Shown here: positions 1 to 64,000 of the stretch, in pieces | Numbering within the stretch: position 1 is the stretch's first letter | How the letters are laid out: the number at the start of each line of letters is the position of its first letter | NCBI GenBank assembly: GCA_030448245.1 | Contig: JAUJNH010000006.1 | Span: 15,788-79,787 of the forward strand | Direction of reading: 5' to 3' | Length of the DNA stretch: 64,000 bases | Source of the DNA: Acidimicrobiales bacterium | GTDB taxonomy: Bacteria; Actinomycetota; Acidimicrobiia; Acidimicrobiales; JAUJNH01 | Translations under genes and position numbers: made by a program | The notes under the pieces: model-generated | Told to the model about the DNA's origin: nothing | The model's input: the letters and a program-made list of their open reading frames with translations, nothing else | Databases searched by the model: none

Positions 1-1743
1 CCGGTGTGCGGGCCCCGCCTGGCCTGGCGGGACCCGTCGGGGAACGCCCTGGCCGAGGGGGACGAGGCGCTGGCCGCCACCGTCGCCGCCCTCTGCGCCG
101 GGGCGGTGGTGGGGGTGAAGGGGCTGGGCGGCTACCACCTGGCCGCCGACGCCACCAGCGAGGCAGCCGTGGCCGAGCTGCGGCGGCGCAAGGCGCGCGA
201 CGACAAGCCGTTTGCGGTGATGGCGGCCGACCTGGACGAGGCCGGCCGGCTGGTCGTCCTCGACGAGCGGGCTGTGACCGCCCTGTGCTCGCCCCGGCGC
301 CCGATCGTCCTGGCCCCCCGCCGGGGCGGGTCGCCGGTGGTCGACGCGGTGGCCCCCGGACTCCCCGAGCTGGGGGTGTTCCTGCCCTACAGCGCCCTGC
401 ACCACCTGCTGCTCGCCGACGTCGGCCGGCCGCTCGTCCTGACCAGCGGGAACCTGAGCGACGACCCCATCGCCCATCAGGACGACGACGCGGTGGCCCG
501 GCTCGGGCCGATGGTCGACGGCCTCCTCACCAACGACCGGCCCATCCACATCCGCTGCGACGACTCGGTCGTGCGGGCCCTCCCGACGCGCACGCAGGTG
601 CTGCGCCGGTCGCGGGGCTACGCCCCCGAGCCGCTGCGCCTCCCGGTGCCCACGCCCCGCCACATCCTGGCCGTCGGCGCCGAGCTGAAGAACACCATCG
701 CCGTCGCCCGTGACGGGGTGGTGGTGGCCAGCCACCACATCGGTGACCTCGAGCACCTCACCACCTACCGGTCGTTCCTGCAGGCGCTCGACCACCTGCC
801 CCGGCTCTACGCGGTGCAGCCCGAGCTCGTGGCCTACGACCTGCACCCCGAGTACCTGTCGACCAAGGTCGCCCTCGAGCTCGGCCTGCCCACGGTCGGG
901 GTCCAGCACCACCACGCCCACGTCGCCTCGTGCCTGGTCGAGCACGGCCGCCTCGACCCCGTGCTCGGCATCGCCTTTGACGGCACGGGGTACGGCCCCG
1001 ACGCCACGCTGTGGGGCGGTGAGCTGCTGGTGGCCGACCTCAGCGGCTACGAGCGGGTCGGCCACCTCCGGCCGCTGGCCATGCCCGGGGGTGTGGCCGC
1101 CATCCGCGAGCCGTGGCGGATGGCGCTGGCCTGGCTGGCCGCCGCCGAGGGCATCGAGGCCGCCATCGCCGACCGGCTCGTGCCTGCCGGCCTCGACGCC
1201 CCGCACCGCGCCGCCATGGCCGACCTCGTCGCTCGGGGAGCGGGACCGGTCACCAGCAGCGTCGGCCGCCTGTTCGACGCCGCCGCAGCCCTCCTCGGGA
1301 TCCGCTCGCGGGTCACCTACGAGGCCCAGGCGGCCATCGAGCTCGAAGCCCTGGCCGCCACCGTCGACCGCTCGGAGGCGCCCCGCTACCCCGGCACGGT
1401 GGCGGTCACCGACCACGGCGGGGTGGCCGTGCTCGACCCCACCCCGCTGATCGCCACCGTGCGGGCCCAGCGCGACGCCGGCACGCCGCTCCCGCTCGTG
1501 GCGGCCGGCTTCCACGAGGCGCTGGGACGGGCCGTGGCCGCCCTCGGGGCCGACCTGGCGGCCCGGCGCTCCCTTCGCAGCGTCGTGCTGACCGGCGGGG
1601 TCTTCCAGAACGCCCGCCTCACCGAGATCGTCGCCGGGCACCTGGCCGGGGCGGGCCTCGAGGTCCTGCTCCACGGGGGGGTTCCGTGCGGCGACGGCGG
1701 CATCAGCCTCGGCCAGGCGGCCATCGCCGCCCTCTCCCCATAA
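1..1743 (+). CDS. hypF: Hydrogenase maturation carbamoyltransferase HypF, C-terminal part (5' end outside window)
   Basis: ORF 4..1743 open from the window edge; YrdC-like region (VVGVKGLGGYHLAADA) followed by Kae1/HypF carbamoyltransferase domain (GTGYGPDATLWGGE, hydrolysable-ATP region); typical GC3 bias. Confidence 0.8.
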   Translation, partial: PVCGPRLAWRDPSGNALAEGDEALAATVAALCAGAVVGVKGLGGYHLAADATSEAAVAELRRRKARDDKPFAVMAADLDEAGRLVVLDERAVTALCSPRRPIVLAPRRGGSPVVDAVAPGLPELGVFLPYSALHHLLLADVGRPLVLTSGNLSDDPIAHQDDDAVARLGPMVDGLLTNDRPIHIRCDDSVVRALPTRTQVLRRSRGYAPEPLRLPVPTPRHILAVGAELKNTIAVARDGVVVASHHIGDLEHLTTYRSFLQALDHLPRLYAVQPELVAYDLHPEYLSTKVALELGLPTVGVQHHHAHVASCLVEHGRLDPVLGIAFDGTGYGPDATLWGGELLVADLSGYERVGHLRPLAMPGGVAAIREPWRMALAWLAAAEGIEAAIADRLVPAGLDAPHRAAMADLVARGAGPVTSSVGRLFDAAAALLGIRSRVTYEAQAAIELEALAATVDRSEAPRYPGTVAVTDHGGVAVLDPTPLIATVRAQRDAGTPLPLVAAGFHEALGRAVAALGADLAARRSLRSVVLTGGVFQNARLTEIVAGHLAGAGLEVLLHGGVPCGDGGISLGQAAIAALSP

Positions 1744-1791
1744 GGGACAGGGGGCGGTACTGTTCGTGGACATGTACCGGGGGAGGTCCAC

Positions 1792-2919
1792 GTGAAGTTC
1801 GTCGACGAGTACCGAGACCCTGCAGCCGCGCGCGTGCTCTTGAAGGTCATCAACGACCTGGCCGCCGGTGACGAGTTCAAGTTCATGGAGGTGTGCGGTG
1901 GCCACACCCACACCATCTACCGGCACGGGATCGAGCACATCCTGCCCGAGGGCGTCGAGCTGATCCACGGCCCGGGCTGCCCGGTGTGCGTGATCCCGAT
2001 GGGCCGGGTCGACGACGCCATCGCCGTGGCCGAGCACCCCAACGTCATCTTCACGTCGTTCGGCGACATGATGCGGGTCCCCGGCAGCAAGGGCACGCTG
2101 CTGGAGGCAAAGGCGCGAGGCGCCGACGTGCGCTTCGTGTACTCGCCGCTCGACGCCCTGCGCATCGCCGTCGAGAACCCCACCAAGGAGGTGGTGTTCT
2201 TCGCCGTCGGCTTCGAGACCACCGCCCCGTCCACCGCGGTCACCGTGCTGCGGGCCCGGGAGATGGGGGTCCGCAACTTCCGGGTGTTCTCGAACCACGT
2301 GACGATCGTCCCGCCGCTCAAGGCCATCCTCGAGTCGCCTGACCTGCGCCTCGACGGCTTCCTCGGCCCAGGCCACGTGTCCACCGTGGTCGGCAACCGC
2401 CCCTACCGGTTCGTGCCCGAGCGCTACGGCAAGCCCGTGGTCACCGCCGGCTTCGAGCCGCTCGACATCCTCCAGACCATCGTGATGCTGCTCAAGCAGA
2501 TCCGCGAGGGCCGCTGCGAGGTCGAGAACCAGTACAGCCGGATCGTCCGCGACGAGGGGAACCCCCGGGCCCTGAAGCTGCTGGCCGACGTGTTCGTGCT
2601 GCGCCCGCACTTCGAGTGGCGGGGGCTCGGCTTCATCGCCCAGAGCGGCCTGGCCCTGCGCCCCGACCTGTCGATGTTCGACGCCGAGGTGTACTACGAG
2701 GTGCCGGGCGTGCGGGTGGCCGACCCCAAGGCCTGCCAGTGCGGCGAGGTCCTCAAGGGCGTCATCCGGCCGTGGGAGTGCAAGGTCTTCGGCACCGCCT
2801 GCACCCCCGAGACCCCCATCGGCACCTGCATGGTGTCCAGCGAGGGCGCCTGCGCCGCCTACTACAACTTCGGCCGCATGCACCGCGAAGCCGCGGTCAC
2901 CCTCGGCCGCCGCGCCTAG
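1792..2919 (+). CDS. hypD: Hydrogenase maturation factor HypD
   Basis: 375 aa; conserved HypD motifs CGGHTH, GPGCPVC, FETTAP, C-terminal CxxC-rich tail; immediately downstream of hypF. Confidence 0.85.
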   Translation: MKFVDEYRDPAAARVLLKVINDLAAGDEFKFMEVCGGHTHTIYRHGIEHILPEGVELIHGPGCPVCVIPMGRVDDAIAVAEHPNVIFTSFGDMMRVPGSKGTLLEAKARGADVRFVYSPLDALRIAVENPTKEVVFFAVGFETTAPSTAVTVLRAREMGVRNFRVFSNHVTIVPPLKAILESPDLRLDGFLGPGHVSTVVGNRPYRFVPERYGKPVVTAGFEPLDILQTIVMLLKQIREGRCEVENQYSRIVRDEGNPRALKLLADVFVLRPHFEWRGLGFIAQSGLALRPDLSMFDAEVYYEVPGVRVADPKACQCGEVLKGVIRPWECKVFGTACTPETPIGTCMVSSEGACAAYYNFGRMHREAAVTLGRRA

Positions 2920-2995
2920 AACACGATCCCCTCGTCCCGTCCGGGCCGGTGACCGTGCCGCCCTAGGTCCCCGACGTCGCTGATCCGGCCCGTGC

Positions 2996-3559
2996 TTGAT
3001 GACCGCAGGCGGGGCGGGCGCCGGTAGGGTCAGGGCGATGTTGGTCGGTCCCGTGCACGCGCTCGCGGCCTTGCTGGCGGTCGCCGCGATGGCCAAGCTC
3101 CGGGATCCGACCTCGGCCGCCGCCGCCCTGGGCCGAGCCGGTCTCCCCAACGCGCTCGTCCTCGTGCGGACGCTCGCCGTCGCCGAGATGCTGGTGGCCG
3201 CGGCGGTCCTGTTCGTCGGCGGGGTGCTGCCCGTCGTCGCCCTCGGGTTGCTGCACCTCGGCTTTGCCGCCTTTCTGGTCAGGTTGCGGCGAGCCGCGGG
3301 GGCCGGGGCCAGCTGTGGCTGCTTCGGTGGTGCCGAGGCGCCTGTCGGTCTCCTGCACGTGGTGGTGAACGCGGCTGCCGCCGGCGCCGCGGCCGTCTCG
3401 CTGACCGGGTCGCTCCCCTCGCTTCCCGCCGTGCTCGGCGATGGGGTGGGCCTCGCCGTCCCCTACGCCGCCGCGGTGGCCGTGGGGGCGTGGGCCACCG
3501 GCCTGTGCCTCACCTCGCTCCCCACCCTCTTCGCCGCCCAGCGCCAGGTGGCCGGATGA
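2996..3559 (+). CDS. MauE-family (methylamine utilisation protein MauE-like) / DoxX-like polytopic membrane protein
   Basis: Four predicted TM helices, conserved CGCFGG motif typical of MauE family; true start may be the internal Met (MLVGPV) ~40 nt downstream. Confidence 0.55.
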   Translation: MMTAGGAGAGRVRAMLVGPVHALAALLAVAAMAKLRDPTSAAAALGRAGLPNALVLVRTLAVAEMLVAAAVLFVGGVLPVVALGLLHLGFAAFLVRLRRAAGAGASCGCFGGAEAPVGLLHVVVNAAAAGAAAVSLTGSLPSLPAVLGDGVGLAVPYAAAVAVGAWATGLCLTSLPTLFAAQRQVAG

Positions 3560-4323
3560 CCGCACTGGTCGTCCTCCAGTCGGTGGTGCTGGTCGTGCTG
3601 GTGGTGCTCGTGAGCGGCCTGCTCCGCAGCCATGCCACCATCCTCCGCCGGCTCCACGAGCTCGGGGCGGGGACCGAGGCGCCGCCCACCTCGCGCCCCC
3701 GCCCGCCCAGCCAGCTCCCCGGCCCGACGGCCGGCCGGCCGGCGTCGCTCCCGGCTCACGACATCAGCGGGCTCGGCCTCGACGACGGAGCCGTCGCCGT
3801 CCGCGTCGTCGAGGTGGAGCACGACACGATCCTCGTCTTCCTCTCCAGCGGCTGCTCCACCTGCGGAGCCTTCTGGGAGGCGCTGGGCCAGCCGGACCTG
3901 GCCCTGCCCCAGGGAACCCGGCTCGTTCTCGTCACCCAGGGCCCCGACCGCGAACACGTCACCCTTGTGGCCGAGCTGGCACCCACCCACGTCCCGCTGA
4001 TCCTCTCGAACGAGGCATGGCACGACTACGCCGTGCCCGGATCGCCCTACGTCGTGCTCGTCGACGGCCCGTCGGGACGCGTCGTCGGCGAGGGCACGGC
4101 CCCCACCTTCGAGCAGGTCCTGTCCATGCTCGGCCGTGCGGTCGACGACGCAGCCCACCGGTCGCGGCTGGCCAGCCACCGGGGCGAAAAGGCGAAGGCT
4201 GACGCCGCGCGTGAGGCGGAGATCGACGATGCCCTGATCGTCGCCGGCGTGCGTCCCGGCGACCCGAGCCTCTACCGGTCGGTCGACCAGCCGTCGGCGC
4301 CCGACGAAGGGGCTCCGCCGTGA
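3556..4323 (+). CDS. Membrane-anchored thioredoxin-fold protein (MauD/TlpA-like thiol:disulfide oxidoreductase)
   Basis: Start ATG overlaps upstream stop (ATGA); N-terminal TM anchor; thioredoxin fold with CSTC active-site motif (FLSSGCSTCGAFW). Confidence 0.55.
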   Translation: MTALVVLQSVVLVVLVVLVSGLLRSHATILRRLHELGAGTEAPPTSRPRPPSQLPGPTAGRPASLPAHDISGLGLDDGAVAVRVVEVEHDTILVFLSSGCSTCGAFWEALGQPDLALPQGTRLVLVTQGPDREHVTLVAELAPTHVPLILSNEAWHDYAVPGSPYVVLVDGPSGRVVGEGTAPTFEQVLSMLGRAVDDAAHRSRLASHRGEKAKADAAREAEIDDALIVAGVRPGDPSLYRSVDQPSAPDEGAPP

Positions 4324-4400
4324 CCTCCGTCGTGGCCCTCGGGGTCGTTCTGGCTGCACTGGCCGCCGTCCGCTCGACCTGGTCGCCCTGAGGCGAGTCG

Positions 4401-5012
4401 ATGCTGGGAAGCATCACCCCGCTCGGTGAGCAGGGGCGCGGCAACCGCTGGTGGCTGACGGCTGCCTCCTATGCCGCGGCGTCTGCCCTCGGAGGTCTGC
4501 TCGTCGGGGCCGTCGCCGGCCTTCTCGGCGCCGCGCTGCGGCTGGGTGGCCTGGCTCTGGCCCCGGCGGTTGCCCTCCTGGTCATCGCCACCGCCGCCCT
4601 CCTCGGGCTCGTGGCCGACAACCGTCTGCTCGGCCTGCGCCTGCCGACCCTCCGACGGCAGGTCGACGAGCGGTGGATCGGGCGCTACCGGGGCTGGGTC
4701 TTCGGAGCCGGCTTCGGCTTCCAGCTCGGCCTCGGGGTGGCCACCATCGTCACGGCGTCCGCCACGTGGGCCGCCCTCGCCGCCGCCGCCGCCTCGCAGT
4801 CGGTGGTCGGCGGCGCCGTCGTCGGCCTCGTCTTCGGCGGGGTGCGGGCCGTTCCCGTCCTGGCCGCTGTTCGCACCTCCACCCCCGACGCCGTCCGCCG
4901 CCTCCACCTGCGCGTGGCCGCGCTGTCGCGGCCGGTCGACCGTGCGGTCCGGGCCGCCCAAGCCGCCGTGGCCGTCCTGGCCCTCCTCCTCGCCCTGCCC
5001 GCCCTGGCCTGA
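4401..5012 (+). CDS. Hypothetical polytopic membrane protein
   Basis: 203 aa, Ala/Leu/Gly-rich TM segments, coding-like GC3; no recognisable family. Confidence 0.35.
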   Translation: MLGSITPLGEQGRGNRWWLTAASYAAASALGGLLVGAVAGLLGAALRLGGLALAPAVALLVIATAALLGLVADNRLLGLRLPTLRRQVDERWIGRYRGWVFGAGFGFQLGLGVATIVTASATWAALAAAAASQSVVGGAVVGLVFGGVRAVPVLAAVRTSTPDAVRRLHLRVAALSRPVDRAVRAAQAAVAVLALLLALPALA

Positions 5013-5063
5013 CCGCCAGCACCTCCCAGCACACCTCAGCACCGACGATCCGGAGCGCCCGCC

Positions 5064-5555
5064 ATGCACCTCGCCGCCCACGGCTTCAGCATCGACCTCC
5101 CGAGGGGTTGGGAGGGGACCATCTCGCGCCGCCTCGACGCCGTTGCGGCCCGGTCCGCCGGTGCCGTCGGCGGGGCGATCCCGCTCGTCGAGGAGCAGGT
5201 CCTCCCCGTCGTCCACCTCGCCAACTTCGGCCTGCCAGGCGATCGGGGCGACTTCGGCAGCGGCGCCGTCGAGATCATGGGCCCGGACGACGTGTTCATC
5301 GCCATGCTCGAGTTCGGACCGGAGTGCGCCGGCACCGCGCTGTTCGCCGACACTCGGCTCCCTCGGCTCGACCCCTCCAAGTTCGACCGCAACCGGCTGC
5401 AGCGAACGCTCGCCGGCCAGTCTGGGCACCAGTCGTGGTACACGATCAACGGGCGAGCGCTCGGCCTGTACGCGGTCCTCGGTTCCCACGGCCTGGCTGG
5501 GAAGCTGGTGCCACGGGTCAACGAGGTCCTGGCCAACGTGCGGGTGGCCGCCTGA
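5064..5555 (+). CDS. Hypothetical protein
   Basis: 163 aa ORF with non-repetitive composition; stop overlaps next start (TGATG). Confidence 0.35.
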   Translation: MHLAAHGFSIDLPRGWEGTISRRLDAVAARSAGAVGGAIPLVEEQVLPVVHLANFGLPGDRGDFGSGAVEIMGPDDVFIAMLEFGPECAGTALFADTRLPRLDPSKFDRNRLQRTLAGQSGHQSWYTINGRALGLYAVLGSHGLAGKLVPRVNEVLANVRVAA

Positions 5556-6277
5556 TGGCGATTCCCCGCACCCGCGCCCGCCGCGGCGCCGGGCGCGCCC
5601 CGGGGGAGGAGCAAGACGGGGCCGGGGCGGCCGGTGCGAGCAGGCCCCTCACCGAGCGGCTCGTCGACTTGACCTCCTCCGCTCTCGACCGGCCGACCGA
5701 CCGACGCAGCGTCCTCCAGAAGGCGGCCCTCGTCGGCTCGGCCGTGGCCACCGGCGGGGTCGGGTACATCCTCCGCCCTGGGACGGCCTACGCCTCGGTC
5801 TGCGGAGACGGCGCCAGCTGCTCGTCCGGGTGGACGGCCTTCTGCTGCACCGTCCACGGCTCGAACACCTGCCCGCCGAACTCGTTCCCGGCCGGGTGGT
5901 GGAAGATCGACGCGTCGCCCTTCTGCGACGGCCAGGCCCGCTACATCGTGGACTGCAACGCCACCTGTCCCACCCGGTGCAGCTGCCGCTGCGCCTCGGG
6001 CACCTGCGACGAGCGCAGGGTCTGCTGCAACCAGTTCCGGTACGGCCAGTGCAACACCCAGATCGCCTGCGCCGGCCCGGTCGTGTGCCGGGTCGCCCTC
6101 TGCACCCCGCCGTGGGTGTGGAGCTCGGCCTGCACGACTACGAGCCGCACCGACAACCGCACAGCGACCCACAACGCCCCCTGCCTGTCCTCGAGTGCCA
6201 GCCGCACCCCGGAGCTGGGTGACCCTCGCTTCCTCTCGTGGCTGCTGGAGCGGCTCCTGGGCCAGCGGGGCTCGTAG
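5555..6277 (+). CDS. TAT-exported cysteine-rich protein (20 Cys; motif spacing reminiscent of methylamine dehydrogenase light chain MauA)
   Basis: 240 aa; twin-arginine motif DRRSVLQKAALVGSAVA; mature region has 20 Cys including CC-x7-C twice, TCPPNS, CSCRC, paired Trp (GWWK, PPWVW); start by offset within ORF 4451..6277. Confidence 0.5.
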   Translation: MAIPRTRARRGAGRAPGEEQDGAGAAGASRPLTERLVDLTSSALDRPTDRRSVLQKAALVGSAVATGGVGYILRPGTAYASVCGDGASCSSGWTAFCCTVHGSNTCPPNSFPAGWWKIDASPFCDGQARYIVDCNATCPTRCSCRCASGTCDERRVCCNQFRYGQCNTQIACAGPVVCRVALCTPPWVWSSACTTTSRTDNRTATHNAPCLSSSASRTPELGDPRFLSWLLERLLGQRGS

Positions 6278-6322
6278 GGGATCGTCGGGGGCCGTCCCAC
6301 CGCCCCGGTACGGTCGCCTCTG

Positions 6323-7072
6323 ATGAACGCCGACGAGCACGAGCGGGCGCTGCGGCGCATCCGGGGGCTGCTCGACAAGGCCGGCTCGACCAGCTTCGGG
6401 CCCGAGGCCGACGCCCTGTACGACAAGGCGGCCGAGCTGATGGCCAAGCATCGGATCGACGCCGCCCTGCTCGAGGCCAGCCGGGCACCGGCCGACCGCA
6501 GCCCGGTGGTCGAGCGGCCGGTCGAGCTGGGCGCCGGCCAGTACGTGCGGGCCCGCCTGCAGCTGATCCACCACGTGGCCGTGAACCACGGCTGCCGCCT
6601 GCTGACCCACACCACCAGGAACGGCCGGGTGGCCACCGTGGTCGGGGTGGGGGACGACTGCGAGCGCGTCGAGCTGCTGTACACCAGCCTGCTGCTGCAG
6701 GCCACCCGCCTGGCCGGCGCCGCCTGGGTCGAGCGGGCCCGCCGGTCGAGGACCGGCCAGGTGGCGTGGAAGCGGGAGTTCATGTTCGGCTTCGGCGCCC
6801 GGGTGGGGGAGCGGCTGGCCGAGCTGTCCGAGCAGGCCGCCCGTGCGCCGGCGGCGGCCGGGGCGGGCGGTGGTTCGGTGGCTCTGGTCCTGGCCGACCG
6901 GTCCACCCGGGTCGACGAGTGGCTCCACCGGGCCTACCCGAGGGTCCGCTCGCTGGCGCCCGCTGCCGCGTTCGCCGGTCACGGTGGCCTGGCGGCCGGC
7001 CGGGCGTCGGCCGACCAGGCCGACTTAGGCGGCCGGTCGCTGGAGACGGCCCGGCGGGCCCTCCGGCGCTGA
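6323..7072 (+). CDS. DUF2786 domain protein
   Basis: N-terminal ALRRIRGLLDKAGSTSFGPEADALYDKAAELMAKHRID matches the DUF2786 signature. Confidence 0.6.
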   Translation: MNADEHERALRRIRGLLDKAGSTSFGPEADALYDKAAELMAKHRIDAALLEASRAPADRSPVVERPVELGAGQYVRARLQLIHHVAVNHGCRLLTHTTRNGRVATVVGVGDDCERVELLYTSLLLQATRLAGAAWVERARRSRTGQVAWKREFMFGFGARVGERLAELSEQAARAPAAAGAGGGSVALVLADRSTRVDEWLHRAYPRVRSLAPAAAFAGHGGLAAGRASADQADLGGRSLETARRALRR

Positions 7073-7076
7073 CGCC

Positions 7077-7598
7077 GTGGCCGGCGCGGCTCGCGACGGT
7101 GAGCGCCAGAAGACCTACGACGCCGAGGACGCCGCCTTCCTCGACACCTCCTACGCCGAGCGGTTGGGGGAGTGGGGCTGTCGCTGGCTCCTCGACCGGC
7201 TGGTGGCGACGCCGTGGTGGGCGGCGGCTGCCGGCAGTCGCCCAGCACTGCGGGCGGCTCGCGTCGATAGCGCTCGGTCCACCACGGTGGTGGCCGCCGA
7301 CAGGGTCGAGGTGCGCATCGGGCCCGGCATGGACCAGGCCCACGTCCTCTCCCACGAGCTGGCCCACCTCGTCTCCGGGTCGGAAGCCGGCCACGGGCCC
7401 CGGTTCCGGGCGGCCCACCTCGACGTGGCCACCGTGCTCCTCGGCGGCCACGGCGCCGGCCGCCTGGCCGACCGCTACGCCCGGGCCGGGCTGGCCCTCG
7501 ATCACCGCCGCTGGCCCCCGCCTCCCGACCACGGCGAGGGTGGCCTCCTCGCCGTGTGGCAGGCCCGCCGCGCCCTCGACGCCCTCGGCCGCCCCTAG
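7077..7598 (+). CDS. Putative zinc metallopeptidase (HExxH motif, SprT-like)
   Basis: 173 aa; HELAHL motif followed by conserved Gly/His region; 5 nt downstream of the DUF2786 gene. Confidence 0.5.
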   Translation: MAGAARDGERQKTYDAEDAAFLDTSYAERLGEWGCRWLLDRLVATPWWAAAAGSRPALRAARVDSARSTTVVAADRVEVRIGPGMDQAHVLSHELAHLVSGSEAGHGPRFRAAHLDVATVLLGGHGAGRLADRYARAGLALDHRRWPPPPDHGEGGLLAVWQARRALDALGRP

Positions 7599-7757
7599 CG
7601 CGAGCCACGGCAAATCCCGAGCCTCCGAGCGGCGGCGAATCCTGGCGCGGCATCAGGCTGGGTACCCTCCGCAAGGATGGCGGGGCTCGAGCGCCGGACC
7701 GACTCGTGGGGCCGCGCGGCGCCCGCCCTGTCGCCGAAGCTGCCGCGCACCGCCTCG

Positions 7758-8027
7758 ATGAGCAGGTTGGAGGCCTGGGTCTGGGTGGTCCTCCGCGGGT
7801 TCGTGTTCGTCCCTGGGGCGCTGATGGGCCTGGCGCTGGCCTTCGCCCTCGGCTACGGGGGTTACAACGCCGTCCTCGTCTACGCCCACCTCCTGTGGGT
7901 CCCCGCGGCGATCGTCTGCTGGGTCCAGGCCTCCTGCGGCAAGGGCGGCGACCGCTGGACGGCGGGCTTCGTCGCCCTCTGGGCCCTCGAGCTGGCCGTG
8001 ATGCGGATCGGTTCCTGGATCATCTGA
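7758..8027 (+). CDS. Small membrane protein (hypothetical)
   Basis: Two to three TM helices, coding-like GC3; start uncertain (ORF opens at 7677). Confidence 0.3.
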   Translation: MSRLEAWVWVVLRGFVFVPGALMGLALAFALGYGGYNAVLVYAHLLWVPAAIVCWVQASCGKGGDRWTAGFVALWALELAVMRIGSWII

Positions 8028-8295
8028 CGCGCCTCTGGCGTGACGGCGGGTGGGCCCGGCGCCTGGCCATCTGGCTTCCCGAGGGACCGGACCTGGCAGG
8101 CGCGACGGAAGCGCCGCGTCGGATGGTGCGTTGGGACCGGGACGGGGTATCGTCTCGCCGGCGGCGGATGCCGAGGACTTGTCCCCCCGTGGGTGGGGTC
8201 GATGGGTCTCCGAACACCGCTGCGCAGAGAGCAGGACCGGAGGAGAGGCACTGGCCGAGGTAGGCACCCGCGTCGACGACCCGCACTGGGTCTCG

Positions 8296-11200
8296 ATGGT
8301 CGAGAACGAGGCGGCGGGTGAAGCCGCGCCCGGTGACCTGGCAGCCCTGGACGGCGACCGCCTCCGGTGGCTCCGGGTGGCCCAGGCGCTGCTGCGCGAC
8401 ACCGAGGACGCCCTCGAGGAGGCGGGCGAGCTGCCCGAGCCGGCGCTGCGGGCCCAGGTCGGCGCCGACCTCGACGCAGAGCTGCGGCTGCTGTCCGCGG
8501 CCGTCACCCGCGCCGCCGTCGCCGCCGGCCTCGGGACGCTGTGGCAGGCGCCCCCACCGAGCCGGGCCGCGGCCAACGGGGCCGCCAGCGAGGCCGGCAC
8601 CACCGACGTGGCGGCGGTCCCGGCGGGGCCGCCCCGCCTCCAGGGGTCGTGGGTCGACGGGGGGCTGGTCCTGTGGGCGGGAGGACCCGGCGCCAAGCCG
8701 CTGTCGGCCGAAGAGGTCGTGGCCCTCGCCGTGTCCATCGACAGCACGCTCGACACGGGCGGCTGGACCCGCCGCAAGCCGGTCATCGTCCCCGGCGGCG
8801 AGCAGGCCGAGGCGTGGGCGGTGCCGCTCGACCGGATCCTCGGCTGGCTGGTGGCCGTGGCCAGCACCCCGCCCGGCGAGGTCGTCGCCCCCAGCCTGCG
8901 CTGGCTGGGTGAGGTGGCGGCGTGGGCGGTCGAGCTGTCGGCGCTGGGCCGCGCCGTGCCGATCCTGCGGCGCTCGACCGGGAGCGGGCCGACGGCGCGG
9001 TGCCGGGTGCGCTGGACGCCGGCCCTGGTCGACAAGGGGCGCCTCGAGGCGGCGGCCGCCCGCCGGCCCGGCGCCGCCGTCATCACCGCCCCCGCCGAGG
9101 ACGCCGTGGTCACGACCCGCTCGGTCCTCGGCTCGGTGGTCGACACGCTCTTCCGGCACGCCGCCTCGCTGGCCCGGAAGATCCCCGAGCCGCCGGCCAC
9201 CACCACGGCGGCAGAAGTCGGCGAGGCGATCCTGGCGGGGCTGGCCGGTGAGCGGTTCGATGCTGCCGAGCGGGTGGCCGGGATGGTCGAGCACCGCCTG
9301 AACCGGTGGGCCAGGCCGGTCACGGCCGACGTGGGCCCCCCGCTCCTCGTCCGCCTGGCCGAGCCCGACTCGGAGGGGGTGTGGCTGCTGTCGGTCCACG
9401 TCCCCGGCGCCGGGGCGGGTGGCGGCGAGGTGCCGGTCGAGGTGGCCATGGGCACCTCGCGGGGCGAGGAGCGCCGCGCGGTCGAGGTGGCCTACGGTCG
9501 GCTGGAGCGGTTGGTGCCCCTCGTCTCCCGGCCCGGCCGGGCCCGTCGGGGCGAGGTGGCGCTGTCCGACACCGAGGCCTGGGAGCTGCTCAGCGAGGTG
9601 GGGCCGTCGCTCGAGGCCGCCGGGTTCTCCGTGCAGGTCCCGCGGCTCCAGCGCCGCAGCCCCTCGCCCGTCCTCCGCCTGTTCACCAAGGAGGGGGGCT
9701 CACCGCAGGTCGGCGCCAACCAGCTGGTCGACGTGCGCTGGTCGGTGCTGATCGGCGACCTCGAGCTGGGCGCAGCCGACATCGCCCGCCTCGCCGCCCA
9801 GGCCAAGCCCCTGGTGCGCACCGGTGGGCGCTGGGTGGCGCTCGAGCGGGCCGACCTGGCCGAGGCGGCGGCGGCCCTGGCCGAACGGTCCAAGGTGACC
9901 CAGATGACCGGTGGGGCCGTCCTGCGCGAGGCCCTCGGCCTTGAGGGCTCCGGTCCTTCCGGCGGGATCCGGGTCGATGGCGAAGGGTGGGCGGCCGACC
10001 TGCTCCGCGAGGCCGGCGCCTTCCCGCCGCCTCCGGTCGATCCCCCCGAAGCGTTCCGGGGCACGCTCCGCTCCTACCAGGCCGAGGCCCTTGGGTGGCT
10101 CACCTTCCTCGACCGGGCCGGGCTCGGCGGCTGCCTCGCCCTCGACATGGGCCTCGGCAAGACGGCCACCGTGCTGGCCCGCATCCTCTCCACGGCCGAC
10201 CAGGGGCCGACCCTGGCGGTGGTCCCCCAGGCCGTGCTCACCAACTGGGCGGCCGAGGCGAACCGCTTCACCCCGCGCTTGCGGGTCGCCATCCACCACG
10301 GCGCCGCCCGCAGCGACGACGTGGTGCGGATGGCCGCCCACCATGACCTGGTGGTCACCACCTTCGGGACGGCGATCCGCGACATCGACAGCCTGGCCTC
10401 GGTGAAGTGGGACCGGATCGTCGTCGACGAGGCCCAGAACATCAAGAACCCGGCGTCCGAGACGGCCAAGAGCCTGCGCCGCCTCCCCGGCCGGTCGCGC
10501 CTGGCGCTGACGGGGACGCCGGTCGAGAACGGCCTCGGTGACCTGTGGGCCATCCTCGACTTCACCAACCCTGGCCTCGTGGGTGCCCGCGACGCGTTCG
10601 TGGCCGGGCTCTCGGGCAAGACGCTGGGCGGCCAGGGGGCCGAGGCCGCGCTGCGGGCCCTGAACGGCCTCCTGGTGTTCCGGCGCACGAAGTCGGAGCC
10701 GGAGATCGGTGCCGAACTGCCCGACAAGATCGACGAGCTCGAGCGGTGCGCCATGACCGCTGAGCAGGTCGGCCTGTACCAGGCGGTCCTCGACAAGCTG
10801 GTCGCCGACCCCCCGACCGGTGACACCAAGGTGCGCAACGGGCGGGTGCTGGCCGCCATCACCGCCCTGAAGCAGATCTGCGACCACCCGGCCGCCTACA
10901 CCCACGACGACCGGCCGCTCGCCGGCCGGTCGGGCAAGCTGTCGAGGCTCGAGCAGGTGGCCGATGCGGTGCGGGCGGCCGGCGAGAAGCTGCTGATCTT
11001 CACCCACTTCGCCTCGTGGGGCGAGCGGCTGGCCGACCACCTGTCCGACCGCTACGACGAGCCCGTCGGCTGCTACCACGGCGGCCTGGCCCGCGGCGCC
11101 CGGGACAAGATGATCGCCGACTGGAAGGCCCGGCAGGGCGGCGGGATCCTCGTTCTGTCCCTAAAGGCGGGCGGCACCGGACTGAACCTCACCGAGGCCA

Positions 11201-11502
11201 GCCACGTCGTCCTCTACGACCGGTGGTGGAACCCGGCCGTCGAGGACCAGGCCCGTGACCGGGCCTGGCGCATCGGCCAGGAGCGCACCGTCGTCTCCCG
11301 GCGGTTCGTGTGCCCCGGCACCATCGACGAGCGGGTCGAGGAGGTCGTCGCCGGCAAGCGCCGCATCGCCGACCTCGTGCTGCCGGCCTCCTCGTCGCTG
11401 GGCGACCTCTCGGCCGAGCAGCTGCGGGTCGCCCTCGGCCTGCGCCCGGACCAGCTGGTGGCCGCCGAGGACGGCTCGACCGACGAGGAGGCTGCAGCAT
11501 GA
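8296..11502 (+). CDS. SNF2/RapA-family DEAD/DEAH-box helicase with long N-terminal SNF2-associated domain
   Basis: SNF2_N motifs LRSYQAEALGWL, DMGLGKT, DEAQNIKN, LTGTPVEN; helicase-C motifs GGTGLNLTEASHV, QARDRAWRIGQ; start ambiguous (first in-frame ATG used; GTG upstream possible). Confidence 0.85.
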   Translation: MVENEAAGEAAPGDLAALDGDRLRWLRVAQALLRDTEDALEEAGELPEPALRAQVGADLDAELRLLSAAVTRAAVAAGLGTLWQAPPPSRAAANGAASEAGTTDVAAVPAGPPRLQGSWVDGGLVLWAGGPGAKPLSAEEVVALAVSIDSTLDTGGWTRRKPVIVPGGEQAEAWAVPLDRILGWLVAVASTPPGEVVAPSLRWLGEVAAWAVELSALGRAVPILRRSTGSGPTARCRVRWTPALVDKGRLEAAAARRPGAAVITAPAEDAVVTTRSVLGSVVDTLFRHAASLARKIPEPPATTTAAEVGEAILAGLAGERFDAAERVAGMVEHRLNRWARPVTADVGPPLLVRLAEPDSEGVWLLSVHVPGAGAGGGEVPVEVAMGTSRGEERRAVEVAYGRLERLVPLVSRPGRARRGEVALSDTEAWELLSEVGPSLEAAGFSVQVPRLQRRSPSPVLRLFTKEGGSPQVGANQLVDVRWSVLIGDLELGAADIARLAAQAKPLVRTGGRWVALERADLAEAAAALAERSKVTQMTGGAVLREALGLEGSGPSGGIRVDGEGWAADLLREAGAFPPPPVDPPEAFRGTLRSYQAEALGWLTFLDRAGLGGCLALDMGLGKTATVLARILSTADQGPTLAVVPQAVLTNWAAEANRFTPRLRVAIHHGAARSDDVVRMAAHHDLVVTTFGTAIRDIDSLASVKWDRIVVDEAQNIKNPASETAKSLRRLPGRSRLALTGTPVENGLGDLWAILDFTNPGLVGARDAFVAGLSGKTLGGQGAEAALRALNGLLVFRRTKSEPEIGAELPDKIDELERCAMTAEQVGLYQAVLDKLVADPPTGDTKVRNGRVLAAITALKQICDHPAAYTHDDRPLAGRSGKLSRLEQVADAVRAAGEKLLIFTHFASWGERLADHLSDRYDEPVGCYHGGLARGARDKMIADWKARQGGGILVLSLKAGGTGLNLTEASHVVLYDRWWNPAVEDQARDRAWRIGQERTVVSRRFVCPGTIDERVEEVVAGKRRIADLVLPASSSLGDLSAEQLRVALGLRPDQLVAAEDGSTDEEAAA

Positions 11503-11614
11503 GCGGAGCAGCCGGCCGCCTCCGCCTGGACCGAGGGGCGGGGCCCGGCGCGGGACGATCCCCGAGGGAAGGCGGAGGCAGGAGGGCGGCTGCGGAGCGG
11601 CTGGAGGACACGGC

Positions 11615-11893
11615 ATGAGCGGGCGGCGCAGGAAGAAGCCGGCAGCGGTGGCCGCGGCCGACGCGGCGAAGTTCTGGGGGTCCGACGTCGACGAGCCCAT
11701 CGCCCCGTTCATCCGGCCGACCGCCGACCCCACGGCCCTGCTGCGGTCGCTCGGGCCCATCCCCCTCACCGTGCAGGACAAGCTGGCCGCGGCCCAGCTC
11801 CACGCCGTCTACGAGAAGGCCACCATGGTGGCCACGGCCGTGGCGTCGGCCGCCAGCCTGGTCGAGGTCGACGAGGGCAGTCCCGGGTCTTGA
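11615..11893 (+). CDS. Small hypothetical protein downstream of SNF2 helicase
   Basis: 92 aa, basic N-terminus (MSGRRRKKP), coding-like frame. Confidence 0.35.
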   Translation: MSGRRRKKPAAVAAADAAKFWGSDVDEPIAPFIRPTADPTALLRSLGPIPLTVQDKLAAAQLHAVYEKATMVATAVASAASLVEVDEGSPGS

Positions 11894-11967
11894 CCCCGGG
11901 AGCCGGATTCGGGAGCATGCGGTCGGGGAACCACGCTTCTCCATCGACAGGACCAGGAGGGGACCAC

Positions 11968-12333
11968 ATGCAAGGGATCCTGCGCCTCACGGCCACCGCT
12001 GCGATCGGAGGCCTGGTCCTCCTCGGCTGCGGGGGTGAGGGCAGCTCCGACAGCCCCGATGACGACGTGACCGTCAACAGCTGCGCCCCCACCCCCGGCG
12101 GGGGCAAGCCCGAGGCGGGCGGGGCGATCACCAACCGCACGACCAAGGCAAGCGGCTACACCTTCCGCGTGCGGTTCCTCGACCCGTCCGGCAACGAGGT
12201 GAGCATGGGGACGACGGCCGTCGCCAGGGTCGAGCCGAACGGCACCGCCACCTGGACGCTGCAGGGCGCCACCAGCGCGAACGGCCCCCTCACCTGCAGG
12301 GTGTCGAACGTCACCCGCACCGCCATCCCCTGA
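11968..12333 (+). CDS. Lipoprotein (hypothetical)
   Basis: AGGAGG RBS 8 nt upstream; signal peptide with lipobox LLGCGG. Confidence 0.5.
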   Translation: MQGILRLTATAAIGGLVLLGCGGEGSSDSPDDDVTVNSCAPTPGGGKPEAGGAITNRTTKASGYTFRVRFLDPSGNEVSMGTTAVARVEPNGTATWTLQGATSANGPLTCRVSNVTRTAIP

Positions 12334-12433
12334 CGCCTGAGCGTCGGAGGCAAACTCGTGTCTTAGGGGCCCTACGATCTGATGCGGGGCAAGATCACGC
12401 GATCTACCTGACCAAGCTGGGGGGCGCGGCCGG

Positions 12434-13762
12434 GTGCAGCGTGGGACGCGCGTCGGCGAGACTGCTCCGGTGGTTCGGCGACCGGACGCGTCCCGATCCG
12501 TCGGAATCCTGCGGGTCCTGGTGGGCGTCATCGCCGCCGCCACCGTCGCCGGCCTCGTCGTGCTGTGGCCGAAGGGCGACGCTCCAGACCTGTCGGCCAC
12601 CACCGAGGGGATCGGCTTCGTCGACGCCACCGTGACGGGCGTCGACATCGTCCCGTGCACCGACCCCTCGGAGGGCCTGCCGACCGAGTGCCAGTCGGTC
12701 GCGGTGGACATCACGTCGGGCTCCCGTCGGGGTGAGGCGGCCTCGTTCCTCAGTTCCCTGGTCGACTTCAGCGCCCCCGACTTCGCGCGAGGAGACCGGG
12801 TGGTGCTGGCCGAGAACGAGCTGGCCCCTCCCGAGTTCCGGTTCAGCTTCGTCGAGCTGCAGCGCGAGGTGCCCCTGCTCCTGCTCGGCGTGGCCTTCGT
12901 GGTGGTCGTCGTGGCGTTCGGGCGGTGGAAGGGGGTCCGGGCGCTCGCCGGTCTGGCCGCCAGCCTGGCGCTCATCGTCGGGTTCCTCCTGCCGTCGCTG
13001 CTGCGCGACAACAACCCGATTGCCGTCGCGCTGGTCACGGTCTCCGCGGTGGCCTTCGCGGCCCTCTACCTCACCCACGGCGTGTCGATTGCCACCACCG
13101 TCGCCCTGCTCGGCACGCTGGCGGCGATCGCTCTCACCACCTTCCTCGCCTGGATCGTGACCACGGCCGCGAACCTGACCGGGATCTCCGACCAGAGCTT
13201 CCAGGTGCTCCGGGTCACCGCAGAGGCGGTCGAGCCGCAGGGGATCCTGCTGGCGGGCATCGTGGTGGGGGTGCTGGGCGTGCTCGACGACGTGACCGTG
13301 ACCCAGGTGTCGGCGGTCGGCGAGCTGCGACGGGCCAACCCCAGCCTGCCCCGTGCGGCCCTCTACCGTTCCGCCATCCGCATCGGCCGCGACCACGTGG
13401 CGTCGGCGGTCAACACCCTCGTCCTGGCCTACGTGGGCGCCTCACTGGCCTTGATGCTGTTCTTCCTGCAGGAGGGGCGGTCGATCTCGCAGGTGGTGAG
13501 CCGGGAGATCGTGGCCATCGAGATCGTCCGCATGCTCGTGGGGAGCATCGGCCTGATCCTCTCGGTCCCCCTGACCACGGCTCTCGCCGTGGCGACGGGC
13601 GTCGCCGGCGGCGGCGGGCACGTCCACGGCGGCCGGCGGCGTCAGCGCGAGGCGGACGACGAGCGGGCCCGGGAGCGGGCCCGTCATGATCGCCGCCGCG
13701 CCCGTCGGCGGGCCACGGGCGAGGGCGCCGAGCCGAGGGTGGATCCACCGAAGGAGGCGTGA
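12434..13762 (+). CDS. YibE/F-family integral membrane protein
   Basis: 442 aa; N-terminal TM, extracytoplasmic domain, then six or more TM helices with YibE/F-like organisation. Confidence 0.65.
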   Translation: MQRGTRVGETAPVVRRPDASRSVGILRVLVGVIAAATVAGLVVLWPKGDAPDLSATTEGIGFVDATVTGVDIVPCTDPSEGLPTECQSVAVDITSGSRRGEAASFLSSLVDFSAPDFARGDRVVLAENELAPPEFRFSFVELQREVPLLLLGVAFVVVVVAFGRWKGVRALAGLAASLALIVGFLLPSLLRDNNPIAVALVTVSAVAFAALYLTHGVSIATTVALLGTLAAIALTTFLAWIVTTAANLTGISDQSFQVLRVTAEAVEPQGILLAGIVVGVLGVLDDVTVTQVSAVGELRRANPSLPRAALYRSAIRIGRDHVASAVNTLVLAYVGASLALMLFFLQEGRSISQVVSREIVAIEIVRMLVGSIGLILSVPLTTALAVATGVAGGGGHVHGGRRRQREADDERARERARHDRRRARRRATGEGAEPRVDPPKEA

Positions 13763-13899
13763 CTGCTCCCGACGACCATCGCCTCGGGCCGTGCGCGCCG
13801 GAACGGCGGAGAGCTCACCGACAGCCAGAGGTTCCCAGGGGGGAGGAGGATCAGGCCTCGCCAGCGGCTGCGGCGTCCGGCTCCCTCCTCCGTGAGGCG

Positions 13900-14544
13900 T
13901 CAGATGCCGTGGTCGGCGGCCCAGCGGATCAGCTCGGCCCGGCGGGAGAGGTGGAGCTTGCCCAGGATGTTGCGCACGTGGTTCTCGACCGTCTTCTCGG
14001 AGATGAACAGCTGGGCCCCCACCTGCTTGTAGGTGCAGCCGCGGGCCACCTGCTGGAGCACCTCCCGCTCGCGCTCGGAGAGCGGGTTGCGGCCCGTCTC
14101 CTTGCGGGCCACCCGCCGGAACTCGCCGAGCAGCATGGCGGCCAGCTTCGGTGAGAACGGCGGCTCGCCCTCGACGGCCAGCAGGAGGCGGCGCCGCAGC
14201 TCGGGGCCCGGCGTGTCCTTGGTGAGGTAGCCGAAGGCCCCCGAGGCGACCGCCTCCAGGAGGTCGGCCTCGTCCTCGGAGACGGTGAACATCACCACCT
14301 TCACCTGCTCGGCGAAGCGCGAGGCGACCTCCTTCACCACCCGCAGCCCGCCGCCTTCCGGCATGCGCAGGTCGCAGACGACCAGGTCGGGCCGGTGCTG
14401 CTCGATGGCGGCGATCGCCTCGGCGGCGTCGCCGGCCTCGGCCACCACCCGCAGCGGGTCACCCAGGTCGGCCCGGACGCCGGCCCGCACGGTCGGGTGG
14501 TCGTCGGCGATGACGACGGTGGTGGTGCGGACGATCTCGGTCAC
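13900..14544 (-). CDS. NarL/LuxR-family response regulator
   Basis: 214 aa from GTG; receiver domain (VVIADDHP, phospho-acceptor DLRMP) plus LuxR HTH (ISEKTVENHVRNILGKL). Confidence 0.85.
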   Translation of the reverse strand: MTEIVRTTTVVIADDHPTVRAGVRADLGDPLRVVAEAGDAAEAIAAIEQHRPDLVVCDLRMPEGGGLRVVKEVASRFAEQVKVVMFTVSEDEADLLEAVASGAFGYLTKDTPGPELRRRLLLAVEGEPPFSPKLAAMLLGEFRRVARKETGRNPLSEREREVLQQVARGCTYKQVGAQLFISEKTVENHVRNILGKLHLSRRAELIRWAADHGI

Positions 14545-14557
14545 GCGTGGCTCCTGC

Positions 14558-15658
14558 TCATCGGAGGTTGGCGGGGTGGGGGATGCAGACGCGGACCTCG
14601 CAGCCGTCGCCCACCGCGGTGACCACCTCGGCCGCACCCCCGGCGTCGCGGACCCGGCCGTGCACGCTGCCCGTGAGGCCGTGGCCGGCCGGGACGAGGG
14701 CGGGGTCGAAGCCGGTCCCGTCGTCGCGCACGGTGACCAGCAGGCCGTTGGTGGCGTCGTCGAGGTCGGCCAGCACCACGGCCGAGCGGGCGGCGCCGTG
14801 CTTGGCCGCGTTCGTGAGGGCTTCTCCCACCGCCGCGGCCACGGCCCGGACGGTGGCTGGCCCCGCCTCGGCGTCGGGGGTGACCGTGACCGAGACGTGC
14901 AGGTCGCCCCAGCGCTCCTCGACCGCCACGGCGGCGGCCCGCAGGGCGGCGGGCAGGGTGCCCGGATCACGGTCGTCGCCGAAGAGGTACAGGCGCAGGT
15001 CGCGCTCGGCCGAGCGGGCCACCTTGGCCACCTCCGGGTCGGTGGTCCGGCGTTCGACCACGGCCAGGGCCTGCAGCACGGTGTCGTGCAGGTCGGCGGC
15101 CACCCGCTCGCGAGCGCGGGCCTCGGCCAGGTCGTCCTGCGCCCTGCGCAGCAGCCGGCACGTGCCTCCGGTGACCGCGCCCACGACCATCCACACGGCG
15201 ATCGCCGAGAGCGACGCCAGCAGCTCGCGGCCCTCCCGTCCCACGGGAACGCCGGCGACGGCCTCGGCCGACAGCCGGGCCAGGCCGAGGGTGAAGCCGA
15301 CGCCGGCGGCCCACCAGGGACCCAGAGCGGCACCGGCCACCAGCAGCACGGCGATGGGGACGGCGCCGGCCAGGTGCTGGCCGGTGGCGCGGCTCTGCAG
15401 CACGAACCCGTCGGCGGCCACCAGGGCCACGACCAGCGCCACCTCGACCGCCACCGCCTCACGCCGCAGCGCCAGCCGCCAGCCGTCCCCGGCCGCCAGC
15501 CGATGGGCGATCCCGGCCCAGACGGCCATGGCCGCCAGGAGAGCAAGCGCCACGGCCGGTTGCCTGATCCGGTCGCGGTTCCCAACGGTGACGGCGAAGG
15601 CGAAGCCGAGCACGACCCAGCGCAGCCAAGCAGCCCCGACCAGGACGCTCCGTTCCAC
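14558..15658 (-). CDS. Sensor histidine kinase (HisKA_3/NarX-type)
   Basis: 366 aa; N-terminal TM helices, H-box ADLHDTVLQALAVV, HATPase_c motifs (TNAAKHG, DDGTGF, GHGLTG); 13 nt upstream of the regulator. Confidence 0.8.
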   Translation of the reverse strand: MERSVLVGAAWLRWVVLGFAFAVTVGNRDRIRQPAVALALLAAMAVWAGIAHRLAAGDGWRLALRREAVAVEVALVVALVAADGFVLQSRATGQHLAGAVPIAVLLVAGAALGPWWAAGVGFTLGLARLSAEAVAGVPVGREGRELLASLSAIAVWMVVGAVTGGTCRLLRRAQDDLAEARARERVAADLHDTVLQALAVVERRTTDPEVAKVARSAERDLRLYLFGDDRDPGTLPAALRAAAVAVEERWGDLHVSVTVTPDAEAGPATVRAVAAAVGEALTNAAKHGAARSAVVLADLDDATNGLLVTVRDDGTGFDPALVPAGHGLTGSVHGRVRDAGGAAEVVTAVGDGCEVRVCIPHPANLR

Positions 15659-15669
15659 GCCCCTACCTT

Positions 15670-16060
15670 GCTACGTCGCGGCGGTCCTTGCGACAGCGGG
15701 CTGCCGTCGAGCGGGTCGGCGGCAGCCGTGTCTCCCGAACTCACCGCCACCCGCGCCCGCCGGCCCAGGTCGGCGGCGGTGGCCTCGACGGCGGCTTCCC
15801 CCTCGGCGGGCCGCGGCGATCGCCGCCTCCAGCGCCGCCGTCGCGGCGGCGCGGTCGCCGGCCGCGAGGTGGTTCTCGGCCGCCCGCACCCACGCCCGCC
15901 CCTCCGGGACTGGGTGGCCGAGCGCGGCCCATGCGGTGGCGGCGGCCTCCTACGCGCCCGGGACGACGGCGCCCGAGAGCTCGGTGCGGTGGCCGATCGG
16001 GGCAGGCAGCGCCGTTCCGAGCGCGCAAGCCTGACGAGAAGTAGACATCCGTCGTGAGCC
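15670..16060 (-). pseudogene. Remnant of a TPR-containing (LuxR/LAL-type?) regulator with in-frame stop
   Basis: Minus-strand frame reads ...EAAATAWAALGHPVPEGRAWVRAAENHLAAGDRAAATAALEAAIAAA, interrupted by TAG and frame changes. Confidence 0.2.
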
Positions 16061-16649
16061 ACGTGACGAGCAGCGCGCCGCTACCGGAGTCAAGGGCGTC
16101 AGCTCAGCCGAGTTCACCGGCGCCGGCATCGCCTCGCCGCAGTACCCGAAGAACGGACCGGCATCGAAGAAGGGCCCCTACCGGGCCCAGGTCGCCCAGA
16201 AGGTCAACGACCTGCGCAGCGGCACCCATGCCAACGCCACCGCTGCCTGGGCTGTCGAAGCCTTCCGAAGGATCAGCGGCACCACCCTGGCAACGGCTCA
16301 CAACACGCCAGTTGCCCTCAACGCCATCCACCGACGCGCCGCACGATCAGCGTGACGGTCGACAAGAAGTCGGGGGCAATCACCCACCTCGGGTGACCCC
16401 GACGGCGCCCTTGTCTCGAGGCAGAACGTGGGACGCTCCGGAGACGTCGATGAGGACGGACACGTACGCGGGTATGTCCTCTACGATGAGCGATCCGCGT
16501 CGAGGGCTTCCGGGGTCGCCCCAGGACTGGGGGAAGCGCCTCTCTCCAGGAGCATCTCGGCCGCTGCTCGGAGCGCCATGAAGGCGCGGAAATGGCAAGG
16601 TGCGACCTTGCACACCTGAAGGCCAGGAGTACGTGCGAGGGTTGCCGCA

Positions 16650-17267
16650 ATGGTGCACGGACGGGAGCTCGAGGCCGGCTCGGCCCGGGCCATCGAACGT
16701 CGGACGTGGCGTGGCCGGCTCCAGGCCGCTGGTCGCGGCGCGCTGGGCGACCTGCTCGACCCTGTGGCGACCCGTGCGGCCGGCGGCGACGAGGAGGCCC
16801 TCGAGGACCTCATCTGGGCGGTGGACGAGCTGCACCTGGCCCGCCCGGCGGTTCGCCGCCTGGTGGTGCAGGAGTCCGACGCCGAGGAGGTGGAGCAGGA
16901 CGTGCTCGTGGCGGTGGCCGAGACCATTGCGGGGTTCCGGGGCGACGCCCGGTTCACGACGTGGCTCCACCAGCTGGCCCGCTTCAAGGCGATCGCCCAG
17001 CTCCGCCGGCGGAAGGAGTCCTTCGTGCTCGATGAAGAGATGGGAGACGCCGCCCGCATATCGTCCATCATCGCCACCCGCACCGTCCTCGACGAGGCCA
17101 TCGGGGGGCTGCCCGACCTCTACCGGGCCGCCGTCGTTCTGCGGGACGTCGAGCAGCGCCCCTACGCCGAGGTGGCGGAGCGGCTCGGCGTGAACATCAA
17201 CACGGTGAAGGCCCGGGTGGCCCGGGGCCGGGCCCTGGCCGCGTCCCGGTTGCGGGCCGGCCGGTGA
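16650..17267 (+). CDS. ECF-type RNA polymerase sigma factor
   Basis: Sigma-70 region 2 (FTTWLHQLARFKAIAQLRRRK) and region 4 (YAEVAERLGVNINTVKARVARGR). Confidence 0.75.
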   Translation: MVHGRELEAGSARAIERRTWRGRLQAAGRGALGDLLDPVATRAAGGDEEALEDLIWAVDELHLARPAVRRLVVQESDAEEVEQDVLVAVAETIAGFRGDARFTTWLHQLARFKAIAQLRRRKESFVLDEEMGDAARISSIIATRTVLDEAIGGLPDLYRAAVVLRDVEQRPYAEVAERLGVNINTVKARVARGRALAASRLRAGR

Positions 17268-18589
17268 GCCCTACCATTCCCCGGCGCCTGGGCCGCTACG
17301 AGGTCATCGAGCTGCTCGGCACCGGCGCCTTCGCCACCGTCTTCAGGGCCCGTGACGACCGGCTCGACGCCGACGTGGCCATCAAGGTGCTGGCCGAGAA
17401 CCACAGCTTCGATCCCGACCTGCGGGAGCGTTTCATCAGCGAGGGCCACCTCCTGCGTCGGGTCGACAGCCCCCACGTGGTCAAGGTCTTCGACCTTGGG
17501 GAGACCGTCGCCGGCCAGCCCTTCCTGGTGCTCGACCTCGCCGCCGGGGGAGACCTGGCCGCCCGACGCCGTGGCCTGGGAGGACACAGCCCGACGCTGG
17601 CCGACCTGCTGGCCGTGGCCGCCCAGGTGGCCGCCGCGCTGGGAGCGCTCCACGGTGAACGCGTCGTCCACCGGGACGTGACGCCCGGCAACCTCCTCAT
17701 CCACGGCCACGCCAACGGACGCCCTCCAACGGCCGTGTTGGGCGCCGGGGAGCGCCTGATGCTCGCCGACCTCGGGCTCTCGAAGGACCTGGCGGTTGCC
17801 TCCGGCCTCACCAAGGGGGCGGGGACGACCGGCTTCACCCCGCCCGAGCAGGGAGCGGGCAGCTGGGTGGACCCCCGGGCCGACATCTGGTCCGCCAGCG
17901 CCCTGCTCGTGTGGCTGATCCTCGGCGCTGCCCCCGACCCGGGCGGGGCTTGGCATGCCGAACTGACCGAGCGTGGCTGGCCCCCTGGCCTCCTGGACGA
18001 GCTGGGCCGGGGCTTGGCGAACGGGCCCGACGACCGCCATCAGACGGCGGAGGCGTGGGTGGCGGCCTTGCAGGAGGCGGCCCGGCCGCCGGTGGCGCCT
18101 CCACCGCCCGTCGACGGCAGCGTCCCTGCAGGCGAGAGCAGATGTGTAAGCCTTGGGCCTCCCGAGGAACGTCGTCCTCGGCGCCCTGTCCTGGTCGGCG
18201 GGCTGGGTCTGTTGGTGTTGCTCCTGGTGACCGGCGGCTGGTTGCTCGGGCGCGCCTCCGTGAGCGGCTCGCCGCCGTACGGACGGACCCGGACCGAGCG
18301 GCTGGCCGGGGGGCAGGTGAGGGCCACCGCCCGCCTGGGTCCTGCTCGTGTCGCCATCACCGGTCCGGAATCTGTTCGGGTGGGCCAGCGGGCTGAGTAC
18401 CGCTCCGAGACGAGTGGCGTGGTCGGGTACCGGTGGCTGGCTCCGGACGGCCGGTCGTATGAGGATGAGCCGACCTTGATCGTCGACCCCACCTCCGAGG
18501 GGACGGCGACGGTGCGCCTCCTGGGCCAGAGCGCCGAAGGTGACGTCGTGGTGGCCGAGGTACGCGTGACCGTAGGACGACGAACCTGA
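17264..18589 (+). CDS. Transmembrane Ser/Thr protein kinase
   Basis: Start overlaps sigma factor stop (ATGA); Hanks kinase motifs (GxGxxA loop GTGAFATV, AIK, HRDVTPGNLL, DLG, TPPE); one TM helix then ~110-aa extracytoplasmic C-terminal domain. Confidence 0.8.
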   Translation: MSPTIPRRLGRYEVIELLGTGAFATVFRARDDRLDADVAIKVLAENHSFDPDLRERFISEGHLLRRVDSPHVVKVFDLGETVAGQPFLVLDLAAGGDLAARRRGLGGHSPTLADLLAVAAQVAAALGALHGERVVHRDVTPGNLLIHGHANGRPPTAVLGAGERLMLADLGLSKDLAVASGLTKGAGTTGFTPPEQGAGSWVDPRADIWSASALLVWLILGAAPDPGGAWHAELTERGWPPGLLDELGRGLANGPDDRHQTAEAWVAALQEAARPPVAPPPPVDGSVPAGESRCVSLGPPEERRPRRPVLVGGLGLLVLLLVTGGWLLGRASVSGSPPYGRTRTERLAGGQVRATARLGPARVAITGPESVRVGQRAEYRSETSGVVGYRWLAPDGRSYEDEPTLIVDPTSEGTATVRLLGQSAEGDVVVAEVRVTVGRRT

Positions 18590-18718
18590 GCCGCTTCCTG
18601 CAACGGGCGTGCGCAGGCCGACAGGGTGCCATGCCCCCGGTGCGCGCGGGCGCGGCCCCTCCAGCGGACCTCCCGTGGTCTCGAGCCGGTCGCTGATCCC
18701 CCTAGGCTTCGGGCTGGC

Positions 18719-19153
18719 GTGGAGAGGTTCTTGTCAGTGGCGGTCCTGTTGGCGCTGGCCGGCTTGGTTCTCTTGGTCACTGGTTTCCGCCGCCTGCGCC
18801 GCAGCCGGTCCTTCCGGACCCGGGCGGCGCGGGCCACCGTCGTGGTCATGGAGCAGCGCTTGCAGGCCCCGGCGGCGCTTCCGGGTCTGCCTACTTCCCG
18901 GTGGCGGTTCCAGACGGCCGACGGCGGCACCGTGACTTTCATCTCCGACATCGGCTCGATGCCGGCTCATGCTCCCGGGAGCGGCATCGGAGTCCTCTAC
19001 GACCCGGACCGACCGGCTGATGCCCGCATCGACTCCCCCCTCCGGACGAGCGGACGAGCCGCTCTCGAGCTGATCCTCGCGGCGTGCATGCTCGGCGGGA
19101 GCCTGACGGTCCTCGCCGCCCGATGGGCGATCTCCCTGCTGCCTGCTCCGTGA
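18719..19153 (+). CDS. DUF3592-like membrane protein
   Basis: TM helix, beta-rich middle, C-terminal TM, as in DUF3592; start uncertain (GTG at 18719 chosen). Confidence 0.4.
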   Translation: MERFLSVAVLLALAGLVLLVTGFRRLRRSRSFRTRAARATVVVMEQRLQAPAALPGLPTSRWRFQTADGGTVTFISDIGSMPAHAPGSGIGVLYDPDRPADARIDSPLRTSGRAALELILAACMLGGSLTVLAARWAISLLPAP

Positions 19154-19348
19154 GCTCGCCGGATGAGGCCTACGTCGTGCGCCGCCGGCTGCCGTGGCGG
19201 GTGGGCCTGCGGGGCACGGTGGGGCGTGGGTGTGATCGTGCTGGTGATCTCACCGGCGGGCGGCAACGGTGCACCAGGGTCTCAGGGCCATCGTCGAAGA
19301 CCCGGCTGATCCCTGCCCGTGGCTCCCGGGCTACGACGACCGATCGTC

Positions 19349-19402
19349 GGCTGGACCCTGGATCACCACCAGCTCGGCTGGACCCTGGATCACCACCAGC
19401 TG
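19349..19402. repeat. Perfect 27-bp tandem duplication (GGCTGGACCCTGGATCACCACCAGCTS x2)
   Basis: Direct reading of the intergenic region upstream of the 19532 lipoprotein. Confidence 0.7.
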
Positions 19403-19531
19403 GCCCAGGCGGTGCGGGCGTTCGCGCCCCAGGTCGAGGTCCTCCACCTGCAGCAGGCGCCGCGAACATGAGTTTCTTGCAACCGATCCGCCGCACGGCG
19501 CGACCAACGTGGTGAACCAGGAGGAACGCCA

Positions 19532-20119
19532 ATGACCATGCCAACCATCTCCCACCGACTCCTCGCCCTCGGAGCGGCGCTCACCGTCGCCCTGACGGCC
19601 GGCGCCTGCTCGAACCCCTTGGAAGAGAAGGCCGACACCACGAGCGGCGTCGCCACCACCGCGGTGGTCGGGACCACCACCAAGGAGGCATCCAGCACCC
19701 AGGGATCACAACCGCCGAGCACCGCGGAACGGGCCGCCATCGCTACCAGCGGTGACCCGGCGAGCACAGGAGGGGGCATCGAGATCACCTCCCTCAAACG
19801 GGACTCCAACCAGCTCGTGACCCTTCGGTTCTTCCTGGTGAACAAGGGCACCAAGAACGTCACGGTATCCAGCCGCTTCGGGGCCGGTGGCACCCGGGAT
19901 GTCTCCGAGGTCTACCTCGTCGACCCCGACGGCCTCAAGAAGTACCTCACCGTGCAGGACACCGATGGGGGCTGCCTGTGCAGCACCAACCTGTTCGACG
20001 TGAAGCCTGGTGACCGGCTCGAGCTCTTCGCCACCTTCGCGGCGCCGCCCCCGGACGTGAAAGCGGTGACGGTGGTGGTGCCCTCGTTCCAGCCCGTCAA
20101 CGACGTCCCCCTGTCATGA
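19532..20119 (+). CDS. Lipoprotein, Thr/Ser-rich linker plus beta-rich domain (DUF4352-like)
   Basis: AGGAGG RBS upstream; lipobox LTAGAC; C-terminal ~110-aa globular domain. Confidence 0.55.
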   Translation: MTMPTISHRLLALGAALTVALTAGACSNPLEEKADTTSGVATTAVVGTTTKEASSTQGSQPPSTAERAAIATSGDPASTGGGIEITSLKRDSNQLVTLRFFLVNKGTKNVTVSSRFGAGGTRDVSEVYLVDPDGLKKYLTVQDTDGGCLCSTNLFDVKPGDRLELFATFAAPPPDVKAVTVVVPSFQPVNDVPLS

Positions 20120-20694
20120 TCCGCCGGTTGCTGGCCGTTGCCGTGCTGCTCACGGTCCTTGTGCCGGGCGAGGCGTCCGCCCAACAACAGGTGAAGCCCA
20201 AGGTGCTCGACCTCAAGCTGCGGGTCGTCGACCTCCGGCTGCGGGTCGAGAGCCCACAGGGCGTGCGGGGCGAGTCTCCCTCCCAGGTCGACTTCGCCAT
20301 CGCCGGCGACGTGCTCTTCGCGTTCAACGAGGCGACCCTGACGCCGGCGGCGGCGGCAATCCTGTCCGGCCTGGCCAACGAGATCCGGGCCCAGGCAGCC
20401 GGCCCGGTCAAGATCGTGGGGTACACCGACGCGGTGGGGGAGGACGCCTTCAACCTCGACCTGTCCCGGCGGCGGGCAAAGGCGGTAGAAGCGGAGTTGC
20501 GCCGCCTCCTGGCGGGCGCAGTGTCGGAGTTCACCACCGACGGCCGGGGGGAAGCCGACCCGGTGGCGCCCAACAAGAACCAAGACGGCTCCGACAACCC
20601 GCAGGGCCGGGCTCGGAACCGTCGGGTGACCGCTACCTACGCCAAACGCTCCGCTTCCTCAGCGCCGACGACGTCATCGGCGAAGGGGCCATGA
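20116..20694 (+). CDS. OmpA/MotB C-terminal domain protein
   Basis: ATGA overlap with upstream lipoprotein; signal peptide; OmpA_C motifs (FAFNEATLT, VKIVGYTDAVG, NLDLSRRRA, NRRV). Confidence 0.7.
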   Translation: MIRRLLAVAVLLTVLVPGEASAQQQVKPKVLDLKLRVVDLRLRVESPQGVRGESPSQVDFAIAGDVLFAFNEATLTPAAAAILSGLANEIRAQAAGPVKIVGYTDAVGEDAFNLDLSRRRAKAVEAELRRLLAGAVSEFTTDGRGEADPVAPNKNQDGSDNPQGRARNRRVTATYAKRSASSAPTTSSAKGP

Positions 20695-21512
20695 CGGGCG
20701 GCACCACTCGGCCGCACGGCCGAGCGTCGGAGCGGGCTTCCAGCCGGCCGCACCGGTCGCCCACCCGGGTGCCCGAGGCGGTCGAGGCCAAGATCTGCCG
20801 TGTGCGGCAAGCTGAGAAGGTCGGCGCCGACCGCCTCGCCATCCACCTGGGCGCTCCGGCCTCGACGATCCACCGCGTCCTGGTTCGCCACGACCTCAAC
20901 CGGCTCGACCGGCAGACCGCCCAACCGATCCGCCGCTACGAACGGGCCCGCCCCGGCGAGTTGGTCCACGTCGACGTCAAGAAACTCGGGAAGATCCCGC
21001 CCGGCGGCGGCCACAAGATCCACGGCCGGGCCGCCACCAGCAGCGGCGGCCGGCGCCGGCTGCGGATCGGCTACGCCTACCTCCACACCGCCATCGACGA
21101 CCACAGCCGCCTGGCCTACACCGAGGTCCTCGCCGACGAACAAGGCCGCACCTGCGCCGGCTTTTGGCGTCGAGCCAACGCCTGGTTCGCCGCCCGGGGC
21201 GTGATCGTCGAGCGGGTCCTGACCGACAACCACTTCTCCTACCGGGGACTGCTGTTCAACCAGGCGCTGGCCGACACCAGGATCGTGCACAAGTTCTGCC
21301 GGCCCTACCGGCCCCAGACCAACGGCAAGGTCGAGCGGTTCCACCGCACCCTCCTCGAGGAATGGGCCTACGTCCGCCCCTACACCCGAGAAGCCGACCG
21401 CACCCGCGCACTTGCGCACTGGCTCCACCGCTACAACCATCACCGAGTGCACACCGCCATCGGAGACGCCCCCATCACCCGCGTCACCAACCTCCCCGCG
21501 AAACACAGCTAG
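20691..21512 (+). mobile_element. IS481-family transposase (integrase core), N-terminally truncated
   Basis: rve domain with DDE residues (HVDVKK...D, ...TDNHFSY, ...E); only the second HTH (SRPHRSP) is present and the reading frame begins inside the OmpA gene, so ~60 N-terminal aa are missing. Confidence 0.7.
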
Positions 21513-21527
21513 TCGGCGCAGACCGAA

Positions 21528-21546
21528 CTGCCGATCTGCTCGGCAG
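21528..21546 (+). terminator. Hairpin CTGCCGA-TCTGC-TCGGCAG just after the transposase stop
   Basis: 7-bp perfect inverted repeat; coordinates approximate (+/-2). Confidence 0.3.
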
Positions 21547-21896
21547 CTTCTTGCGACCGGTCGAAACCGAGTCGGCACTACGTCCTGCAAGCTGGTCTGG
21601 CGGGCGAGCGAACGGGGCGCCCAGAACTTTCGGCCGCCGACCGCAACGTCGTCGCCGACGTACCTGTCGGGCGCCCGGGAACGGCACCAGCCGAGCGCTC
21701 GGTATCGATCGGGCTCTCAACTCGTGCTTGGCGCTGGCTTACCAGGGTCCGCGACGGGGCGTGGACCGTCCTCTGGGATGGGTTGTCGGTCCGGGAGCTT
21801 CGTAGCCGGCTTCCTGGGGTCGTGGCGGCGAGCGAACAGCTGGGCTTGCACGGGCTGTGGGGGAGGGCGATCGCGAGCTGCCCGCCTGCTCCAACG

Positions 21897-22960
21897 TCAT
21901 GGCTTTGGCGCGATCCTCAGTATCCGGTCGTCGTCGCTCGCTGGGCTGCCCCGGCCGTCCCGGTTGGAGGTGGTGAGGTAGACGGCGCCGTCGGGCCCGA
22001 CGGCCACGTCTCGCAGCCGCCCGTGGTCGTCCTTGTAGAGGACCTCTTCGTCGGTCACTCTGCCGTCGCCTCCCAGGGTCAGTCGGTGCAGGCTCTCGCC
22101 TCGGAGCGTGACGAACAGGAGCGAGTCCTTCCACTGGGGGATGAGGTCAGCCGAGTACACGACGCAGCCGGCAGGAGCGACCGCCGGGGTGTAGTTCCTG
22201 ATCCCGTTGCCCGACGTGGCTGGCCATCCGCCGTCAAAGCCCTCTCGGAGCAGGTTGACCTCGTCCCTGCCGCTCGGTCCGTGCTCGGTGGCGAACAGCC
22301 TTCCGTCGGGTGCGAAGCACAGCCCCTGCACGTTGCGGTGGCCCTTGCTGAACACCGTCACGTTGCCTGAGTCGGGATTGACCCGTAGGACCTTGCCGTT
22401 GAGGCTGCCGACGTCGGCAGCGAGGTCAGGTTGGGCAGCGTCACCGGTGGAGGCGTAGAGCTGGCCGTCAGGACCCAGGCGAAGGCGTCCACCATCGTGG
22501 ATGGCTGCTCTGGTGATGCCTTCCACCAAGACCTTCTGCGACCCGTCTGGTTCGAAGCGCACGATCCGGTTGTCGCGCTCGGTGGTGTACATCACGAACA
22601 TCCGCCCCCGCTGGTCGATCTCCAGTCCCATCAGCCCACCCTCGCCCGACTCGGAAACGCCGTCGATCTGCCGCGACGTCCCGCCGGCGCGGCCCAGGCG
22701 ACCGGAGCGCTCGGTGTACCAAGGGCGCCCTGAGGGTCCCAAGCCAACGACCACACCGTGTCAAGGTTGCGGGCAACCTCGGTGACGGCCAACGGCATCG
22801 GGCGCCCGGTCGCCGCGGCCGTCGTGCTTGGGAGGCCGCTCGGTTCGGCGCTCAGGCTCGTGGTCGTGTTCGTCGACACCGACGTCCGTTGGCCAGAGCC
22901 GCAGGCGGTGGCGACGACGAGGAGGGCCATCACCCAGAGGGAACGCGAAGGCATGGTCAC
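21897..22960 (-). pseudogene. PQQ-dependent sugar dehydrogenase (soluble glucose/sorbosone dehydrogenase family) lipoprotein, frameshifted
   Basis: N-terminal part (lipobox VVATACGSG; NLDTVWSLAWDPQGAL) in ORF 22631..22960 and the rest (RPWYTERSGRL, beta-propeller repeats) in ORF 21897..22754; frame change near 22735. Confidence 0.6.
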
Positions 22961-23098
22961 AACATCTCACGCCGCGAGCCGGTCCGGACCGCGGCCACGT
23001 CGGGTGGCCCGAGGCTCGAGAACGCCGGGAACGTCACCAGCCGAGCGCGAGCTATCGCTCACGCTTAGTCCCCCGGAGCCATCGGCGTTCGTCGGCCG

Positions 23099-23330
23099 TC
23101 AGTAGGCGATAGCGATGCGGTACCCACCGTCGTACTCCTGTTGCTCCCGGAGGTGGCCGTGGCGGTCGTCCCATGCGCCGGATTCAAGGTCTGCCTTCAA
23201 CTGTGCCGCGCCGCATTGGCGGTCGGTCTCCGGGAGCATCGCCAGCCACGACGTGCCGGCCTGGACCTCGGGATCTAGGTAGGCGTCCGGCCTGGCCCAG
23301 AAGCAACGGGACGTCGATACCGGTACCTTG
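23099..23330 (-). pseudogene. Possible C-terminal remnant of a SAM-dependent methyltransferase
   Basis: Only the last ~75 aa look protein-like; the rest of the ORF overlaps the LLM gene on the opposite strand. Confidence 0.15.
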
Positions 23331-23335
23331 CCGCC

Positions 23336-24300
23336 ATGCCACTCCCCGATGGCATCGGCTTCTGGTTGCAGGCCGAGCCGGCGGATGGTGGGTCCTGGGT
23401 TCAGTTGGCGCGCCACGCCGAGGGCATCGGCTTCGAGGGCATCTGCCTCGGTGACCACCCCGGTCTCGGCGCCTCGCCGTTCGTCGCGCTGGCCGCGCTC
23501 GCCCAGTGCACGTCGACTATCCAGCTCGGCACAGCGGTGCTCAACATCGGTACGTGGAGTTCCCTTGCACCTGGCGACAGAGGTGGCCACGCTGGTCGCG
23601 CTCAGCGGAGAGCGGGTCGTCCTTGGAGTCGGTGCCGGTCACAACCCGACGGAGTGGACGGCGACCGGCCGAACCTTTCCGACTGTGAGCCAGCGGGTGG
23701 AGCACATGGTCGAGGTCGTGGACGCGGCCTGGGCCCTGCTCCGCGGCGAGGTCGTCACGCTCCAGACAGACCACGTGCGGCTCCACGAGGCTCAGCTGCG
23801 CCGGCCGCCGGGTCCCCAAGTCGCCATCCCGCTCCTCGTCGGCGGCAACGGTCGGGGCGTGCTGCGGTACGCCGCCCGGGCCGCCGACGTGATCGAGCTC
23901 ACCGGGCTCGGCCGCACGCTCCCCGATGGGCAGGCCCACATGCCGGACTGGGCGCCCACGGCGGTGGATCAGCGCGTCGCGCTCATCAAGGTCCAACGCG
24001 GTGACCGCCCGTACCGCCTCAGCGCGCTCGTCCAGCGATGCACGATCACTGACTCCCGGACCGACGCCCTCCAGCCTTTCGAGCCGAGCTGACCTAGCTC
24101 ATGGGGCATCAACAGGCCCCCACCATGTCAGACCTGTTGCAGACGCCCTACGTGCTCGTCGGGTCGGAGAACGAGATCCTCCACCAGTTCCGCGCCAACC
24201 GGGATCGATGGGCATCACCAGGTACACCGTCCGCACCGAGGCCCTCCATGCCCTGGCGCCGATCATCGACCGGTTGCGCCTCGAAGCAGGCGAGCGCTGA
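23336..24300 (+). pseudogene. LLM-class (luciferase-like) flavin-dependent oxidoreductase, multiply frameshifted
   Basis: Family-typical segments lie in three different frames: N-terminal (GFEGICLGDHP, LGTAVLNI), middle (VVLGVGAGHN), C-terminal (TPYVLVGSENEILHQF and GITRYTV). Confidence 0.55.
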
Positions 24301-24792
24301 CCTACCTCGCGATCGGCGAGAAGCCGCCCTTCCCACCCGGCGTGATCCGGACATGGTCGATCGACGAGGTAATGGAGGTCGACGGACTCCAAGACTCCAT
24401 CAGCATGTTCTTCCACGCCGGCCCACCGACGTGAGGACAGACAGCGTCATACCATCGCCGCCTCACGTCGCTCGGAGGTGGAGCCGACTCGAGAACGCTC
24501 GGGCTCGGCATTCCTGAAGGAGCGGGTTTTGTCAAGACCGTGTCGGCCGCCAGGCCGACTCCATCTCCATCTGGGCCCCCTTCCTCTTCGCGGGGTTGTC
24601 GTTGGGGGGTTCTCGCAGCAGAGTCCGCTTCAGCGGTGGCCTCGCCGAGCTCGGGGGCCTGTCATTCCTTCGTCACGCCCAAGGGTTGGGTGACATGCTG
24701 CGATCAGGCCACAACCGGTTGGGCTCAAGCACAAAGCCGGCCGCTTCGGGCCATGCCGATAATCGAGCTCGCAACCGGTTGCGCCGAGCCGG

Positions 24793-25020
24793 TCAGCCCG
24801 TCTCGGCCAGGCAACGGATCTCACCGTCGCGCAGGCCGTAGTAGACGAGCGTCAAGAGCTTCCGGGCGACGGCCACACGGGCCTTGGCCGTTCCCCTCCG
24901 CTGAGCGATCCGGTGGTAGTCGGCCCGCAGCTTCGGACCGCCCCGCCGGTTGCCGGACGCCTCGATCGCCGCCCACCGCACCAGTGGTGAGCCCTGCTTG
25001 GTGATCGACCCCCGGTGCAC
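24793..25020 (-). mobile_element. IS110-family transposase C-terminal fragment
   Basis: 75-aa ORF ending ...ARVAVARKLLTLVYYGLRDGE, characteristic IS110 transposase C-terminus; no upstream remainder detectable. Confidence 0.45.
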
Positions 25021-25454
25021 CGTCGTGTCCGACTCGTGATGCTTGGGGGTCAGGCCCGCCCACGAGCACAGCTGCCGAGGCCCCGGGAACTCGTGCTCCG
25101 CGGATCAGGTAGACCAAGCCTTCCGTGAAGCCGAGTACGGCACGTCCTGCTCGCTCGGTAACAGCGTAAGAACTGGCCTGGATGGACAGTTGACCTGTTG
25201 GCCTTCGGTCTTCCTGTTGTCCTCCTGGCCACGATGCTCGCATTGCGAGCTGGCAGGGACAAAGGTCGGGTCGCCACCGTGCACGCACCTTCGCAGCGAC
25301 GTCAAGTAGACGCTCCAGGCTCCCGATCGGGCGGACCCCTCGCCGAGGTTCATCGTCATCTTGAGGCTGCCGACACTGCCCGGTAGCGGCACCAGCCGGG
25401 CGCGAGGTAACGCACGACGGGATCTCGTGAGAGGACAGCGGGCTGGTTGGTGTC

Positions 25455-26387
25455 GTGAGCGGGGAGACTTCCCGTGTGAGCGTGGACACCCAGCCGATCG
25501 ATACCTGGTGTCGAGAGGTGCTGGGCGCGAGTGTCTCCGCGACCATCTTCTCAAGAGGACGCCTCGCACAGGTCATCGGGGTCCAGCTCGACGACGGCCG
25601 GAAGGTGGTGGTGAAGGTTCGGCCGGCATCTCCTCGCCTGGCTGCCGTCGTCTCTACGCAGCGTCACCTCCATCAGTCCGGGGTTCCCTGTCCCCGGCCG
25701 CTCGCCGGGCCGCTGCCCTTCCGCGGTCAGGCGATCACCGCAGACTCGTACGTACCCGCGGACCAGCTGCCTGGCGGGGTTCCACCAGCAGACGCCTGCG
25801 CCGAACTCCTCGCCGCCATCGTGGCCGCCGGACCGCCGGCCTCTGCCGTGGCGGAACTCAACCCGGCGCCACCATGGGTCGGTTGGGACCACCCTGGTGA
25901 CCAGACGTGGCCACCGCCTGACGATCTCGATGCCGACCTCAACCGCTCCGCAGCCAGCGACTGGCTTGACGCCGCGGCTCGCCGGGTCCGCCAGGCGCTC
26001 CTTGCGCACGCCTCGGCACCCGTCGTCGGTCACGTTGATTGGGAAGCGCACAACATGGGATGGGACGGCGAGAGCCCGATCGTGGTCTACGACTGGGACA
26101 GCCTGGCGATCCGAACCGAGCCCACGATCGTGGGGGCCGCGGCGACGGTCTTCGCCTCGACGACCGGTAGGACGGTCGCGGCATCCGTCAGCGACACAGC
26201 GACGTTCTTGGACAGCTACCAACGGCGACGCGAGCCGTTTCCAGCCGAGGACATGAAAGCTGCGTGGGCAGCAGGGCTGTGGACGCTGCTGTACAACGCG
26301 AAGAAGGAGACAGCCGGTGGGGGCGGCGGCTACCTGAAGCATCTCGAGGCTGAACTCGAGCAGCGGATGCGACTGGCCGGACTTTGA
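25455..26387 (+). CDS. Phosphotransferase-family protein (APH/choline-kinase-like)
   Basis: 310 aa; Brenner-type HxD region (VGHVDWEAHN) and DxD (YDWD) as in aminoglycoside phosphotransferase-like kinases. Confidence 0.55.
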   Translation: MSGETSRVSVDTQPIDTWCREVLGASVSATIFSRGRLAQVIGVQLDDGRKVVVKVRPASPRLAAVVSTQRHLHQSGVPCPRPLAGPLPFRGQAITADSYVPADQLPGGVPPADACAELLAAIVAAGPPASAVAELNPAPPWVGWDHPGDQTWPPPDDLDADLNRSAASDWLDAAARRVRQALLAHASAPVVGHVDWEAHNMGWDGESPIVVYDWDSLAIRTEPTIVGAAATVFASTTGRTVAASVSDTATFLDSYQRRREPFPAEDMKAAWAAGLWTLLYNAKKETAGGGGGYLKHLEAELEQRMRLAGL

Positions 26388-26549
26388 GCCGCCGCCGGAC
26401 CGGGACGAGGCTCTGGGGCGGCCTCAACAGCCGCGGGTGGGCCCAGAACGCCCAACCAGAACGCCTTCATGCAGCCCAGGCGTCGCCACCAGGGCGCCGA
26501 TCGGGCGCCGGGGTACCGCACGTCCCGAGGGCCCGGTAACGCTCGAGTC

Positions 26550-26945
26550 TCACCCCTCGTGTTCCCGACCTCGGCCTTCGTCGGCCGGGAGATCCACTTC
26601 GTGTCCGCAACCGTGGCAGAACATGCCGTCCGGGCCCCTCCACACCCGGTTCGTAGCGCAGTGCATGCACCTCAGGGAGGACTGCAGCGTCCCTCGGCAC
26701 GCAGTGCATCGACGTTCGAATCGGGATCCACCGGCGATCCGGGCCAGAGCCGCTCCGCAGAGGGGACATCGACGTGGGCGGCGTCGATCGGCTCTGCTCA
26801 GCACCCGGACAGATTGCCGCATGATCGAAGCGTCGCTCGTGGCACCCCACCCACGGATCGCGGGTCGGTGACGTCGGCACGTACGCGGTGATGGCCTCAA
26901 CCGTGGCACCGGACACCTCGACCAGTCACCGCTCGGGATCGGCAC
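26550..26945 (-). CDS. Possible small zinc-ribbon protein
   Basis: CPLCG...CTACRG...CMHCA...CHGCG cysteine pairs; weak coding signal. Confidence 0.2.
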   Translation of the reverse strand: MPIPSGDWSRCPVPRLRPSPRTCRRHRPAIRGWGATSDASIMRQSVRVLSRADRRRPRRCPLCGAALARIAGGSRFERRCTACRGTLQSSLRCMHCATNRVWRGPDGMFCHGCGHEVDLPADEGRGREHEG

Positions 26946-27625
26946 ATCCGTGCGATTGGTGACGAACAGGCGCTTGGTGTGTCTCGCAGCGCTCCTCGCA
27001 GGCCCGGCCCCCGATCCCGAGCTGAGGCACCTGGCATGAGCGCTCCCTAACGGCGGGCTGCCGAAGTGGTTCGGCCGGAATCTGACGCATTGTGGGGCAC
27101 GATCCAGACTGGCGCCACCTCAGAGGTCGTGGATGATCATCCCTTCCTCATCATCCGGGTCAGGTCGGAGGGTCTGTTCGCTCCCGGAGCTGACGGTGAG
27201 CGCTTCATCAGGACCACCCAACGACTGCGACAAGGCTGACGGCAGTCACCTCGTGGCCGTCGGCTCTGCCTGTGCCTCGAGCGTGGGGTTGAGGTCGAGC
27301 GCGCGACGGCGGGGAGCCGGGCGGCCAGCCCCGCGCACGGCGGAACGGGGTAGGCCTGGAAGAGGAGCCGGCGCCAGCGGGCGCCGGCCGCCTCGGCAGC
27401 GAACTGGGCGTGGCGCTCGGCCACCATCTGAGCGGTGAAGTTGGGGTGTCCGAGCATGGGCCATTGTTCGCACCCGAGGTAGGCACCCGCAATCGGTTAA
27501 GCGTCCGTCCGACGTCAGCCCGAGCCGCCGTGACCTGGTCACGACCAGCATCTGGCAGGCCAGGATCCGGGAGGCCTACCTGGAACAGCCCTCGTCGCCG
27601 CCTCGTCCTCGCGGCGCCGATCCGC

Positions 27626-27793
27626 CTACTTCTTCTCGCCCCGGGCCGCTTGGACGTCGTCCTCGACCTGTTGGACGGTCTCGTCGTCCGGCTTGTCGCC
27701 GGTCTTCTCCTCGGCCCGCCCCTCGGCTTCGACCTCGCGGTCCTCCGTGACGTTGCCGACCACCTTCTTGATGTGTCCCAAGGTCTCGCCCAT
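27626..27793 (-). CDS. CsbD-family small stress protein (55 aa), absent from the ORF track
   Basis: Manual translation MGETLGHIKKVVGNVTEDREVEAEGRAEEKTGDKPDDETVQQVEDDVQAARGEKK; CsbD-like KxxGKVTxD...EAEGK pattern. Confidence 0.5.
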   Translation of the reverse strand: MGETLGHIKKVVGNVTEDREVEAEGRAEEKTGDKPDDETVQQVEDDVQAARGEKK

Positions 27794-27858
27794 GGGGCGT
27801 GGGTCTACCCCCCGCGGCGCGTGCGGAACCCCGGGCGTGGCTTTGCCAGGATGCGGCG

Positions 27859-29367
27859 GTGCTGCTGTCCGAGGTCGTGGCCACCTCCGCCGCCGTCACC
27901 TCGACGGCGAGCCGCTCGGCCAAGGTGGCGGCCCTGGCCGACCTGCTGCGCCGCCTCGCCCCCGACGAGGCCGAGGTGGTGGTGGCCGCCCTGGCCGGCG
28001 AGGCCCGCCAGGGGCGCATCGGCGTGGGGTGGGCCACGGTCCGGGCCCTCGACGTGCCGGCCGCAGCCGAGGCGTCGCTCACCGTCGCCAACCTCGACCA
28101 GGCCCTCGACGACTTGGCCGCCACGGTCGGCACCGGATCACAGGCTGCCCGGGCCAGCGGGCTCGACCGCCTGCTGCGGGCGGCCACCGCCGACGAGCAG
28201 GTCTTCCTGCGTCGGCTGCTGCTGGGCGAGCTGCGCCAGGGGGCGCTCGAGGGCGTGGCCGCCGATGCCGTGGCCCGAGCCGCCGGCGTGCCCCTGGCGC
28301 TGGTCAGGCGGGCCGCCATGCTGGCCGGCGACCTCCCCTCAGTGGCCGCTACCGCGCTGGCCGGCGGCGCCGAGGCCCTGGCGGGGATCGGCCTGGAGGT
28401 CGGACGGTTCGTCCAGCCGATGCTGGCCGCCCCCGGTGACGCGATCACCGACGCGCTGCCCGCCCACGGTGGCCCCGCCTCGGTCGAGCAGAAGCTGGAC
28501 GGGGCCCGGCTCCAGGCCCATCGGTCGGGGGCGCTGGTCCGGCTGTTCACCCGGAACGGCAACGACGTGACCAGCCGCCTGACGGCGGTGGCCGACCTGC
28601 TCCTGGCCCTGCCCTGCACGTCGGTCGTGCTCGACGGCGAGGTCATCGGCCTGGCCGAGGACGAGCGGCCCGACCGCTTCCAGGACACCATGTCCCGATT
28701 CGGCCGCCACGTCGGCGAGCACGGCGCCACGCTTGCGGTGCGCTTCTTCGACTGCCTCCACCTCGACGGCGACGACCTGCTCGACGAGCCGCTGTCGATC
28801 CGGTCCGAAGCCCTCGAGCGGGTGGCGGGAGCCTGGCGGGTGCCTTTGGTGCGGACGGCCGAGCGGGCCGAGGCCGAGGCCTTCCTGGCCGCCTCGCTCG
28901 CCGCCGGGCACGAGGGGGTGGTGGTGAAGGACGTGGCGTCGACCTACGAGGCCGGCCGCCGGGGTGGGGCTTGGCGCAAGGTGAAGCCGGTGCGCACCCT
29001 CGACCTGGTCGTCCTGGCCGCCGAGTGGGGGAGCGGGCGGCGCCGGGGCTGGCTGTCGAACCTCCACCTGGGCGCCCGCGACCCCGAGGGCGGGCCGCCG
29101 ATCATGGTGGGCAAGACCTTCAAGGGCCTGACCGACCAGCTGCTGCGCTGGCAGACCGACGCGCTGCTCGAGCGGGAGGTGCGGCGCGAGGGCCTCACCG
29201 TCGTCGTGGAGCCCGAGCTGGTGGTCGAGATCGCCCTCGACGGCGCCCAGCGCTCGACCCGCTACCCGGGCGGCGTGGCGCTGCGCTTCGCCCGGGTCCG
29301 CCGCTACCGCGATGACAAGGGACCGGCCGACGCCGACACGATCGACGCCGTCCGCGCCCTCCTGTAG
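27859..29367 (+). CDS. ATP-dependent DNA ligase
   Basis: GTG start (VLLSEVVATSAAV typical N-terminus); adenylation motif I EQKLDG, motifs III-VI; OB-fold C-terminus. Confidence 0.85.
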   Translation: MLLSEVVATSAAVTSTASRSAKVAALADLLRRLAPDEAEVVVAALAGEARQGRIGVGWATVRALDVPAAAEASLTVANLDQALDDLAATVGTGSQAARASGLDRLLRAATADEQVFLRRLLLGELRQGALEGVAADAVARAAGVPLALVRRAAMLAGDLPSVAATALAGGAEALAGIGLEVGRFVQPMLAAPGDAITDALPAHGGPASVEQKLDGARLQAHRSGALVRLFTRNGNDVTSRLTAVADLLLALPCTSVVLDGEVIGLAEDERPDRFQDTMSRFGRHVGEHGATLAVRFFDCLHLDGDDLLDEPLSIRSEALERVAGAWRVPLVRTAERAEAEAFLAASLAAGHEGVVVKDVASTYEAGRRGGAWRKVKPVRTLDLVVLAAEWGSGRRRGWLSNLHLGARDPEGGPPIMVGKTFKGLTDQLLRWQTDALLEREVRREGLTVVVEPELVVEIALDGAQRSTRYPGGVALRFARVRRYRDDKGPADADTIDAVRALL

Positions 29368-29437
29368 ATCGTCGTTCGCTGACGCCGCGGTGGCCAAGTC
29401 GAGAGCTGCCCATTGCCTGCCGGGACCCTGCTAGGCA

Positions 29438-30415
29438 TTGACCATGGTGCGGAGGCGGGCGGCCGCGGGGTTGCTCATCGTGGCGGCCTTGGTTGGATGC
29501 AGCGGTGGGAGCCGGGATGAGGCAAAGCCCTCTCCAGGCGGTGCAAACGTCGCCCCGGCACGCGTTCCCCAGGTCGGCGACTGCCGCGGGCCTATCTCCA
29601 AGGAGATCTTCCGCTCCAGCTTCGATGCACGTCCGACGGTGCCATGCGAACAGGTGCATGGATCCGAGACGGTCTTCGTTGCTCAGCTCTCGGCTGAGCT
29701 GGCCGGGCTTCCGCACGACAGGATCTCCGCCATGTTCGATGTCAAGTACGGGACCGCGGAGCTGGATCCGGTCTTGAGCGAGTGCGAGGTCGCGTTCGAA
29801 CGCTATGTCGGCGAGACCCGGTTCGCACCGGACGCGACGCTGCCCAGCAACCTTTCACTGGCTTTCTTCATGCCGTCGTTCGATGAGTGGGGCGAGGGTG
29901 CGCGGTGGGTTCGGTGTGACGCCGTCACGGCACCGTTCACTGGGCAGGAGACGAGGGGGACCACCGAGAGCCTCCGGGGCAGAGCGGCACGTGATCCACG
30001 GGCGCCGTGGCGCGTGTGCTTCAACGAAACCTCACGACCGGAGAACCTGGACGAGGGCCGTTCCGAGGGAAGCCCGTTCACGTCGTGCGACCAGCCGCAC
30101 AACGTCGAGGAGATCATGCGGATCAGGGTGGCTGATCCCAAGGTCGACATGGCCGCCGATGACACGAGCGTCATCACGAGCTATCTCACCAGAGAGTTCG
30201 GCCCGCGCTGCGTCGATCGTGCTGCCGCCCACCTCGGCCTGTCCAGGAGGGCCACGGAGCAGCGCGAGGACATCGAGTTGAGTGTTTTTGCGATCGATCC
30301 AGCCGCGTGGCCGACCAGCTCCCGAGCTCGCGCCGTGGCTTGTCGTGCCACCACCCAAGAGCCCACTGTCGGCACGCTGGAGGGTCTGGGGAGCAGGCCG
30401 CTGGTTCGGTCCTAG
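29438..30415 (+). CDS. Lipoprotein with septum-formation-family-like Cys-containing domain
   Basis: Lipobox LVGCSGG; paired conserved Cys (VGDC...C, C...C). Confidence 0.45.
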   Translation: MTMVRRRAAAGLLIVAALVGCSGGSRDEAKPSPGGANVAPARVPQVGDCRGPISKEIFRSSFDARPTVPCEQVHGSETVFVAQLSAELAGLPHDRISAMFDVKYGTAELDPVLSECEVAFERYVGETRFAPDATLPSNLSLAFFMPSFDEWGEGARWVRCDAVTAPFTGQETRGTTESLRGRAARDPRAPWRVCFNETSRPENLDEGRSEGSPFTSCDQPHNVEEIMRIRVADPKVDMAADDTSVITSYLTREFGPRCVDRAAAHLGLSRRATEQREDIELSVFAIDPAAWPTSSRARAVACRATTQEPTVGTLEGLGSRPLVRS

Positions 30416-30466
30416 CAGGACCCTCCGTGGCGCGCCCGGGCGGCCGCCCACCAGGGCCGGCGACCG

Positions 30467-31423
30467 TTGGTAGCGCCATGGTCACTCCTAGGCTGGCGGG
30501 TCATGCCCATGCCCGCTCTGCCCTTCCGGCTAACCCTGGCCGCCGCGTGCGGCCTGCTGCTCCTTGGCGGGATCGCCGCCGCGGTCACCGTCGACGGGGA
30601 GGATGGCGGGCCCACCTCCGAGGAGGCGACCCCGGCCGCCTCCGACGTGGCGCCGGCGACGACGGCGGTCGCCCCGGTCGACACCGCACCCGTGCCGGTC
30701 CCCGCCGCCCCCGAGGGAGTGACCACCACGACGGGCGCGGCAGCCGCCCCCACCACCACGGCCCGCTCGCGCCCGACGACCACGGCCGCGCCGGCCCGGA
30801 CCAGGAGCGCGCCGGGCCCTCTGGTGGCCCCGAAGGTCGGCACGTACGGCTACGACGCGACGACCAGCTCGAACGGTGCAGCGCCCAGCACGAGCAGGAT
30901 CACCGTCACCGTCGAAGCGGCGGGCTCCGAGGGCGCCACCACCCTGCAGGACATCTCCATCCCCACCGACCAGTTGGGCCAGCGCATCACCATCCGCAGT
31001 CGGGTTGCCTGGGGCTCGTCGGGGGCCATCGTGCGCCGCAGCCAGGCCATGGGTGCCGACTGCGGGTGGCAGCCGCCCTGGGCGCAGTACGCCGGCGGCC
31101 TGAAGGTGGGCCGGACGTGGAGCTACGACACCCGGTGCTCGGTGACGACACCGGTGCAGGCCACGGTCGAGCGCCGCGGCAGCCGCCGAGTGACGGGCAC
31201 CTCGACGGTCGACGCGGCCGGCCAATCGGTGGCCACCTGGACCATCGCCGTCGACGAGACGACGGTGATCACCACGCCGCTGGGTGTCGTGTCGGTGCGC
31301 TCGGTCGGCACCGAGCAGCTCGCCCCCTCGCTCGGGGTCCCGGTCGCCAAGGACGAGTCCCTGTCCGGTACCGGCATCGCCCCGAACACCACCAGCAGCC
31401 TGAAGCTGGTGTCGTTGCCCTAG
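30467..31423 (+). CDS. Secreted Thr/Pro/Ala-rich protein with C-terminal beta-rich domain
   Basis: Signal peptide; low-complexity TTTAAPA linker; start uncertain (30467/30494/30500). Confidence 0.45.
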   Translation: MVAPWSLLGWRVMPMPALPFRLTLAAACGLLLLGGIAAAVTVDGEDGGPTSEEATPAASDVAPATTAVAPVDTAPVPVPAAPEGVTTTTGAAAAPTTTARSRPTTTAAPARTRSAPGPLVAPKVGTYGYDATTSSNGAAPSTSRITVTVEAAGSEGATTLQDISIPTDQLGQRITIRSRVAWGSSGAIVRRSQAMGADCGWQPPWAQYAGGLKVGRTWSYDTRCSVTTPVQATVERRGSRRVTGTSTVDAAGQSVATWTIAVDETTVITTPLGVVSVRSVGTEQLAPSLGVPVAKDESLSGTGIAPNTTSSLKLVSLP

Positions 31424-32732
31424 GCGCCCGAGCCGACCTCTTCGGCGCGCGGCCTCCTCGGTCACCCAGTACTCGGCGGGCGGGCCGTCCGGGCGGAGCG
31501 CCTTGAACAGGTCGACCCCGGTGGCGTTCTCGAGCTGCTCGGCCAGGCCGATGACGGCGGCGGGAAGCTGGGTCATGAAGCCGGGCACGCCGTTCCCCTG
31601 GCCGCCGCTGTCGATGATCGACACCTTGTCGATGTCGACCGCTCCCACCGTCGAGACGATCTTGTCGACGAGCTCGGGGAGCATGCGCAGCACGAAGATC
31701 GGCGCGCTGGGCGTCGGAACCGGCGGCCTGGTACTGCTCGACGAGGCGGCGGAACACCTCGACCTGGGCGTTGCCCTCCTCGATGATCTTGGCGGCGTCC
31801 GCCCGGGCGCCCAGCTGCCGGGCCTCCAGGTCGGCCCGGGCCGGTGCGACCACGTCAGCCTCGAGCCGCCGGGTCTCGAGCTGGACCCGCTCGGTCTCGA
31901 GCGCCTGCTCGGCCACGACGCGCGCCTTTTCACCCGCCACCAGGGCCTCGGCCTCGGCCGCGCCGGCCAGGGCCTGGAGCTGGGCCTGGCGGACGCGGAG
32001 GTTGTTCTGCTCCTCGACGATCTTGAGGTCGGCCTGCGCCGTGGCGATCATGCCCCGCTGGCGAGACAGCGCCTCCGACTCCTCGGCCTCGGCCTTGCGC
32101 TGGGCCTCGGCCACCCTCGCCTCCTTCAGCACCTCTGCGGTCTGGCGCCGACCGACCGAGTCGAGGTAGCCCACCTCGTCGGTGACGTTCTGGATCTTGA
32201 GCACGTCGAGCTCGAGCCCCAGGGTCTTGATGTCGTCGTCGGCCTCGTCCATCAGGGTCTGGGCGAACTTCAGGCGGTCCTCGTTCACCTCCTCGGGGGT
32301 CAGGGTGGCGAGAACGCCGCGCAGGTTGGCTTCGAGCGTCTCCTTGGCGATGGCCGCGATGTGGGCCTGGGGCACGGTGAGGAAGCGCTCCACCGAGTTC
32401 TGGAGCAGGCCCTCGATGCTCGAGACCTTCACGTTGGCGATGCCCTGCACGTTCAGCGGGATGGCGCCGCGCGAGTAGGCGTTCCGCACCGCCACCTCGA
32501 TCGGGATGGTGTTCAGCTCCATCCAGGCCACGCGCTCGAGGAGCGGCACCCGAAGAGTGCGGCCGCCGCGGATGGCCCGGTAGCCGACGGTGCGACCGTC
32601 GCTGAGCTGGCGCGAGCGACCGGAGATCACCGCCACCCTGTTCGGCGGGCAGATGATGAGCAGGTTGCGGACCGTGACGAGGATCACGAGCACCGCGAAG
32701 GCGAGCGTGGCGCCGATGGCGAGGGGTGTCAT
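31420..32732 (-). pseudogene. Flotillin / SPFH (band 7, YqiK-like) protein with two apparent frameshifts
   Basis: N-terminal TM and SPFH domain, coiled-coil (EAQRKAEAEE) in frame of ORF 31269..32987; C-terminal flotillin region (APIFVLRMLPELVDKIV...) in a second frame; a third frame is needed to reach a stop (palindromic CCTAGG shared with the convergent gene). Pseudogene or indel errors. Confidence 0.55.
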
Positions 32733-32763
32733 GGAGGGTTCGCTCCTGGGTCGTAGGCGGGCA

Positions 32764-33297
32764 TCAGGTGAGCTCGGGATCGAGGCGGACGACGCTGGCG
32801 ACGCCGTGGCTGACCTCGACCACCAGGACGGGGGCCCCCACCTCGAGCTCGGCGTCGGCCGACTGGACGGGCATGGCACGGGCGGAGAGGTAGAGCTGCT
32901 GACCGTCGACCGAGACGGCGATGCGGCCGCGGCGCTCACCAGCCACCGGCAGGACGACACGGCCGACGGTGCCAGAGAGCCGCTCATCGCTCACCGACGT
33001 GGTCGAGTCGGACCGTCGCAGGTAGGCGAACACCGAGCTGTTGAGCACGCCGGCGGCGGCGCCGGTCCCGGCGGCGCCGGCGAAGGTCGTGCCCGCCGCC
33101 GTGTCCAGTGCCGTGAGGAGCAACCCGCACAGGCCGAAGGTGGCGGTGACGATGGCGACCGTGCTGAGCGGCAGAAGGCGCAGCATGAGCCCGCCGATCC
33201 CGCTGTTCTCGCCGCCGGACTCGTCACCGCCGCTCAGCAGGAACCACGCCATCACGGGGACACCGGCAGCGGCGGCAAAGACGTACAACCCGATCAT
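32764..33297 (-). CDS. NfeD/YqiJ-family membrane protein (flotillin partner)
   Basis: N-terminal TM helices plus C-terminal OB-fold-like beta domain; immediately upstream of the flotillin gene on the same strand. Confidence 0.65.
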   Translation of the reverse strand: MIGLYVFAAAAGVPVMAWFLLSGGDESGGENSGIGGLMLRLLPLSTVAIVTATFGLCGLLLTALDTAAGTTFAGAAGTGAAAGVLNSSVFAYLRRSDSTTSVSDERLSGTVGRVVLPVAGERRGRIAVSVDGQQLYLSARAMPVQSADAELEVGAPVLVVEVSHGVASVVRLDPELT

Positions 33298-33378
33298 CGG
33301 ATGACTGCGCCCACGCCTTTTGACGGTAGTGCTGCCTCTCCAGATCCGGTCAGGAAAGTCGCGGCGAGCGGGAGGCGC

Positions 33379-33987
33379 CTACCGCCCGACGTTGCGGAGG
33401 CCGGCCCAGGCCAGCTCGGCCAGGAGGTCGGCGATCTCGGCGGCCGAGGTGGTGGCCTCGCCGGCGGCCCGGGCCCGCAGCCAGTGGCGGCAGGTGGACT
33501 CGGCCATGCCGACGATGCCGTGGGCCAGGGTGAGGGTCTGCTCGGGCGGGAGCTCAGCCGTGATGAACGAGGCGATCAGCTCGGCGATGGCACCCTCGAC
33601 CAGCCGGACCCGATCGGCGAAGCCCTCGTCGCGCTTGCTGCCGCCGCCGAACAGCAGGCGGAAGGCGTCCTCGCGGTGCTCGACGAACCGGAAGTAGGCG
33701 CCGAAGCCGGCCTGGACCTGGCCGTGGGGGCCGTCGGCCTCGGCGGCCGCCTTGGCGATGGCGTCCATCAGCTGGCCGCCCACGTCGTCGAGCAGCTCGA
33801 CGTACAGCGCCCGCTTCGAGCCGAAGTGCTGGTACAGCACGGGCTTGGTGACGCCGGCCGCGGCCGCCACGTCGTCCATCGACGTGCCGTGGAACCCACC
33901 GGTCGAAAAGGCGGCGAGCGCGACGTCGAGCAGCTGCCGTCGACGCCGGGCGGCCGGCAGGCGGGGCGTGGGGTCGGGGGCGGCCAT
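33379..33987 (-). CDS. TetR-family transcriptional regulator
   Basis: 202 aa; TetR_N HTH (LLDVALAAFSTGGFHGTSMDDVAAAAGVTKPVLYQHFGSKRALY). Confidence 0.8.
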   Translation of the reverse strand: MAAPDPTPRLPAARRRRQLLDVALAAFSTGGFHGTSMDDVAAAAGVTKPVLYQHFGSKRALYVELLDDVGGQLMDAIAKAAAEADGPHGQVQAGFGAYFRFVEHREDAFRLLFGGGSKRDEGFADRVRLVEGAIAELIASFITAELPPEQTLTLAHGIVGMAESTCRHWLRARAAGEATTSAAEIADLLAELAWAGLRNVGR

Positions 33988-34247
33988 GACGCGTCTACTG
34001 CATGGTAACCACGCCATGTGGGGGTAACGGCCACCTCGTCCGTTTCGCCGCTTCTGCCCGGGATGCTCTCCTGGGCAGGAGGGGCGGCCGGCAGCGTCGA
34101 ACCCCTGGACGTGCGACCGAAGCACCAGACCCCCCGCCGGTTCACGACCCGGCCTCCCGAGCCGCCCCGCCCCGCCCCGGCGCAGCGGCCCGCCCTCTCC
34201 CTGATCGCCGTCCAGGCCCGCCGCCGCCGGCGCCGCCCCTTCCTCCT

Positions 34248-34469
34248 CTAGCCCACGGCCCGCTGGCGGTCCTCCCGGGCCGCGGCCTTGACCGCGTAGC
34301 CGAGGATGATCGAGGGGACCAGGCAGGCGGTGGCCACCGCGAAGCCGCCGACGACCACCGCCACCGACCACCCCGGCAGGTCGTTGAGGACGCCGACGAA
34401 AAAGGCGACGATGGCGACGAGCAGCGCCAGGTAGCCGACCCTCGACCCGAGCGACGCGAGCCGCCGCAT
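34248..34469 (-). CDS. Small two-TM membrane protein (73 aa, hypothetical)
   Basis: Internal segment of a spurious long ORF; clean GC3 usage, two hydrophobic helices. Confidence 0.35.
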   Translation of the reverse strand: MRRLASLGSRVGYLALLVAIVAFFVGVLNDLPGWSVAVVVGGFAVATACLVPSIILGYAVKAAAREDRQRAVG

Positions 34470-34501
34470 CCGCTCCCGCTGCACCAGCACCGGATCTCTG
34501 T

Positions 34502-34750
34502 TCCCCGCCGGTGCGTCGACGGCACCGCCTCGCTTGACTCGCTTCGCTCGCGCTATTTCCCGCCGGTGCGTCGGGACTCGCTTGACCCCTGTCTTCCCTC
34601 GTCGCTTCCCCCGCTCGCCTGGCGGCTCGCCTCCTCCGCTCCTCAGTCCAGACAGGGGCCGCTCGCCCCTCGCCGGCTCGCTCGCTTCGCTCGCGCGGCT
34701 TCCCGCCGGTGCGTCGGACGGCACCGCCGGCTCGCTCGCTTCGCTCGCGG
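34502..34750. repeat. Intergenic array of ~50-bp imperfect direct repeats (three copies; core CCCGCCGGTGCGTCG...GCTCGCTTCGCTCGCG)
   Basis: Copies at ~34502-34552, ~34555-34590 (partial) and ~34699-34749; read directly. Confidence 0.6.
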
Positions 34751-35785
34751 TCACAGGATGGTCTCGAGGAGGGTGGCGAGGCGATCCGGGAGGGCGTGCA
34801 CGTCGAAACAGTCGCGCACGATCCGCTCGTTGCGGTCGAGGACGGTCTGATCGGGGTGGTCCATGGCTCGCCGCAGGCCGGGCCCGTCGTCGACGGCCAG
34901 CCAGGCGAAGCCGTGGGTGCGCTCGAGGTGGGCGGCCACGGGGTAGCGGCGCACGGCCAGCGGCCGGCGGGCCGCCGCGGCCTCGAGGAGGGGCAGGCCG
35001 AAGCCCTCCCAGCTCGACGGCAGGACCACACCGTCGGCGGCGGCGTAGGCGTCGGCCATCGACAGGCCGTGCTGGTCGGCGCCCCGCAGCACCCGGGCGG
35101 GCGGGTCGGTCAGGATCGCCGCCAGCTCGGCGTCGAAGCCCTCCTCGACCGGGCCGGTCAGCCAGAAGGCGGCGCCGGCGGCGGCGGCCAGGGCCAGCCC
35201 TTCGCTCACCCCCTTGCGGGCAAGGGCCCGGGTGGGCTGGAGGAGGAGGCGCTCGTCTTCGGCCACCCCCATCACCTCCCTCGTCCGCCGGCGCCGGCCG
35301 CCGGCAGCCCAAACCGGGTCGATCCGCAGCGGCTCGACGGTGGCGGCGACGCCCCGCCCGGCCAGTGCCCGGGCCGCCAGGTCGTTGATCACGACATGGG
35401 CCCAGGCCCGGTCGTGGGGCGGTGTCCAGCCCGAGCCGGCGTAGCGCTCCCGCTCCCAGGGCAGGTCGTAGTGGTGCAGCACGGTGGGCCGGCCCCGACG
35501 GGCGGCGGCGACGGCGGCCGCCGCGGCCGGGTGCAGCGGCAGCGAGCACAGGTTCTCGACGACGACCACGTCACACCCCGCCAGGGCGTCGGCCACCTCG
35601 CCCGGCGCCGGCTCGGCCACCACAGGCCAGGCCAGGCCCGGCAGCACGACGTCGACCGGCCCGCGACCGGCCACCGTCCGCACCGACCACCCCAGCTGGC
35701 GCAGCGCCCACGCCCACTGGTCGGCGGCGACGCTCACGCCATCCGGCCCGCCCAGCCGGAACGAGACGAGCGCGGCGGTCGGCAC
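34751..35785 (-). CDS. Glycosyltransferase family 4 (GT1-type fold)
   Basis: 344 aa; C-terminal EGFGLPLLEAAA motif of retaining GT4 enzymes. Confidence 0.75.
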   Translation of the reverse strand: MPTAALVSFRLGGPDGVSVAADQWAWALRQLGWSVRTVAGRGPVDVVLPGLAWPVVAEPAPGEVADALAGCDVVVVENLCSLPLHPAAAAAVAAARRGRPTVLHHYDLPWERERYAGSGWTPPHDRAWAHVVINDLAARALAGRGVAATVEPLRIDPVWAAGGRRRRTREVMGVAEDERLLLQPTRALARKGVSEGLALAAAAGAAFWLTGPVEEGFDAELAAILTDPPARVLRGADQHGLSMADAYAAADGVVLPSSWEGFGLPLLEAAAARRPLAVRRYPVAAHLERTHGFAWLAVDDGPGLRRAMDHPDQTVLDRNERIVRDCFDVHALPDRLATLLETIL

Positions 35786-35811
35786 GGCCCCCGGGAACGT
35801 AGCGTGCGCCC

Positions 35812-36594
35812 ATGGGCGAGCCCGAGGTCCTCTACGGGGTCGACGGCCCGGTGGCGACGGCCACGCTGCACCGGCCCGAGCGCCGGAACGCCCTGACCTG
35901 GGCGATGCTCGCCCACCTGCGGGCCGTGCTGGCCCAGGCCAAGGCCGACCCCGACGTGCGCGTGCTGGTGCTCACCGGTGCGGGTGAGGCGGCCTTTTGC
36001 GCCGGGGCCGACCTGGAGGGGATGGCGGCCGGGGCCTCGCCGCTCGAGCTGCACGACGGCCGCGGGGCGCTGGCCCGGGTCTTCGAAGACCTCTGGTCGC
36101 TGGGCAAGCCGACCATCGCCAAGGTGCGGGGCCACTGCCTGGCCGGCGGGTTCGGGCTGGCCCTGTCGTGCGACCTCGTGCTGGCCGCCGCCGACGCCAC
36201 GTTCGCCACGCCCGAGGTCGACGTCGGCCTGTGGCCCTTCATGGCCAGCGTCCCGCTGTGCCGCTCGATGCCGCCGAAGAAGGCGCTGGAGCTGATGCTG
36301 ACCGGCCGGCGGGTGGGGGCCGCCGAGGCCGACCGCCTCGGCTTCGTCACCAGGGTGGTGCCGGCCGCCGACCTGGACGCGGCCACGACCGATCTGGCGG
36401 CGACGCTGGCGGCCAAGTCGCCCACGGCCGTCCGGCTCGGCCGCGACGCCTTCTACCGGGTGTGGGATGCCGGCGCCTCCGAGGCGCTCACTGCGCTGCA
36501 CCCGCTGCTCAGCGTCCTGGTCGAGACCGACGACGCCCGCGAAGGCCTGGCTGCCTTCGCCGAGCGGCGCCCGCCGCGCTTCACTGGTCGGTGA
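35812..36594 (+). CDS. Enoyl-CoA hydratase/isomerase (crotonase) family protein
   Basis: 260 aa; crotonase oxyanion-hole motifs (FCAGADL, GHCLAGGFGLALSCD). Confidence 0.8.
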   Translation: MGEPEVLYGVDGPVATATLHRPERRNALTWAMLAHLRAVLAQAKADPDVRVLVLTGAGEAAFCAGADLEGMAAGASPLELHDGRGALARVFEDLWSLGKPTIAKVRGHCLAGGFGLALSCDLVLAAADATFATPEVDVGLWPFMASVPLCRSMPPKKALELMLTGRRVGAAEADRLGFVTRVVPAADLDAATTDLAATLAAKSPTAVRLGRDAFYRVWDAGASEALTALHPLLSVLVETDDAREGLAAFAERRPPRFTGR

Positions 36595-37370
36595 TGCTCG
36601 GCCTGCTCGCCATCAGCCTCCCTTCGGGGATCGCCGCCGGCCTGGCGGTGGCGTTCCTGGCCGGCGCCGTGTCGTTCCTGTCGCCGTGCGTGCTGCCGCT
36701 GGTGCCCAGCTACCTGTCGCTCATGTCGGGCGTGGGCGCCTCCGAGCTCGCCGTCGCCACCAAGGTCGACCAGCGCCGCATGCTCCGCTCGATCCTGCTG
36801 TTCGTGGCCGGCTACACCGCGGTGTTCACGGCCCTGGGCGCCGGCGCGTCGGCCGTCGGCTCGTTCCTGTTCGACCACCAGCTCGGCCTCCGCAAGCTCG
36901 CCGGCGCCCTGATCGTGGTGATGGGCCTGGCCGTGGCCGGCCTGGTCCGCCCAGCCTTTTTCGACCGGGAGCGCCGCTTCCACGTGTCCCCCGCGGCGCT
37001 CGGCTCCTACGCCCCACCCGTGATGGGGGCCGCCTTCGCCTTTGGGTGGTCGCCGTGCATCGGCCCGGTCCTCGGCGCCATCCTCGGGCTCGCCGCCCAG
37101 ACCGCCAGCCTCGGCCGCGGCGTGCTGCTCCTGCTCGCCTACTCGGCGGGGCTGGCCGTGCCCTTCATCGCGTCGGGCCTGGCCCTCGGCCGGCTCACCG
37201 GCGCCTTCTCGTGGGTGAGGCGGCACTTCGGGGTGATCAACCTCGTCAGCGGGCTGCTGCTGGCCGTGTTCGGCGTCCTGCTGCTGACCAACGCGGTCAC
37301 CGACGTCGTGCGCTGGCTCCAGGACGCCCTCCGGGCCCTCGGCCTCGACGCCCTCTCCAGCAGCCTGTAG
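36594..37370 (+). CDS. ccdA: Cytochrome c biogenesis thiol-disulfide transporter CcdA (DsbD-beta family)
   Basis: TGATG overlap with crotonase gene; six TM helices with conserved SPCVLPL and WSPCIGP cysteines. Confidence 0.8.
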   Translation: MLGLLAISLPSGIAAGLAVAFLAGAVSFLSPCVLPLVPSYLSLMSGVGASELAVATKVDQRRMLRSILLFVAGYTAVFTALGAGASAVGSFLFDHQLGLRKLAGALIVVMGLAVAGLVRPAFFDRERRFHVSPAALGSYAPPVMGAAFAFGWSPCIGPVLGAILGLAAQTASLGRGVLLLLAYSAGLAVPFIASGLALGRLTGAFSWVRRHFGVINLVSGLLLAVFGVLLLTNAVTDVVRWLQDALRALGLDALSSSL

Positions 37371-37412
37371 CGGGACCGGTTCGGCCGCCGGCCTCGCGGG
37401 TACCCCGGGAAG

Positions 37413-38177
37413 GTGGTGGCGAGCTGGCCGGAGGCCTTGATCCTGGTCCGGCACGGCGAGAGCTCCGGCAACGTGGCCCGGGACGAGGCCGAGTCGGCCG
37501 GGTCCGAGATCATCGACATCGGCCTGCGCGACGTCGACGTGCCCCTCTCCGACCTGGGGCGGCGCCAGGCCCGGGCCCTGGGCCACTGGCTGGCCCGCCA
37601 GCCCGATTCCGAGCGGCCCACCACCGTCCTGTCGTCGCCGTACCTGCGGGCCCAGCAGACGGCCGACGAGGCGCTGGCGGCCGCCGGGTTCGGCGGCGAC
37701 GGCGTCGAGCGGCTGCTGGACGAGCGGCTGCGCGAGCGGGAGTTCGGCGTGCTCGACCGCCTGACCCGGCCGGGTCTCGTGGCTCGCGAGCCGCAGCAGG
37801 CCGAGCTGCGGGCCTTCCTCGGGAAGTTCTACCACCGGCCTCCCGGGGGCGAGAGCTGGGCCGACGTGGGGCTGCGGGTGCGGACCGTGCTCGACACGCT
37901 GTGCCGCGAGTTCGCCGGCGAGCGGGTGCTGATCAGCACCCACCAGGTGGTCGTGCTGATGTTCCGCTACGTCCTGGAGGCCATGACCGAGGCCGACGTC
38001 CTGGGCGTCTCGCGGGCCGAGCCCGTCGCCCACTGCTCGGTCACCACCTTCGTGCACGACCCGTCGGCCCACCGGCGTGGCGGCATGGTGCTGCAGGCCT
38101 ACAACAGCGTCGAGCCGCTCGACGACGAGGACGAGCCCGTCACCGAGGAGGAAGATGCCCCCGCCGCCGCCAGCTGA
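37413..38177 (+). CDS. Histidine phosphatase family protein (phosphoglycerate-mutase-like)
   Basis: RHGES catalytic motif (LVRHGESSGN); C-terminal acidic tail. Confidence 0.7.
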   Translation: MVASWPEALILVRHGESSGNVARDEAESAGSEIIDIGLRDVDVPLSDLGRRQARALGHWLARQPDSERPTTVLSSPYLRAQQTADEALAAAGFGGDGVERLLDERLREREFGVLDRLTRPGLVAREPQQAELRAFLGKFYHRPPGGESWADVGLRVRTVLDTLCREFAGERVLISTHQVVVLMFRYVLEAMTEADVLGVSRAEPVAHCSVTTFVHDPSAHRRGGMVLQAYNSVEPLDDEDEPVTEEEDAPAAAS

Positions 38178-39075
38178 GGACGAGGGCGGCGCCGGCGATC
38201 CGCCCGCCGTCGAGGTCGACGCCGAGCTCCTGCGCCGGTGGGCGCTGCCGCCGCTCGAGGGGGCCAAGTCCAGCCGGGGCACCTGCCTGATCGTGGGCGG
38301 CTCGGCCCTGACTCCCGGGGCGGTGGTGCTGGCGTCGATCGGCGCCCTGCGCTCGGGCGTGGGGAAGGTGCAGGTGGCAACGGCGGCCAGCGTGGCCGCG
38401 GCGCTGGCCGTGGCCGTGCCAGAAGCCCTCGTGGTCGGCCTCGACGAGGACGCCGACGGGCACATCGTGCCGGCCTCAGTCGACGCCCTGGCCGGGCCGC
38501 TGGCCGGCGCCACGTCGGTCCTCGTCGGCCCGGGCTGCCTCGACCAGGAGGCCACCCACGAGCTGCTGGTCCGGGTGGCGACCGGCCTCGACGAAGGGGT
38601 CCTGGTGGTCGACGCCAAGGCCCTCCCCGGGCTGGGCGGCGATCCCGCCGCCCTGCGCCGCCAGCGGGGCCGCGCCATCGTCACGCCGAACGGCAAGGAG
38701 GTGGCGGCCCTGAGCGGCCGTGACGAGGTGGGCGACGACGAGCTGGCCGACGTGGGTGCCGGGCTGGCCGACAGGCTCGGCGCCGTGGTGGCCGCCAAGG
38801 CGGCCGACACGCAGGTCGCCGCACCCGACGGGCGCCGGTGGCGGGTGCGGGGCGGCGGATCCGGCCTGTCGACCTCCGGCTCGGGCGACGTGCTGGCCGG
38901 CGTCGTCGCCGGGCTGGCCGCTCGGGCCGACGAGTCGGCCCAGGCCACCGTTCACGGCGTGCACGCCCACGCCGAGGCCGGCCGCCGGCTGGCGTCCCGG
39001 GTGGGCCGGGTCGGCTTCCTGGCCCGGGAGCTGCTCGACGAGGTCCCCCGGATCCTGGACGAGCTGGCCCCCTGA
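38155..39075 (+). CDS. nnr: ADP-dependent NAD(P)H-hydrate dehydratase (YjeF C-terminal/Nnr2 domain)
   Basis: Carbohydrate-kinase-like motifs (GPGCLD, GSGDVLAG); start overlaps phosphatase gene by 23 nt. Confidence 0.7.
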   Translation: MPPPPPAEDEGGAGDPPAVEVDAELLRRWALPPLEGAKSSRGTCLIVGGSALTPGAVVLASIGALRSGVGKVQVATAASVAAALAVAVPEALVVGLDEDADGHIVPASVDALAGPLAGATSVLVGPGCLDQEATHELLVRVATGLDEGVLVVDAKALPGLGGDPAALRRQRGRAIVTPNGKEVAALSGRDEVGDDELADVGAGLADRLGAVVAAKAADTQVAAPDGRRWRVRGGGSGLSTSGSGDVLAGVVAGLAARADESAQATVHGVHAHAEAGRRLASRVGRVGFLARELLDEVPRILDELAP

Positions 39076-39101
39076 CGGCCCCTGCGGCCTTCCGGCCCGG
39101 G

Positions 39102-39965
39102 TCAGGAGGGCACGGCGCGGGCCAGGTGGGTGTAGAAGGTCCAGACCGAGGCGAGGAGCGGGAGGGCGACGAGGAGCCTGGCCGGCCACCGGCGCCACAG
39201 CCGGCCGAGGACCGACCCGGCGATGCCGAGGGCCAGGACCACGGTGCCCCACAGGGCCGACGGGACCCGCTCGGCCGGGTCGCCGCTGGCGCCCACCACC
39301 TCCTGGGCGACCGGACGGGCCTCCGTGGCGGCCACGGCCGGGTTGGGCTCGATGTCGGGTGACCTCGGGGCCGGGAGGGCCGCGGGGCCCTTCAGGTCGG
39401 CCACGACCACCAGCCGCTTGGCGGCCGAGAAGCGGGGGTGGCAGGTGGTGAGGGTGAGCTGGTTGCCGGTGGTGGGGTTGAGCACCTCGATCTCGTCCGG
39501 GTCGACGACGAACACCTTGCTGACCTCGTAGCGGAAGGCGCCCTGCACCGTGCTGACGAGGATCGGGTCGCCCGCCTCCAACTGGTCGAGCTTGAAGAAG
39601 GGTGCGCCGTAGGTGGTGCGGTGCCCGGCGATGGCGCTGTTGCCCGGCTGGCCGGGCAGCGGCGTGGTCGCGTAGTGCCCGGGTCCCTTGCGCAGGTCCG
39701 ACAGGTCCACGCCCTCGACCACCGCCTTGTCGAGCCCGATGCGGGGGATCCGGAGCCTGGCCACCGCCGATCCGACAGGAGGCGGTGGCGGCGCCGGCTC
39801 CTCCGCGAGGGGCTTGCTGACGTCCAGCTCGACCGGGGGAGCCGGGACGGGCAGGTCCTCCCGCAGGGCCGTCTGGGTGCGGGCCTCGCTGACGTTGGTC
39901 CCGAGGAGCTCGAAGGCCACGAAGCCGAGGACCAGGACGCCGAGGCTGATGAGCGTGCGCCCCAT
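39102..39965 (-). CDS. Sortase (class E/F-like) with extra C-terminal TM segments
   Basis: N-terminal TM anchor, catalytic TLTTCHP motif with conserved His/Arg; ~60-aa C-terminal hydrophobic extension. Confidence 0.7.
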   Translation of the reverse strand: MGRTLISLGVLVLGFVAFELLGTNVSEARTQTALREDLPVPAPPVELDVSKPLAEEPAPPPPPVGSAVARLRIPRIGLDKAVVEGVDLSDLRKGPGHYATTPLPGQPGNSAIAGHRTTYGAPFFKLDQLEAGDPILVSTVQGAFRYEVSKVFVVDPDEIEVLNPTTGNQLTLTTCHPRFSAAKRLVVVADLKGPAALPAPRSPDIEPNPAVAATEARPVAQEVVGASGDPAERVPSALWGTVVLALGIAGSVLGRLWRRWPARLLVALPLLASVWTFYTHLARAVPS

Positions 39966-40241
39966 GACCGACAGGACGCTGGCCAAGTCGACCCGGCGGG
40001 GTGGGGGGGCGGGCGGCGGCGCCGGCTCGACCCGCACCGCCGCGGCCTGGGCCGATGCACCGGCCAGGGCGGCGGCTGCCACCTCTGCGGGATCGGGCTG
40101 GGCGGCCGGGCGCGCAGGCGTCCGCCCCGGGGGACGGGGAGGTGCGGCACCGGGGGCGTCGAGGCCGCTGCGGAAGGCCGAGGAGAACCCGGGGCGCCTT
40201 GGTGGAACCGAAGGCCCCCCCGGTAGCCTGGGTCCGCTGGC

Positions 40242-40946
40242 ATGAGCCTCGCCGTCCACCTCCGCTCCGCCGTCTGCCTGCTCGGACGCTTCCCTGCCCT
40301 CGCGGGCGTCGACCTCGACGTCCGGGACGGCGAGGTGGTGCTCCTGGCCGGGCCGAACGGTGCCGGGAAGACCACCTTGCTGCGCGCCTGTGCCGGCCTG
40401 GTGCCCGTCGTCGAAGGGACCGCTGTGGTCCTCGGTCACGACCTGCGGGCCGACCGGAGGCCCGTGCGCCGGCTGCTTGGGCTCGTCGGTCACGCCACCT
40501 CCCTCTACGACGACCTCTCGGTTGCCGACAACGTCCGCTTCAGCGTACGCGCCCGGGGCGGCTCGTCCGGTGCGGTCGCCCCTGCGCTCGAGCGGCTGGG
40601 CCTCGACGGGCGCCTGCGCGACGTGCCCGTGGCCCGCCTCAGCGCCGGTCAGCGGCGCCGCTGCACCCTGGCGGGCCTCGTCGCCTGCGACCCACAGCTG
40701 TGGCTGCTCGACGAGCCCCACGCCGGCCTCGACCCCGAAGGGCGCGACGTGGTCGACCGCCTGGTGGCCGATGCCGCGGCCCGGGGACGCACGGTCCTGC
40801 TGGCCAGCCACGACCTCCACCGGGCCGCCGCCGTCGCCTCGCGCCAGGTCATCATCGAAGCCGGGACCGCGCGCAAGCACCTGGCTGGTGGCCCGGGCGC
40901 CGCACCCGGCGCTCCGGTCGAGCAGGCGGCCCAGCATGTGGGCTGA
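40242..40946 (+). CDS. ccmA: Heme exporter ATP-binding protein CcmA
   Basis: ABC ATPase Walker A GPNGAGKT, signature LSAGQRRR, Walker B LLDEP; first gene of the ccm operon. Confidence 0.8.
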   Translation: MSLAVHLRSAVCLLGRFPALAGVDLDVRDGEVVLLAGPNGAGKTTLLRACAGLVPVVEGTAVVLGHDLRADRRPVRRLLGLVGHATSLYDDLSVADNVRFSVRARGGSSGAVAPALERLGLDGRLRDVPVARLSAGQRRRCTLAGLVACDPQLWLLDEPHAGLDPEGRDVVDRLVADAAARGRTVLLASHDLHRAAAVASRQVIIEAGTARKHLAGGPGAAPGAPVEQAAQHVG

Positions 40947-41604
40947 CGCCGGGCTGGTGGCGGGAAAGGACCTGCGCATCGAGCTGCGGAGCCGGGTCGG
41001 GGTCAACCAGGTGGTGCCGTTCTCCCTGGTCGTGCTGGTCCTGTTCGCCTTCGCCCTCAACCCCGACCGCGGCGTCCTCGACCGGGCCGCGCCGGGCTTG
41101 TTCTGGGTGGCCGTGCTCCTCTCGTCGCTGCTGGCCACCCAGCGGTCGTTCGCCGTCGAGGCCGCCGACGGGAACCGCGATGGGCTGCGCATGTCGGGGC
41201 TCGACCCGGCCGGTCTGTTCCTCGGCAAGGCTGCTGCCGTCGCCGCCCAGCTCCTGCTGCTCGAGGCCCTGCTGCTGGTCGGCATCACGGTCCTCTACGG
41301 CACGACGCTGCGCTCGTTCGGCCTGCTGGCCCTGACGTGCCTGCTCGCCACCGTCGGCCTCGCCGGGGCCGGCACCGTCTACGGCGTCATGGCCTTCGGG
41401 CTGCGCGTGCGCGAGACGCTGCTGCCCCTGCTCGTGCTCCCGGTGCTGGCCCCCGTCCTGCTGGCCGCCACCCGCAGCTTCGAGGCGGCGCTGGCCGGAG
41501 CGGCCGGCGAGGCCACCAGCTGGCTGGGCCTGCTCACGGCCTTCGCCGTCCTCTACGTCGTCGTCGGCCTGTTCGGCTTCGGCCCCCTCCTCGAGGAGTC
41601 CTGA
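40936..41604 (+). CDS. ccmB: Heme exporter membrane protein CcmB
   Basis: 222 aa, six TM helices, 11-nt overlap with ccmA; start by offset within ORF 40360..41604. Confidence 0.75.
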   Translation: MWADAGLVAGKDLRIELRSRVGVNQVVPFSLVVLVLFAFALNPDRGVLDRAAPGLFWVAVLLSSLLATQRSFAVEAADGNRDGLRMSGLDPAGLFLGKAAAVAAQLLLLEALLLVGITVLYGTTLRSFGLLALTCLLATVGLAGAGTVYGVMAFGLRVRETLLPLLVLPVLAPVLLAATRSFEAALAGAAGEATSWLGLLTAFAVLYVVVGLFGFGPLLEES

Positions 41605-42401
41605 TGGCGTCCACCACCCCAGCCGCCCATCGGTCCGGGGGCCGGCTGTCGCCGCTCCTCGGTTGGGCGTCGCTCGTCCTGGTGGGGGCCACCGTCGGCC
41701 TCGGCCTGGTGCTCCCGAAGACGGCCGAGCAGGCCGAGTACAGCCGCCTGATCGCCGTCCACCCGCCCGTGGCCTGGGTGTCGTACGTCGCCGTGGGCGT
41801 GGCCTCGGTCGCCGCCATCGCCTACCTGGCCAGCCGCCGGGCCGCCTTCGACCGGGTGAACGCGGCCAGCCTCGAGGTCGGCGCGGTGTTCACCGCCCTC
41901 ACCCTGGCCACCGGCTCGATCTGGAGCCGGCCGACGTGGGGCGTCTGGTGGCGGTGGGAGCCGCGGCTCACCACCGAGGCGCTGCTGCTGGCCGTGCTGG
42001 TGGGGGCCATCGCCCTTCGACGGGCCCTGCCGCCCGGCACGGGTCGGGGCGTCGTCACCTCGATCTTCTCCCTGGCCACCCTGGGGCTCCTGCCCATCGT
42101 GCACTTCTCGGTCGAGTGGTGGCGGTCGCAGCACCAGCCGGGCACCCTCCTGGCCCCCGAGCCGTCGAGCAACGCCGACACCCCCTACCTCCTCGCCATG
42201 TTCGTCGGCTTCCTGGCCTTCACGGTCCTGTACGCGTGGATGGTGGTGCAGCGGGTGCGGATCGAGCGCCTCGAGGAGCAGGCCGACGACCTCGCGCTGG
42301 GGCGGGCCATCGCCGAGCGCCGGGCCGAGCGCGCCGACCCGCCGCCGGTCGCCCCGGCCGTGACCGGTCCCGCCGTGCCCACCGGTGAGCAGGCCGTCTG
42401 A
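41604..42401 (+). CDS. ccmC: Heme exporter protein CcmC
   Basis: TGATG overlap with ccmB; WWD-domain motif region (WGVWWRWEPRLT) and conserved His residues. Confidence 0.8.
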   Translation: MASTTPAAHRSGGRLSPLLGWASLVLVGATVGLGLVLPKTAEQAEYSRLIAVHPPVAWVSYVAVGVASVAAIAYLASRRAAFDRVNAASLEVGAVFTALTLATGSIWSRPTWGVWWRWEPRLTTEALLLAVLVGAIALRRALPPGTGRGVVTSIFSLATLGLLPIVHFSVEWWRSQHQPGTLLAPEPSSNADTPYLLAMFVGFLAFTVLYAWMVVQRVRIERLEEQADDLALGRAIAERRAERADPPPVAPAVTGPAVPTGEQAV

Positions 42402-42553
42402 TGGGCTACGTGGCCGCCGGCTACCTCACCGTCCTCGGCGGGGTCGCCGCCTACGCCGCCTGGCTCGTCCGCCGGTCGAGGCAGCTGACCGGTGACCGCA
42501 GGAGCGGGTCGGTCGGGCCGACGCGGCCCCGTGAGGCCCGGGAGGCGCCGTGA
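42401..42553 (+). CDS. ccmD: Heme exporter protein CcmD (50 aa), not in ORF track
   Basis: ATG overlaps ccmC stop; single TM then basic stretch (MGYVAAGYLTVLGGVAAYAAWLVRRSRQL); stop overlaps ccmE GTG. Confidence 0.45.
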   Translation: MGYVAAGYLTVLGGVAAYAAWLVRRSRQLTGDRRSGSVGPTRPREAREAP

Positions 42554-43068
42554 GGCCTCCCGCAGCCGACGCCCCGGTCCTCGACGACGAGGACCTGCCG
42601 CCGGTCGTCACCACCCGCCGGCCGCGCCGGGCCAAGCCGCTGCGCATCGTGGTGGCGTCGGTGGTCACCGTCGCCGCCATCGCCTTTCTGGTCTCCAAGG
42701 GCCTGGGCAGCGCCACCGTCTACTTCAAGACGGCCGACGAGGCCGTCGCCGAGCGGGCCGACCTCGGCAGCCGGCGCTTCCGCATCCAGGGAACGGTCCA
42801 GGTCGGCACGGTCCGCCAGGACGAGGGCCGGCTCCTCTTCACGATCCTGGGGGACCGGGGGGCGGTGGTGCCCGTCGTGCACACCGGCGGCCAGCCCACC
42901 GGGCTGTTCAAGGAGTCGATCCCCGTGGTGCTCGAGGGGCGGTGGGCCGAGGGCACCGACGCCTTCTCCTCGGACACGATCATCGTGAAGCACTCGGAGG
43001 ACTACCGGGTCGACAACCCGGCCCGGGTCGACGACTACGCGCCGGCGCCGCCGGCCCCCTCGTCGTGA
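42550..43068 (+). CDS. ccmE: Cytochrome c-type biogenesis heme chaperone CcmE
   Basis: N-terminal TM anchor, OB-fold, heme-binding His in VKHSEDY (HxxxY) motif. Confidence 0.8.
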   Translation: MRPPAADAPVLDDEDLPPVVTTRRPRRAKPLRIVVASVVTVAAIAFLVSKGLGSATVYFKTADEAVAERADLGSRRFRIQGTVQVGTVRQDEGRLLFTILGDRGAVVPVVHTGGQPTGLFKESIPVVLEGRWAEGTDAFSSDTIIVKHSEDYRVDNPARVDDYAPAPPAPSS

Positions 43069-45128
43069 ACGCCACCCTCGGCTCGATGGGGGTCCTGCTG
43101 GGCCTGGCCGGCGCCATCGCCGGCGTGGCCGCCCTCGCCGCCGGCCTGGTGACGGGCAAGGCGGCGCTGCTGCGCAGCGGCACGGTCTACGCGTGGATGG
43201 TGCTGGGCGGGGCGATCACCGCGTTCGTGGCGATGGAGCGGGCCCTGCTGGGCCACGACTTCTCCCTGCGGTACGTGGCCGAGAACCACAGCCGCTCGAC
43301 ACCGACGATGTACACGTTCGCCTCGCTGTGGAGCCGGCTCGAGGGGTCGATCCTGTTGTGGGCCCTGGTCCTGGCTGGGTTCGGCGCGGCCATGGCGTGG
43401 CGCTTCCGCGACCGCCGCACCGATCCGGTGGTGGCGTGGGCGACGCTCGTGGTCCTGGCCGTGTCGGTCTTCTTCTTCGGCCTCCTGGCCGGCCCGGCCG
43501 ACCCGTTCGGCACCGTCAGCCCGGTGCCTGCCGACGGCCCGGGACCCAACCCGCTGCTGCAGAACCACCCGCTGATGCTCATCCATCCGCCGATCCTGTA
43601 CCTCGGCTACGTCGGCTTCACCGTGCCGTTCGCCTTTGCCGTGGCCGCCCTCGCCACCGGGCGGCTGGGCGAGGGGTGGCTGGTGGAGACCCGGCGCTGG
43701 ACGCTGCTGGCCTGGGGGTGCCTCACCGTGGGCATCGCCATGGGCGCCTGGTGGAGCTACGAGGTGCTGGGCTGGGGCGGCTTCTGGGCGTGGGACCCGG
43801 TCGAGAACGCCTCGTTCCTGCCCTGGCTCACCGCCACCGCCTACCTCCACTCGGTGATGGTGCAGGAGCGGCGGGGGATGCTCCGGGTCTGGAACCTGTC
43901 ACTGCTGTGCGCCACGTTCGCCCTCACCATCCTGGGCACGTTCCTCACCCGCTCCGGCGTGCTCGAGAGCGTCCACGCCTTTTCCAACAGCAGCATCGGC
44001 GGGTGGATCCTCGGGTTCTTCGCCCTGATCGTGGTCGTGGTGATCGGGCTCATCGGCTGGCGAGGCGACCGGCTGCGCTCGCCCGGCACCATCGACAGCC
44101 CGGTCAGCCGCGAGGGCGCGTTCCTCGTCAACAACCTGCTGTTCGCCGGCTTCGCCTTCGTCGTCCTGCTCGGCACCGTCTTCCCCCTGGTCACCGAGGC
44201 CCTGAAGGACGACCGCATCACCGTCGGCCGCCCCTACTTCGACCGGATGGCGGCGCCGATCGCCGTGTCGCTGCTGTTCCTGATGGCGGTGGCGCCGGTG
44301 CTGCCGTGGCGCAAGGCGGCGGCCGAGACCCTGCGCGACCGGATGCAGTGGCCGTTCGCCTTTGCCGTCGTCGTCACCGTCGCCCTGGTGGCCTCGGGCC
44401 TGCGGGGCTGGTTGGCCCTCGTCGCCTTCTTCCTCGGAGGCCTCGGCGGCGGCTCGGCGGTGCGTCAGCTCATCCTGGCCACCCGCCGCAACGGGTGGCG
44501 GGGCCTCGTCGGCCGGACCAACGGCGGGATGGTGGTGCACCTCGGTGTCGTGCTGATCGCCGTCGCCTTTGCCGCCAGCGCCGCCTATGCGTCGAGAGCG
44601 GAGGTCAGCCTGGCCGAGGGGGAGAGCGCCGAGGTCGGCGGCCACCGCGTCACCTACCTGGGCACGGAGACCCGCCGCTTCGCCGAGTCCAACCCAAAGG
44701 CGGCGGTGACCACGGCCCGCCTGCGGGTCGACGGCGGCCAGGTGTACGAGCCGGCCATCACCCAGTACCGGTTCCAGGCCCAGGGGATCGGCACCCCGTC
44801 GGTGCGGACCGGGTTGTTCGAGGATGTCTACACCACCCTGGTCGAGGCGCCCTCCGAGCCAGGCGGGCGGGCCACCATCGGCGTGCTGGTCCACCCGCTC
44901 ACCATCTGGCTGTGGACGGGTGCCGGGCTCATGGCCGTCGGCACGGTCCTGGCCATGGTGCGCGCCGGTGGCCGCAAGCCGGCGCCGCCGGCCCGCCGCC
45001 GGCCGCCTCCCCCTGCCGTCCGGCGACCGAACCCGCGCCCCAAGGCCGGAGGAGCCAAGCGCCAGCTCGACAAGGTCCCCGTCGGCGCCCGTGACCGCAC
45101 CGCCCCGGTGGCCAAGCCCGCGCCATGA
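43065..45128 (+). CDS. ccmF: Cytochrome c-type biogenesis protein CcmF (heme lyase subunit)
   Basis: GTG overlapping ccmE stop; ~688 aa polytopic; WWD motif WGGFWAWDPVENAS plus conserved His. Confidence 0.85.
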   Translation: MNATLGSMGVLLGLAGAIAGVAALAAGLVTGKAALLRSGTVYAWMVLGGAITAFVAMERALLGHDFSLRYVAENHSRSTPTMYTFASLWSRLEGSILLWALVLAGFGAAMAWRFRDRRTDPVVAWATLVVLAVSVFFFGLLAGPADPFGTVSPVPADGPGPNPLLQNHPLMLIHPPILYLGYVGFTVPFAFAVAALATGRLGEGWLVETRRWTLLAWGCLTVGIAMGAWWSYEVLGWGGFWAWDPVENASFLPWLTATAYLHSVMVQERRGMLRVWNLSLLCATFALTILGTFLTRSGVLESVHAFSNSSIGGWILGFFALIVVVVIGLIGWRGDRLRSPGTIDSPVSREGAFLVNNLLFAGFAFVVLLGTVFPLVTEALKDDRITVGRPYFDRMAAPIAVSLLFLMAVAPVLPWRKAAAETLRDRMQWPFAFAVVVTVALVASGLRGWLALVAFFLGGLGGGSAVRQLILATRRNGWRGLVGRTNGGMVVHLGVVLIAVAFAASAAYASRAEVSLAEGESAEVGGHRVTYLGTETRRFAESNPKAAVTTARLRVDGGQVYEPAITQYRFQAQGIGTPSVRTGLFEDVYTTLVEAPSEPGGRATIGVLVHPLTIWLWTGAGLMAVGTVLAMVRAGGRKPAPPARRRPPPPAVRRPNPRPKAGGAKRQLDKVPVGARDRTAPVAKPAP

Positions 45129-45754
45129 CCGCAACCGACGAGGTGAGCCAGGAGAGTGAGCCGGCCGCTGCTCCTCGCCCGGCCGATGACCCTGACGTCC
45201 TGCCGAGGCGGGGCCGGCGCAGCGTCCTGCTCACCGTGCTGGTGGCGGCGGTGGTGCTGGGTGGCTTCGTCCTGCTCCTCGTCCTGGCCAAGCAGCCCGA
45301 CGGTCGCAGCGCCGTCGTCGGCAGGCCGGCCCCCGCGACCGACCGCGGGTTCGCCACCCTGGACGGCGGCGACGAGGTGCGCCTGGCCGACTTCCGGGGC
45401 CGCTACGTCGTCCTCAACTTCTTCGCCTCGTGGTGCGTGCCGTGCGAGAAGGAGCACCCCGAGCTGGTGCGCTTCCAGCAGCGCCACGGTCCCGCCGGCG
45501 ACGCCGCCGTCGTCCAGGTCCTCTACAACGACAAGCCCGGGCCGGCCCGGCAGTTCTTCCGCGACCGGGGCCAGGGCGGCTGGCCGGTGCTGATCGACGA
45601 GGAGGGCCAGTTCGCCCTCGACTACGGCGTCACGGGTCCGCCGGAGACCTTCCTCATCGACCCGCAGGGCAACGTCCTGTACGCGGCGAAGGGCGCCGTC
45701 GACCAGGCCCGCCTCGAGGACCTGCTGGTCCGGGCCAAGGCAGGCCGGCCGTAG
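45125..45754 (+). CDS. ccmG: Thiol:disulfide interchange protein CcmG/DsbE (TlpA-like)
   Basis: TM anchor, thioredoxin fold with WCVPC active site, GVTGPPETFLID motif. Confidence 0.8.
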   Translation: MTATDEVSQESEPAAAPRPADDPDVLPRRGRRSVLLTVLVAAVVLGGFVLLLVLAKQPDGRSAVVGRPAPATDRGFATLDGGDEVRLADFRGRYVVLNFFASWCVPCEKEHPELVRFQQRHGPAGDAAVVQVLYNDKPGPARQFFRDRGQGGWPVLIDEEGQFALDYGVTGPPETFLIDPQGNVLYAAKGAVDQARLEDLLVRAKAGRP

Positions 45755-46200
45755 TGCGCCGGTGGCTGCCGCTCGCCCTCCTGGGCGGCCTGCTGCTGGC
45801 CGCTCTCGCCGTCGCCGCCCGGCCCGAGGTGGATCGCAGCGAGGAGGCGCGGGTCGAGCGCATCGCCCGCGAGGTCCGCTGCCCCACGTGCCGGGGCCTG
45901 TCCGCCGCCGACTCCGACGCCGAGGCCGCCACCGCCGTCAAGGTCTTCATCCGCGACCGGCTGCGCCAGGGAGCCAGCGACGCTCAGGTCAAGGCCGAGC
46001 TGGCCGACCGCTTCGGCACCAGCATCCTGCTGCGACCGCCGGCCTCGGGCCTCAGCGGCCTCGTCTGGGCGGTGCCGGTCGGCGCCTTCGTCCTCGCCGC
46101 CGCCGGCCTGGGCTTCGCCTTCTGGCGGTGGCGGGCCCGGGGCCTGCGGAGGGCGACCGACGACGACGTCGTGCTGGTCGAGCGGGCCCGTCGGGCATGA
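45754..46200 (+). CDS. ccmH: Cytochrome c-type biogenesis protein CcmH
   Basis: GTG overlapping ccmG stop; signal/TM, CPTC motif (VRCPTCRGLS), C-terminal TM. Confidence 0.7.
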   Translation: MRRWLPLALLGGLLLAALAVAARPEVDRSEEARVERIAREVRCPTCRGLSAADSDAEAATAVKVFIRDRLRQGASDAQVKAELADRFGTSILLRPPASGLSGLVWAVPVGAFVLAAAGLGFAFWRWRARGLRRATDDDVVLVERARRA

Positions 46201-47057
46201 GGGCCGACGAGCTGAGGACCGAGCTCGAGGAGGAGCGGGACTTCCTCCTCCGCTCGCTCGACGACCTCGAGGCCGAGCACGCGGCCGGCGACCTGGCCGA
46301 CGACGACTACCGGGCGCTCGAGGAGGACTACACGGCGCGGGCCGCTGCGGTGCTGCGCCGGCTCCAGCGCCTCGACGGTCCCGAGGAGGTGGCGGTCAAG
46401 GGGAGCGACCCGGAGGCGAAGGCCACCGCCACCGCTCCCCGCCGGGCCGACACGTCCCGGCGGGCACGGTGGCCGATGCTCCTCGGCATCTTCGCCACGA
46501 TCGCCCTGGCCGCCGGCTCGGGCTACCTCGTCACGCAGTCGTCCGGCGAGCGCCGGCCGGACCAGGGGGTCTCGGGAGGCCCCGACAGCTCACCCCGGTC
46601 GCTCCTGCAGCAGGCCATCGACCTCGACAACAGCGGCAAGCTGGTGGACGCGGCCAAGCTGTACGACGCCGTGCTCGCCGAGGAGCCGGAGAACGTCGTC
46701 GCCCTCACCCGGCGGGGCTGGGTGCTGGGCCGCTCCGGGCGCCAGGCCGGGAGCACCGAGCTGCTGCAGGCCGGGCTGGGCTACCTCGACCGGGCCACCG
46801 ACGTCGATCCCAGCTACCCGGACGCCCACGCCTTCCGGGGCCTGGTGCTGGGCGCCCTGCGCCGGCCCGGCGAGGCCGCCTGCGAGTTCCGGCTGTGGCT
46901 GGCCATCGCTCCCATCACCGACCCGCAGCGGCCGGCCATCGAGGGCGTGCTCGACGAGGCGAGAGCCCAGGCCGGCGGCACCCTGCCCGAGTGCCCGGAG
47001 CCGCCCGTCCCGGTGCCGGTGCCGCTGCAACCCGGGGCCCCGACCCCGATGCCGTGA
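46197..47057 (+). CDS. ccmI: CcmI/CycH-like TPR-containing cytochrome c biogenesis protein
   Basis: ATGA overlap with ccmH; one TM, then TPR-like repeats (AAKLYDAVLAEEPENVVALTRRGWVL). Confidence 0.5.
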   Translation: MRADELRTELEEERDFLLRSLDDLEAEHAAGDLADDDYRALEEDYTARAAAVLRRLQRLDGPEEVAVKGSDPEAKATATAPRRADTSRRARWPMLLGIFATIALAAGSGYLVTQSSGERRPDQGVSGGPDSSPRSLLQQAIDLDNSGKLVDAAKLYDAVLAEEPENVVALTRRGWVLGRSGRQAGSTELLQAGLGYLDRATDVDPSYPDAHAFRGLVLGALRRPGEAACEFRLWLAIAPITDPQRPAIEGVLDEARAQAGGTLPECPEPPVPVPVPLQPGAPTPMP

Positions 47058-47113
47058 GGCCCGGCACGATCCCTCGTGTGTGGCCGCTCGACAGCCTGGG
47101 TACCCGCGAACCC

Positions 47114-47665
47114 ATGCAGACGCCCACCGTCGATCGGGACCACGGGTCCACCAGAGTTGTCGACGGCGTCCGCGAGTGCGTCGAGCGTGAGCAGGAGGAG
47201 CACAGCCAGGGCGAGGAGCGGCCGCTGGGTGGCTACGCCGTCCTCCTCGCCACGTACCTGACCATGGTGCTCAGCCTGGGGTTCGTCGTCCGGCGCCGGC
47301 GCAAGCTGCCCGGTCGGCCCGCCGCCGCCGACCTGGCTCTGGTCGCCGTGGCCACCCACAAGGTCGCCCGGATGCTGTCGAAGGACTCGGTGCTCGCCAC
47401 CGTCCGCATGCCCTTCACCCGGTTCGAGGGCCCGGCCGGTCTCGGCGAGGTCAACGAATCGGTGCGGGGAAGTGGCTTGCGGCACGCGGTGGGCGAGCTG
47501 CTCACCTGCCCCTTCTGCCTGGCCCAGTGGGTGGCCACCGGCTTCACGTTCGGGATGCTCCTGGCGCCGCGTGCCACCAGGCAGGTGGCGTCGGTCTTCT
47601 GCGCGGTCACGGCCAGCGACTACCTCCAGCTGGCCTACGCCGCCGCCGAGAAGAAGGCCGAATAG
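47114..47665 (+). CDS. DUF1360 domain membrane protein
   Basis: Conserved LTCPFCLAQWVA motif and flanking TM helices. Confidence 0.6.
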   Translation: MQTPTVDRDHGSTRVVDGVRECVEREQEEHSQGEERPLGGYAVLLATYLTMVLSLGFVVRRRRKLPGRPAAADLALVAVATHKVARMLSKDSVLATVRMPFTRFEGPAGLGEVNESVRGSGLRHAVGELLTCPFCLAQWVATGFTFGMLLAPRATRQVASVFCAVTASDYLQLAYAAAEKKAE

Positions 47666-47712
47666 CAGCGAACGGGCGTTCGATTCGGGGGCTCGCTGGG
47701 TACGACCGCGGC

Positions 47713-47922
47713 ATGAGCGACGACCAGCACGTGGTGCCCAACCCCGAGAAGGACCCCGACCGGTGGGTCACGGGCGACGAGCCCATGACCGGCCCGCAGG
47801 CCAGCTACCTCAGCACCCTGGCCACCGAAGCCGGCGAGGAGCCCCCGCCCGACGACCTGACCAAGGCCGAGGCGTCGAAGCGGATCGATGCGCTGCAGGA
47901 GGAGACGGGCCGGGGGACGTGA
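47713..47922 (+). CDS. DUF3072 domain protein (69 aa)
   Basis: DPDRWVTGDEPMTGPQASYLSTLATEAGE...DLTKAEASKRIDALQ matches the DUF3072 signature. Confidence 0.55.
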   Translation: MSDDQHVVPNPEKDPDRWVTGDEPMTGPQASYLSTLATEAGEEPPPDDLTKAEASKRIDALQEETGRGT

Positions 47923-48023
47923 CACCACTGGTCCTCCTGGCCGCGATCGCCTGAACGGAAGGTGGCCGGCTACCTGGCGGTCGAGGCGTCCGCCACCGCC
48001 GCGGATCGCGGCCGGCAGGCGCC

Positions 48024-49136
48024 TCAGGTGCGCAGGGCGCGGAGGCCGGCCAGCACCTGCGGCAGGGCGTCGAGAAAGGCGTTGACGTCGTCGTCGTCTG
48101 TGCTCCAGCCCACGCTCACGCGCAGGCTGCGGTCGCCCTCGACCCCCATCGCGGCGAGCACCGGCGAAGGCTCGAGCAGCTCGGACGAGCACGACGAACC
48201 CGAGTGGACGGCCACCCCGGCCTGGTCCAGGCCCAGCAGCACGGGCTCGGCCTCGACCCCCTCCAGGCCGAAGCAGGCGATGTGGGGCAGCCGGTCGTCC
48301 GGGGTGTAGCGGACGACGCCTTCGACCGAGGAGGCTCCCTCCAGGAGGCGCTCGGTCAGCCGGTGCTGGCGGGCCCCCTCGGCCACCGGGTCCACTCCGT
48401 CCAGGGCGGCGGCGAAGCCGACGGCGCCGGCGACGTCCTCGAGGCCGGCCCGGCGCATGCGCTCCTGCGCCCCCCCGACGAGCAGCGGCTCGACCCGCAG
48501 GCCCCGGCGCACCAGCAGGGCGCCCACACCGCGGGGGCCGCCCAACTTGTGGGCGCTCACCGACAGCAGGTCAGCGCCGAGGGCGGAGAAGTCAAAGGCC
48601 GCCCGCCCTGCGGCCTGGGCGGCGTCGACGTGGACCAGCGTGCGGGCCTTCCGGGCGGCGGCCACCACCTCGGCCACGGGCTGGACCGTCCCCACCTCGT
48701 GGTTGCCCCACTGCACGTTGACGAGGGCGGCGCCGGCCAGGTCGACGGCCTCGAGCGAGATCCGCCCGGTGGCGTCGACCGGCGGCTCGATCACGCCGCC
48801 GCCGGCGCGAGCCGCCCACTCCCGCACGCACGAGTGCTCCACGGCGGCGGCCACCACGGCCCCCTGGGGCGTGCGGCGGATCGCCCCCCAGGTGGCCATG
48901 GCCACGGCCTCGGTGGCGCCGCTGGTCAGCACCACCTCCCGGCCCGCCCGGCAGCCCAGGGCGGCGGCGATCCGCTCGCGGGCCTCTTCGAGCGCGGCCC
49001 GGGCCATCCGCCCCTCGGTGTGCACCCGCCCGGGGTCGGCGGCGCCGAGCCAGGGTGCCATGGCCTCCACCACCCCGGGCCGCAGGGGCGAGGTCGACGC
49101 GTGGTCGAGGTAGTGGCGGTTGTTCGCTCCGCTCAC
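48024..49136 (-). CDS. Cysteine desulfurase (NifS/IscS-like, class V aminotransferase)
   Basis: GTG start; PLP-lysine motif SVSAHKLGGPRGVGAL, catalytic Cys in HSGSSCSS. Confidence 0.8.
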   Translation of the reverse strand: MSGANNRHYLDHASTSPLRPGVVEAMAPWLGAADPGRVHTEGRMARAALEEARERIAAALGCRAGREVVLTSGATEAVAMATWGAIRRTPQGAVVAAAVEHSCVREWAARAGGGVIEPPVDATGRISLEAVDLAGAALVNVQWGNHEVGTVQPVAEVVAAARKARTLVHVDAAQAAGRAAFDFSALGADLLSVSAHKLGGPRGVGALLVRRGLRVEPLLVGGAQERMRRAGLEDVAGAVGFAAALDGVDPVAEGARQHRLTERLLEGASSVEGVVRYTPDDRLPHIACFGLEGVEAEPVLLGLDQAGVAVHSGSSCSSELLEPSPVLAAMGVEGDRSLRVSVGWSTDDDDVNAFLDALPQVLAGLRALRT

Positions 49137-49149
49137 CTGGCCCGGGCAG

Positions 49150-49905
49150 TCACACGAGGGTGACGCAGGTGGCGTCGCCCCGGGCCCGGCTCTGCTCCTG
49201 CTCGGGGGAGCGGTCGACACCGAGGCCGGCGAGCATGCCGCGGACCATGCCCCGGTCGACGGCGCACAGCACGGGGTGCTGCGAGGCCGTGGTGCCGAAC
49301 GGGCAGCTGTCGGCGATGACGGCGATGAGGCCGTCGCGCGACTCGGCGTGAGCAGCGAACCCGTGGGCGGTGAGGGCGTCGGCGACGGCGTGCAGCGCGG
49401 TGCGCACGTCGCGGACCGCGTCGGCACCGGCCATCGACGCAGCCAGTGCCCGGCCGTGCTCCTCGCCGACCTGCTCGGCCATGGCCTCGGCCTGCTCGCG
49501 GGGCAGCAGGGCCAGCGCCCGCCCGAGGAGGGTGACGATGAGGTCGTCGCGCCGGGCGGGGAAGCCGGTGGTGCCGGCCGAGGCGGCGGCGGCCACGTCG
49601 ACCGGAACCCGGTAGCGCTTGGCCGGGCGCCCGGCGACCCGAGCCTCCGAGCGCGACACGAACACCTCGAGGTAGGTGGACGCGGCCAGCTTGTCGAGGT
49701 GGTGCCGGGCGACGTTGGGGTGCAGCCCGAGGTGCTCGGCCACCTCGGCCGCGGTGACGCCGGCGTCAGCCGCGTCGCGGGCGAAGAGCCAGGCGGACCG
49801 CCGGGTCGGGTCGCCAAAGGCGTTGCTGATGGCGGCGACGTCGGCCCCGAACTCGCGGTGCTGCTCGGGCTCGACACCGGCGGCGACCGGCTGGCTACGG
49901 ACCAC
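49150..49905 (-). CDS. ArsR-type winged-helix regulator with C-terminal Cys cluster (SufR-like)
   Basis: HTH (DPTRRSAWL...VTAAEVAEHLGLHPNVARHHLDKL); C-terminal CPFGTTASQHPVLC (C-x12-C) plus a further Cys; 13 nt upstream of the cysteine desulfurase; start codon uncertain. Confidence 0.55.
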   Translation of the reverse strand: MVRSQPVAAGVEPEQHREFGADVAAISNAFGDPTRRSAWLFARDAADAGVTAAEVAEHLGLHPNVARHHLDKLAASTYLEVFVSRSEARVAGRPAKRYRVPVDVAAAASAGTTGFPARRDDLIVTLLGRALALLPREQAEAMAEQVGEEHGRALAASMAGADAVRDVRTALHAVADALTAHGFAAHAESRDGLIAVIADSCPFGTTASQHPVLCAVDRGMVRGMLAGLGVDRSPEQEQSRARGDATCVTLV

Positions 49906-49920
49906 GAACCGATAGTGTAA

Positions 49921-51105
49921 ATGGCCGTGCCCGTCACCGAGTCGCAGGTCATCGACGCCCTGCGGCCGGTGCAGGATCCCGAGATCGGCACGAGCATCGT
50001 CGAGCTCGAGATGGTCAGGGCAGTCATCGTCGACGGTGGCCTCGTCACCGTCCTGATCGCCCTCACCGTCGCCGGCTGCCCGATGAAGGCCGAGATCGAG
50101 AGCCGGGTCACCGAGGCGGTCGCACCCCTGCCCGGCGTCGAGCAGGTCAAGGTCGAGCTCACGGTCATGTCGCCCCAGGAGCTGGACGCGCTGAAGGCCA
50201 AGATGGGCGCCGGTGGCCACGCCGGCCACGACCACGGCGGCGGCCACACCTTCGCCCAGGGCCGGGGTGGCGAGGCGCCCGACATCAGCTTCAACCGGGC
50301 CGGCTCGAAGACCCGGGTGCTGGCCATCACCTCCGGCAAGGGCGGGGTCGGCAAGTCGTCGGTCACCGTGAACCTGTCCGTGGCGCTGGCCAACCTGGGC
50401 CACGACGTCGCCGTGCTCGACGCCGACATCTACGGGTTCTCGATCCCGAAGATGCTGGGAGCCGACGTGCAGCCCACCGTCCTCGACGAGGAGGAGAAGC
50501 TGCTGCTGCCGGTGGCAGCCCACGGCCTGCGCATCATCTCGGCCGGCAACTTCATCCCTGACGACCAGGCCATGATCTGGCGGGGGCCGATGCTCCACCA
50601 GATGCTCCGCGAGTTCCTCACCCGGGTGTGGTGGGGCGACCCCGACTTCCTCGTGGTCGACATGCCCCCCGGCACCGGCGACATCGCACTCTCGGTGGCC
50701 CAGTACCTGCCGGGGGCCGAGGTCTACGTGGTCACCACGCCGCAGCCAGCCGCCCAGCGGGTGGCGCAGCGCTCGGCGATGATGGCCCGCAACGACAAGA
50801 TCAACCAGCCGGTCATGGGTGTCATCGAGAACATGAGCTGGTTCACGGCCGACGACGGCACCCGTTACCGCCTGTTCGGCGAGGGCGGCGGCCAGCAGCT
50901 GGCCGACGAGCTGGACGTGCCGCTGGTGGGCCAGATCCCGCTCGTGCCCGAGCTGCGCCAGGGTGGCGACACCGGCCTGCCGATCACCATCACCGACCCG
51001 GCCGGCGAGGTGGCCCGGGTGTTCGAGGAGATCGCCAAGCGCATCGAGGCGACCTCGCCGCCCAAGCCGACGAAGGTCTTCCGCCCCGAGCTGCGCATCC
51101 AGTAG
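49921..51105 (+). CDS. mrp: Mrp/ApbC/NBP35-family Fe-S cluster carrier ATPase
   Basis: N-terminal DUF59 (VTESQVIDALRPVQDPEIG), His-rich linker, deviant Walker A SGKGGVGKSS, CxxC-equivalent region. Confidence 0.85.
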   Translation: MAVPVTESQVIDALRPVQDPEIGTSIVELEMVRAVIVDGGLVTVLIALTVAGCPMKAEIESRVTEAVAPLPGVEQVKVELTVMSPQELDALKAKMGAGGHAGHDHGGGHTFAQGRGGEAPDISFNRAGSKTRVLAITSGKGGVGKSSVTVNLSVALANLGHDVAVLDADIYGFSIPKMLGADVQPTVLDEEEKLLLPVAAHGLRIISAGNFIPDDQAMIWRGPMLHQMLREFLTRVWWGDPDFLVVDMPPGTGDIALSVAQYLPGAEVYVVTTPQPAAQRVAQRSAMMARNDKINQPVMGVIENMSWFTADDGTRYRLFGEGGGQQLADELDVPLVGQIPLVPELRQGGDTGLPITITDPAGEVARVFEEIAKRIEATSPPKPTKVFRPELRIQ

Positions 51106-51218
51106 CCAGCCCACCGGACCTAGCTGCTCCAGGCCACGACCGGCGACGGGATCGGGACGGGGGCGGCAGGTGCCACCGTCCCGTCGGCGGCTGCCCCAGG
51201 CTGCGATCCTGGAGGGCC

Positions 51219-52625
51219 TTGCTGTTCCCCACCATCCGCTTCGCGGCGTTCTTCGCCCTCGTCCTCCCGGTCTCGTGGGCCCTCGTGCCCTCGTCCGTCC
51301 GGTGGAAGTGGTTCATGCTCGGGGCGTCGTGGTTCTTCTACGGCTGCTGGGACTGGCGGTTCATCGCCCTCATCGCCCTCAGCACCGCCGGCAACCAGGG
51401 CTTCGCCCACCTGGTCCACCGTTCCCCCGATGGCCCGCCCCGTCGCTGGGCGGTGCGGGCCGCGGTGGCCGCCAACCTGGCCGTGCTCGGCTACTTCAAG
51501 TACACCGGGTTCCTCTTCGACAGCGGGTCGTCGGTGCTGCGGTCGTTCGGCTTCGACGTGACCCCGCCGGCCTCACGGATCGTCCTGCCCGTCGGGATCT
51601 CGTTCATCACCTTCCAGGCGCTCTCCTACGTGATCGACGTGGGGCGGGGGAAGCTGGCGCCCACGACGCTGCTGGACTTCGGGGTCTACCTGTCCTTCTT
51701 CCCCCACGTGGTGGCGGGGCCGATCGTGCGGGCGTCGGAGTTCCTCCCCCAGCTCGACGAGCGGCCCGACCCCCGCAAGGTCGACGTGGGGCCGGCGTTC
51801 TGGCTCATCGCCGCCGGGCTGTTCAAGAAGGTGGTGATCGCCAGCTTCCTGGCCGACCGCATCGTCGACCCCCTCTTCGCCAACCCCGAGCAGCACGGCG
51901 GGCTCGAGGCGCTCGTGGGCATCTACGCCTACGCCATCCAGATCTTCGCCGACTTCTCGGGGTACACCGACATGGCCATCGGCCTGGCCGTCCTCCTCGG
52001 CTTCCGGTTCCCCCAGAACTTCAACAGCCCGTACACGGCCACCTCGGTCCAGGACTTCTGGCGCCGCTGGCACATGACCCTCAGCCGCTGGCTGCGGGAC
52101 TACGTCTACATCCCGCTCGGCGGGAGCCGGAAGGGGCGCAGGCGCACCTCCATCAACATCTTCCTGACGATGCTGCTGGGCGGTCTGTGGCACGGGTCGG
52201 CATGGACCTTCGTGGCGTGGGGGGCGCTGCACGGCGGCTGGCAGGTGTTCGAGCGGCTGCGCCGCGAGCGGTCTGACGACGAGGCGCCCGCCGGACCTCT
52301 CGCCCCCTGGCTCGGCCGCCTGCTCACCTTCCACATGGTCTGCCTGGGCTGGGTCTTCTTCCGGGCCGACTCGTTCCGCACCGCCGGGCTGGTCCTCAGC
52401 CGGCTCTTCCAGCCGTCGCCGACCCCGCTGAACGCCATGGTCCCCGTGGTCGTGGCCCTCATGCTGGCTGCCCAGTTCGTGCCCGCGGCCACGGTGGCCC
52501 GCGCCCGGGGCACGCTGGCCCAGGTCCACCCCGCGGTCCTGGGGGTCGGGCTCGGCATGGCCATCGCCGTCGTCGACGTCCTGGGCCCCGAGGGCATCGC
52601 CCCGTTCATCTACTTCCAGTTCTGA
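51219..52625 (+). CDS. MBOAT-family membrane O-acyltransferase (DltB/AlgI/PatA-like)
   Basis: TTG start (LLFPTIRFAAFF typical N-terminus); conserved MBOAT His (LGGLWHGSAW) and FWRRWHMTLSRWLRDYVYIPLGG. Confidence 0.8.
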   Translation: MLFPTIRFAAFFALVLPVSWALVPSSVRWKWFMLGASWFFYGCWDWRFIALIALSTAGNQGFAHLVHRSPDGPPRRWAVRAAVAANLAVLGYFKYTGFLFDSGSSVLRSFGFDVTPPASRIVLPVGISFITFQALSYVIDVGRGKLAPTTLLDFGVYLSFFPHVVAGPIVRASEFLPQLDERPDPRKVDVGPAFWLIAAGLFKKVVIASFLADRIVDPLFANPEQHGGLEALVGIYAYAIQIFADFSGYTDMAIGLAVLLGFRFPQNFNSPYTATSVQDFWRRWHMTLSRWLRDYVYIPLGGSRKGRRRTSINIFLTMLLGGLWHGSAWTFVAWGALHGGWQVFERLRRERSDDEAPAGPLAPWLGRLLTFHMVCLGWVFFRADSFRTAGLVLSRLFQPSPTPLNAMVPVVVALMLAAQFVPAATVARARGTLAQVHPAVLGVGLGMAIAVVDVLGPEGIAPFIYFQF

Positions 52626-52639
52626 CACCCACGACACCC

Positions 52640-53803
52640 ATGGCGGCCACTCCCTCCCTCCCGCCCCCCGGCCCGCCGCCGCGGCCTCGGCCCGTCCCGC
52701 CTCCGGGACCGGCGGCTCCGGGGCCTCGGCAGCCTGCGGCCGGGACGCCCCTCCCCAGCGTCAGGGGCCGCGTCGAGGGGGGCCGGGTGCACCGACCCGC
52801 CGGAGGGGCCTGGCTCACGATCCTCGTCACCTGCCTCGTCGGTCTGCTGTTCAACGCCGACGGGGCGGCCCACATCGCCGACATCCAGCCCCTCGGCTGG
52901 CGGCGCGACGCCGCTCGGGCGGCCGTCGCCCCCTTCCAGGGGGTGGCGCACGCCCTGCTGCTCAACCGGCCGCGGGCCTGGCTGGCCGGCGCTGTGGGGT
53001 CGCCCGATCTGCAGGGCGCCGGTCGCGACCCCGAGCCCGCGCCTCCCCCCACCAGATCACCCGGGGCGACGACCACCACGGTCGCGCCTCTCCCCGTCCG
53101 CACCCCGACGGCCGACGACCCGCTGCGCGTCTACCTCACGGGCGACTCCTTCCTGGCCGATGTCGGCCGGGGCCTGAGCGCCACCATCGGCAAGGACGAG
53201 ACGTGGGAGGCGACCACCGACGCCAGGCCCGGCACCGGCCTCACCCGGCCCGAGATCATCGACTGGCCGAAGCGGATCAAGGCCCGCCTCCCGAACGACG
53301 CCGAGGTGGTCGTCCTCGGCTTCGGCGGCAACGACGCCCAGGACATGCTGGCCGGCCGCCAGCTGGCGAAGGTGGGCGAACCGGAGTGGGAGGCCGAGTA
53401 CCAGGCCCGCATCGCCCGCGTCCTCGACGTGGTGGAGCGGCCGGGCCGCACGATCGTGTGGGTGGGCATGCCCGCCGCCACCGCCAAGAACATGGAAAGG
53501 GCCCGGCCGGCCATGAACCGGGCGGCCCAGGCCGAGCTGGCCCGCCGGCCCGGCTCGCTGTTCCTCGACACCGAGGCCACGCTCTCGGGTGGCGATGGCC
53601 GGTACAAGGACGTCCTGCCCGTCGACGGCGAGGCCAAGCGGGTGCGGGCCGCCGACGGCTTCCACCTGTCGCGGGCCGGCGCCACCCTCCTCGGGCGCTC
53701 GCTGGTGCGCCTGATCGGCACTGTCTGGCCGCTCGACGACGACGCCTCCGACGGCTCCTCGACCTCGGAGCCCGACTCCACCACGACCTCGACCGCCCCG
53801 TAA
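52640..53803 (+). CDS. SGNH/GDSL-hydrolase-like protein (DUF459-type), MBOAT partner
   Basis: Pro-rich N-terminus, one TM, SGNH-like blocks (YLTGDSF, VVLGFGGNDAQ, ADGFHLS); 15 nt downstream of MBOAT. Confidence 0.55.
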   Translation: MAATPSLPPPGPPPRPRPVPPPGPAAPGPRQPAAGTPLPSVRGRVEGGRVHRPAGGAWLTILVTCLVGLLFNADGAAHIADIQPLGWRRDAARAAVAPFQGVAHALLLNRPRAWLAGAVGSPDLQGAGRDPEPAPPPTRSPGATTTTVAPLPVRTPTADDPLRVYLTGDSFLADVGRGLSATIGKDETWEATTDARPGTGLTRPEIIDWPKRIKARLPNDAEVVVLGFGGNDAQDMLAGRQLAKVGEPEWEAEYQARIARVLDVVERPGRTIVWVGMPAATAKNMERARPAMNRAAQAELARRPGSLFLDTEATLSGGDGRYKDVLPVDGEAKRVRAADGFHLSRAGATLLGRSLVRLIGTVWPLDDDASDGSSTSEPDSTTTSTAP

Positions 53804-53856
53804 GGAGGCGCTCCGTGACCCGGCCAGCTTCTCCGAGCTGCTGGCAGTCTGAAGCC

Positions 53857-54393
53857 CTACTGGGACAGCTGGCCCCGGAGCGCCCCCTGTTGGTGCGCCT
53901 GGCTGTGCACGTTCACGTAGAAGCCCCCCGGGTTCGCCGTCATCCGCCCGATGAGTGCAGCGTCGGCGGTCGCGCATCCCTTCGTGGTGGTGTCAGTCGC
54001 TGTCGGCGTGGTCAGCGGGACCACCACACCACCGCTCTTGCCGGTCGCTCCCTCGTGGATGTGCATCGCGGTCGGCTGGTCGATCTTCTGGGCGCTGACC
54101 TCGTAGCAGACCTCGCGCTTGGTGACGTCGATGTTCACGGTCGCCGACCCGGTCCCGTCCGGGTCACCGGGCCCGGGAATCTCCGAAGCTCCCGTGAGGG
54201 TGGCCTTCAGCCGGGTGGCGCCCTCGGCCGCCCCGGCGACGGTCGTGGCCGCCTGCCTGGCGCCGCTGACGACGGTGGTGACCGCCTCCCTCGCATCCTG
54301 CCCCACGTCGTCGGCGTCATCACCGCACCCCGCCAGCGTCGTCAAGGCGAGGCCCGTGAACAGGCACACCGTGCCCTTGCTCTGCTTGCGCAT
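53857..54393 (-). CDS. CHRD-domain lipoprotein
   Basis: Lipobox LTTLAGCG; CHRD-like motifs (LTGASEIPGPGDPDGTGSATV, GFYVNVHS). Confidence 0.5.
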   Translation of the reverse strand: MRKQSKGTVCLFTGLALTTLAGCGDDADDVGQDAREAVTTVVSGARQAATTVAGAAEGATRLKATLTGASEIPGPGDPDGTGSATVNIDVTKREVCYEVSAQKIDQPTAMHIHEGATGKSGGVVVPLTTPTATDTTTKGCATADAALIGRMTANPGGFYVNVHSQAHQQGALRGQLSQ

Positions 54394-54607
54394 CCGATTG
54401 CTCCTTCTGCTCGGCGCTGCTGCCCTCGATCGACAGGTACCCATCGAGGCCCCGGACGATGCGAAGGCGTCAAGCGGGGCGGGGCGCTGGCCGGTGCTCG
54501 GGAACGGCGGCGGACCGAGTATCGGCGGAGGCTGCTCTGGGTTCTCGTCGCATCCGCCACCTCGGCCACGAAGAGGGCGCAGCCGCCGCGCGGTGCGGCC
54601 GCCTCGG

Positions 54608-55475
<868 letters not shown>

Positions 55476-55486
<11 letters not shown>

Positions 55487-56570
55487 CCACGCCGGCCGGC
55501 AGGGCGGCCGGGTCCCAGCCCAGCAGCGTGACGGCCTGGGAGAAGGCGAAGCGGTCGGTCATGCCGGCCACGTACGACACGGCCTCGCGCACTGCGTCCT
55601 CGCTGCCCGCGACCAGGCCCCGGGGGGTGGTGCCGTCGCCGAAGGTCGGCAGCACGTTGGGCCGGTCGGCGTACAGCTCGACCAGGGCGTGGAGGACCTT
55701 GACCACCGAGGCCCCCTGCTGGACCGACGCCGGCCGCAGGTAGACGTGCTCGTAGTCAAAGGCGCGCAGGGCGGCCAGCGCCTCGGCCATCTCGGGCACC
55801 ATCCCGACCCGGCCCTGCCCGGCCGACCCTTCGACCAGGCCGCGGATCAGCGCCCGCAGCTGGCTGGACCGGGTGGACCCGCACCGCTCGAGCACCACCT
55901 GGGGGACCATCTCGTAGGTGACGACGCCGGCGGCCACCGCGTCTTCGAGGTCGTGGCACACGTAGGCGATGCGGTCGGCCCACGACACGACTTCGCCCTC
56001 GGCCGTCGCCGGCGCCGGCCGGCTCCACGAGTGGTTGCGGATCCCGTCCAGCGTCTCGTCGCACAGGTTCAGCGGGGCCAGCGTGACGTCGGCGCCCCAG
56101 GTGGCGTGGTCGAACCCGTCGGGCAGGAAGGCGGCGAACGCGTCCTCGCTGGCGTGGCCACCGGGACCATGGCCGCAGTCGTGGCCCAAGGCGATGGCCT
56201 CGGCCAGCGCCACGTTCAGGCGCAGGGCTCGGGCCGCGGCGGTGGCCACCTGCGCCACCTCGAGGGCGTGGGTGAGCCGGGTGCGCTGGTGATCGTCGGG
56301 GAAGACGAACACCTGGGTCTTGCCGGCCAGCCGGCGGAAGGCGGCCGAGTGCAGGATGCGGTCGCGGTCGCGCTCGAAGCAGGTGCGCCACCCGTCGGCC
56401 GCCTCGGCCACCGCCCGCCGGCCCGCGCCGTGGGCCCGGGTGGCGCCCGGGGCCAGCGCCGCCGCCTCGGCCGCCTCGCGCTCGTCCCGCTCCAGCGGCC
56501 CCAGCCGGCCCACCACCGCACCCGAGTCGGCGTGGGCCACCCAGACGTCGTCGCCCGGATGTCCGGCCAT
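55476..56570 (-). CDS. dGTPase-like HD-domain deoxynucleoside triphosphate triphosphohydrolase
   Basis: HD motif region (LTHALEVAQVA, HDCGHGPGGH, CHDLEDAV), GMTDRFA C-terminal motif. Confidence 0.8.
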
Positions 56571-56670
56571 GGTCGACGCCCACTCCTGAGCTCGCGTGGT
56601 CGTGGTCACAGGGGCGACGGTAGCGAGGGGCCGTGACGGGAACGTCGATGGCCGGAGTAGGTTCCTCGGC

Positions 56671-56904
56671 ATGGAGGTCCGCATCGGTGTGACGCAGTCG
56701 GCCCGCGAGCTCGAGGTCGACCTCGGCGACGGCACCGATGGCGTGGCGTTGGGCGAGGAGATCGAGGCGAAGCTGGCCGCCGGCGGGGTGCTGTGGCTCA
56801 CCGACCGGAAGGGCCGCCGGGTCGGGGTGCCCACCGAGAAGGTGGCCTACATCGAGCTCGGCACGGCCGACGACCACCGCCGCGTCGGCTTCGGGCTGGG
56901 CTGA
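56671..56904 (+). CDS. DUF3107 domain protein (77 aa)
   Basis: MEVRIGVTQSARELEVDL...VLWLTDRKGRRVGVPTEKVAYIELG matches the DUF3107 signature. Confidence 0.6.
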   Translation: MEVRIGVTQSARELEVDLGDGTDGVALGEEIEAKLAAGGVLWLTDRKGRRVGVPTEKVAYIELGTADDHRRVGFGLG

Positions 56905-56918
56905 CCCGAAGCCCCTTG

Positions 56919-57869
56919 GTGGCGGCGACGACGCCTCTCCTCGACCGCCGCCTGCTCTTCGTCTCGGGGAAGGGTGGCGTCGGCCGGTCAACGGTCGCGG
57001 CCGCCCTCGCCCTCTTCGCCGCCGAGGAGGGGAAGCGGGTCCTGGTCTGCGAGGTCGACGCCAAGGGCAACCTGGCCGACTTCTACGAGACGGGCCCGCT
57101 CCGCTTCGCCGAGCGGCAGGTGTCGCCCGGCCTGTGGGCCATGGCCATGGACACCGAGGCCAGCCTGAAGCAGTACCTGTCGCTGCAGCTGAAGCTGCCG
57201 CTCGTCACCCGCATCGGCCCGATCGCCCGGATGTTCGAGTTCGTCGCGGTGGCCGGTCCCGGGGTCAAGGAGATCGTCACGATCGGCAAGTTCTGCTGGG
57301 AGGTGAAGGAGCGGCACTACGACCTGGTGGTCGTCGACGCCTCGCCCACCGGGCACATCGTCGGCCAGCTCGCATCGCCCCAGGCCATCAAGGAGCTGGT
57401 GCAGGTCGGGCTGGTCCGCACCCAGACCCAGTGGATGCTCGACATCCTGGGTGATCCGGCCAAGACCGGCCTCGTCGTCGTCACCACCCCCGAGGAGATG
57501 CCGGTGGCCGAGACGATCGAGCTGTCGCACCGGGTGCGGGACGAGACCAACGTCGACCTGGCTGCCGTGGTCGTCAACCGGGTCCTGCCCGAGCTGTTCG
57601 GCCGAGGCGAGGAGGAGGTGTTCGAGCGGCTGGCCGAGGATCCCGACGCCTTGTCGGCCGCCGTCGGGGGTGACGCCGCCCCGCTCCTGGACGCCGCCGG
57701 GCTCGCCGTCCGCCTGCGCCGCACCCGCACCGGGCACCTCGAGCACCTGCGCAAGGGCATCGACCCCGGCATCCCCCTGCTCTACGTGCCCTACCTGTTC
57801 CTGAAGCACCACGGCCTGCGGGCCACCCGCATCGTGGCCGAGGCGCTGGGCCAGGAGCTGACCACGTGA
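56919..57869 (+). CDS. ArsA/GET3-family ATPase (first of tandem pair)
   Basis: P-loop SGKGGVGRST; ArsA-like DTAPTGH equivalent (DASPTGH). Confidence 0.75.
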   Translation: MAATTPLLDRRLLFVSGKGGVGRSTVAAALALFAAEEGKRVLVCEVDAKGNLADFYETGPLRFAERQVSPGLWAMAMDTEASLKQYLSLQLKLPLVTRIGPIARMFEFVAVAGPGVKEIVTIGKFCWEVKERHYDLVVVDASPTGHIVGQLASPQAIKELVQVGLVRTQTQWMLDILGDPAKTGLVVVTTPEEMPVAETIELSHRVRDETNVDLAAVVVNRVLPELFGRGEEEVFERLAEDPDALSAAVGGDAAPLLDAAGLAVRLRRTRTGHLEHLRKGIDPGIPLLYVPYLFLKHHGLRATRIVAEALGQELTT

Positions 57870-59062
57870 CCGCCCCGCTCCAGGACCGCCGGGCCCGTGC
57901 CGGCGCCGGCCGACTCGAGGTGCTGCTCGCCGCCAAGGAGATCGTCATCACGTGCGGGTCGGGCGGCGTCGGCAAGACCACCACGGCAGCCGCGGCGGCG
58001 GCGATGGCCGCCCACCGCCAGGGCGGACGCGTGCTGGTCCTCACCGTCGACCCGGCCAAGCGCCTGGCCACCGCCCTCGGGCTCGAAGGGTTCGGCAACG
58101 AGGCGACCCGGGTGCCGGACTCCGCCTTCCGCCGCCGCGGCGGGGCACAGCCGCGAGGCGAGCTGTGGGCGGCCATGCTGGACACCAAGCAGAGCTGGGA
58201 CCAGCTGGTGCGCCGCCACGCCCCCGACGCCCGCACCGCCGAGCAGATCCTCACCAACAAGCTCTACGCCAACATCAGCGGCCGGTTCGTGCAGAGCCAC
58301 GAGTACATCGCCATGGAGCGCCTGTACGAGCTGCACCAGTCGGGCCGCTACGACCTGATCGTCGTCGACACCCCGCCCACCCGTAACGCCCTCGACTTCC
58401 TCGAGGCGCCGTCACGCATGGCCGACTTCTTCTCGAGCCGCTTCCTCAAGCTGCTGGCCGCCCCGTCCAGGAACCGCCTCGTCAGCGCGGCCAGCCGCCC
58501 CTTCTACTCGGTGGCCGACCGCGTCCTCGGCAGCCAGTTCCTGTCCGACATCGGCGAGTTCTTCACGCTGTTCGAGCGGATGGGCCCCGGGTTCGTCCAG
58601 CGGGCCCGCGCCGTCGAGCGGGTGCTGCACGACCGCCGCACCACCTTCCTCGTCGTCACCACCCTCGAGGCGGCGCCCGTGCACGAGGCCGAGTACTTCG
58701 TCACCAGCCTCGACCGCATGGGCTTCCACCTGGGGGCCCTGGTGCTCAACAAGGCGCTGCCGCCGTGGCTGCTCGCCGAGGCGCCGGCACGGCTGGCCGA
58801 CAGCCTGCGCGAGAGCGCCGGCGACACCGCCACCCGGCTGGCCCCCGCGCTCGAGGCCGAGTCCGCCCAGGTGCAGCGGGTGCTGTGCGAGGTGGCCGAC
58901 GCCTTCCTCAACTACCAGCTGGTGGCCCAGCGCGAGGCCGAGCAGAAGGCCGAGCTGTCAGCCCACGCCGAGGTTCTCGTCACCGTGCCGGCCTTTGACC
59001 AGGACATCCACGACCTGGCCGGCCTCCTCCGCCTGGGCGAGGCCCTGTTCGCCGACGGCTAG
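57866..59062 (+). CDS. ArsA/GET3-family ATPase (second of tandem pair)
   Basis: GTGA overlap with first; P-loop CGSGGVGKTT, DTPPT motif. Confidence 0.75.
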   Translation: MTAPLQDRRARAGAGRLEVLLAAKEIVITCGSGGVGKTTTAAAAAAMAAHRQGGRVLVLTVDPAKRLATALGLEGFGNEATRVPDSAFRRRGGAQPRGELWAAMLDTKQSWDQLVRRHAPDARTAEQILTNKLYANISGRFVQSHEYIAMERLYELHQSGRYDLIVVDTPPTRNALDFLEAPSRMADFFSSRFLKLLAAPSRNRLVSAASRPFYSVADRVLGSQFLSDIGEFFTLFERMGPGFVQRARAVERVLHDRRTTFLVVTTLEAAPVHEAEYFVTSLDRMGFHLGALVLNKALPPWLLAEAPARLADSLRESAGDTATRLAPALEAESAQVQRVLCEVADAFLNYQLVAQREAEQKAELSAHAEVLVTVPAFDQDIHDLAGLLRLGEALFADG

Positions 59063-59209
59063 CAGGTGACCGCTTCCGGCGCGGTGATGGCCTCGGCGTT
59101 GAAGGTGTCGACGGCCCGGACCCTGAGCGTCACGTTCTGCTCCTCGGTGAATGGAGGAGGGGTGCCTGCCCGAAAGGGAAAGTCCGCGGCCCGCTACGTT
59201 GGCTCGGCG

Positions 59210-59758
59210 ATGGAGCGCGCCGCGGTGCGGGACGAGGTGGACCGCTGGTTCGCCACCCACCTCCCGCCCGATCTGTACGCGGGCCCGCTCGAGGTCCGGG
59301 TCGACCGCGAGGAGGTGCTCGCCGTGGGGCCCGTCGCCGAGCCCGACCTCGACGCGGCCACCAGCGACGGCCTTCGCGCCGCCGCGTGCGGGGCCGCCGT
59401 CCACCGCTTCCGCGAGGCCACCCGCGAGGTGCGCACCAGGACGGCGCTCGAGGCCGAGCAGCTCTTCGGTCGCAAGGTCTCGTGGGGCGCCACGTGCGGA
59501 CCCGTGCGGGTGCTCTTCACCAGCCTGTCGGTCCCGGTGATGACGCGCCTCCGCATCGCCGAGCGCGAGGTGCTCGACGTGCTGGTCGACGCCAGTGTGG
59601 CCCGCAGCCGCAGCGACGCCCTGGCCTGGTGCGTCCGGCTGGTCGGCCAGCACGAAGCCGAGTGGCTGGAGGAGCTGCAGGGGGCCCTCACCCACGTCGA
59701 GAAGGTCCGGGCCGCCGGGCCGAAGAGCAGCCAGGCCCAGGGCGAGGACGCGAGCTGA
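59210..59758 (+). CDS. Hypothetical protein
   Basis: Coding-like frame between ArsA pair and M50 protease; start uncertain (59066/59087/59210). Confidence 0.35.
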   Translation: MERAAVRDEVDRWFATHLPPDLYAGPLEVRVDREEVLAVGPVAEPDLDAATSDGLRAAACGAAVHRFREATREVRTRTALEAEQLFGRKVSWGATCGPVRVLFTSLSVPVMTRLRIAEREVLDVLVDASVARSRSDALAWCVRLVGQHEAEWLEELQGALTHVEKVRAAGPKSSQAQGEDAS

Positions 59759-60858
59759 TGGCCGCCCTCGGCCAGGGGATCAGCCTCGGGCGCCTCGGCC
59801 CCGTCCCGATCCGCCTCGACCCGTCGCTGTTCGTCGTCCTCGGCCTCATCGGCTACCTGCAGAAGCCGAACCCCACCGTCGACGACATCCTGGTCTGGGT
59901 CTTCGTCGCCGCCTTCTGCATCCTCATCCACGAGCTGGGCCACGCCATGGCCTTCCTGGCCTTTGGGCGCAAGCCGTCGGTGCTGCTCTACGGCTTCGGC
60001 GGGGTCACCTCGGCCGAGGGGGGGATGGGCCCGTGGGCCAGCCTCACCACCAGCCTGGCCGGCCCCTTCGCCGGCTTCGGCCTCGGCGGCCTGATCCTGC
60101 TGGCCGGGTTGACGGTCGGCCGCCCGGGCGCCGACTCGCTCGTCAGCGCGGCCTACCTGTACGGGCTGTGGGCCTGCTTCGGGTTCGGCGTCCTGAACCT
60201 GCTGCCGATCCTCCCCCTCGACGGCGGTGCCGCGGTCTCCGCCTTCCTGCGCGGCGTGCGGGGCCCGGCGGGCGAGCAGCTGGCCCGGTACATCTCGATC
60301 GCGTTCGCCCTCTTGCTGGCGCTGGTGGCGCTGCGGTTCGGGCAGATCTTCGCCACGCTGTTCGGGGCGATGTTCGCGGCGCAGAACTACCAGGAGGTGA
60401 AGCGCTACCGGGAGCGGCCCCAGCGCGAGCAGCTGCAGGCGGCCTACGACGCCTTGTACGGCCCCCGCCCGGCCGATGCCGCCGGTGCCGCCAGGCCGCT
60501 CCTGGCGACAAAGGCGTCGGCCGACCTCAAGGAGGTGGCGGCCGAGGTGCTGGTCTGGGCCGAGCTGGCCCGCGGCGACGGCGCCGGCGCCCGGGCCGCG
60601 CTGGGACAGCGGCCCGGGCGCCACCCGACCGACCACCGCCCGGTGGGACGCCTCGCCGAGGCCGCCGTCGCCCTGGCCGAGGGAGCAGGGGCGCCGGCGG
60701 TGGCCGTGCTCGCCGCCAGCCTGGACGCAGGCGAGCACGGTCCGCCCGACGTGCTGTTCCCACTGCTCGAGCGGGCCGGGGTGCTCCCCGACCTGTGGAA
60801 CCGGCTGGGACCCGACGGCCGGGCGTCGCTGCAGCGCATGCACGCCGCCCGCCGGTAG
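59758..60858 (+). CDS. Site-2 protease family (M50) zinc metalloprotease
   Basis: TGATG overlap; HELGH zinc-binding motif in TM helix, LNLLPILPLDGG motif. Confidence 0.75.
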   Translation: MAALGQGISLGRLGPVPIRLDPSLFVVLGLIGYLQKPNPTVDDILVWVFVAAFCILIHELGHAMAFLAFGRKPSVLLYGFGGVTSAEGGMGPWASLTTSLAGPFAGFGLGGLILLAGLTVGRPGADSLVSAAYLYGLWACFGFGVLNLLPILPLDGGAAVSAFLRGVRGPAGEQLARYISIAFALLLALVALRFGQIFATLFGAMFAAQNYQEVKRYRERPQREQLQAAYDALYGPRPADAAGAARPLLATKASADLKEVAAEVLVWAELARGDGAGARAALGQRPGRHPTDHRPVGRLAEAAVALAEGAGAPAVAVLAASLDAGEHGPPDVLFPLLERAGVLPDLWNRLGPDGRASLQRMHAARR

Positions 60859-60865
60859 CAGGACC

Positions 60866-62353
60866 GTGGCCACGCTCCCCGAGCTCGCCCGGCTCCACAC
60901 CCGGCTGTCAGCCGACCAGCTCTCCCACCTGACCCGGCTGGTCGCCAGCTGGGGGATCCTCGCCGACCTCTGCTTCGCCGACCTGCTGCTGTTCGTGCCC
61001 GTCGCCGGCGGGGACGGCCGCTTCATCGTCCTGGGCCAGGTGCGGCCCACCACCAGCCAGACCCTGCACGGCGACGACCTGGTCGGGCGGATCATCGACG
61101 AGGCCGAGCGCCCGCTGGTGGCCCGGGCCTTCCGGGCCGGCGAGATCATGGACGGCGAGGTGGCCGTCACCAGCCGGGGCGGCGAACCGGCCCGCCTCCA
61201 GTGCATCCCAGTGCGCCACCGGGGTGAGGTCATGGCCGTGCTGACCCGTGAGGCACCGCTCATGGTCGGCCGCCGGCCGGGCGAGCTGGAGCGCTCCTAC
61301 ATCGAGGTCTTCGAGCGCTTCGCCCGCATGCTCGTCGCCGGCGGCTTCCCCTACCCGGTCGACGAGGGCACCACCGCCGAGTCGCCCCGGGTCGGCGACG
61401 GGGTGCTGCTGCTGGACGAGGCGGCCAGGGTGGTCTACGCCTCACCCAACGCCGTCAACGCGCTGCACCGGATGGGCGTCTACACCAACGTCGAGGGGGC
61501 CCGACTCGACGAGGTCGGGGTCGAGAGCAACGCCATCGGCGAGGCGTGGGCCGCCGCCCTGCCGGTCACCGAGGAGCTGGAGCGGCGGCCCGACGTCATC
61601 GTGCTGCTGCGGGTCCTGCCCCTGTTCGACGGGAGGGGGGGTTGGGCCGAGCCGCCCGTGGTCACCGGCGCCATCGTCCTGCTCCGCGACGTCAGCGACG
61701 TGCGCCGCCGCGACCGGCTGCTGCTCTCGAAGGACGCCACCATCCGCGAGGTCCACCACCGGGTCAAGAACAACCTGCAGACCATCGGGTCCCTGCTGCG
61801 GCTGCAGGGCCGGCGGCTGGTGCCCGGCGAGGGCCGCGAGGCGCTGGCCGAGGCCGAGCGGCGCATCCGCGCGATCGCCCTCGTCCACGAGATCCTGAGC
61901 CGCGAGGCCGGCGAGCAGGTGCCCTTCGACCAGATCATCGGCTTCCTCATCCGGATGGCCGAGGACGCCACCATCTCCCCGGACGGGCCGGTGCGGTTCA
62001 CGGTCGACGGGGTCGCCGGCGAGCTGCCGGCCACGCTGGCCACGCCGCTGTCGGTGGTCCTCAGCGAGCTGCTGCAGAACGCCGTCGAGCATGGCTACCC
62101 CGACGGGTCGGCCGGTGGTCACGTGCACATCGCGCTCACCAACCACGGAAGCCGGCTCGAGGTGGTGGTGCAGGACGACGGCAGGGGGCTCCCGCCCGGG
62201 TTCACCATCGACCGCACCCGCAGCCTCGGCCTGTCCATCGCCCGCGACCTGGTCACGACCCAGATGGGCGGGACGATCACGCTGTCCGGGACCGCGGGAA
62301 CCTGTGTCGTGCTGGACATCCCAGTCCCTCCACCCGAAGCCCTCCCGGGCTAG
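60866..62353 (+). CDS. pdtaS: Cytoplasmic GAF-PAS-HisKA_2 sensor histidine kinase (PdtaS-like)
   Basis: No TM; H-box REVHHRVKNNLQTIGSLLRLQ (HisKA_2), HATPase_c (LSELLQNAVEHG, DDGRGLP, SLGLSIARDLV). Confidence 0.75.
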   Translation: MATLPELARLHTRLSADQLSHLTRLVASWGILADLCFADLLLFVPVAGGDGRFIVLGQVRPTTSQTLHGDDLVGRIIDEAERPLVARAFRAGEIMDGEVAVTSRGGEPARLQCIPVRHRGEVMAVLTREAPLMVGRRPGELERSYIEVFERFARMLVAGGFPYPVDEGTTAESPRVGDGVLLLDEAARVVYASPNAVNALHRMGVYTNVEGARLDEVGVESNAIGEAWAAALPVTEELERRPDVIVLLRVLPLFDGRGGWAEPPVVTGAIVLLRDVSDVRRRDRLLLSKDATIREVHHRVKNNLQTIGSLLRLQGRRLVPGEGREALAEAERRIRAIALVHEILSREAGEQVPFDQIIGFLIRMAEDATISPDGPVRFTVDGVAGELPATLATPLSVVLSELLQNAVEHGYPDGSAGGHVHIALTNHGSRLEVVVQDDGRGLPPGFTIDRTRSLGLSIARDLVTTQMGGTITLSGTAGTCVVLDIPVPPPEALPG

Positions 62354-62380
62354 CCGCCGTCGGGCGGCGGGCGGCGTCGC

Positions 62381-62680
62381 CTACGCGGTGGCGCGGGAGG
62401 TGCGCTGGCGGGCCAGCCACGCCTTGCGCAGCTTGCGGCGCTCCTCCTCGGAGGTGCCACCCCAGACGCCGGACTCCTGGTTGGTGGCCAGGGCGAACTC
62501 GAGGCACTGGGGCTGGGCCTCGCAGGTGCGGCAGACGGTCTTGGCCGACTCGATCTGCTCGAGGGCGACGCCCGTCGTCCCGATGGGGAAGAACAGGTCG
62601 GGGTCGGTGTCACGGCAAGCGGCGTGGGTTCGCCAGTCGGCGATGTCCCAGTCGATTGAGCGGTGCCAGGTCAAGGTCAT
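62381..62680 (-). CDS. whiB: WhiB-family [4Fe-4S] transcription factor
   Basis: Four Cys (CRDTDPDLFFP, CRTCEAQPQC) and GVWGG turn, C-terminal basic tail. Confidence 0.8.
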   Translation of the reverse strand: MTLTWHRSIDWDIADWRTHAACRDTDPDLFFPIGTTGVALEQIESAKTVCRTCEAQPQCLEFALATNQESGVWGGTSEEERRKLRKAWLARQRTSRATA

Positions 62681-62834
62681 TGGTTGGCCTCCGATGGGCA
62701 CGTTCGGGAAAGAGTGTGAAATCATTCACATGAGCCCCCCGACCCATGCAGATGGAGATGACCTCCTCGACCGAGCGTAGACGGCTTTCGCCCGAATTGC
62801 AACGGTCGTAGCGGAAATCCTCGAGCCCTGCCCG

Positions 62835-63773
62835 TCAGCCGTGGCTGTCGTCCGGGCGGGGGATGACGAGGTTGAGGACGTCGGGCACCCACGCCAGGTC
62901 GAGGCGCTCGGCGTCGCCGAGGTGGTCGCCGTCGACCTGGTAGGGGAACGGACCGTGGCCGGTGACGGTCAGCCGCTCGAGGTCGTGGCGTTCGACCACC
63001 CGGCTGTCCCGGACCAGGCGGTCACCGCCCAGGAGCGCCTCGGTCAGGTAGCGCAGGGTGGGCAGCAGGTCGAGGTCGCGGAAGCTGAGCATCGCGAGCG
63101 GGCGGTCGAGGCTCGCGTTGGGGTTGGTGCACAGGGGCCGGTCGCCGAGGTAGGTGTAGGGGTTGGAGTTCTGGCACAGGCCGAACACCGCGTCGTCGAC
63201 CACGGTCCCGTCGGGGTGGCGCACGGCGAACCGGGGCTTGCTGCGGTCATAGGTGCTGGCCCAGCCCCGGAGGCCGCACCAGGCGAACAGCAGGTGGCCC
63301 GCCCACCGCTTCAGCTGGCCCTGCTCCTCGACGAGCCGGACCACCTCGGCGTCCAGGCCGATGCCGACGTGGAACAAGAAGTAGCGGTCGTTGACCGAGC
63401 CGAGCCCGATCCGCTGGACGGACCCGGCGGCGAGGGCGCTGAGCAGCTCGCCGGTCGCCTCGATGGGGTCGTTGACCATCCCGATGGTCCGGGCGAACAC
63501 GTTGGTCGAGCCGCCCGGGAGCACGCCGAGGGTGGTGTCGCTGCCGGCCAGGCCGTTGGCCACCTCGTTCACGGTGCCGTCACCGCCGAGGGACACGACC
63601 ACCTCGGTGCCGTCGGCCGCCGCTCCCTGGGCCAGCCGGGTGGCGTGCCCCCGCCGGCTGGTGGCGACGACGGTCACGTCGTGATCGGCCCCCAGCGCCT
63701 TGGCGATGACCACCCGGGCCCGGGCCGTGACCGACGACGCCGACGGGTTCCCGATCAGCAGGAGGCGAGCCAA
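62835..63773 (-). CDS. Diacylglycerol-kinase-family lipid kinase (DAGK_cat/YegS-like)
   Basis: GGDGT motif (VVSLGGDGTVNEV), LPGGSTNVFA. Confidence 0.75.
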   Translation of the reverse strand: MARLLLIGNPSASSVTARARVVIAKALGADHDVTVVATSRRGHATRLAQGAAADGTEVVVSLGGDGTVNEVANGLAGSDTTLGVLPGGSTNVFARTIGMVNDPIEATGELLSALAAGSVQRIGLGSVNDRYFLFHVGIGLDAEVVRLVEEQGQLKRWAGHLLFAWCGLRGWASTYDRSKPRFAVRHPDGTVVDDAVFGLCQNSNPYTYLGDRPLCTNPNASLDRPLAMLSFRDLDLLPTLRYLTEALLGGDRLVRDSRVVERHDLERLTVTGHGPFPYQVDGDHLGDAERLDLAWVPDVLNLVIPRPDDSHG

Positions 63774-63777
63774 CGGC

Positions 63778-64000
63778 TCAGCTCGACGCTTCCCGGAGGG
63801 TGGACAGGCTCTTGGCCAGCAGGCGAGACACGTGCATCTGGCTGATGCCCAGCTCGTTGGCGATCTCGGCCTGGGTCCGGTCCTCCCAGAACCGCAGGTG
63901 CACGATGCGCCGCTCGCGGGCGGCGAGGCGGCCGAGCAGGCCGGACAGCTCGGCCCGCTGCTCGGCCGTGGCCATGGCCAGGTCGACCTGGCCGAGGCTC
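63778..64000 (-). CDS. RNA polymerase sigma factor, C-terminal region 4 (5' part outside window)
   Basis: IVHLRFWEDRTQAEIANELGISQMHVSRLLAKSL matches sigma-70 region 4 (SigB/F-group-like). Confidence 0.6.
   Translation of the reverse strand, partial: SLGQVDLAMATAEQRAELSGLLGRLAARERRIVHLRFWEDRTQAEIANELGISQMHVSRLLAKSLSTLREASS

Follow-up and report, generated by a model that had tools for sequence, protein, structure and literature searches.

Two small insertions spread a conserved flotillin gene of an Acidimicrobiales assembly over three reading frames: consensus error or recent frameshift

Results

Genes and reading frames at the flotillin locus

The window, that is the whole stretch of 64 kb analyzed here, has a G+C content of 73% and carries a flotillin gene on its minus strand, with an NfeD/YuaF-like gene upstream of it and a convergent gene at its 3' end. 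The features of the locus are listed below in window coordinates.

30503 to 31423, plus strand: convergent gene, 306 aa from the ATG at 30503 (318 aa if started from the TTG at 30467), from the ORF list
31269 to 32732, minus strand: ORF as deposited, 487 aa, composed of 344 native and 143 out-of-frame, Arg-rich residues, from translation and identical to protein P0121
31419 to 31424, no strand: CCTAGG palindrome, the core CTAG of which (31420-31423) holds both convergent stops, from the sequence
31420 to 31445, minus strand: flotillin frame C, last 8 codons (EEVGSGA) with the genuine stop at 31420-31422, from translation and the like endings of P0001, P0002 and P0003
31446 to 31446, minus strand: insertion 2, 1 nt (plus-strand C, coding-strand G) within the Pro codon of ...AAPEEVGSGA, frame +1, from alignment
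31448 to 31698, minus strand: flotillin frame B, codons 344-427 of the intact protein, with the conserved C-terminal block IFVLRMLPELVDKIV...GVDLFKALRP followed by the first part of the variable tail, from translation and tblastn
31699 to 31702, minus strand: insertion 1, 4 nt (plus-strand TCGG, which is GCCG or CCGA on the coding strand), frame +1, from alignment with relatives
31704 to 32732, minus strand: flotillin frame A, codons 1-343, with the N-terminal hydrophobic anchor, the SPFH/Band_7 domain and an Ala/Glu-rich coiled coil, from translation, Pfam and tblastn
32764 to 33297, minus strand: NfeD/YuaF-like gene, 177 aa, intact, immediately upstream of the flotillin gene, from a homologue profile

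Three-frame translation indicated that the flotillin gene, from 32732 to 31420 on the minus strand, needs three reading frames. Frame A, opened by the ATG at 32732, covers the SPFH domain and the coiled coil and can be followed to ...EQYQAAGSDAQR. In frame B lies (A)PIFVLRMLPELVDKIV...GVDLFKALRPDGPPAEYWVTEEAA, and this frame meets no stop until 30530, about 916 nt. Codon-usage Viterbi segmentation of the whole window located the frame changes at 31698/31699 and 31448/31449, and tblastn with an intact homologue aligned residues 1-343 with 31704-32732 and residues 344-427 with 31448-31699 in the next frame. The frame-A segment was 100% identical to residues 1-343 of the intact homologue P0001, and the frame-B segment was 98.8% identical to its residues 344-427. 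A preliminary description of this DNA, made from its letters, had proposed two frame changes, three frames and a second frame open for about 900 nt; all of this was reproduced by the minus-strand translation, the segmentation and the tblastn alignment. As deposited, the 487-aa ORF extends 155 nt into the convergent gene.

The identity of the product was supported by several searches. The Band_7 (SPFH) family PF01145 was matched by frame-A residues 27-213 with 74.7 bits against a cut-off of 23.6 (E=1.2e-20), and the intact P0001 gave the same outcome. The flotillin-type coiled coil after the SPFH domain was recovered by phmmer against PDB, with flotillin-1 at E=1.5e-35 (query residues 26-302) and flotillin-2 at E=2e-25. 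The N-terminal hydrophobic membrane anchor MTPLAIGATLAFAVLVILVTVRNLLII was seen directly in the translation. Pfam Band_7 and the human flotillin-1 chains in PDB agree with the original assignment as a flotillin. A single uninterrupted ORF including the C-terminal block was not found in the window, where the block lies in frame +1 and the last eight codons in frame +2, but it was found in P0001-P0003 and in the loci L002-L015, L017-L020, L027 and L028.

The plus-strand TAG of the convergent gene occupies 31421-31423, and the minus-strand TAG of the flotillin gene is the complement of 31420-31422. The two genes had been described as sharing one stop codon; both stops do lie inside CCTAGG, but they are separate TAGs which overlap by 2 nt in CTAG. 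The same 4-nt CTAG overlap of the two genes occurs in the gene calls of L002, L003 and L004, indicating that the ending in the third frame is genuine. That this frame alone gives a sensible ending had also been proposed, and the closest intact homologues end in ...AAPEEVGSGA/G* and show the same 4-nt overlap of their stop with the convergent gene. The exact 306-aa product of the convergent gene was present on Logan contig L022 and had no match in Pfam or NCBIfam. A hairpin at 31385-31416, just 3' of the flotillin stop, was considered as a terminator and rejected, since its stability did not exceed that of shuffled sequence (z=-0.88).

The locus in related genomes

A search with the conceptually repaired protein returned 5497 homologues at E<=1e-10. 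The best homologue was P0001 (435 aa, 99% identical), and P0002 and P0003 (both 435 aa, 94% identical) both ended in ...AAPEEVGSGG. P0001 is encoded on contig JAUJOI010000014.1 of GCA_030447705.1, which its sequence identifies as a sister MAG from the same species. The sister MAG was 99.8% identical, and its flotillin gene is one intact ORF of 435 aa. The stretches L023, L002 and L026 of the sister contig correspond to window positions 1968-20738, 21508-42785 and 39921-60587, respectively, with identities of 96.7-99.9%.

Using tblastn with P0001, the flotillin was found in one frame in 17 of 19 further Acidimicrobiales loci, and likewise in the contigs encoding the 94%-identical proteins. The two exceptions, L016 and L021, have flotillin frame breaks at positions other than those of the window. 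Frame breaks in the gene pair occurred in all three Microflora Danica MAGs (L016 and L021 in the flotillin gene, L017 in the NfeD-like gene) and in none of the 17 other loci. We take the Microflora Danica MAGs to be long-read assemblies.

The 177-aa NfeD-like protein was represented upstream of the flotillin, adjoining it on the same strand, in all of the 21 relatives checked. A profile built from 16 homologues of this protein matched YuaF of B. subtilis (PDB 2K14, E=1.3e-6). The window protein alone reached only E=0.11 with Pfam NfeD, below the threshold, while three of the 16 homologues reached E<=0.01. Most of the Acidimicrobiales MAGs retrieved encode a flotillin of 84-93% identity, and it always adjoined its NfeD partner, which points to strong selection on the flotillin. 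The two comparisons with relatives pointed to in the preliminary description were both informative: the NfeD-like and flotillin genes are neighbors in all 21 relatives and the flotillin is single-frame in all but L016 and L021, and in the alignment with homologues both insertions are unique to the window. The single-frame state is thus both ancestral and general.

The two insertions

Compared with the sister MAG, the flotillin gene of the window contains exactly two indels. At site 1 the coding strand of the window reads CAGCGCGCCGATCTTC, that of the sister MAG reads CAGCGCGTCTTC, and L003, L004, L005 and two JGI contigs read CAGCGCATCTTC. The relatives follow the pattern CAGCGC(A/G)TCTTC at this site, and insertion 1 is absent from L002, L003, L004, L005 and the two JGI contigs. 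At site 2 the window has GCCGCGCGCCGAAGAG where GCCGCGCCCGA(A/G)GAG is found elsewhere, and insertion 2 is absent from L002, L003 and L004. The two insertions are 257 nt apart, amount to 5 nt in sum and do not compensate each other. Neither of them touches the NfeD-like gene or the convergent gene.

Both insertions create the same 9-mer, GCGCGCCGA, which occurs three times in the 64-kb window. When random insertions of 4 nt and 1 nt were simulated in the intact gene, 0.14% of trials (P ~0.0014) gave an exact word of at least nine bases that both sites had in common and that covered both insertions, a value to be read as that of a post-hoc observation. The identical 9-mer suggests one context-dependent cause for both lesions. 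Such a common cause could be a context-dependent consensus error or a templated mutation; in the latter case both insertions could be real and derive from one template-switch mutation, with GCCGA copied over a distance of 257 nt by way of two GCGC microhomologies.

The distribution of the insertions in public data was analyzed with several searches. A protein search with the out-of-frame tails alone returned a single protein, P0121 (487 aa, on an NCBI contig of 259.4 kb), which is identical to the frame-A ORF of the window through the stop at 31269. The ORF of P0121 spans both sites, and both insertions are therefore present in the deposited sequence. In this search the tails were found in no dataset besides the window's own product. 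A pattern scan of genome contigs with either version of site 1 gave no match, nor did a scan of metagenome contigs with the long site-1 pattern. The short pattern matched two metagenome contigs, both from JGI and distant, which carry the normal CAGCGCATCTTC. A search with the intact C-terminal tail for Logan fragments of an intact allele returned only nine short unrelated fragments, and a literature search with the run and assembly accessions gave no match.

Substitutions in the flotillin gene

The coding DNA between 27.8 and 42.8 kb of the window differed from the sister MAG by 29 synonymous and 13 non-synonymous substitutions, indicating that the two assemblies represent two real, closely related strains under purifying selection. 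The flotillin gene showed three differences (31580, 32163 and 32541), all of them synonymous in the correct local frame, and no non-synonymous ones. The difference at 31580 is also the sole nucleotide difference from L002 within the frame-B segment. No premature stop was found in the correct flotillin frames, and no excess of non-synonymous or further disabling changes, as expected under relaxed selection, was detected against the sister MAG. All residues encoded by the frame-B and frame-C pieces, as well as the stop, are those of the ancestral gene. This lack of further decay suggests that the gene, if dead, died very recently.

Assembly quality across the window

The preliminary description was concerned that indel errors would also affect other frameshift calls of the window. 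This was borne out only in part, as outside one noisy patch (20.7-27.65 kb) no other coding segment was found to switch frame without a stop. In the Viterbi segmentation about 50 genes outside the patch were free of other frame breaks, and nearly every coding segment ended at or near its own stop. The exceptions were the two flotillin segments, a few modest overshoots and the segment 17262-18032. The frame of this last segment is open to 18589.

Over about 54 kb compared with the sister MAG, no other assembly-specific frameshift was found. No indel occurred between 39921 and 60587. Between 1968 and 20738 the indels were non-coding or self-compensating, plus one at 20725 on the edge of the noisy patch. 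Outside the patch, non-coding DNA carried indel differences at about ten times the density of coding DNA, and this excess looks like real polymorphism filtered by selection. A non-coding indel at 12349 could be followed into both sequencing runs: Logan contig L025 from SRR24765286 was 100% identical to the window and Logan contig L024 from SRR24765285 was 100% identical to the sister MAG. Each MAG is thus a product of its own run and as a rule reproduces it correctly.

Within 20.7-27.3 kb, about 105 small indels and 97 mismatches separated the window from the sister MAG, corresponding to about one indel per 55-100 nt. The indels were mostly deletions in the sister MAG, where the GSDH-like gene is broken several times, while in the window Pfam GSDH positions 12-329 are covered in one frame. 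An indel to substitution ratio of about 1 is unnatural, so that at least the sister assembly has patches of consensus noise of the long-read or hybrid type. A further deletion of 1 nt in the sister MAG splits an ATP-dependent DNA ligase (window position 28805), a gene which is intact in the window.

Nor is the window free of defects in this patch. A luciferase-like monooxygenase changes frame at about 23560: Pfam positions 14-81 are encoded in one frame, positions 82-207 in another. An IS110-type transposase is present as a fragment only. Look-ups of the GSDH-like and APH-like ORFs of the patch, for which start codons were guessed, found neither on record among the Logan contigs. An rRNA operon was rejected as an explanation of the low-coding stretch, since an Rfam scan found no RNA family in the window.

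The Logan contigs of SRR24765286 were identical to the window over 30256-31423 (1168 nt, 100%) and 11316-13929 (2614 nt, 100%) and had one mismatch in 1321 nt over 32173-33493 (99.92%). A gap at 31424-32172 remained in the contigs of this run, and both insertions fall inside it. The gap fits a difficult stretch and could be caused by k-mers shared across species, low coverage or allelic heterogeneity.

Discussion

Origin of the frame changes

The preliminary description left two explanations side by side, decay of the gene and indel errors of the assembly. These are still the only two live ones, programmed recoding being removed by the single-frame relatives. We prefer to regard the two insertions as consensus errors of the assembly, and give this reading about an even chance of being correct. 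It is favored by the strong conservation of the flotillin, the zero substitution load, the patchy indel noise, the Logan gap, the shared 9-mer and the frame breaks of the three Microflora Danica MAGs in the same gene pair. The noise in the sister assembly, which comes from the neighboring run SRR24765285, indicates that the technology behind these MAGs yields local indel errors. The errors might have arisen in assembly, in long-read gap-bridging or in polishing, possibly disturbed by reads of related species that were cross-mapped to the extremely conserved flotillin gene. Alternatively, a minority allele might have been captured in the consensus. The organism would then make a normal flotillin and the lesions would be absent from most cells. 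If the insertions are consensus errors, the intact sequence would be CAGCGC(A/G)TCTTC at site 1 and GCCGCGCCCGAAGAG at site 2.

Several observations speak against consensus errors. Neither a non-repeat insertion of 4 nt nor a non-homopolymer insertion of 1 nt is a typical platform error. That two random errors should arise independently within 257 nt is improbable, with a chance of a few per cent if the error rate found elsewhere is applied. Outside 20.7-27.65 kb no other frame of the window is broken and indel differences are concentrated in non-coding DNA, and both MAGs are usually faithful to their reads, as seen for the indel at 12349.

The main alternative is that the strain of SRR24765286 has a true pseudogene of very recent origin, or a high-frequency frameshift allele, of which the first insertion was inactivating and the second neutral. 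We consider this quite possible, if somewhat on the improbable side. Both insertions stand in the public record, and the window is matched by an independent k-mer assembly of the run it came from, including a strain-specific indel; that same assembly, however, stops on either side of the lesions. The ratio of 29 synonymous to 13 non-synonymous substitutions speaks for two real strains, and the concentration of indel differences in non-coding DNA and the departure of the lesions from the usual homopolymer type likewise fit real mutations. A second lesion is expected once a gene is dead. Model bacteria can do without flotillin, as in floT mutants of B. subtilis, and the sister strain too has a split non-essential ligase. 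Yet the gene combines two indels with no non-synonymous and three synonymous differences in 1.3 kb, for which the rough joint likelihood is about 5%. It is also among the most conserved genes nearby and stays in one frame in 17 of the 19 loci, the two broken ones being Microflora Danica MAGs. The out-of-frame tails occur in no other dataset, and the identical 9-mer at both sites would need a special mechanism or luck.

The third explanation, programmed recoding by a double +1 shift at the shared motif GCGCGCCGA giving a full-length functional flotillin from three frames, is very improbable: both shifts are +1 and occur at the same 9-mer, of which the 64 kb contain only one more copy, but the sister MAG, the contigs for the 94%-identical proteins and 17 of the 19 loci are single-frame (the sister MAG and the former contigs without the insertions), the 9-mer begins in a different codon phase at each site (position 3 at the first, position 1 at the second), the shift lacks a zero-frame stop and a rare or hungry codon, with frame A continuing for 143 codons, and no homopolymer run is present at which transcription could slip. 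The properties of a prfB-type +1 frameshift, namely conservation in orthologues, a zero-frame stop or hungry codon and equal phase, were not found, and the single-frame relatives effectively refute recoding.

Taken at face value, the sequence predicts a 487-aa product with an intact SPFH domain and coiled coil and a nonsense tail, lacking the C-terminal block, which seems to be conserved from bacterial to human flotillins. Such a product would probably be non-functional. Whether assembly artefact or ordinary strain-specific frameshift, the case is nothing new in kind, its sole curiosity being the identical 9-mer. It carries little biological weight and is useful as a quality flag. The 487-aa chimeric product in the public record, P0121, is unfit for use as a flotillin sequence. 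The stretches to be treated as unreliable are 20.7-27.65 kb in window coordinates, the ligase of the sister MAG and the flotillin gene of the window, while the other frames of the window are trustworthy.

Comparison with known systems

Frameshifts caused by indel errors in long-read or hybrid MAGs resemble the present case, as they are isolated small indels in a conserved gene that are absent from sister assemblies. The Microflora Danica loci L016, L017 and L021 break the same gene pair, and the noisy patch of the sister MAG has about 1% indels. The usual type of such errors is different, namely homopolymer deletions, and the rest of the window is clean. Ordinary recent pseudogenes of bacteria are also alike in being strain-specific, with more than one lesion in one gene and intact neighbors. 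However, the gene in the window has no substitution load (no non-synonymous differences).

In its gene content the locus conforms to the standard NfeD-flotillin pair. The eukaryotic flotillin-1 and flotillin-2 (PDB 9BQ2, 9L3G) are similar in that window residues 26-302 match flotillin-1 residues 3-272 (E=1.5e-35). They differ in that the window protein is bacterial and has an NfeD partner, and no C-terminal similarity was detected by phmmer. On visual inspection, the sequence that follows site 1 (IFVLRMLPE...IDSGG) appears to resemble the C-terminal region of flotillin-1. The intact P0001 matched the NCBIfam FloT model NF058507 at E=5e-44 with 151.2 bits, below the equivalog cut-off of 700, and is thus a member of the SPFH/flotillin family and not a FloT orthologue. 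The yuaF-floT (yuaG) locus of B. subtilis shows the same gene order, a small NfeD-like membrane protein followed by an SPFH/flotillin protein. It also has the same protein layout, with an N-terminal anchor, the SPFH domain, an Ala/Glu-rich coiled coil and a conserved C-terminal block, and differs from the window in that only in the latter is this block out of frame.

Flotillin and the NfeD-like gene in related genomes

The flotillin protein was 84-93% identical in most of the Acidimicrobiales MAGs retrieved (window 31420-33297, relatives L002-L028), and these included MAGs labelled Microthrixaceae and Iamiaceae. Flotillin conservation among the MAGs retrieved was unusually high, while the neighbouring NfeD-like protein displayed just 29-79% identity in the same genomes. 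Frame breaks were detected in three Microflora Danica MAGs, in flotillin for two of them (L016 3001-4238 and L021 3001-4103) and in the NfeD-like gene for the third (L017 2381-2951), all at positions other than those in the window. The other related contigs examined contained no frame breaks in the flotillin or NfeD-like genes.

The two flotillin insertions

Both insertions in the flotillin gene of the window created the same 9-mer, TCGGCGCGC on the plus strand, located at 31442-31450 and 31699-31707 with a spacing of 257 nt. A single further copy was identified in the window, at 42329-42337, and simulation gave a chance of approximately 0.0014 for the 9-mer coincidence at both insertions. At position 32726, the Logan contig of SRR24765286 carried an A, while the window and the sister MAG (GCA_030447705.1) both carried a G; the A changes codon 3 of flotillin from Pro to Ser. 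Because the Logan contig differs at this position, the sampled population is not clonal at the flotillin gene.

Differences between the window and the sister MAG

Comparison with the sister MAG revealed approximately 105 small indels and 97 mismatches in the patch at 20700-27650, where coding potential was low and G+C fell to 67-70%. The remaining compared DNA (54 kb compared in total) was 99.8-99.9% identical and indels were nearly absent. The following features were located within the patch:

21897-22760 (-), GSDH-like gene
24793-25104 (-), IS110-type transposase fragment
25431-26387 (+), APH-like kinase
double-zinc-ribbon ORF

The N-terminal signal peptide of the GSDH-like gene appears to lie in a different frame (22631-22966). 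A luciferase-like monooxygenase (23279-24092, +) was also distributed over two frames with a break at about 23560; positions 14-81 of Pfam domain PF00296 were found in one frame and positions 82-207 in the other, and the final third of the domain was absent. Since the window and the sister MAG displayed no indel difference across 23297-23621, this break seems to be common to both assemblies.

Four small indels relative to the sister MAG were grouped at an intergenic repeat family (34498-34749) located between a glycosyltransferase and a small membrane-protein gene. In this array a GC-rich unit of about 46-54 nt, CGCCGGCTCGCTCGCTTCGCTCGCG then CGGCTTCCCGCCGGTGCGTCG, occurred three times, one copy more than in the sister MAG; the array was absent from the two contigs encoding 94%-identical flotillins (L003 and L004). 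In the sister MAG the small membrane-protein gene begins at a GTG codon that, in the window, does not lie in frame with the gene. Compared with the sister MAG, the following gene carried one inserted and one deleted nucleotide separated by 4 nt (11139-11143), and its reading frame was restored after one codon:

8261-11488 (+), large SNF2-family helicase gene

A single ORF of the window encoded the N, M and C domains of the ATP-dependent DNA ligase (27859-29367, +). The ligase gene of the sister MAG was divided into two pieces (L002 13801-14868 and 13361-13804) by a 1-nt deletion at the site equivalent to window position 28805. The ligase, broken in the sister MAG but intact in the window, shows the reverse of the pattern seen for flotillin.

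What the first reader, a model, noticed from the sequence alone, without database searches (positions are those of the whole stretch)
34502..34750. Three ~50-bp direct repeats in the intergenic region between a GT4 gene and a small membrane protein/TetR unit
The units are of the form TCCCGCCGGTGCGTCG(A/G)ACGGCACCGCC...GCTCGCTTCGCTCGCG, each containing the shorter motif CCGCCGGTGCGTCG. They lie on the operator side of a TetR-containing transcription unit (GT4 <- repeats <- small membrane protein <- TetR <- NfeD <- flotillin, all on the minus strand). Candidate array of regulator binding sites, REP-like element or minisatellite; a plus-strand ORF through it translates as a repetitive SLASLA artefact.
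Basis: seen in the sequence. Interest (0 to 1): 0.5.

Follow-up and report, generated by a model that had tools for sequence, protein, structure and literature searches.

The report
Hairpin repeat array inside gene start
The repeats are real, but they are copies of a small hairpin-forming repeat element that has multiplied, in reading frame, at the very start of a small membrane-protein gene of an Acidimicrobiales bacterium; their number differs between near-identical genomes and a copy sits at an unrelated gene junction elsewhere, so they resemble the selfish MIRU and RPE repeats rather than regulator binding sites.

Summary
The repeat tract at 34497-34749 is real and found nowhere else in the 64-kb window. 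It is not three ~50-bp units. It is two short units (54 and 55 nt) flanking one 143-nt long unit.

It is probably not intergenic. In 12 of 12 orthologous loci, a GTG overlapping the GT4 stop codon (GTGA) is in frame and stop-free with the small two-helix membrane protein. Tail length ranges from 11 to 95 codons. The repeats lie in this variable N-terminal tail.

A genome 99.8% identical nearby has one 54-nt unit fewer. A relative has at least 2.6 tandem long units. Most relatives have none, or only fragments.

The long unit folds on the sense strand into a hairpin: 25 pairs, 93% kept, 7 with compensatory changes. An ~85% identical copy lies between two unrelated genes in another metagenome contig.

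Best reading: a MIRU/RPE-like, co-transcribed and probably translated repeat element, amplified by slippage. A TetR (FasR-like) operator array is not supported. The repeats are missing from most orthologues that keep the same TetR, and the TetR has its own conserved upstream region.

Genome-wide copy number could not be measured. Interest is moderate.

The parts
34751..35785 (-). GT4-type glycosyltransferase gene (344 aa). Its stop codon TGA lies at 34753-34751.
   Evidence: ORF. Pfam Glyco_trans_1_4 and Glycos_transf_1 above cut-off. 1020 homologues, mostly from Acidimicrobiales MAGs.
34248..34754 (-). Extended ORF of the small membrane protein (168 aa). Its GTG at 34754-34752 overlaps the GT4 stop (GTGA). 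It holds a 95-codon tail containing the repeats, then a two-helix core.
   Evidence: The same GTGA overlap is in frame and stop-free in 12 of 12 orthologous loci.
34695..34748 (-). Short unit C (54 nt): GCGAGCGAAGCGAGCGAGCCGGCGGTGCCGTCCGACGCACCGGCGGGAAGCCGC. It is absent from the near-identical genome L001.
   Evidence: The covariance model scores it as a long unit with its core deleted.
34552..34694 (-). Long unit B (143 nt). It has the same ends as the short units plus a ~96-nt purine-rich core.
   Evidence: Covariance-model match at 34557-34694, 146.9 bits.
34562..34677 (-). Sense-strand hairpin of the long unit (25 pairs in three helical segments). Its core stem is 34650-34658 paired with 34586-34594.
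34497..34551 (-). Short unit A (55 nt). It carries +2 and -1 indels relative to unit C and to L001.
34467..34496 (-). Native tail codons D-P-V-L-V-Q-R-E-R plus the ATG at 34469-34467. They are conserved as protein with synonymous third-position changes.
34248..34466 (-). Two-helix membrane core of the small protein (RRLASLGSRVGYLALLVAIVAFFVGVLNDLPGWSVAVVVGGFAVATACLVPSIILGYAVKAAAREDRQRAVG).
   Evidence: No Pfam or NCBIfam family.
33379..33987 (-). TetR-family regulator (202 aa), FasR-like. It is context only and not part of the element.
   Evidence: Pfam TetR_N and TetR_C_46. NCBIfam FasR model matched full length at E 2.8e-34, below the equivalog cut-off.

Best explanation
The tract is a tandem array of a small hairpin-forming repeat element. 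The element has a short form (54 nt) and a long form (135-144 nt). It sits in the 5' end of the small membrane-protein gene.

That gene starts at a GTG overlapping the GT4 stop codon (GTGA). It is therefore read by ribosomes that have just terminated on GT4. The repeats are co-transcribed with the operon and are most likely translated as a variable, low-complexity N-terminal tail. The tail is inferred to be cytoplasmic from the positive charges that flank the helices.

Units are gained and lost by slipped-strand mispairing or unequal recombination between units. Variants survive only if they keep the reading frame. The peptide sequence itself is not under selection. What is conserved is the nucleotide sequence and a sense-strand RNA hairpin.

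The element also exists at an unrelated gene junction in another organism. It therefore behaves like the MIRU elements of mycobacteria and the RPE elements of Rickettsia: selfish or near-neutral DNA tolerated at gene junctions because it preserves frame and coupling.

Shown here: the repeats, the copy-number difference, the in-frame conservation, the hairpin covariation and the second locus. Inferred: translation of the tail, the slippage mechanism, mobility and neutrality.
For: - Repeats are real and local.
- Copy number varies. L001 (GCA_030447705.1) is 99.84% identical over 11 kb upstream, yet lacks one 54-nt unit and differs by four small indels within 250 nt.
- L004 has a short unit followed by long units with periods of 144 and 135 nt. 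Its contig ends inside the array.
- L020 has a short plus a long unit, and the same allele appears in a second dataset (P0157).
- The frame is kept. In 12 of 12 loci the GT4 TGA is overlapped by a GTG in frame with the membrane core. Tails are 11, 11, 13, 16, 22, 24, 26, 31, 36, 77, 80 and 95 codons, with no stops.
- Unit lengths of 54, 135 and 144 nt are all multiples of three.
- The two frameshifting indel groups in the window cancel out (-1, then +2 and -1).
- Coding extends upstream of the ATG. Codons D-P-V-L-V-Q-R-E-R vary at the third position in 10 of 11 codons, mostly synonymously. In L005 and L012 the only start upstream of them is the overlapping GTG.
- The hairpin has z-scores of -3.3, -2.8 and -3.5. 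93.3% of cells are paired and 7 of 25 pairs show compensatory change, against about 40% paired and at most 2 such pairs when the partners are slid.
- RNAalifold gives the same fold.
- The sense strand folds at -66 kcal/mol against -42 for the antisense.
- Second locus: L022 carries an ~85% identical long unit between a MSMEG_4193-family phosphomutase gene and a TIGR03847 (DUF3090) gene. It adds 49 residues beyond the end of the family model.
Against: - GC at the third codon position is about 0.75 across the repeats, against 0.95-1.0 in the flanking genes.
- Substitutions within the element are not concentrated at third positions (14, 22 and 10 variable columns at positions 1, 2 and 3). There is no protein-level signature of coding inside the repeats.
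- Open frames are cheap at 73% GC. Two of the three minus-strand frames and two plus-strand frames are open across the tract.
- An SD-like GGGAG precedes the ATG at 34469, and gene callers started the gene downstream in L001 (92 aa) and L006 (73 aa).
- Only one extra locus was found, in a different organism.
- No other copy exists in the 64-kb window or in about 100 kb of related loci.
- The small indels could be assembly errors.
Confidence: 0.6

Rival explanations
1. The tract is a non-coding intergenic minisatellite. In this lineage the small gene now starts at ATG 34469 or at an internal GTG. The repeats are untranslated spacer within the GT4-small gene transcript, and the open frame is incidental.
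For: There is no codon-position GC bias from 34470 to 34740. There is no third-position excess of substitutions within the element. GGGAG lies 5 nt upstream of the ATG. Gene callers chose downstream starts in L001 and L006. Open frames are frequent at this GC content.
Against: All 12 junctions, with 11 different tail lengths, are in frame with the GTGA start. All unit lengths are multiples of three. The window's frameshifts are compensated. The SD-like motif is not conserved (CGTGAGCGC in L002, CGCGAGCGC in L011 and L021). The codons upstream of the ATG evolve synonymously.
Confidence: 0.2
2. The long unit is primarily a cis-acting structured RNA. Its sense-strand hairpin in the operon mRNA would tune the stability, processing or translational coupling of the downstream gene. 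The element is kept for that function, and frame maintenance is secondary.
For: Stem covariation with G-U pairs and a strong sense-versus-antisense asymmetry. It lies in the sense orientation between co-directional genes at both loci. ERIC and Correia elements act in this way (PMC10969869).
Against: It is absent from most orthologous operons. One L004 copy has a degraded stem, with z +0.8. There is no Rfam family and no terminator-like tail. Covariation rests on six copies from four lineages, and the structure was derived from one of them.
Confidence: 0.15
3. The repeats are an operator array for the adjacent FasR-like TetR regulator, controlling the small gene/TetR unit.
For: The short units contain an imperfect dyad, GGTGC-N8-GCACC. 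A TetR gene lies about 500 nt downstream.
Against: The dyad exists only in the window and L001. The repeats are absent or fragmentary in 8 of 12 orthologous loci, and every contig long enough keeps the TetR. The tract lies in a conserved open frame with no promoter-like site. The TetR has its own conserved 260-nt upstream region, with a divergent small ORF and a conserved motif next to its ATG. A homologous unit lies at a locus with no TetR within the 2.5-kb contig.
Confidence: 0.03
4. The tract is an assembly artefact, produced by collapse or expansion of reads in a MAG.
For: The L004 contig breaks inside the array. Small indels differ between the window and L001.
Against: Homologous units occur in at least six independent assemblies from NCBI, ENA and JGI. 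The L020 allele is identical in two datasets.
Confidence: 0.02

Closest known systems
MIRU (mycobacterial interspersed repetitive units; Supply et al. 1997, as summarised in PMC3184786 and PMC12548453)
   Same: - The host is a high-GC actinobacterium.
- Units of 40-100 bp occur in tandem, with strain-to-strain copy-number variation.
- They lie between co-directional genes of a polycistronic operon, in the same orientation.
- They carry G+C-rich internal inverted repeats.
- An ORF through the unit overlaps the neighbouring gene by 4 nt, so that translational coupling is preserved.
   Different: - Here the unit ORF is fused in frame to the downstream gene rather than ending in a second 4-nt overlap.
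- There is also a 135-144-nt long form with a covarying hairpin.
- The host is Acidimicrobiia.
- Dispersal (40-50 loci for MIRU) is not shown; two loci are known, in different organisms.
- Sequence homology to MIRU was not tested.
RPE (Rickettsia palindromic elements; Ogata et al. 2000, as summarised in PMC10969869 and PMC3733652)
   Same: A palindromic element of about 105-150 bp is inserted in frame into protein-coding genes. It is translated as an extra peptide segment without destroying the protein. Here the long unit extends the N-terminus of one protein and the C-terminus of another.
   Different: RPEs are dispersed in tens of copies, are not tandemly amplified, end with a CGTC tag, and occur in AT-rich alphaproteobacteria. 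None of these features is shown here, and the CGTC end-tag is not met.
ERIC / Correia-type co-transcribed hairpin MITEs (PMC10969869)
   Same: An imperfect palindrome of 100-150 nt lies in transcribed regions between genes and folds as an RNA hairpin. Orientation matters.
   Different: No clear terminal inverted repeats or target-site duplication could be defined. No effect on RNase cleavage or stability is known here. Tandem amplification and frame maintenance are not typical of ERIC or Correia elements.
REP (GTAG- or CGTC-tagged repetitive extragenic palindromes; PMC3733652)
   Same: The short unit contains a G+C-rich stem-loop of about 28 nt and lies next to genes.
   Different: There is no GTAG or CGTC tag at an end of the palindrome. 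There are no head-to-head dimers. There is no high copy number in the 64 kb examined. The units are direct tandem repeats and in frame.

Membership tests
MIRU-like minisatellite | Tandem units of about 40-100 bp, with copy number varying between close strains | tested here: met
   Units are 54 and 55 nt. L001, at 99.8% identity nearby, has one unit fewer.
MIRU-like minisatellite | Located between co-directional genes of an operon, oriented like them | tested here: met
   The GT4-small gene junction and the phosphomutase-DUF3090 junction both carry the element in the sense orientation.
MIRU-like minisatellite | An ORF within the unit overlaps both the stop of the upstream gene and the start of the downstream gene (-4 nt coupling) | tested here: inconclusive
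   The upstream GTGA overlap is present in 12 of 12 loci. Downstream, the ORF is fused in frame to the gene instead of ending in a second overlap.
MIRU-like minisatellite | Dispersed at tens of loci per genome | not testable with these tools
   No other copy exists in the 64-kb window or in 19 loci. The genome collection does not appear to hold the source species, as the scan gave only two unrelated matches. The source contig could not be retrieved.
MIRU-like minisatellite | Sequence homology to mycobacterial MIRU consensus sequences | not tested
RPE-like in-frame palindromic element | Palindromic element of about 105-150 bp | tested here: met
   The long unit is 135-144 nt with a 25-pair hairpin.
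RPE-like in-frame palindromic element | Inserted in frame in protein-coding genes and read as part of the protein | tested here: inconclusive
   It is in frame and stop-free in all loci, and it is fused to the C-terminus of P0153 beyond the family model. Translation itself was not shown, and there is no codon-usage signal.
RPE-like in-frame palindromic element | CGTC tetranucleotide at one end of the palindrome (PMC3733652) | tested here: not met
   CGTC occurs only in the loop region of the short unit on the plus strand, not at an end of the palindrome.
REP | A 20-40 bp palindrome tagged with GTAG or CGTC, in high copy number, often as head-to-head dimers | tested here: not met
   There is no end tag. 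The units are head-to-tail. There are zero further copies in 64 kb.
MITE | Terminal inverted repeats and a target-site duplication | tested here: inconclusive
   The outer stem GCCGGCG/CGCACCGGC is only about 7 bp. No duplication could be defined when filled junctions (window, L001) were compared with empty ones (L005, L010, L012).
TetR operator array | Dyad-symmetric sites conserved upstream of the regulated gene in orthologous loci | tested here: not met
   The GGTGC-N8-GCACC dyad exists only in the window and L001. The repeats are absent or fragmentary in 8 of 12 loci.
TetR operator array | Specific binding by the regulator | not testable with these tools
   This needs EMSA or ChIP.
Known RNA families (Rfam 15) | A match to a curated covariance model | tested here: not met
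   There was no match at gathering score over the window, and none at E<=1 over 33900-34900.

The most novel reading that the evidence does not exclude
The 135-144-nt long unit is a previously undescribed mobile RNA module of Acidimicrobiia. It would be a sense-strand hairpin with a selected, covarying stem that spreads to junctions between co-directional genes. It would always preserve the reading frame, so that it is both translated as a disordered protein tail and active in the mRNA, for example in setting translational coupling, processing or stability. Its short form would be the hairpin with the core excised.
Probability: 0.25. Interest if true: 0.6.

Novelty: new member of a known kind. 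Interest (0 to 1): 0.4.

Why it matters
Three consequences follow if the reading is right.

1. The annotation changes. The 280-nt 'intergenic' gap is really the 5' part of a gene that is translationally coupled to GT4.
2. It would add Acidimicrobiia, a poorly studied and mostly uncultured class, to the few lineages known to carry frame-preserving repeat elements at gene junctions (MIRU in mycobacteria, RPE in Rickettsia). It would also offer a hypervariable marker for strain typing in metagenomes.
3. The covarying sense-strand hairpin gives a concrete, testable case of nucleotide- or RNA-level selection acting on a sequence that is also translated.

It does not reveal a new regulatory system. 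The adjacent FasR-like regulator is probably unrelated to the repeats.

Tried and rejected
- **Rfam.** No match at gathering score over the whole window, or at E<=1 over 33900-34900.
- **Promoter and terminator scan, 33300-36000.** Nothing found.
- **Whole-tract RNA fold.** Only weakly better than shuffles on the minus strand (z -1.75) and worse on the plus strand (z +1.89). The signal lies in the long unit alone.
- **Genome-contig scan** with GCGAGCGAGCCGGCGN{5,35}GCACCGGCGGG. It gave only two unrelated matches, in a Chloroflexota and a Panacagrimonas MAG, with no further similarity.
- **Viral-contig scan** with a conserved 23-mer. One chance match in a 53% GC contig.
- **Plasmid collection, distant mode.** No match.
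- **Peptide-profile search** of the element against 5.8 billion proteins. No hit, not even the known positives, so the search is uninformative.
- **Exact look-ups** of the window's GT4 and of its identical database twin P0158. Not on record, so the 259-kb source contig could not be read.
- **Void calls.** (protein 2) and one search used 34470 instead of 34469 as the ATG. Both are void.
- **CRISPR.** Rejected: the repeats are head-to-tail with no spacers.
- **Terminator.** Rejected: there is no T-run.
- **Plus-strand ORFs.** Rejected: there is no codon bias and no conservation.

Full report
**Observation**

- The 14-mer CCGCCGGTGCGTCG occurs exactly at 34505, 34560 and 34703. Every other window match needs two mismatches, and their number equals chance.
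- The 16-mer GCTCGCTTCGCTCGCG occurs at 34680 and 34734 exactly and at 34537 with one mismatch, against 0.33 expected.
- The repeat finder gives families spaced 55/143 and 143/54 nt.

The tract is therefore real and confined to this spot in the 64-kb window. Its anatomy differs from 'three ~50-bp units'. Read in the direction of the genes (minus strand):
- Short unit C, 34748 to 34695, 54 nt.
- Long unit B, 34694 to 34552, 143 nt.
- Short unit A, 34551 to 34497, 55 nt.

B shares only its two ends with the short units. Its core is a ~96-nt purine-rich sequence with a 9-bp inverted repeat.

**Surroundings**

All the genes are on the minus strand.
- The GT4-type glycosyltransferase runs from 35785 to 34751, with its stop TGA at 34753-34751.
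- The small protein has a two-helix hydrophobic core that ends at 34248.
- A TetR regulator runs from 33987 to 33379. It carries TetR_N and TetR_C_46 and matches the NCBIfam FasR model full length, below the equivalog cut-off.
- GT4 homologues place the window in Acidimicrobiales MAGs.
- The window's GT4 is identical to a protein from a 259,400-nt NCBI contig. That contig could not be fetched.

**Comparison with relatives**

I retrieved the junction from 11 other loci by exact protein look-up and one metagenome scan. Three results follow.

1. *The array is hypervariable.*
   - L001 (GCA_030447705.1) is 99.84% identical to the window over the 11 kb upstream, with a single indel. Within the 250-nt tract it lacks exactly one 54-nt unit and differs by four small indels.
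   - L004 (GT4 79% identical) has one short unit followed by long units with periods of 144 and 135 nt. Its contig ends in the third long unit.
   - L020 has a short plus a long unit. The same allele occurs in a second dataset.
   - L002, L011 and L021 keep only fragments: the 3' 33 nt, or the 5' 'GAGCGAAGCGAGCGAGCC'. L003, L005, L006, L010, L012 and L013 have none.

2. *The tract is very probably not intergenic.*
   - In 12 of 12 loci the GT4 stop is overlapped by a GTG (GTGA). That GTG is in frame with, and connected without a stop to, the membrane core.
   - The distance to the conserved Met is 11, 11, 13, 16, 22, 24, 26, 31, 36, 77, 80 and 95 codons.
   - Eleven different lengths that are all multiples of three are not expected for a spacer. 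The expectation is about (1/3)^9 for nine or more independent length changes (inference).
   - The nine codons before the Met (D-P-V-L-V-Q-R-E-R) are conserved as protein. Third positions vary in 10 of 11 codons, for example CGG/CGT/CGC/CGA/AGG for Arg.
   - The SD-like GGGAG before the ATG is not conserved.
   - In L005 and L012 the only start codon upstream of these codons is the overlapping GTG.
   - The family's start is therefore the GTGA overlap, the classical arrangement for translational coupling (PMC12548453). The repeats lie between that start and the native tail.
   - Unit lengths of 54, 135 and 144 nt are multiples of three. The window's -1 indel at 34612 is compensated by +2 and -1 at 34537/34531/34517.

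3. *The evidence for translation is limited to frame maintenance.*
   - Third-position GC is about 0.75 in the tract, against 0.95-1.0 in the neighbouring genes.
   - Substitutions between element copies fall on codon positions 1, 2 and 3 as 14, 22 and 10 columns. Most codon differences are non-synonymous.
   - The compensated frameshift turns 32 residues of the window's tail from acidic to basic, and the same shifted frame is read in L022.
   - The peptide is therefore not under selection. Only length and frame are.
   - Open frames are also cheap at 73% GC.

**The long unit is a hairpin**

- On the sense strand it folds into a long imperfect hairpin. The z-scores are -3.3, -2.8 and -3.5 for three of four copies, and one L004 copy is degraded.
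- I took six copies from four lineages and applied the 25-pair structure derived from the window copy. 93.3% of cells pair and 7 pairs show changes on both sides. No shuffle out of 500 reaches these values. Slid controls give 28-43% paired and at most 2 such pairs.
- RNAalifold predicts the same fold independently.
- The structure uses G-U pairs and is strand-specific: -66 against -42 kcal/mol in the window, with a similar gap in three other copies.
- The covariance model aligns short units as long units with the core deleted. The short form is thus the outer stem closed on a short loop.
- Caveats: the sample is small, the structure came from one member, and template-switch or conversion mechanisms can mimic selection.

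**A second locus**

- An exhaustive HMMER search of 1.84 billion representative proteins with the window's 85-residue tail gave one meaningful hit, P0153 (E 2e-6).
- P0153 is a MSMEG_4193-family phosphomutase. Its last 49 residues lie beyond the end of the family model.
- Its contig is L022, from JGI sample 3300017787. It carries an ~85% identical, full-length long unit (131.8 bits with the model) between that gene and a TIGR03847/DUF3090 gene, its usual neighbour. The unit is in the sense orientation and begins with the same GTGAGCGAAGCGA as the GT4 junctions of L011 and L021.
- The element therefore exists at an unrelated junction, which argues for dispersal or copying.
- How many copies one genome holds could not be determined. 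There are none elsewhere in the window or in about 100 kb of related loci, and the collection scans were uninformative.

**The operator hypothesis**

- The short unit's dyad (GGTGC-N8-GCACC) is present only in the window and L001.
- The repeats are missing or fragmentary in eight orthologous loci, and every contig long enough keeps the same TetR.
- The tract lies inside a conserved frame without promoter-like sites.
- The TetR has its own highly conserved upstream region of about 260 nt.
- I regard this reading as very unlikely, though binding was not testable.

**Mechanism proposed**

Shown:
- A frame-preserving, hairpin-forming repeat with short and long forms.
- Tandem amplification and copy-number polymorphism.
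- A second locus.

Inferred:
- The units are co-transcribed with GT4 and the small gene.
- They are translated from the coupled GTG as a disordered tail, taken to be cytoplasmic from the positive charges that flank both helices.
- They expand and contract by slippage or unequal recombination.
- They persist because variants that keep the frame and the coupling are harmless.
- The hairpin is conserved either for the element's own propagation or for an RNA-level effect.

**Comparison with known elements**

- *MIRUs* are the closest functional analogue. They are 40-100-bp tandem units found in high-GC actinobacteria, in operon junctions and with the same orientation. They have G+C-rich internal inverted repeats and an ORF that overlaps the neighbouring gene by 4 nt, preserving coupling (PMC3184786, PMC12548453).
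- *RPEs* are the closest analogue for the long unit. They are palindromes of about 105-150 bp inserted in frame in genes (PMC10969869).
- *Membership* in either family is not claimed. Dispersal per genome is untested, homology to MIRU is untested, the CGTC end tag of RPE/REP (PMC3733652) is not met, and the downstream end is a fusion rather than a second overlap.
- I found no description of such an element in Acidimicrobiia in the paper library.

**Verdict**

The tract is a new member of a known kind: frame-preserving junction repeats. The 'minisatellite/REP-like' option is broadly right, and 'TetR binding sites' and 'intergenic' are probably wrong. Interest is 0.4. It would rise if the hairpin module proves dispersed and functional.

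Noticed in passing
window 34111-34251 (+): A conserved small ORF that no gene caller reported lies in the supposedly non-coding gap between the small membrane gene and the TetR gene. It reads (V/M)(R/G)PKHQTPRRFTTRPPEPPRPAPAQRPALSLIAVQARRRRRRPFLL*, about 46 aa. It is conserved in L001, L002, L003, L005 and L006, mostly through synonymous changes, and its third-position GC is about 1.0. Its stop overlaps the stop of the small membrane gene (CTAG), and it is divergent from the TetR. There is no Pfam, NCBIfam or PDB match.
   Followed up: partly
window 33995-34013 (minus-strand sense: CGTGGTTACCATGCAGTAG): A nearly invariant motif lies immediately upstream of the FasR-like TetR start codon in all five aligned loci. 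It sits within the 123-nt divergent region between the TetR and the small conserved ORF. This is a more plausible place for the regulator's own operator or promoter than the repeats.
   Followed up: no
window about 24470-27250: This stretch has lower GC (0.64-0.70 against about 0.75) and few long ORFs. Here the window and the otherwise 98-99.8% identical L001 differ by well over 100 small indels and mismatches. L001 has almost no called genes there. It may be a decaying or hypervariable region.
   Followed up: partly
L004 4032-4427 (ENA ERZ1300029 k137_661929): The contig ends inside the third long unit of the array. The true unit number in that organism is therefore unknown, and the repeat evidently breaks short-read assemblies.
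   Followed up: yes
L006 4881-5530 and L007 2093-2736: In this relative the FasR-like TetR gene is called as two ORFs (102 and 118 aa). The cause is either a frameshift or pseudogene, or a sequencing error shared by an NCBI MAG and a Logan assembly.
   Followed up: no
window 19347-19401: A perfect 27-nt tandem duplication (TCGGCTGGACCCTGGATCACCACCAGC, 2.0 copies, 100% match) gave the highest Tandem Repeats Finder score in the window. Its length is a multiple of three.
   Followed up: no
L013 736-829: In this more distant orthologue, the native junction sequence GTGAGCGATCC lies 60 nt downstream of a second GTGA that overlaps the GT4 stop. It looks as if the junction itself had been duplicated in frame. 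This is an independent way in which the tail has grown.
   Followed up: partly

Follow-up and report, generated by a model that had tools for sequence, protein, structure and literature searches.

A complete, predicted-functional System I cytochrome c maturation operon probably native to an Acidimicrobiales bacterium

Gene content and organization of the ccm locus

The window analysed here, i.e. the whole 64-kb stretch of DNA, derives from an Acidimicrobiales genome (class Acidimicrobiia), in keeping with the actinobacterial origin proposed by the initial annotation. The ccm operon proper occupies positions 40242-47057 and consists of nine co-directional genes on the plus strand, ccmABCDEFGHI in classical order. 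Eight of the nine were assigned using family scans (Pfam, NCBIfam), PDB alignments and frame analysis, and CcmD was assigned via orthologs; the gene identities given in the initial annotation were borne out, that of the ninth by position and architecture only, and the catalytic motifs are canonical. Identical products (234, 222, 265, 50, 172, 687, 209, 148 and 286 aa in gene order) were called by an independent gene caller in a 99.85 %-identical NCBI assembly, and the exact Ccm proteins of the locus are already in NCBI.

The 1-11 nt overlaps reported at the outset were recovered at all eight junctions. From ccmA onward the first four overlaps measure 11, 1 (TGATG), 1 (TGATG) and 4 nt (GTGA), and those from ccmE/ccmF to the end of the operon measure 4 (GTGA), 4 (ATGA), 1 (TAGTG) and 4 nt (ATGA). 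Elsewhere in the window only 7 of 34 same-strand neighbour pairs overlap, a comparison figure for which the gene starts outside the ccm block are approximate. Since all eight junctions overlap, the nine genes are probably translated as one tightly coupled unit, as had been suggested, and we infer that they are also co-transcribed. A scan of the operon edges for promoter and terminator consensus sequences found none, although such a scan is weak for DNA of 75 % GC.

The interval originally proposed for the system (36594-47057) contains ccdA and the ccm genes as described, but also a sortase gene and two genes unrelated to ccm, a histidine phosphatase (37413-38177) and an NAD(P)HX dehydratase (38155-39075). 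The ccdA gene (36594-37370, plus strand) encodes a 258-aa, six-TM thiol-disulfide electron transporter of the DsbD_TM family (PF02683 at 1.6e-13), and its ATG shares 1 nt with the stop codon of the preceding enoyl-CoA hydratase gene. The exact CcdA protein is present in NCBI, where its cluster at ≥90 % includes an entry called 'CcdA (DsbD analog)' that comes from an uncultured Acidimicrobiales bacterium. The gene ends 2.9 kb upstream of ccmA, matching the distance of about 3 kb first given, and in 28 related loci it immediately precedes ccmA on the same strand, which favours the earlier suggestion that CcdA is the likely reductant supplier.

The sortase (39102-40037, minus strand; 311 aa) belongs to class E (NF033747, 169.7 bits vs a cutoff of 160; PF04203) and is divergent from ccmA, as noted initially, across a 204-bp intergenic region. 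Its gene call is identical in the related locus L081, and a divergent sortase stands immediately 5' of ccmA in 17 related loci; it is a neighbour, outside the Ccm machinery. No mobile-element genes flank the ccm operon. Elsewhere in the window, an IS-type integrase is encoded at 20691-21512. No c-type cytochrome substrate (CxxCH ORF) was found within the 64 kb.

Heme delivery, ligation and redox proteins

The ATPase of the heme-release ABC complex, CcmA (40242-40946), scored above the cutoff of the TIGR01189 ccmA equivalog model (139.4 vs 131.6 bits) and also matched PF00005. The membrane subunit CcmB (40936-41604) matched PF03379 at 5.1e-34 (118 bits vs a cutoff of 24.9), with a sub-cutoff match to TIGR01190 (6.4e-22; 78 vs 156). 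For the WWD-domain heme handler CcmC (41604-42401), matches were obtained to PF01578 and, below cutoff, to TIGR01191 (4e-40). Alignment with E. coli CcmC (7F02_C; 3.8e-25) placed both flanking histidines in register (LHVP/VHPP and IIHYSVEWW/IVHFSVEWW). Its WWD motif reads WGVWWRWEPRL (WGVWWRWE here vs WGTWWVWD in E. coli), so that E replaces D126 of the E. coli motif. This D-to-E change is conservative and rare; of the relatives whose motif was recovered, L001 alone also has E here.

The single-helix membrane protein CcmD (42401-42553) gave no direct match in family and PDB searches of the single ORF. Similar small ORFs, with the motif Y-x-x-A-G-Y...Y-A...RRR, start ≤30 nt from the ccmC stop in 30 relatives, and the PF04995 CcmD model was matched by 11 of 20 members (the window ORF plus 19 positional orthologs; best E 6.9e-6). 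The 50-aa gene was also called in L081 and L082. The heme chaperone CcmE (42550-43068), with a predicted membrane anchor, matched PF03100 (1.7e-16, 60.9 bits), and its heme-binding motif KHSEDY (HxxxY) aligns with KHDENY of E. coli CcmE (8CE8_E); the H...Y pair is kept in relatives.

The heme lyase core, CcmF (43065-45128), matched PF16327 (2.2e-52) and PF01578 (7.5e-35) and carries the WWD motif WGGFWAWDPVEN. It aligned with Thermus thermophilus CcmF (6ZMQ_A) at 7e-138 over residues 3-633, including the motif and four histidines, which may be the equivalents of E. coli H173/H261/H303/H491. CcmG (45125-45754) is a TlpA/DsbE-type thioredoxin with a predicted membrane anchor (TM segment at residues 30-48) and the CxxC active site WCVPC. 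It matched Redoxin (1.5e-21), AhpC-TSA, TIGR00385 dsbE (1e-25; 90 vs a cutoff of 123) and also the ResA model (5e-20), and its identity as CcmG is probable at the superfamily and context level only. CcmH (45754-46200), supported by frame analysis and PF03918 (1.4e-24; 86.5 bits vs a cutoff of 25), has a hydrophobic N-terminal segment, the RCxxC motif VRCPTC and a single C-terminal TM helix, and is predicted to be membrane-anchored; Pseudomonas CcmH (2HL7_A) aligned at 2.6e-8 with RCPxC in register. NCBIfam scores fell under the curated cutoffs for CcmB, CcmC, CcmE, CcmF and CcmG, which are divergent members of their families.

The ninth gene (46197-47057) encodes a protein whose N-terminal helical region is conserved and charged/acidic; a single TM segment (residues 93-111) is predicted to anchor it in the membrane, with a TPR domain on the extracytoplasmic side. 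Searches with the single sequence and with an ortholog profile alike matched generic TPR families only, and neither form matched CcmI-, CycH- or NrfG-specific models. In 44 related loci the ccmH stop coincides with, or lies close to, the start of a gene of 150-616 aa, and the overlap with ccmH is exactly 4 nt in 13 of the 15 for which an offset was listed. The ninth gene may thus be called CcmI by position and architecture only, which supports analogy, orthology being unproven.

By analogy with the E. coli/Rhodobacter model, CcmC and CcmD would present heme to CcmE on the outward-facing side of the membrane, which would bind it covalently through the histidine of HxxxY, and holo-CcmE would be released by the CcmAB ATPase. 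CcmF and CcmH, aided by the ninth-gene TPR protein, may then take the heme and form two thioether bonds to the CxxCH of the apocytochrome. Reductant for the apocytochrome cysteines would leave the cytoplasm via CcdA and reach them through CcmG and then CcmH.

Inheritance of the operon

Operon comparison was performed on the 52 related Acidimicrobiales loci that had enough flanking DNA, and 48 of these carry ccmA,B,C,E,F,G,H,I in colinear order, with CcmF identity ranging from 90 % down to 52 %. The best 80 of at least 591 CcmF relatives came from Acidimicrobiales or Actinomycetota MAGs or genomes, the sole exception being a contig with the label Acidobacteriota (L042). Related loci have also kept the ech/ccdA neighbourhood upstream, and 5' of ccdA the relatives carry either a GDP-mannose dehydratase or another enoyl-CoA hydratase gene. 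Some relatives (L045, L050, L057 and L066) have a second ccmF-ccmH(-ccmG) cluster, which lacks ccmABCE.

Composition gave a similar picture. Codon fractions of the ccm block correlate with those of the rest of the window at r = 0.995, GC3 is 0.951 vs 0.946, and per-gene codon z-scores range from -1.15 to +1.0. In tetranucleotide distance the block does not stand out, since 23 of 58 sliding chunks lie farther from the window average. The compositional outlier of the window is found instead at about 16-28 kb, away from the ccm block.

With the same operon in 48 of 52 relatives and native codon usage, recent lateral acquisition, as raised in the initial annotation, was rejected, and the GC3/codon and relatives checks named there beforehand both came out against import. 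The alternative offered alongside it, an atypical lineage, agrees with the data in that the operon is a trait of the order: it is native, vertically inherited and common to essentially all sampled Acidimicrobiales. Overall, we assign a probability of roughly 0.9 to the reading that the locus encodes a canonical System I pathway, predicted from its sequence to be functional, native to this Acidimicrobiales bacterium and vertically inherited rather than recently imported.

A recent import into this genome or species could draw on the textbook accounts in which Gram-positives and model Actinomycetota use System II (PMC9145763, PMC13645880), and on the integrase mentioned above. Given the native composition, the conservation of both operon and ech/ccdA flank, and operon borders free of mobile-element genes, we regard it as barely credible. 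A more distant event deserves greater weight, namely that the Acidimicrobiia ancestor received a complete System I from another phylum, possibly replacing System II, with vertical descent thereafter. ResB/ResC are found in model Actinomycetota (PMC9145763), ccm clusters have moved between distant lineages in archaea (PMC9084895), and CcmF matches its Thermus homolog very strongly over nearly its full length. The relatives' flank upstream of ccdA, however, holds no remnant ResA/ResB/ResC or hemL cluster, and we consider such an ancient acquisition a real possibility without favouring it.

Two further explanations concern the role of the operon rather than its origin. System I could be an accessory in a genome that encodes a ResB/CcsA System II elsewhere, and both CcdA and a TlpA-like thioredoxin serve either system. 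However, no ResB hit in the window is significant (PF05140, E = 0.066, inside CcmF), six-frame translation of the window yielded no third WWD-domain ORF as a candidate CcsA/ResC besides CcmC and CcmF, and throughout the order ccdA and ccmA are physically linked; coexistence of the two systems therefore seems improbable to us. We think it very improbable that the genes form a specialised NrfEFG-type lyase for an unusual heme motif instead of a general maturation pathway. CcmF and CcmH do hit the models for NrfE and NrfF (TIGR03145 at 4.4e-116; TIGR03147 at 2.2e-13), and the relatives with a second ccmF-ccmH(-ccmG) cluster could be cited in its favour. These scores are nevertheless far under cutoff (389 vs 927 and 50 vs 159), the heme-delivery module CcmABCDE is complete and joined by translational coupling, the window contains neither an nrfA-like gene nor any other with CxxCH/CxxCK, and nearly all relatives have this arrangement as their main one, in single copy.

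The vertically inherited System I preferred here makes the flagged anomaly a lineage trait with no transfer event, encoded by proteins that were already deposited and are recognisable by standard models. The premise that Actinobacteria use System II, from which the initial annotation started, stands for model Actinomycetes, among them Corynebacterium glutamicum (PMC9145763), but the generalisation made in reviews, by which Gram-positives as well as Actinobacteria have System II, fails for the class Acidimicrobiia; the literature library searched contained no statement that Acidimicrobiia break this rule. More tentatively, and in our view with rather doubtful prospects, the whole class, which is sortase-bearing and presumably monoderm, may rely on a complete CcdA-linked System I instead of the System II ascribed to Gram-positives in reviews. 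Its ninth component would then be specific to the lineage, built of one TM helix, a conserved acidic N-terminal helix on the cytoplasmic side and TPR repeats, and would lack recognisable homology to CcmI. Provided that System II is indeed missing, Acidimicrobiia would possess a naturally monoderm System I across the clade, arising either from an ancient replacement of the whole pathway or from a System I ancestral to Actinomycetota, and could offer a monoderm model for its study.

Comparison with known maturation systems

The locus resembles System I of E. coli, Rhodobacter capsulatus and Pseudomonas in its nine components and their order, the ninth being CcmI-like by position and architecture, and in the WWD histidines and the HxxxY, CxxC and RCxxC motifs. 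CcmH and the TPR protein are encoded by separate genes in Rhodobacter and Pseudomonas, as they are here. As in Rhodobacter, the reductant importer would be CcdA and not DsbD; CcdA has been listed as a DsbD alternative (PMC3601427). The locus differs from proteobacterial System I in its host, a sortase-bearing actinobacterium, in a CcmI-like protein with one predicted TM helix after a conserved acidic N-terminal helix, in the E that takes the place of the CcmC WWD aspartate, in extra C-terminal tails on CcmC and CcmF, and in several proteins that score under NCBIfam equivalog cutoffs. Thermus thermophilus CcmF (6ZMQ) is similar in its near full-length alignment, WWD motif and four histidines, and is distinguished by the C-terminal extension of about 50 aa, rich in Pro and Arg, on the CcmF described here.

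System I*, known from archaea and Desulfovibrio, has a CxxxY CcmE and no CcmH (PMC3601427). The CcmABCEF core is common to both, but the locus is not System I* because its CcmE carries HxxxY and CcmH is clear. The NrfEFG heme lyase was likewise rejected as a counterpart, there being no equivalog-level NrfE or NrfF match and no CxxCH/CxxCK gene in the window. System II of Bacillota and model Actinomycetota shares with the locus CcdA and a membrane-anchored TlpA/ResA-like thioredoxin, and the difference lies in the remaining machinery, with heme delivery here assigned to CcmABCDE and ligation to CcmFH.

Gene layout and operon structure

Because raw ORF lists were noisy at a window G+C content of 73%, reading frames were assigned from codon-position GC (GC3 ∼0.95 with GC1 > GC2) and then from protein family scans. 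This placed nine co-directional genes between positions 40242 and 47057: ccmA (40242–40946), ccmB (40936–41604), ccmC (41604–42401), ccmD (42401–42553), ccmE (42550–43068), ccmF (43065–45128), ccmG (45125–45754), ccmH (45754–46200) and, at the ccmI position, a CcmI-like TPR gene (46197–47057). The last two had been considered as a single 431-aa ORF (45762–47057); its N-terminal 140 aa proved to be out-of-frame and Arg-rich, and frame-specific GC3 resolved ccmH and the ccmI-like gene as separate. All eight ccm junctions overlap, by 11, 1, 1, 4, 4, 4, 1 and 4 nt from ccmA onward. In the rest of the window, overlaps join ∼7 of 34 same-strand neighbour pairs (gene starts being approximate), and the unbroken run was therefore taken as a real operon signature. 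Such runs are not unusual in multi-subunit operons of high-GC genomes. Scans for Rfam families, tRNAs and promoters gave no match. A terminator scan gave only weak consensus matches, four in all, which lie within ccmF and ccmG and not at the operon edges.

Upstream, the ATG of ccdA (DsbD_TM family; 36594–37370) shares 1 nt with the stop codon of an enoyl-CoA hydratase gene. ccdA is followed by genes for a histidine phosphatase (37413–38177) and an NAD(P)HX dehydratase (38155–39075), and by a class E sortase gene on the minus strand (39102–40037), from which ccmA is parted by a 204-bp intergenic region. An independent gene caller produced an identical set of nine ccm products on NCBI assembly GCA_030447705.1, which is 99.85% identical to the window across 17.7 kb, and the exact sequences of CcmC, CcmE, CcmF, CcmH and CcdA, with the same starts, are present in NCBI (259.4-kb contig). 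Family scans, junctions and independent gene calls thus bear out the initial annotation of a ccm operon of overlapping genes with a separate ccdA. The interval it gave, 36594–47057, does hold ccdA and the full ccm set, but the operon proper is confined to 40242–47057.

Downstream of the ccmI-like gene lie two genes (47114–47922), one for a membrane protein of the DUF1360 family and one for a DUF3072 protein of 69 aa. An alternative GTG start at 47054 would give the DUF1360 gene a 4-nt overlap with the ccmI-like gene, and it was considered as a tenth coupled member of the operon. This was rejected, since the independent caller starts it at an ATG 56 nt downstream and, among 80 relatives, a tblastn match was found in one locus only (L002). 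Both genes are carried by the corresponding locus of the 99.85%-identical assembly (L081), and they probably lie outside the ccm system. Just beyond, a small Fe-S-related cluster (48024–51105) adjoins the heme-handling operon. Its minus-strand genes encode a class V aminotransferase (cysteine desulfurase-like) and an HTH protein, and the gene for an Mrp/NUBPL Fe-S carrier ATPase runs divergently from them. At the other end of the window (1–2919), the [NiFe]-hydrogenase maturation genes for HypD and for HypF, the latter truncated at the window start, suggest that the organism probably has a hydrogenase.

Identity of the encoded proteins

CcmA scored above its NCBIfam equivalog cutoff, and CcmB, CcmC, CcmE, CcmF and CcmH exceeded their Pfam cutoffs by wide margins. 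CcmF aligned over nearly its full length to Thermus thermophilus CcmF (6ZMQ; 7e-138), with the motif WGGFWAWDPVEN and four histidines in register. CcmH aligned to Pseudomonas CcmH with RCPxC in register, and CcmG is a membrane-anchored thioredoxin of the TlpA/DsbE type with the active site WCVPC. A membrane anchor was found in each of CcmE, CcmG, CcmH and the TPR protein, an arrangement that would suit an organism without an enclosed periplasm.

CcmC aligned to the E. coli CcmC chain of the CcmABCD cryo-EM structures, and the two heme-ligand histidines are conserved. Its WWD motif (41937–41960, residues ∼112–119) reads WGVWWRWE, compared to WGTWWVWD in E. coli. At the end of the motif the sequence is W-E-P-R, whereas the relatives have W-D-A-R (n = 58) or W-D-P-R (n = 2); the glutamate recurs in L081, whose CcmC is identical, and in only one relative (L001) among those with a recovered motif. 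The D-to-E replacement is thus a rare change, conservative but placed in a residue of the heme-handling motif.

The 50-aa ccmD ORF had no direct family match, and CcmD matched nothing in the PDB either as a single sequence or as a profile. In 30 relatives, however, a small ORF with the pattern Y-x-x-A-G-Y...Y-A...RRR begins at the ccmC stop or close to it, and Pfam CcmD was matched by 11 of the 20 members scanned (the window ORF and 19 of those orthologs). The ninth protein matched generic TPR models only, even as an ortholog profile. In 44 relatives a gene begins at the ccmH stop or close to it, and in 13 of the 15 with a listed offset it overlaps ccmH by exactly 4 nt. The ortholog alignment shows a strongly conserved acidic N-terminal region (46197–46480; consensus ELExERDFLLxSLxDLExERxAGD....DYxxLRDxYTARAAxVLRAL), which no family model matches, followed by a single predicted TM helix and the TPR domain. 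Canonical CcmI is described with two TM helices plus a cytoplasmic loop. By position and predicted architecture the ninth gene is CcmI-like, but it is not detectably CcmI. In one relative (L029, 12090–13940) the ORF at this position spans 616 aa, compared to 235–342 aa in most others, and may reflect either a sequencing frameshift or fusion to the gene that follows.

Conservation and origin of the operon

A CcmF search against one genome per GTDB species returned at least 591 confirmed matches, of which the best 80 were taken as relatives; CcmF identity among these 80 was 52–90%. They comprise Acidimicrobiales (an order of class Acidimicrobiia, phylum Actinomycetota), MAGs labelled Actinomycetota or Actinomycetes, Aquihabitans sp. 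G128 and one contig labelled 'Acidobacteriota bacterium' (L042; JAGWNV010000071.1). The last carries a typical Acidimicrobiales ech-ccdA-ccmABCEF arrangement at 57–60% identity and is probably mis-binned or mislabelled.

When all window proteins were compared with the 80 loci by tblastn, gene order was the same almost everywhere. Of the 52 loci whose flanks were long enough, 48 have ccmA, B, C, E, F, G, H and I in colinear order. A same-strand ccdA is the immediate upstream neighbour of ccmA in 28 loci and a divergent sortase in 17, and the enoyl-CoA hydratase gene farther upstream is also widely conserved. The histidine phosphatase and NAD(P)HX dehydratase genes (37413–39075) were found in none of the 80 species-level relatives but do occur in the conspecific L081, and look like a species-specific insertion that, along with the sortase gene, now stands between ccdA and ccmA. 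A histidine phosphatase beside ccdA recalls the mycobacterial hemL-phosphatase-resA-ccdA cluster; given its absence from all 80 related loci, the gene was treated as a local insertion. Four loci (L045, L050, L057 and L066) contain a second ccmF, ccmH and ccmG cluster, some with ccdA, lacking ccmABCE; L057 derives from the same MAG as another locus, L046. These clusters may encode an NrfEF-like heme lyase paralogue that serves a special cytochrome.

The presence of a full System I set in an actinobacterial-like genome had been attributed either to lateral acquisition or to an atypical lineage. Codon fractions within amino acids correlated at 0.995 between the ccm genes and the other genes of the window, GC3 was 0.951 and 0.946, respectively, per-gene codon z-scores of the ccm genes ranged from -1.15 to +1.0, and their tetranucleotide composition was average for the window. 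Since the relatives carry the same operon and its codon usage is native, recent lateral acquisition was rejected, and the atypical-lineage alternative is the correct one. Two other genes of the window, for the class E sortase and for a PdtaS-type kinase, are consistent with an actinobacterial host. The sole compositional outlier of the window is found elsewhere, at 16000–28000, where GC is 0.67–0.70 against ∼0.74 and the tetranucleotide distance peaks. This region contains an rve-type (IS-type) integrase (20691–21512) preceded by small ORFs with 4-nt overlaps (19532–20694), is gene-poor by GC3 criteria at 24–27.8 kb, and is probably an IS element or small inserted region. The ccm locus itself is a canonical System I operon, native to an Acidimicrobiales bacterium and already deposited.

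Comparison with characterised maturation systems

By homology to the characterised Ccm system (PMC3601427, PMC10457321, PMC9616876), CcmC and CcmD would place heme onto CcmE, CcmA and CcmB would release holo-CcmE, and CcmF and CcmH, together with the TPR protein, would ligate heme to CxxCH. CcdA would hand electrons to CcmG, from which they would reach CcmH and the apocytochrome; the link of CcdA to the Ccm proteins is supported by the adjacency of ccdA and ccmA across the order. In alignment, KHSEDY of CcmE falls on E. coli KHDENY, which makes it the histidine type, whereas System I* is defined with a cysteine-type CcmE (PMC3601427).

No ResB or third WWD protein was found in the 64-kb window. 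An in-situ replacement of System II at ccdA was also considered and set aside: in relatives the DNA upstream encodes either GDP-mannose dehydratase or an additional enoyl-CoA hydratase, and no ResA or hemL remnant was found upstream of their ccdA. None of the papers found in the literature searched deals with System I in Acidimicrobiia, an absence that does not prove it unreported. In reviews, System I is assigned to Gram-negatives, archaea and plant mitochondria, and Gram-positives are said to use System II (PMC3601427, PMC9145763, PMC13645880); Corynebacterium glutamicum uses ResB/ResC (PMC9145763). Acidimicrobiia depart, at class level, from the rule that equates Gram-positive bacteria with System II.

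Follow-up and report, generated by a model that had tools for sequence, protein, structure and literature searches.

A candidate PatA/PatB-type O-acetylation gene pair, MBOAT and DUF459 SGNH, in an Acidimicrobiales bacterium

Peptidoglycan O-acetylation governs lysozyme resistance and autolysin activity, and the field currently assigns the reaction to OatA in Gram-positive bacteria and to PatA/PatB in Gram-negative bacteria. A 64,000-nucleotide stretch of Acidimicrobiales DNA (contig JAUJNH010000006.1, hereafter the window) carries a gene for a membrane-bound O-acyltransferase (MBOAT) followed by a gene for an SGNH-fold protein. What does such a pair acylate in this lineage, and which known system does it resemble? 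A sequence-only reading of the window had proposed an envelope-polymer O-acylation pair, in which the MBOAT serves an extracytoplasmic SGNH transferase, and had likened it to DltB/DltD, AlgI/AlgJ and PatA/PatB. Both open reading frames lie exactly where that reading placed them, and the proposal is supported by the family profiles of both proteins and by the predicted fold of the second. Of the three analogies PatA/PatB holds, being singled out by the DUF459/PatB family of the partner, while the other two do not fit.

The MBOAT and its C-terminal tail

The upstream gene (51219..52625, + strand) encodes a PatA-like, polytopic membrane O-acyltransferase of 468 residues, as judged from Pfam, the DltB structures and orthologue N-termini. 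Its reading frame opens with a TTG codon at 51219 and ends with the stop codon at 52623-52625. In the alignment, 56 orthologues share an M/L/V-LFPT opening at this start position, and a Shine-Dalgarno-like GGAGGG read from the sequence (51211..51216, +) precedes the TTG at a short spacing of 2 nt. A 468-residue protein identical to the MBOAT already exists as an NCBI record. The Pfam MBOAT profile PF03062 matches the protein with an E-value of 9.6e-35 (120.9 bits, cut-off 27), and the closest solved MBOAT is DltB (6bug and 8jem, E 2e-36).

The universally conserved catalytic histidine of the MBOAT family is found as His285 (52071..52073, +; alignment, codon checked), within RRW-H-MTLSRW, and lines up with the histidine of the WHMSLS motif of DltB. 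The role that we give to it is taken from His315 of Campylobacter jejuni PatA (PMC12148441). Translation of the 3′ end of the gene yields the C-terminal hexapeptide F463-I-Y465-F-Q-F468 (52605..52622, +), an FxYxxF acyl-shuttle motif, and by analogy with the PatA motif the residue predicted to carry acetyl in the MBOAT is Tyr465 (52611-52613, +). The tyrosine of the FxYxxF motif in Campylobacter PatA is auto-acetylated and has been shown experimentally to carry acetyl (PMC12148441). His285 and Tyr465 are each retained by at least 97% of the 57 sequences in the alignment, and F(I/L)Y(F/A)xF forms the C-terminus of all 62 intact orthologous partner MBOATs. At the level of sequence the protein thereby has the features expected of a PatA, namely membership of the MBOAT family, the catalytic histidine and a C-terminal FxYxxF.

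The DUF459 partner and its predicted architecture

The downstream gene (52640..53803, +) encodes a PatB-like DUF459 SGNH protein of 387 residues in its long form, identified by Pfam, PatB structures and Foldseek. The frame runs from the ATG at 52640 to the TAA at 53801-53803. The record on file is shorter, beginning with a GTG at 52787, 49 codons later, and giving 338 residues. Codon-position GC of the Pro-rich stretch (0.88/0.84/0.86) does not help in choosing between the starts. Relatives retain a start codon directly after the MBOAT stop and keep ‘APPSLRPPP ... RPSVKGRVE.GR’ in frame despite indels of variable length, the in-frame conservation of the Pro-rich tail being seen in loci L001, L082 and L083. 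The long form is therefore supported, and the sequence supports correcting the start in the record on file.

The first 53 residues (52640..52798, +) are predicted from pLDDT and conservation to form a cytoplasmic tail, Pro-rich and of low complexity, that ends in the basic RGRVEGGRVHR; pLDDT is low here in the AlphaFold model (block means of 47–60 across residues 1–50). The sequence-only reading placed this Pro-rich N-terminus within the protein, as the long form supports, but its description as unusual does not stand, since a variable low-complexity tail is common in relatives. In these, the stretch between the MBOAT stop and the membrane helix of the SGNH protein has a median of 28 residues and mostly falls between 11 and ∼150 (an upper-bound estimate).

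A membrane-anchor helix (residues 54–71; 52799..52852, +) is indicated by hydropathy, which peaks at residues 53–71, by the model, which places a helix at 54–71, and by the alignment, with a conserved LxNAD following at its outer end. Three juxtamembrane helices come next (residues 73–81, 87–105 and 109–119; 52856..52996, +), modelled with a pLDDT of about 76–88 and conserved even at 30–37% identity, and they are probably a region for MBOAT docking or for contact with the membrane surface. In the PatAB model this segment has its counterpart in the amphipathic helices (PMC12148441). Residues 131–149 are of low confidence in the model, as a disordered linker, and the Ser/Thr/Asp-rich C-terminal tail (residues 361–387; 53720..53800, +) is likewise predicted to be disordered, with a pLDDT of 32–37 over the last residues and with homologues that vary in both length and sequence.

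Between the linker and this tail lies the extracytoplasmic SGNH (DUF459) catalytic domain (residues 161–360; 53120..53719, +), delimited by pLDDT and Foldseek. Profile searches, the check proposed for the pair, gave strong matches far above threshold for both proteins; for the 387-residue protein PF04311 (DUF459) scores 163.4 bits (E 5.4e-48, cut-off 27.2), its other Pfam matches being only Lipase_GDSL_2 and a weak SGNH match. Among solved structures, the PatB crystal structures are the sole strong sequence matches (E 1e-24 by sequence and 6e-44 by profile). The SGNH fold, on which the sequence-only reading had staked its case, is well supported, as the domain is modelled with a pLDDT mostly above 90, with β-hairpins at residues 236–243 and 325–334, and its best five Foldseek matches in the PDB are all PatB structures (TM-scores of 0.74–0.83, normalised to the PatB chains). 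The predicted layout of membrane anchor, amphipathic helices, disordered linker and SGNH domain with two β-hairpins reproduces the one described for PatB (PMC12148441).

The active-site residues are assigned by alignment to N. gonorrhoeae PatB (NgPatB). The block I GDS nucleophile is Ser170 (53147..53149, +; 7trr alignment, codon checked), equivalent to NgPatB Ser133, and the block III oxyanion-hole residue is Asn231 (53330..53332, +; codon checked), equivalent to Asn196. Block V, D339-G-F341-H342 (53654..53665, +), supplies the catalytic Asp and His together with the wall residue Phe341, at the positions of NgPatB Asp302, His305 and Ile304, respectively. Ser170, Asp339, His342 and Asn231 are invariant across 79 homologues. 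Met285 and Phe341 fall at NgPatB Leu250 and Ile304 by alignment only, as a putative hydrophobic wall, and 60 of the 62 paired relatives have V, I or F at position 341.

Block II departs from this likeness. Replacement of its signature Gly by Ser or Asn has been proposed to favour transfer over hydrolysis. The present protein has no such replacement; its block II turn is Gly198-Thr199-Gly200 (53231..53239, +; alignments), and the residue at position 198 is Ser161 in NgPatB and Asn165 in C. jejuni PatB (CjPatB). The paired relatives vary here, with Ser in 40, Glu in 9, Gly in 6, Ala in 5 and Val in 2. Identity is 29% to NgPatB and 20% to CjPatB, which share 39% with one another, and the NCBIfam PatB equivalog model NF045704 gives 94.6 bits against a cut-off of 580. 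The protein is therefore a PatB homologue rather than a member of the curated equivalog.

Linkage of the two genes and their surroundings

Only 14 nt separate the MBOAT stop from the SGNH start, so they are probably translated together as a single unit. Their order is that of the Gram-negative clusters, where pat precedes ape2 (patB) (PMC1199599). Among the 80 best related loci, 62 contain an MBOAT gene, which lies upstream and on the same strand in 56 of these; where the ORF starts are unambiguous, the gap is usually 0–17 nt. This adjacency is far beyond chance. The order recurs across four phylum-level groups, and the related loci come from Acidimicrobiia, other Actinomycetota, Chloroflexota and Dormibacterota. 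Some Acidimicrobiia also have solo DUF459 genes without an MBOAT, and these paralogues do not have the N-terminal membrane and juxtamembrane region that is conserved in the paired proteins.

The ORFs of the 80 loci were clustered and 104 flanking proteins were searched against Pfam for a third conserved component (an analogue of AlgF, DltX or Ape1), which returned the MBOAT and no other. A frequent cluster of ∼150-residue ORFs in the related loci was traced to antisense reading of the MBOAT gene, and a cluster of ABC-F ATPases was set aside, its position not being fixed. Neither an Ape1-type esterase nor a second SGNH/GDSL protein was found among the ∼50 window ORFs scanned, and no esterase is conserved in the related loci. 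Around the pair there is no consensus promoter or terminator, the intergenic hairpins are no more stable than those of shuffled sequence, and the window has no Rfam matches.

In ∼55 related loci, the neighbours of the pair are spread over 99 different Pfam families; polysaccharide synthases form no theme among them, and no glycopolymer synthesis genes lie beside the pair. Nor was an exopolysaccharide operon seen around the pair in the window, whose flanks hold housekeeping genes and whose peptidoglycan-related proteins are a YkuD transpeptidase, a sortase and a protein with an OmpA-like domain. The sequence-only reading had taken the downstream flank as a cell-wall context. Both genes are indeed there, a CHRD protein with the lipobox LAGC (53857-54444, minus strand; Pfam E 8e-30) and the YkuD L,D-transpeptidase (54608-55486, minus strand; Pfam E 8.6e-20), but the arrangement is not conserved across the family, being absent from the 80 species-level loci. 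The transpeptidase, though not the CHRD gene, is retained only in two close metagenomic relatives (L082 and L083); these share the whole syntenic block, so its retention reflects recent common ancestry. With synteny limited to close relatives, we rejected this flank as functional context.

The proposed relay and its acceptor

On balance, we favour the view that the pair works by itself as an acetyl relay of the PatA/PatB type, with an extracytoplasmic glycan as the substrate for O-acetylation and the C6-hydroxyl of MurNAc in new peptidoglycan as the most probable site. By homology, the MBOAT would bind cytoplasmic acetyl-CoA, and on the external side of the membrane His285 would move the acetyl group onto Tyr465 of the FIYFQF tail. 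The DUF459 protein, anchored according to sequence and model by its N-terminal helix and the three juxtamembrane helices, would presumably dock beside the MBOAT, with its SGNH domain predicted to hang outside the cell on the disordered linker. Ser170, activated by His342 and Asp339, would accept the acetyl group from Tyr465 to form acetyl-Ser, with Asn231 and the block II turn as the likely oxyanion hole. Transfer would then be to a sugar hydroxyl and not to water, aided by the hydrophobic Met285 and Phe341, which would lie behind the active site. The pair would work with no dedicated de-acetylase (Ape1), as in monoderm use of OatA.

The PatA/PatB systems of N. gonorrhoeae and C. jejuni (7TJB, 7TRR and 8TLB; PMC12148441) share with the pair the MBOAT catalytic His and C-terminal FxYxxF tyrosine shuttle, a partner gene immediately downstream, the order of N-terminal helix, amphipathic helices, linker and DUF459 SGNH domain with two β-hairpins, and, in that partner, the Ser-His-Asp triad, block III Asn and hydrophobic wall. 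They differ in that the present host is an actinomycetote of monoderm type, and in that theirs is a three-gene OAP cluster with Ape1, whereas the pair has no ape1. Identity across the catalytic domain is only 20–29%, with Gly198 in place of Ser or Asn in block II, and the present protein has an extra Pro-rich cytoplasmic tail of ∼53 residues and a Ser/Thr-rich C-terminal tail. OatA, a fusion of AT3 and SGNH domains, probably yields the same product (6-O-acetyl-MurNAc) by the same Tyr-to-Ser relay chemistry, and it also functions without a dedicated esterase, but it is a single polypeptide with AT3, not MBOAT, as its membrane domain. Pfam finds no AT3 domain in the present pair, and PF19040 (‘SGNH fused to AT3’) reaches 23.6 bits with the SGNH protein, below its cut-off of 27.

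Peptidoglycan is the most likely acceptor, and we name it solely because the partner is homologous to PatB (identity of 29% with NgPatB and 20% with CjPatB). The varied neighbours of the pair, its housekeeping flanks and the peptidoglycan-related proteins of the window point to a housekeeping wall polymer as the target. Against this reading stand the low identities just given, the missed NF045704 threshold, the absence of Ape1 from the ∼50 window ORFs scanned and Gly198 in block II, together with the history of other SGNH partners of MBOATs, which are known to have moved among acceptors (alginate, cellulose and secondary wall polysaccharide).

We consider it possible, if unlikely, that the same relay (acetyl-CoA to the MBOAT Tyr to the SGNH Ser) serves a monoderm envelope glycan other than peptidoglycan, such as a secondary cell-wall polysaccharide, a teichoic- or teichuronic-like polymer or a lipoglycan. 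OatA is the enzyme usually credited with peptidoglycan O-acetylation in bacteria of Gram-positive type, and the distance of the protein from proven PatBs, its failure to reach the PatB equivalog threshold and the missing Ape1 would suit another acceptor. So would the precedent of Bacillus PatA1/PatB1, which acetylates secondary wall polysaccharide and not peptidoglycan (cited in PMC12148441). Against this, the partner is a PatB/DUF459 protein, outside both the DHHW family of secondary wall polysaccharide systems and the AlgX family of alginate and cellulose systems, none of the ∼55 loci pairs it with glycopolymer synthesis genes, and peptidoglycan is the envelope glycan shared by the phyla that carry the pair. 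The alginate (AlgI/AlgJ/AlgF/AlgX) and cellulose (WssH/WssI) systems follow the same logic of an MBOAT with an SGNH-like protein and a fused C-terminal motif, but their partners are of the AlgX family and their genes lie inside exopolysaccharide synthase operons. As Pfam gives no AlgX-family match for the SGNH partner and there are no alginate genes, AlgI/AlgJ does not fit.

PatB was first named Ape2, as a de-O-acetylase. That the DUF459 protein is mainly such an esterase, or a lipase, with the MBOAT acting independently or with another partner, strikes us as improbable. Gly198 in block II is of the canonical hydrolase type, the deposited structure of C. jejuni Cj0610c (8gr2) is labelled a ‘GDSL-family esterase’, and there are the solo DUF459 genes of some Acidimicrobiia; yet the gene is tightly and conservedly coupled to an MBOAT that bears an acyl-shuttle tail, the hydrophobic wall residues are kept, and the solo paralogues lack the N-terminal membrane and juxtamembrane region conserved in their paired counterparts. 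PatB itself is a transferase despite weak esterase activity in vitro (PMC9487903).

The Dlt system remains as a model for the acyl group. There too an MBOAT hands its acyl group, via the Tyr of an FxYxxF hexapeptide, to an SGNH-fold protein, but the motif there sits on a separate microprotein, DltX, and the acyl group is D-Ala delivered by the carrier protein DltC, whereas here the motif belongs to the MBOAT itself; the partner here is DUF459, not DltD. No DltA, DltC, DltD or DltX gene was found next to the pair, either in the window or in the related loci, and with the motif fused to the MBOAT, DltB/DltD does not fit. Transfer of a non-acetyl group, D-alanyl as in Dlt or a longer chain, is hardly to be expected: DltB is the closest solved MBOAT and the sole NCBIfam match (TIGR04091), but the 186 bits scored fall far below the cut-off of 375, the dlt genes are missing, and FxYxxF fused to the MBOAT is the arrangement of acyl-CoA-using systems and not of Dlt (PMC12148441).

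The mechanism of an MBOAT/PatB relay is already known, so what this PatAB-type pair in a lineage of Gram-positive type adds concerns taxonomy and annotation, not concept. A 2022 review describes the DUF459/PatB family as entirely Gram-negative (PMC9487903), and in the library of papers searched the only entry for the family in Actinobacteria or Acidimicrobiia dates from 2008, when a DUF459 protein was listed as part of the secretome of Frankia. We give even chances to the broader proposition that the MBOAT/DUF459 relay is widespread as a means of O-acetylating peptidoglycan among monoderm Actinomycetota, Chloroflexota and Dormibacterota, working without Ape1 and with an N-terminal membrane and juxtamembrane module of its own. 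If it is true, much of the Terrabacteria would break the textbook rule of OatA in Gram-positives and PatAB in Gram-negatives. The pair is a concrete wall-acetylation candidate for lineages whose envelopes are almost unstudied. Environmental Actinomycetota and Chloroflexota commonly carry the PatAB-type module, tyrosine-shuttle tail included, and relatives of the DUF459 component are encoded in at least 525 species-level genomes.

An MBOAT protein with a PatB-like partner

The pair of ORFs at 51219–53803, read from the sequence alone as MBOAT and DUF459, was borne out by translation and Pfam matches. The MBOAT ORF (51219–52625, + strand) opens with TTG and encodes 468 residues. This gene model is supported by the MLFPT start, found at the same aligned position in orthologues from 56 other genomes, by an NCBI record holding an identical 468-residue protein, and by matches to Pfam MBOAT (E = 9.6e-35) and to DltB structures (E = 2e-36). 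The DltB catalytic histidine aligns with His285, and the C-terminus ends in F-I-Y-F-Q-F, an FxYxxF hexapeptide. His285, Phe463, Tyr465 and Phe468 are each kept in at least 97% of aligned orthologues, and F(I/L)Y(F/A)xF lies at the extreme C-terminus in all 62 intact orthologous MBOATs of the related loci. In Campylobacter jejuni, PatA auto-acetylates the tyrosine of FxYxxF with acetyl-CoA as donor, and the acetylated peptide FIYANF is the donor used by Neisseria gonorrhoeae PatB (PMC12148441).

The SGNH ORF (52640–53803, + strand; 387 residues) has an ATG start 14 nt past the MBOAT stop and matches Pfam DUF459 with 163 bits (E = 5.4e-48). PatB of N. gonorrhoeae and C. jejuni gave the only strong sequence matches to solved structures, with an E of 1e-24 in a single-sequence search and of 6e-44 and 4e-34 using the family profile. 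The AlphaFold model, built from an alignment of 21 homologues, has pLDDT >90 over most of residues 160–360, and five PatB entries were its top five Foldseek matches in the PDB (E = 1.5e-15 to 3e-13; TM-scores of 0.74–0.83, normalised to the target), followed by generic GDSL esterases (E ∼5e-08 and weaker). The outcome that the sequence-only reading had named as refuting it, an SGNH fold left unsupported by structure prediction, is thus not what the model shows.

The model also reproduces the PatB-specific anatomy set out in PMC12148441, comprising a membrane helix (residues 54–71), further helices (73–81, 87–105 and 109–119) that are kept even in 30–37%-identical relatives, a low-confidence linker (131–149), and two β-hairpins on the SGNH core (236–243 and 325–334). 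Ser170, Asp339, His342 and Asn231 are the aligned counterparts of N. gonorrhoeae PatB Ser133, Asp302, His305 and Asn196, and are invariant across 79 homologues. Met285 and Phe341 occupy the ‘hydrophobic wall’ positions. Block II carries Gly198; PatB has Ser or Asn at this site, and Ser predominates among the relatives.

The SGNH protein on record begins at GTG 52787 and has 338 residues; composition does not discriminate between this start and ATG 52640. The long form is probably real, because in L001 (a related locus) and in L082 and L083 (two close metagenomic relatives) a start codon lies within ∼15 nt of the MBOAT stop, followed by an open frame that spans Pro-rich segments of differing length and keeps the ‘APPSLRPPP’ and ‘RP(S/T)V(K/R)G.VE.GR’ motifs in frame. 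The recorded GTG is probably a start-site misannotation, with ATG 52640 adding 49 residues (52640–52786). The Pro-rich N-terminus had been called unusual, but many family members have a cytoplasmic tail (upper-bound estimates: median 28 residues, most 11 to ∼150), and this one is a variable low-complexity appendage that does not set the protein apart.

Distribution and neighbourhood of the pair

With each species represented by one genome, a scan turned up relatives of the SGNH protein in at least 525 genomes. Those ranking in the top 80 belong to Acidimicrobiia, other Actinomycetota (Thermoleophilia, Gaiellales, Nitriliruptorales, Euzebyaceae, Egibacteraceae and Aeromicrobium), Chloroflexota (Dehalococcoidia and Anaerolineaceae) and Dormibacterota. 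The MBOAT gene is present in 62 of these 80 loci, upstream on the same strand in 56, and the gap to the DUF459 gene is 0–17 nt where the start is unambiguous; 0.8–3 kb separates the pair in L006, L009, L020, L024 and L067. Seven of the 18 loci without MBOAT end before the upstream sequence, and about ten hold ‘solo’ DUF459 genes that resemble the window protein in the catalytic domain only. Solo loci occur in some Acidimicrobiia, chiefly Ilumatobacteraceae, and many share one conserved ORF downstream (a cluster of 10 loci); L051, L055, L057, L062, L065, L074, L077 and L079 are solo, without MBOAT within 5.6 kb upstream.

When all ORFs of the 80 loci were clustered, no third conserved gene was found beside the pair, and its nearest neighbours, belonging to 99 different Pfam families, revealed no polysaccharide synthase theme. 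Five of 104 scanned flanking or intervening ORFs themselves encode DUF459 proteins, which gives some loci a second copy next to the pair. A DUF4015 putative glycosyl hydrolase adjoins the pair in three related loci.

In the window, a CHRD-domain lipoprotein gene (53857–54444, − strand; lipobox LAGC) sits between the DUF459 gene and a YkuD L,D-transpeptidase gene (54608–55486, − strand), which encodes a membrane anchor, 15 unbroken prolines and then the catalytic domain. Both neighbours are as first described, but they support a cell-wall context less than had been proposed: the flank is absent from all 80 related loci and does not belong to the MBOAT–DUF459 module. L082 and L083 keep the transpeptidase alone, along with the whole surrounding syntenic block. 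In both, nothing separates the transpeptidase gene from the DUF459 gene, so CHRD was apparently inserted in the window's own lineage.

The putative acetyl relay and its acceptor

The pair is none of the Dlt, Alg/Wss or OatA systems. The pair shares most testable structural features of PatA/PatB and departs from it in three respects: the block II Ser/Asn, clustering with Ape1 (O-acetylpeptidoglycan esterase), and the curated equivalog score. By analogy, it very probably works as a PatAB-type acetyl relay. The residues, architecture and gene linkage are established, and we infer the chemistry and the acceptor. Acetyl would pass from acetyl-CoA to MBOAT Tyr465, catalysed by His285, then to SGNH Ser170, which His342 and Asp339 would activate and whose oxyanion hole Asn231 would form together with the block II turn, and finally to a glycan hydroxyl.

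For that glycan, peptidoglycan is a somewhat better than even candidate. It is favoured because the partner belongs to the PatB family, and not the AlgX, DHHW or DltD families; because the module is free-standing amid housekeeping genes, outside a polymer-synthesis operon; and because it spans phyla that share peptidoglycan as their common wall glycan. The missing Ape1 also matches the pattern of monoderm bacteria, whose OatA works with no esterase dedicated to it. Against this, catalytic-domain identity to the proven PatBs is only 20–29%, compared with 39% between those two, the score falls far short of the NCBIfam equivalog threshold, block II carries glycine, and changes of acceptor are known among MBOAT/SGNH pairs.

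A 2022 review lists every DUF459/PatB member as Gram-negative (PMC9487903), and the only literature found on the family in Actinomycetota is a 2008 listing in Frankia secretomes. As the relay is already known for PatA/PatB, the novelty lies in an unstudied host range and the mechanism is unsurprising; the pair is of use for annotation and gives a lead, open to testing, on how Acidimicrobiia might acetylate their walls.

Other features in the window

Window G+C is ∼73%, with WhiB, sortase and YkuD genes present, and the best protein matches bear the name Acidimicrobiales; the DNA is therefore that of an Acidimicrobiia-type actinobacterium. G+C falls to 0.67–0.70 at 19532–27800, against ∼0.74 elsewhere; this stretch may be an insertion sequence or acquired island, and contains an OmpA-domain ORF (20116–20694), an rve-family integrase (20691–21512) and a glucose/sorbosone dehydrogenase-like ORF (21897–22754, − strand). 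Two genes for hydrogenase maturation, hypF (truncated at the start of the window) and hypD, occupy 4–2919 (+ strand). A 728-residue ORF (39102–41288, − strand) may be over-extended; its sortase domain is confined to residues 512–632, and nothing in Pfam matches the long stretch N-terminal to it. Genes for cytochrome c maturation (CcsA/CcmC-like, CcmF, thioredoxin-like and TPR) cluster at 41337–47057 (+ strand); DUF1360 and DUF3072 genes come next, and their synteny is kept in L082 and L083. HD-domain dGTPase-like, DUF3107 and two ArsA-like ATPase genes (55476–59062) form a typical actinobacterial housekeeping block, which continues further on with whiB (62381–62725).
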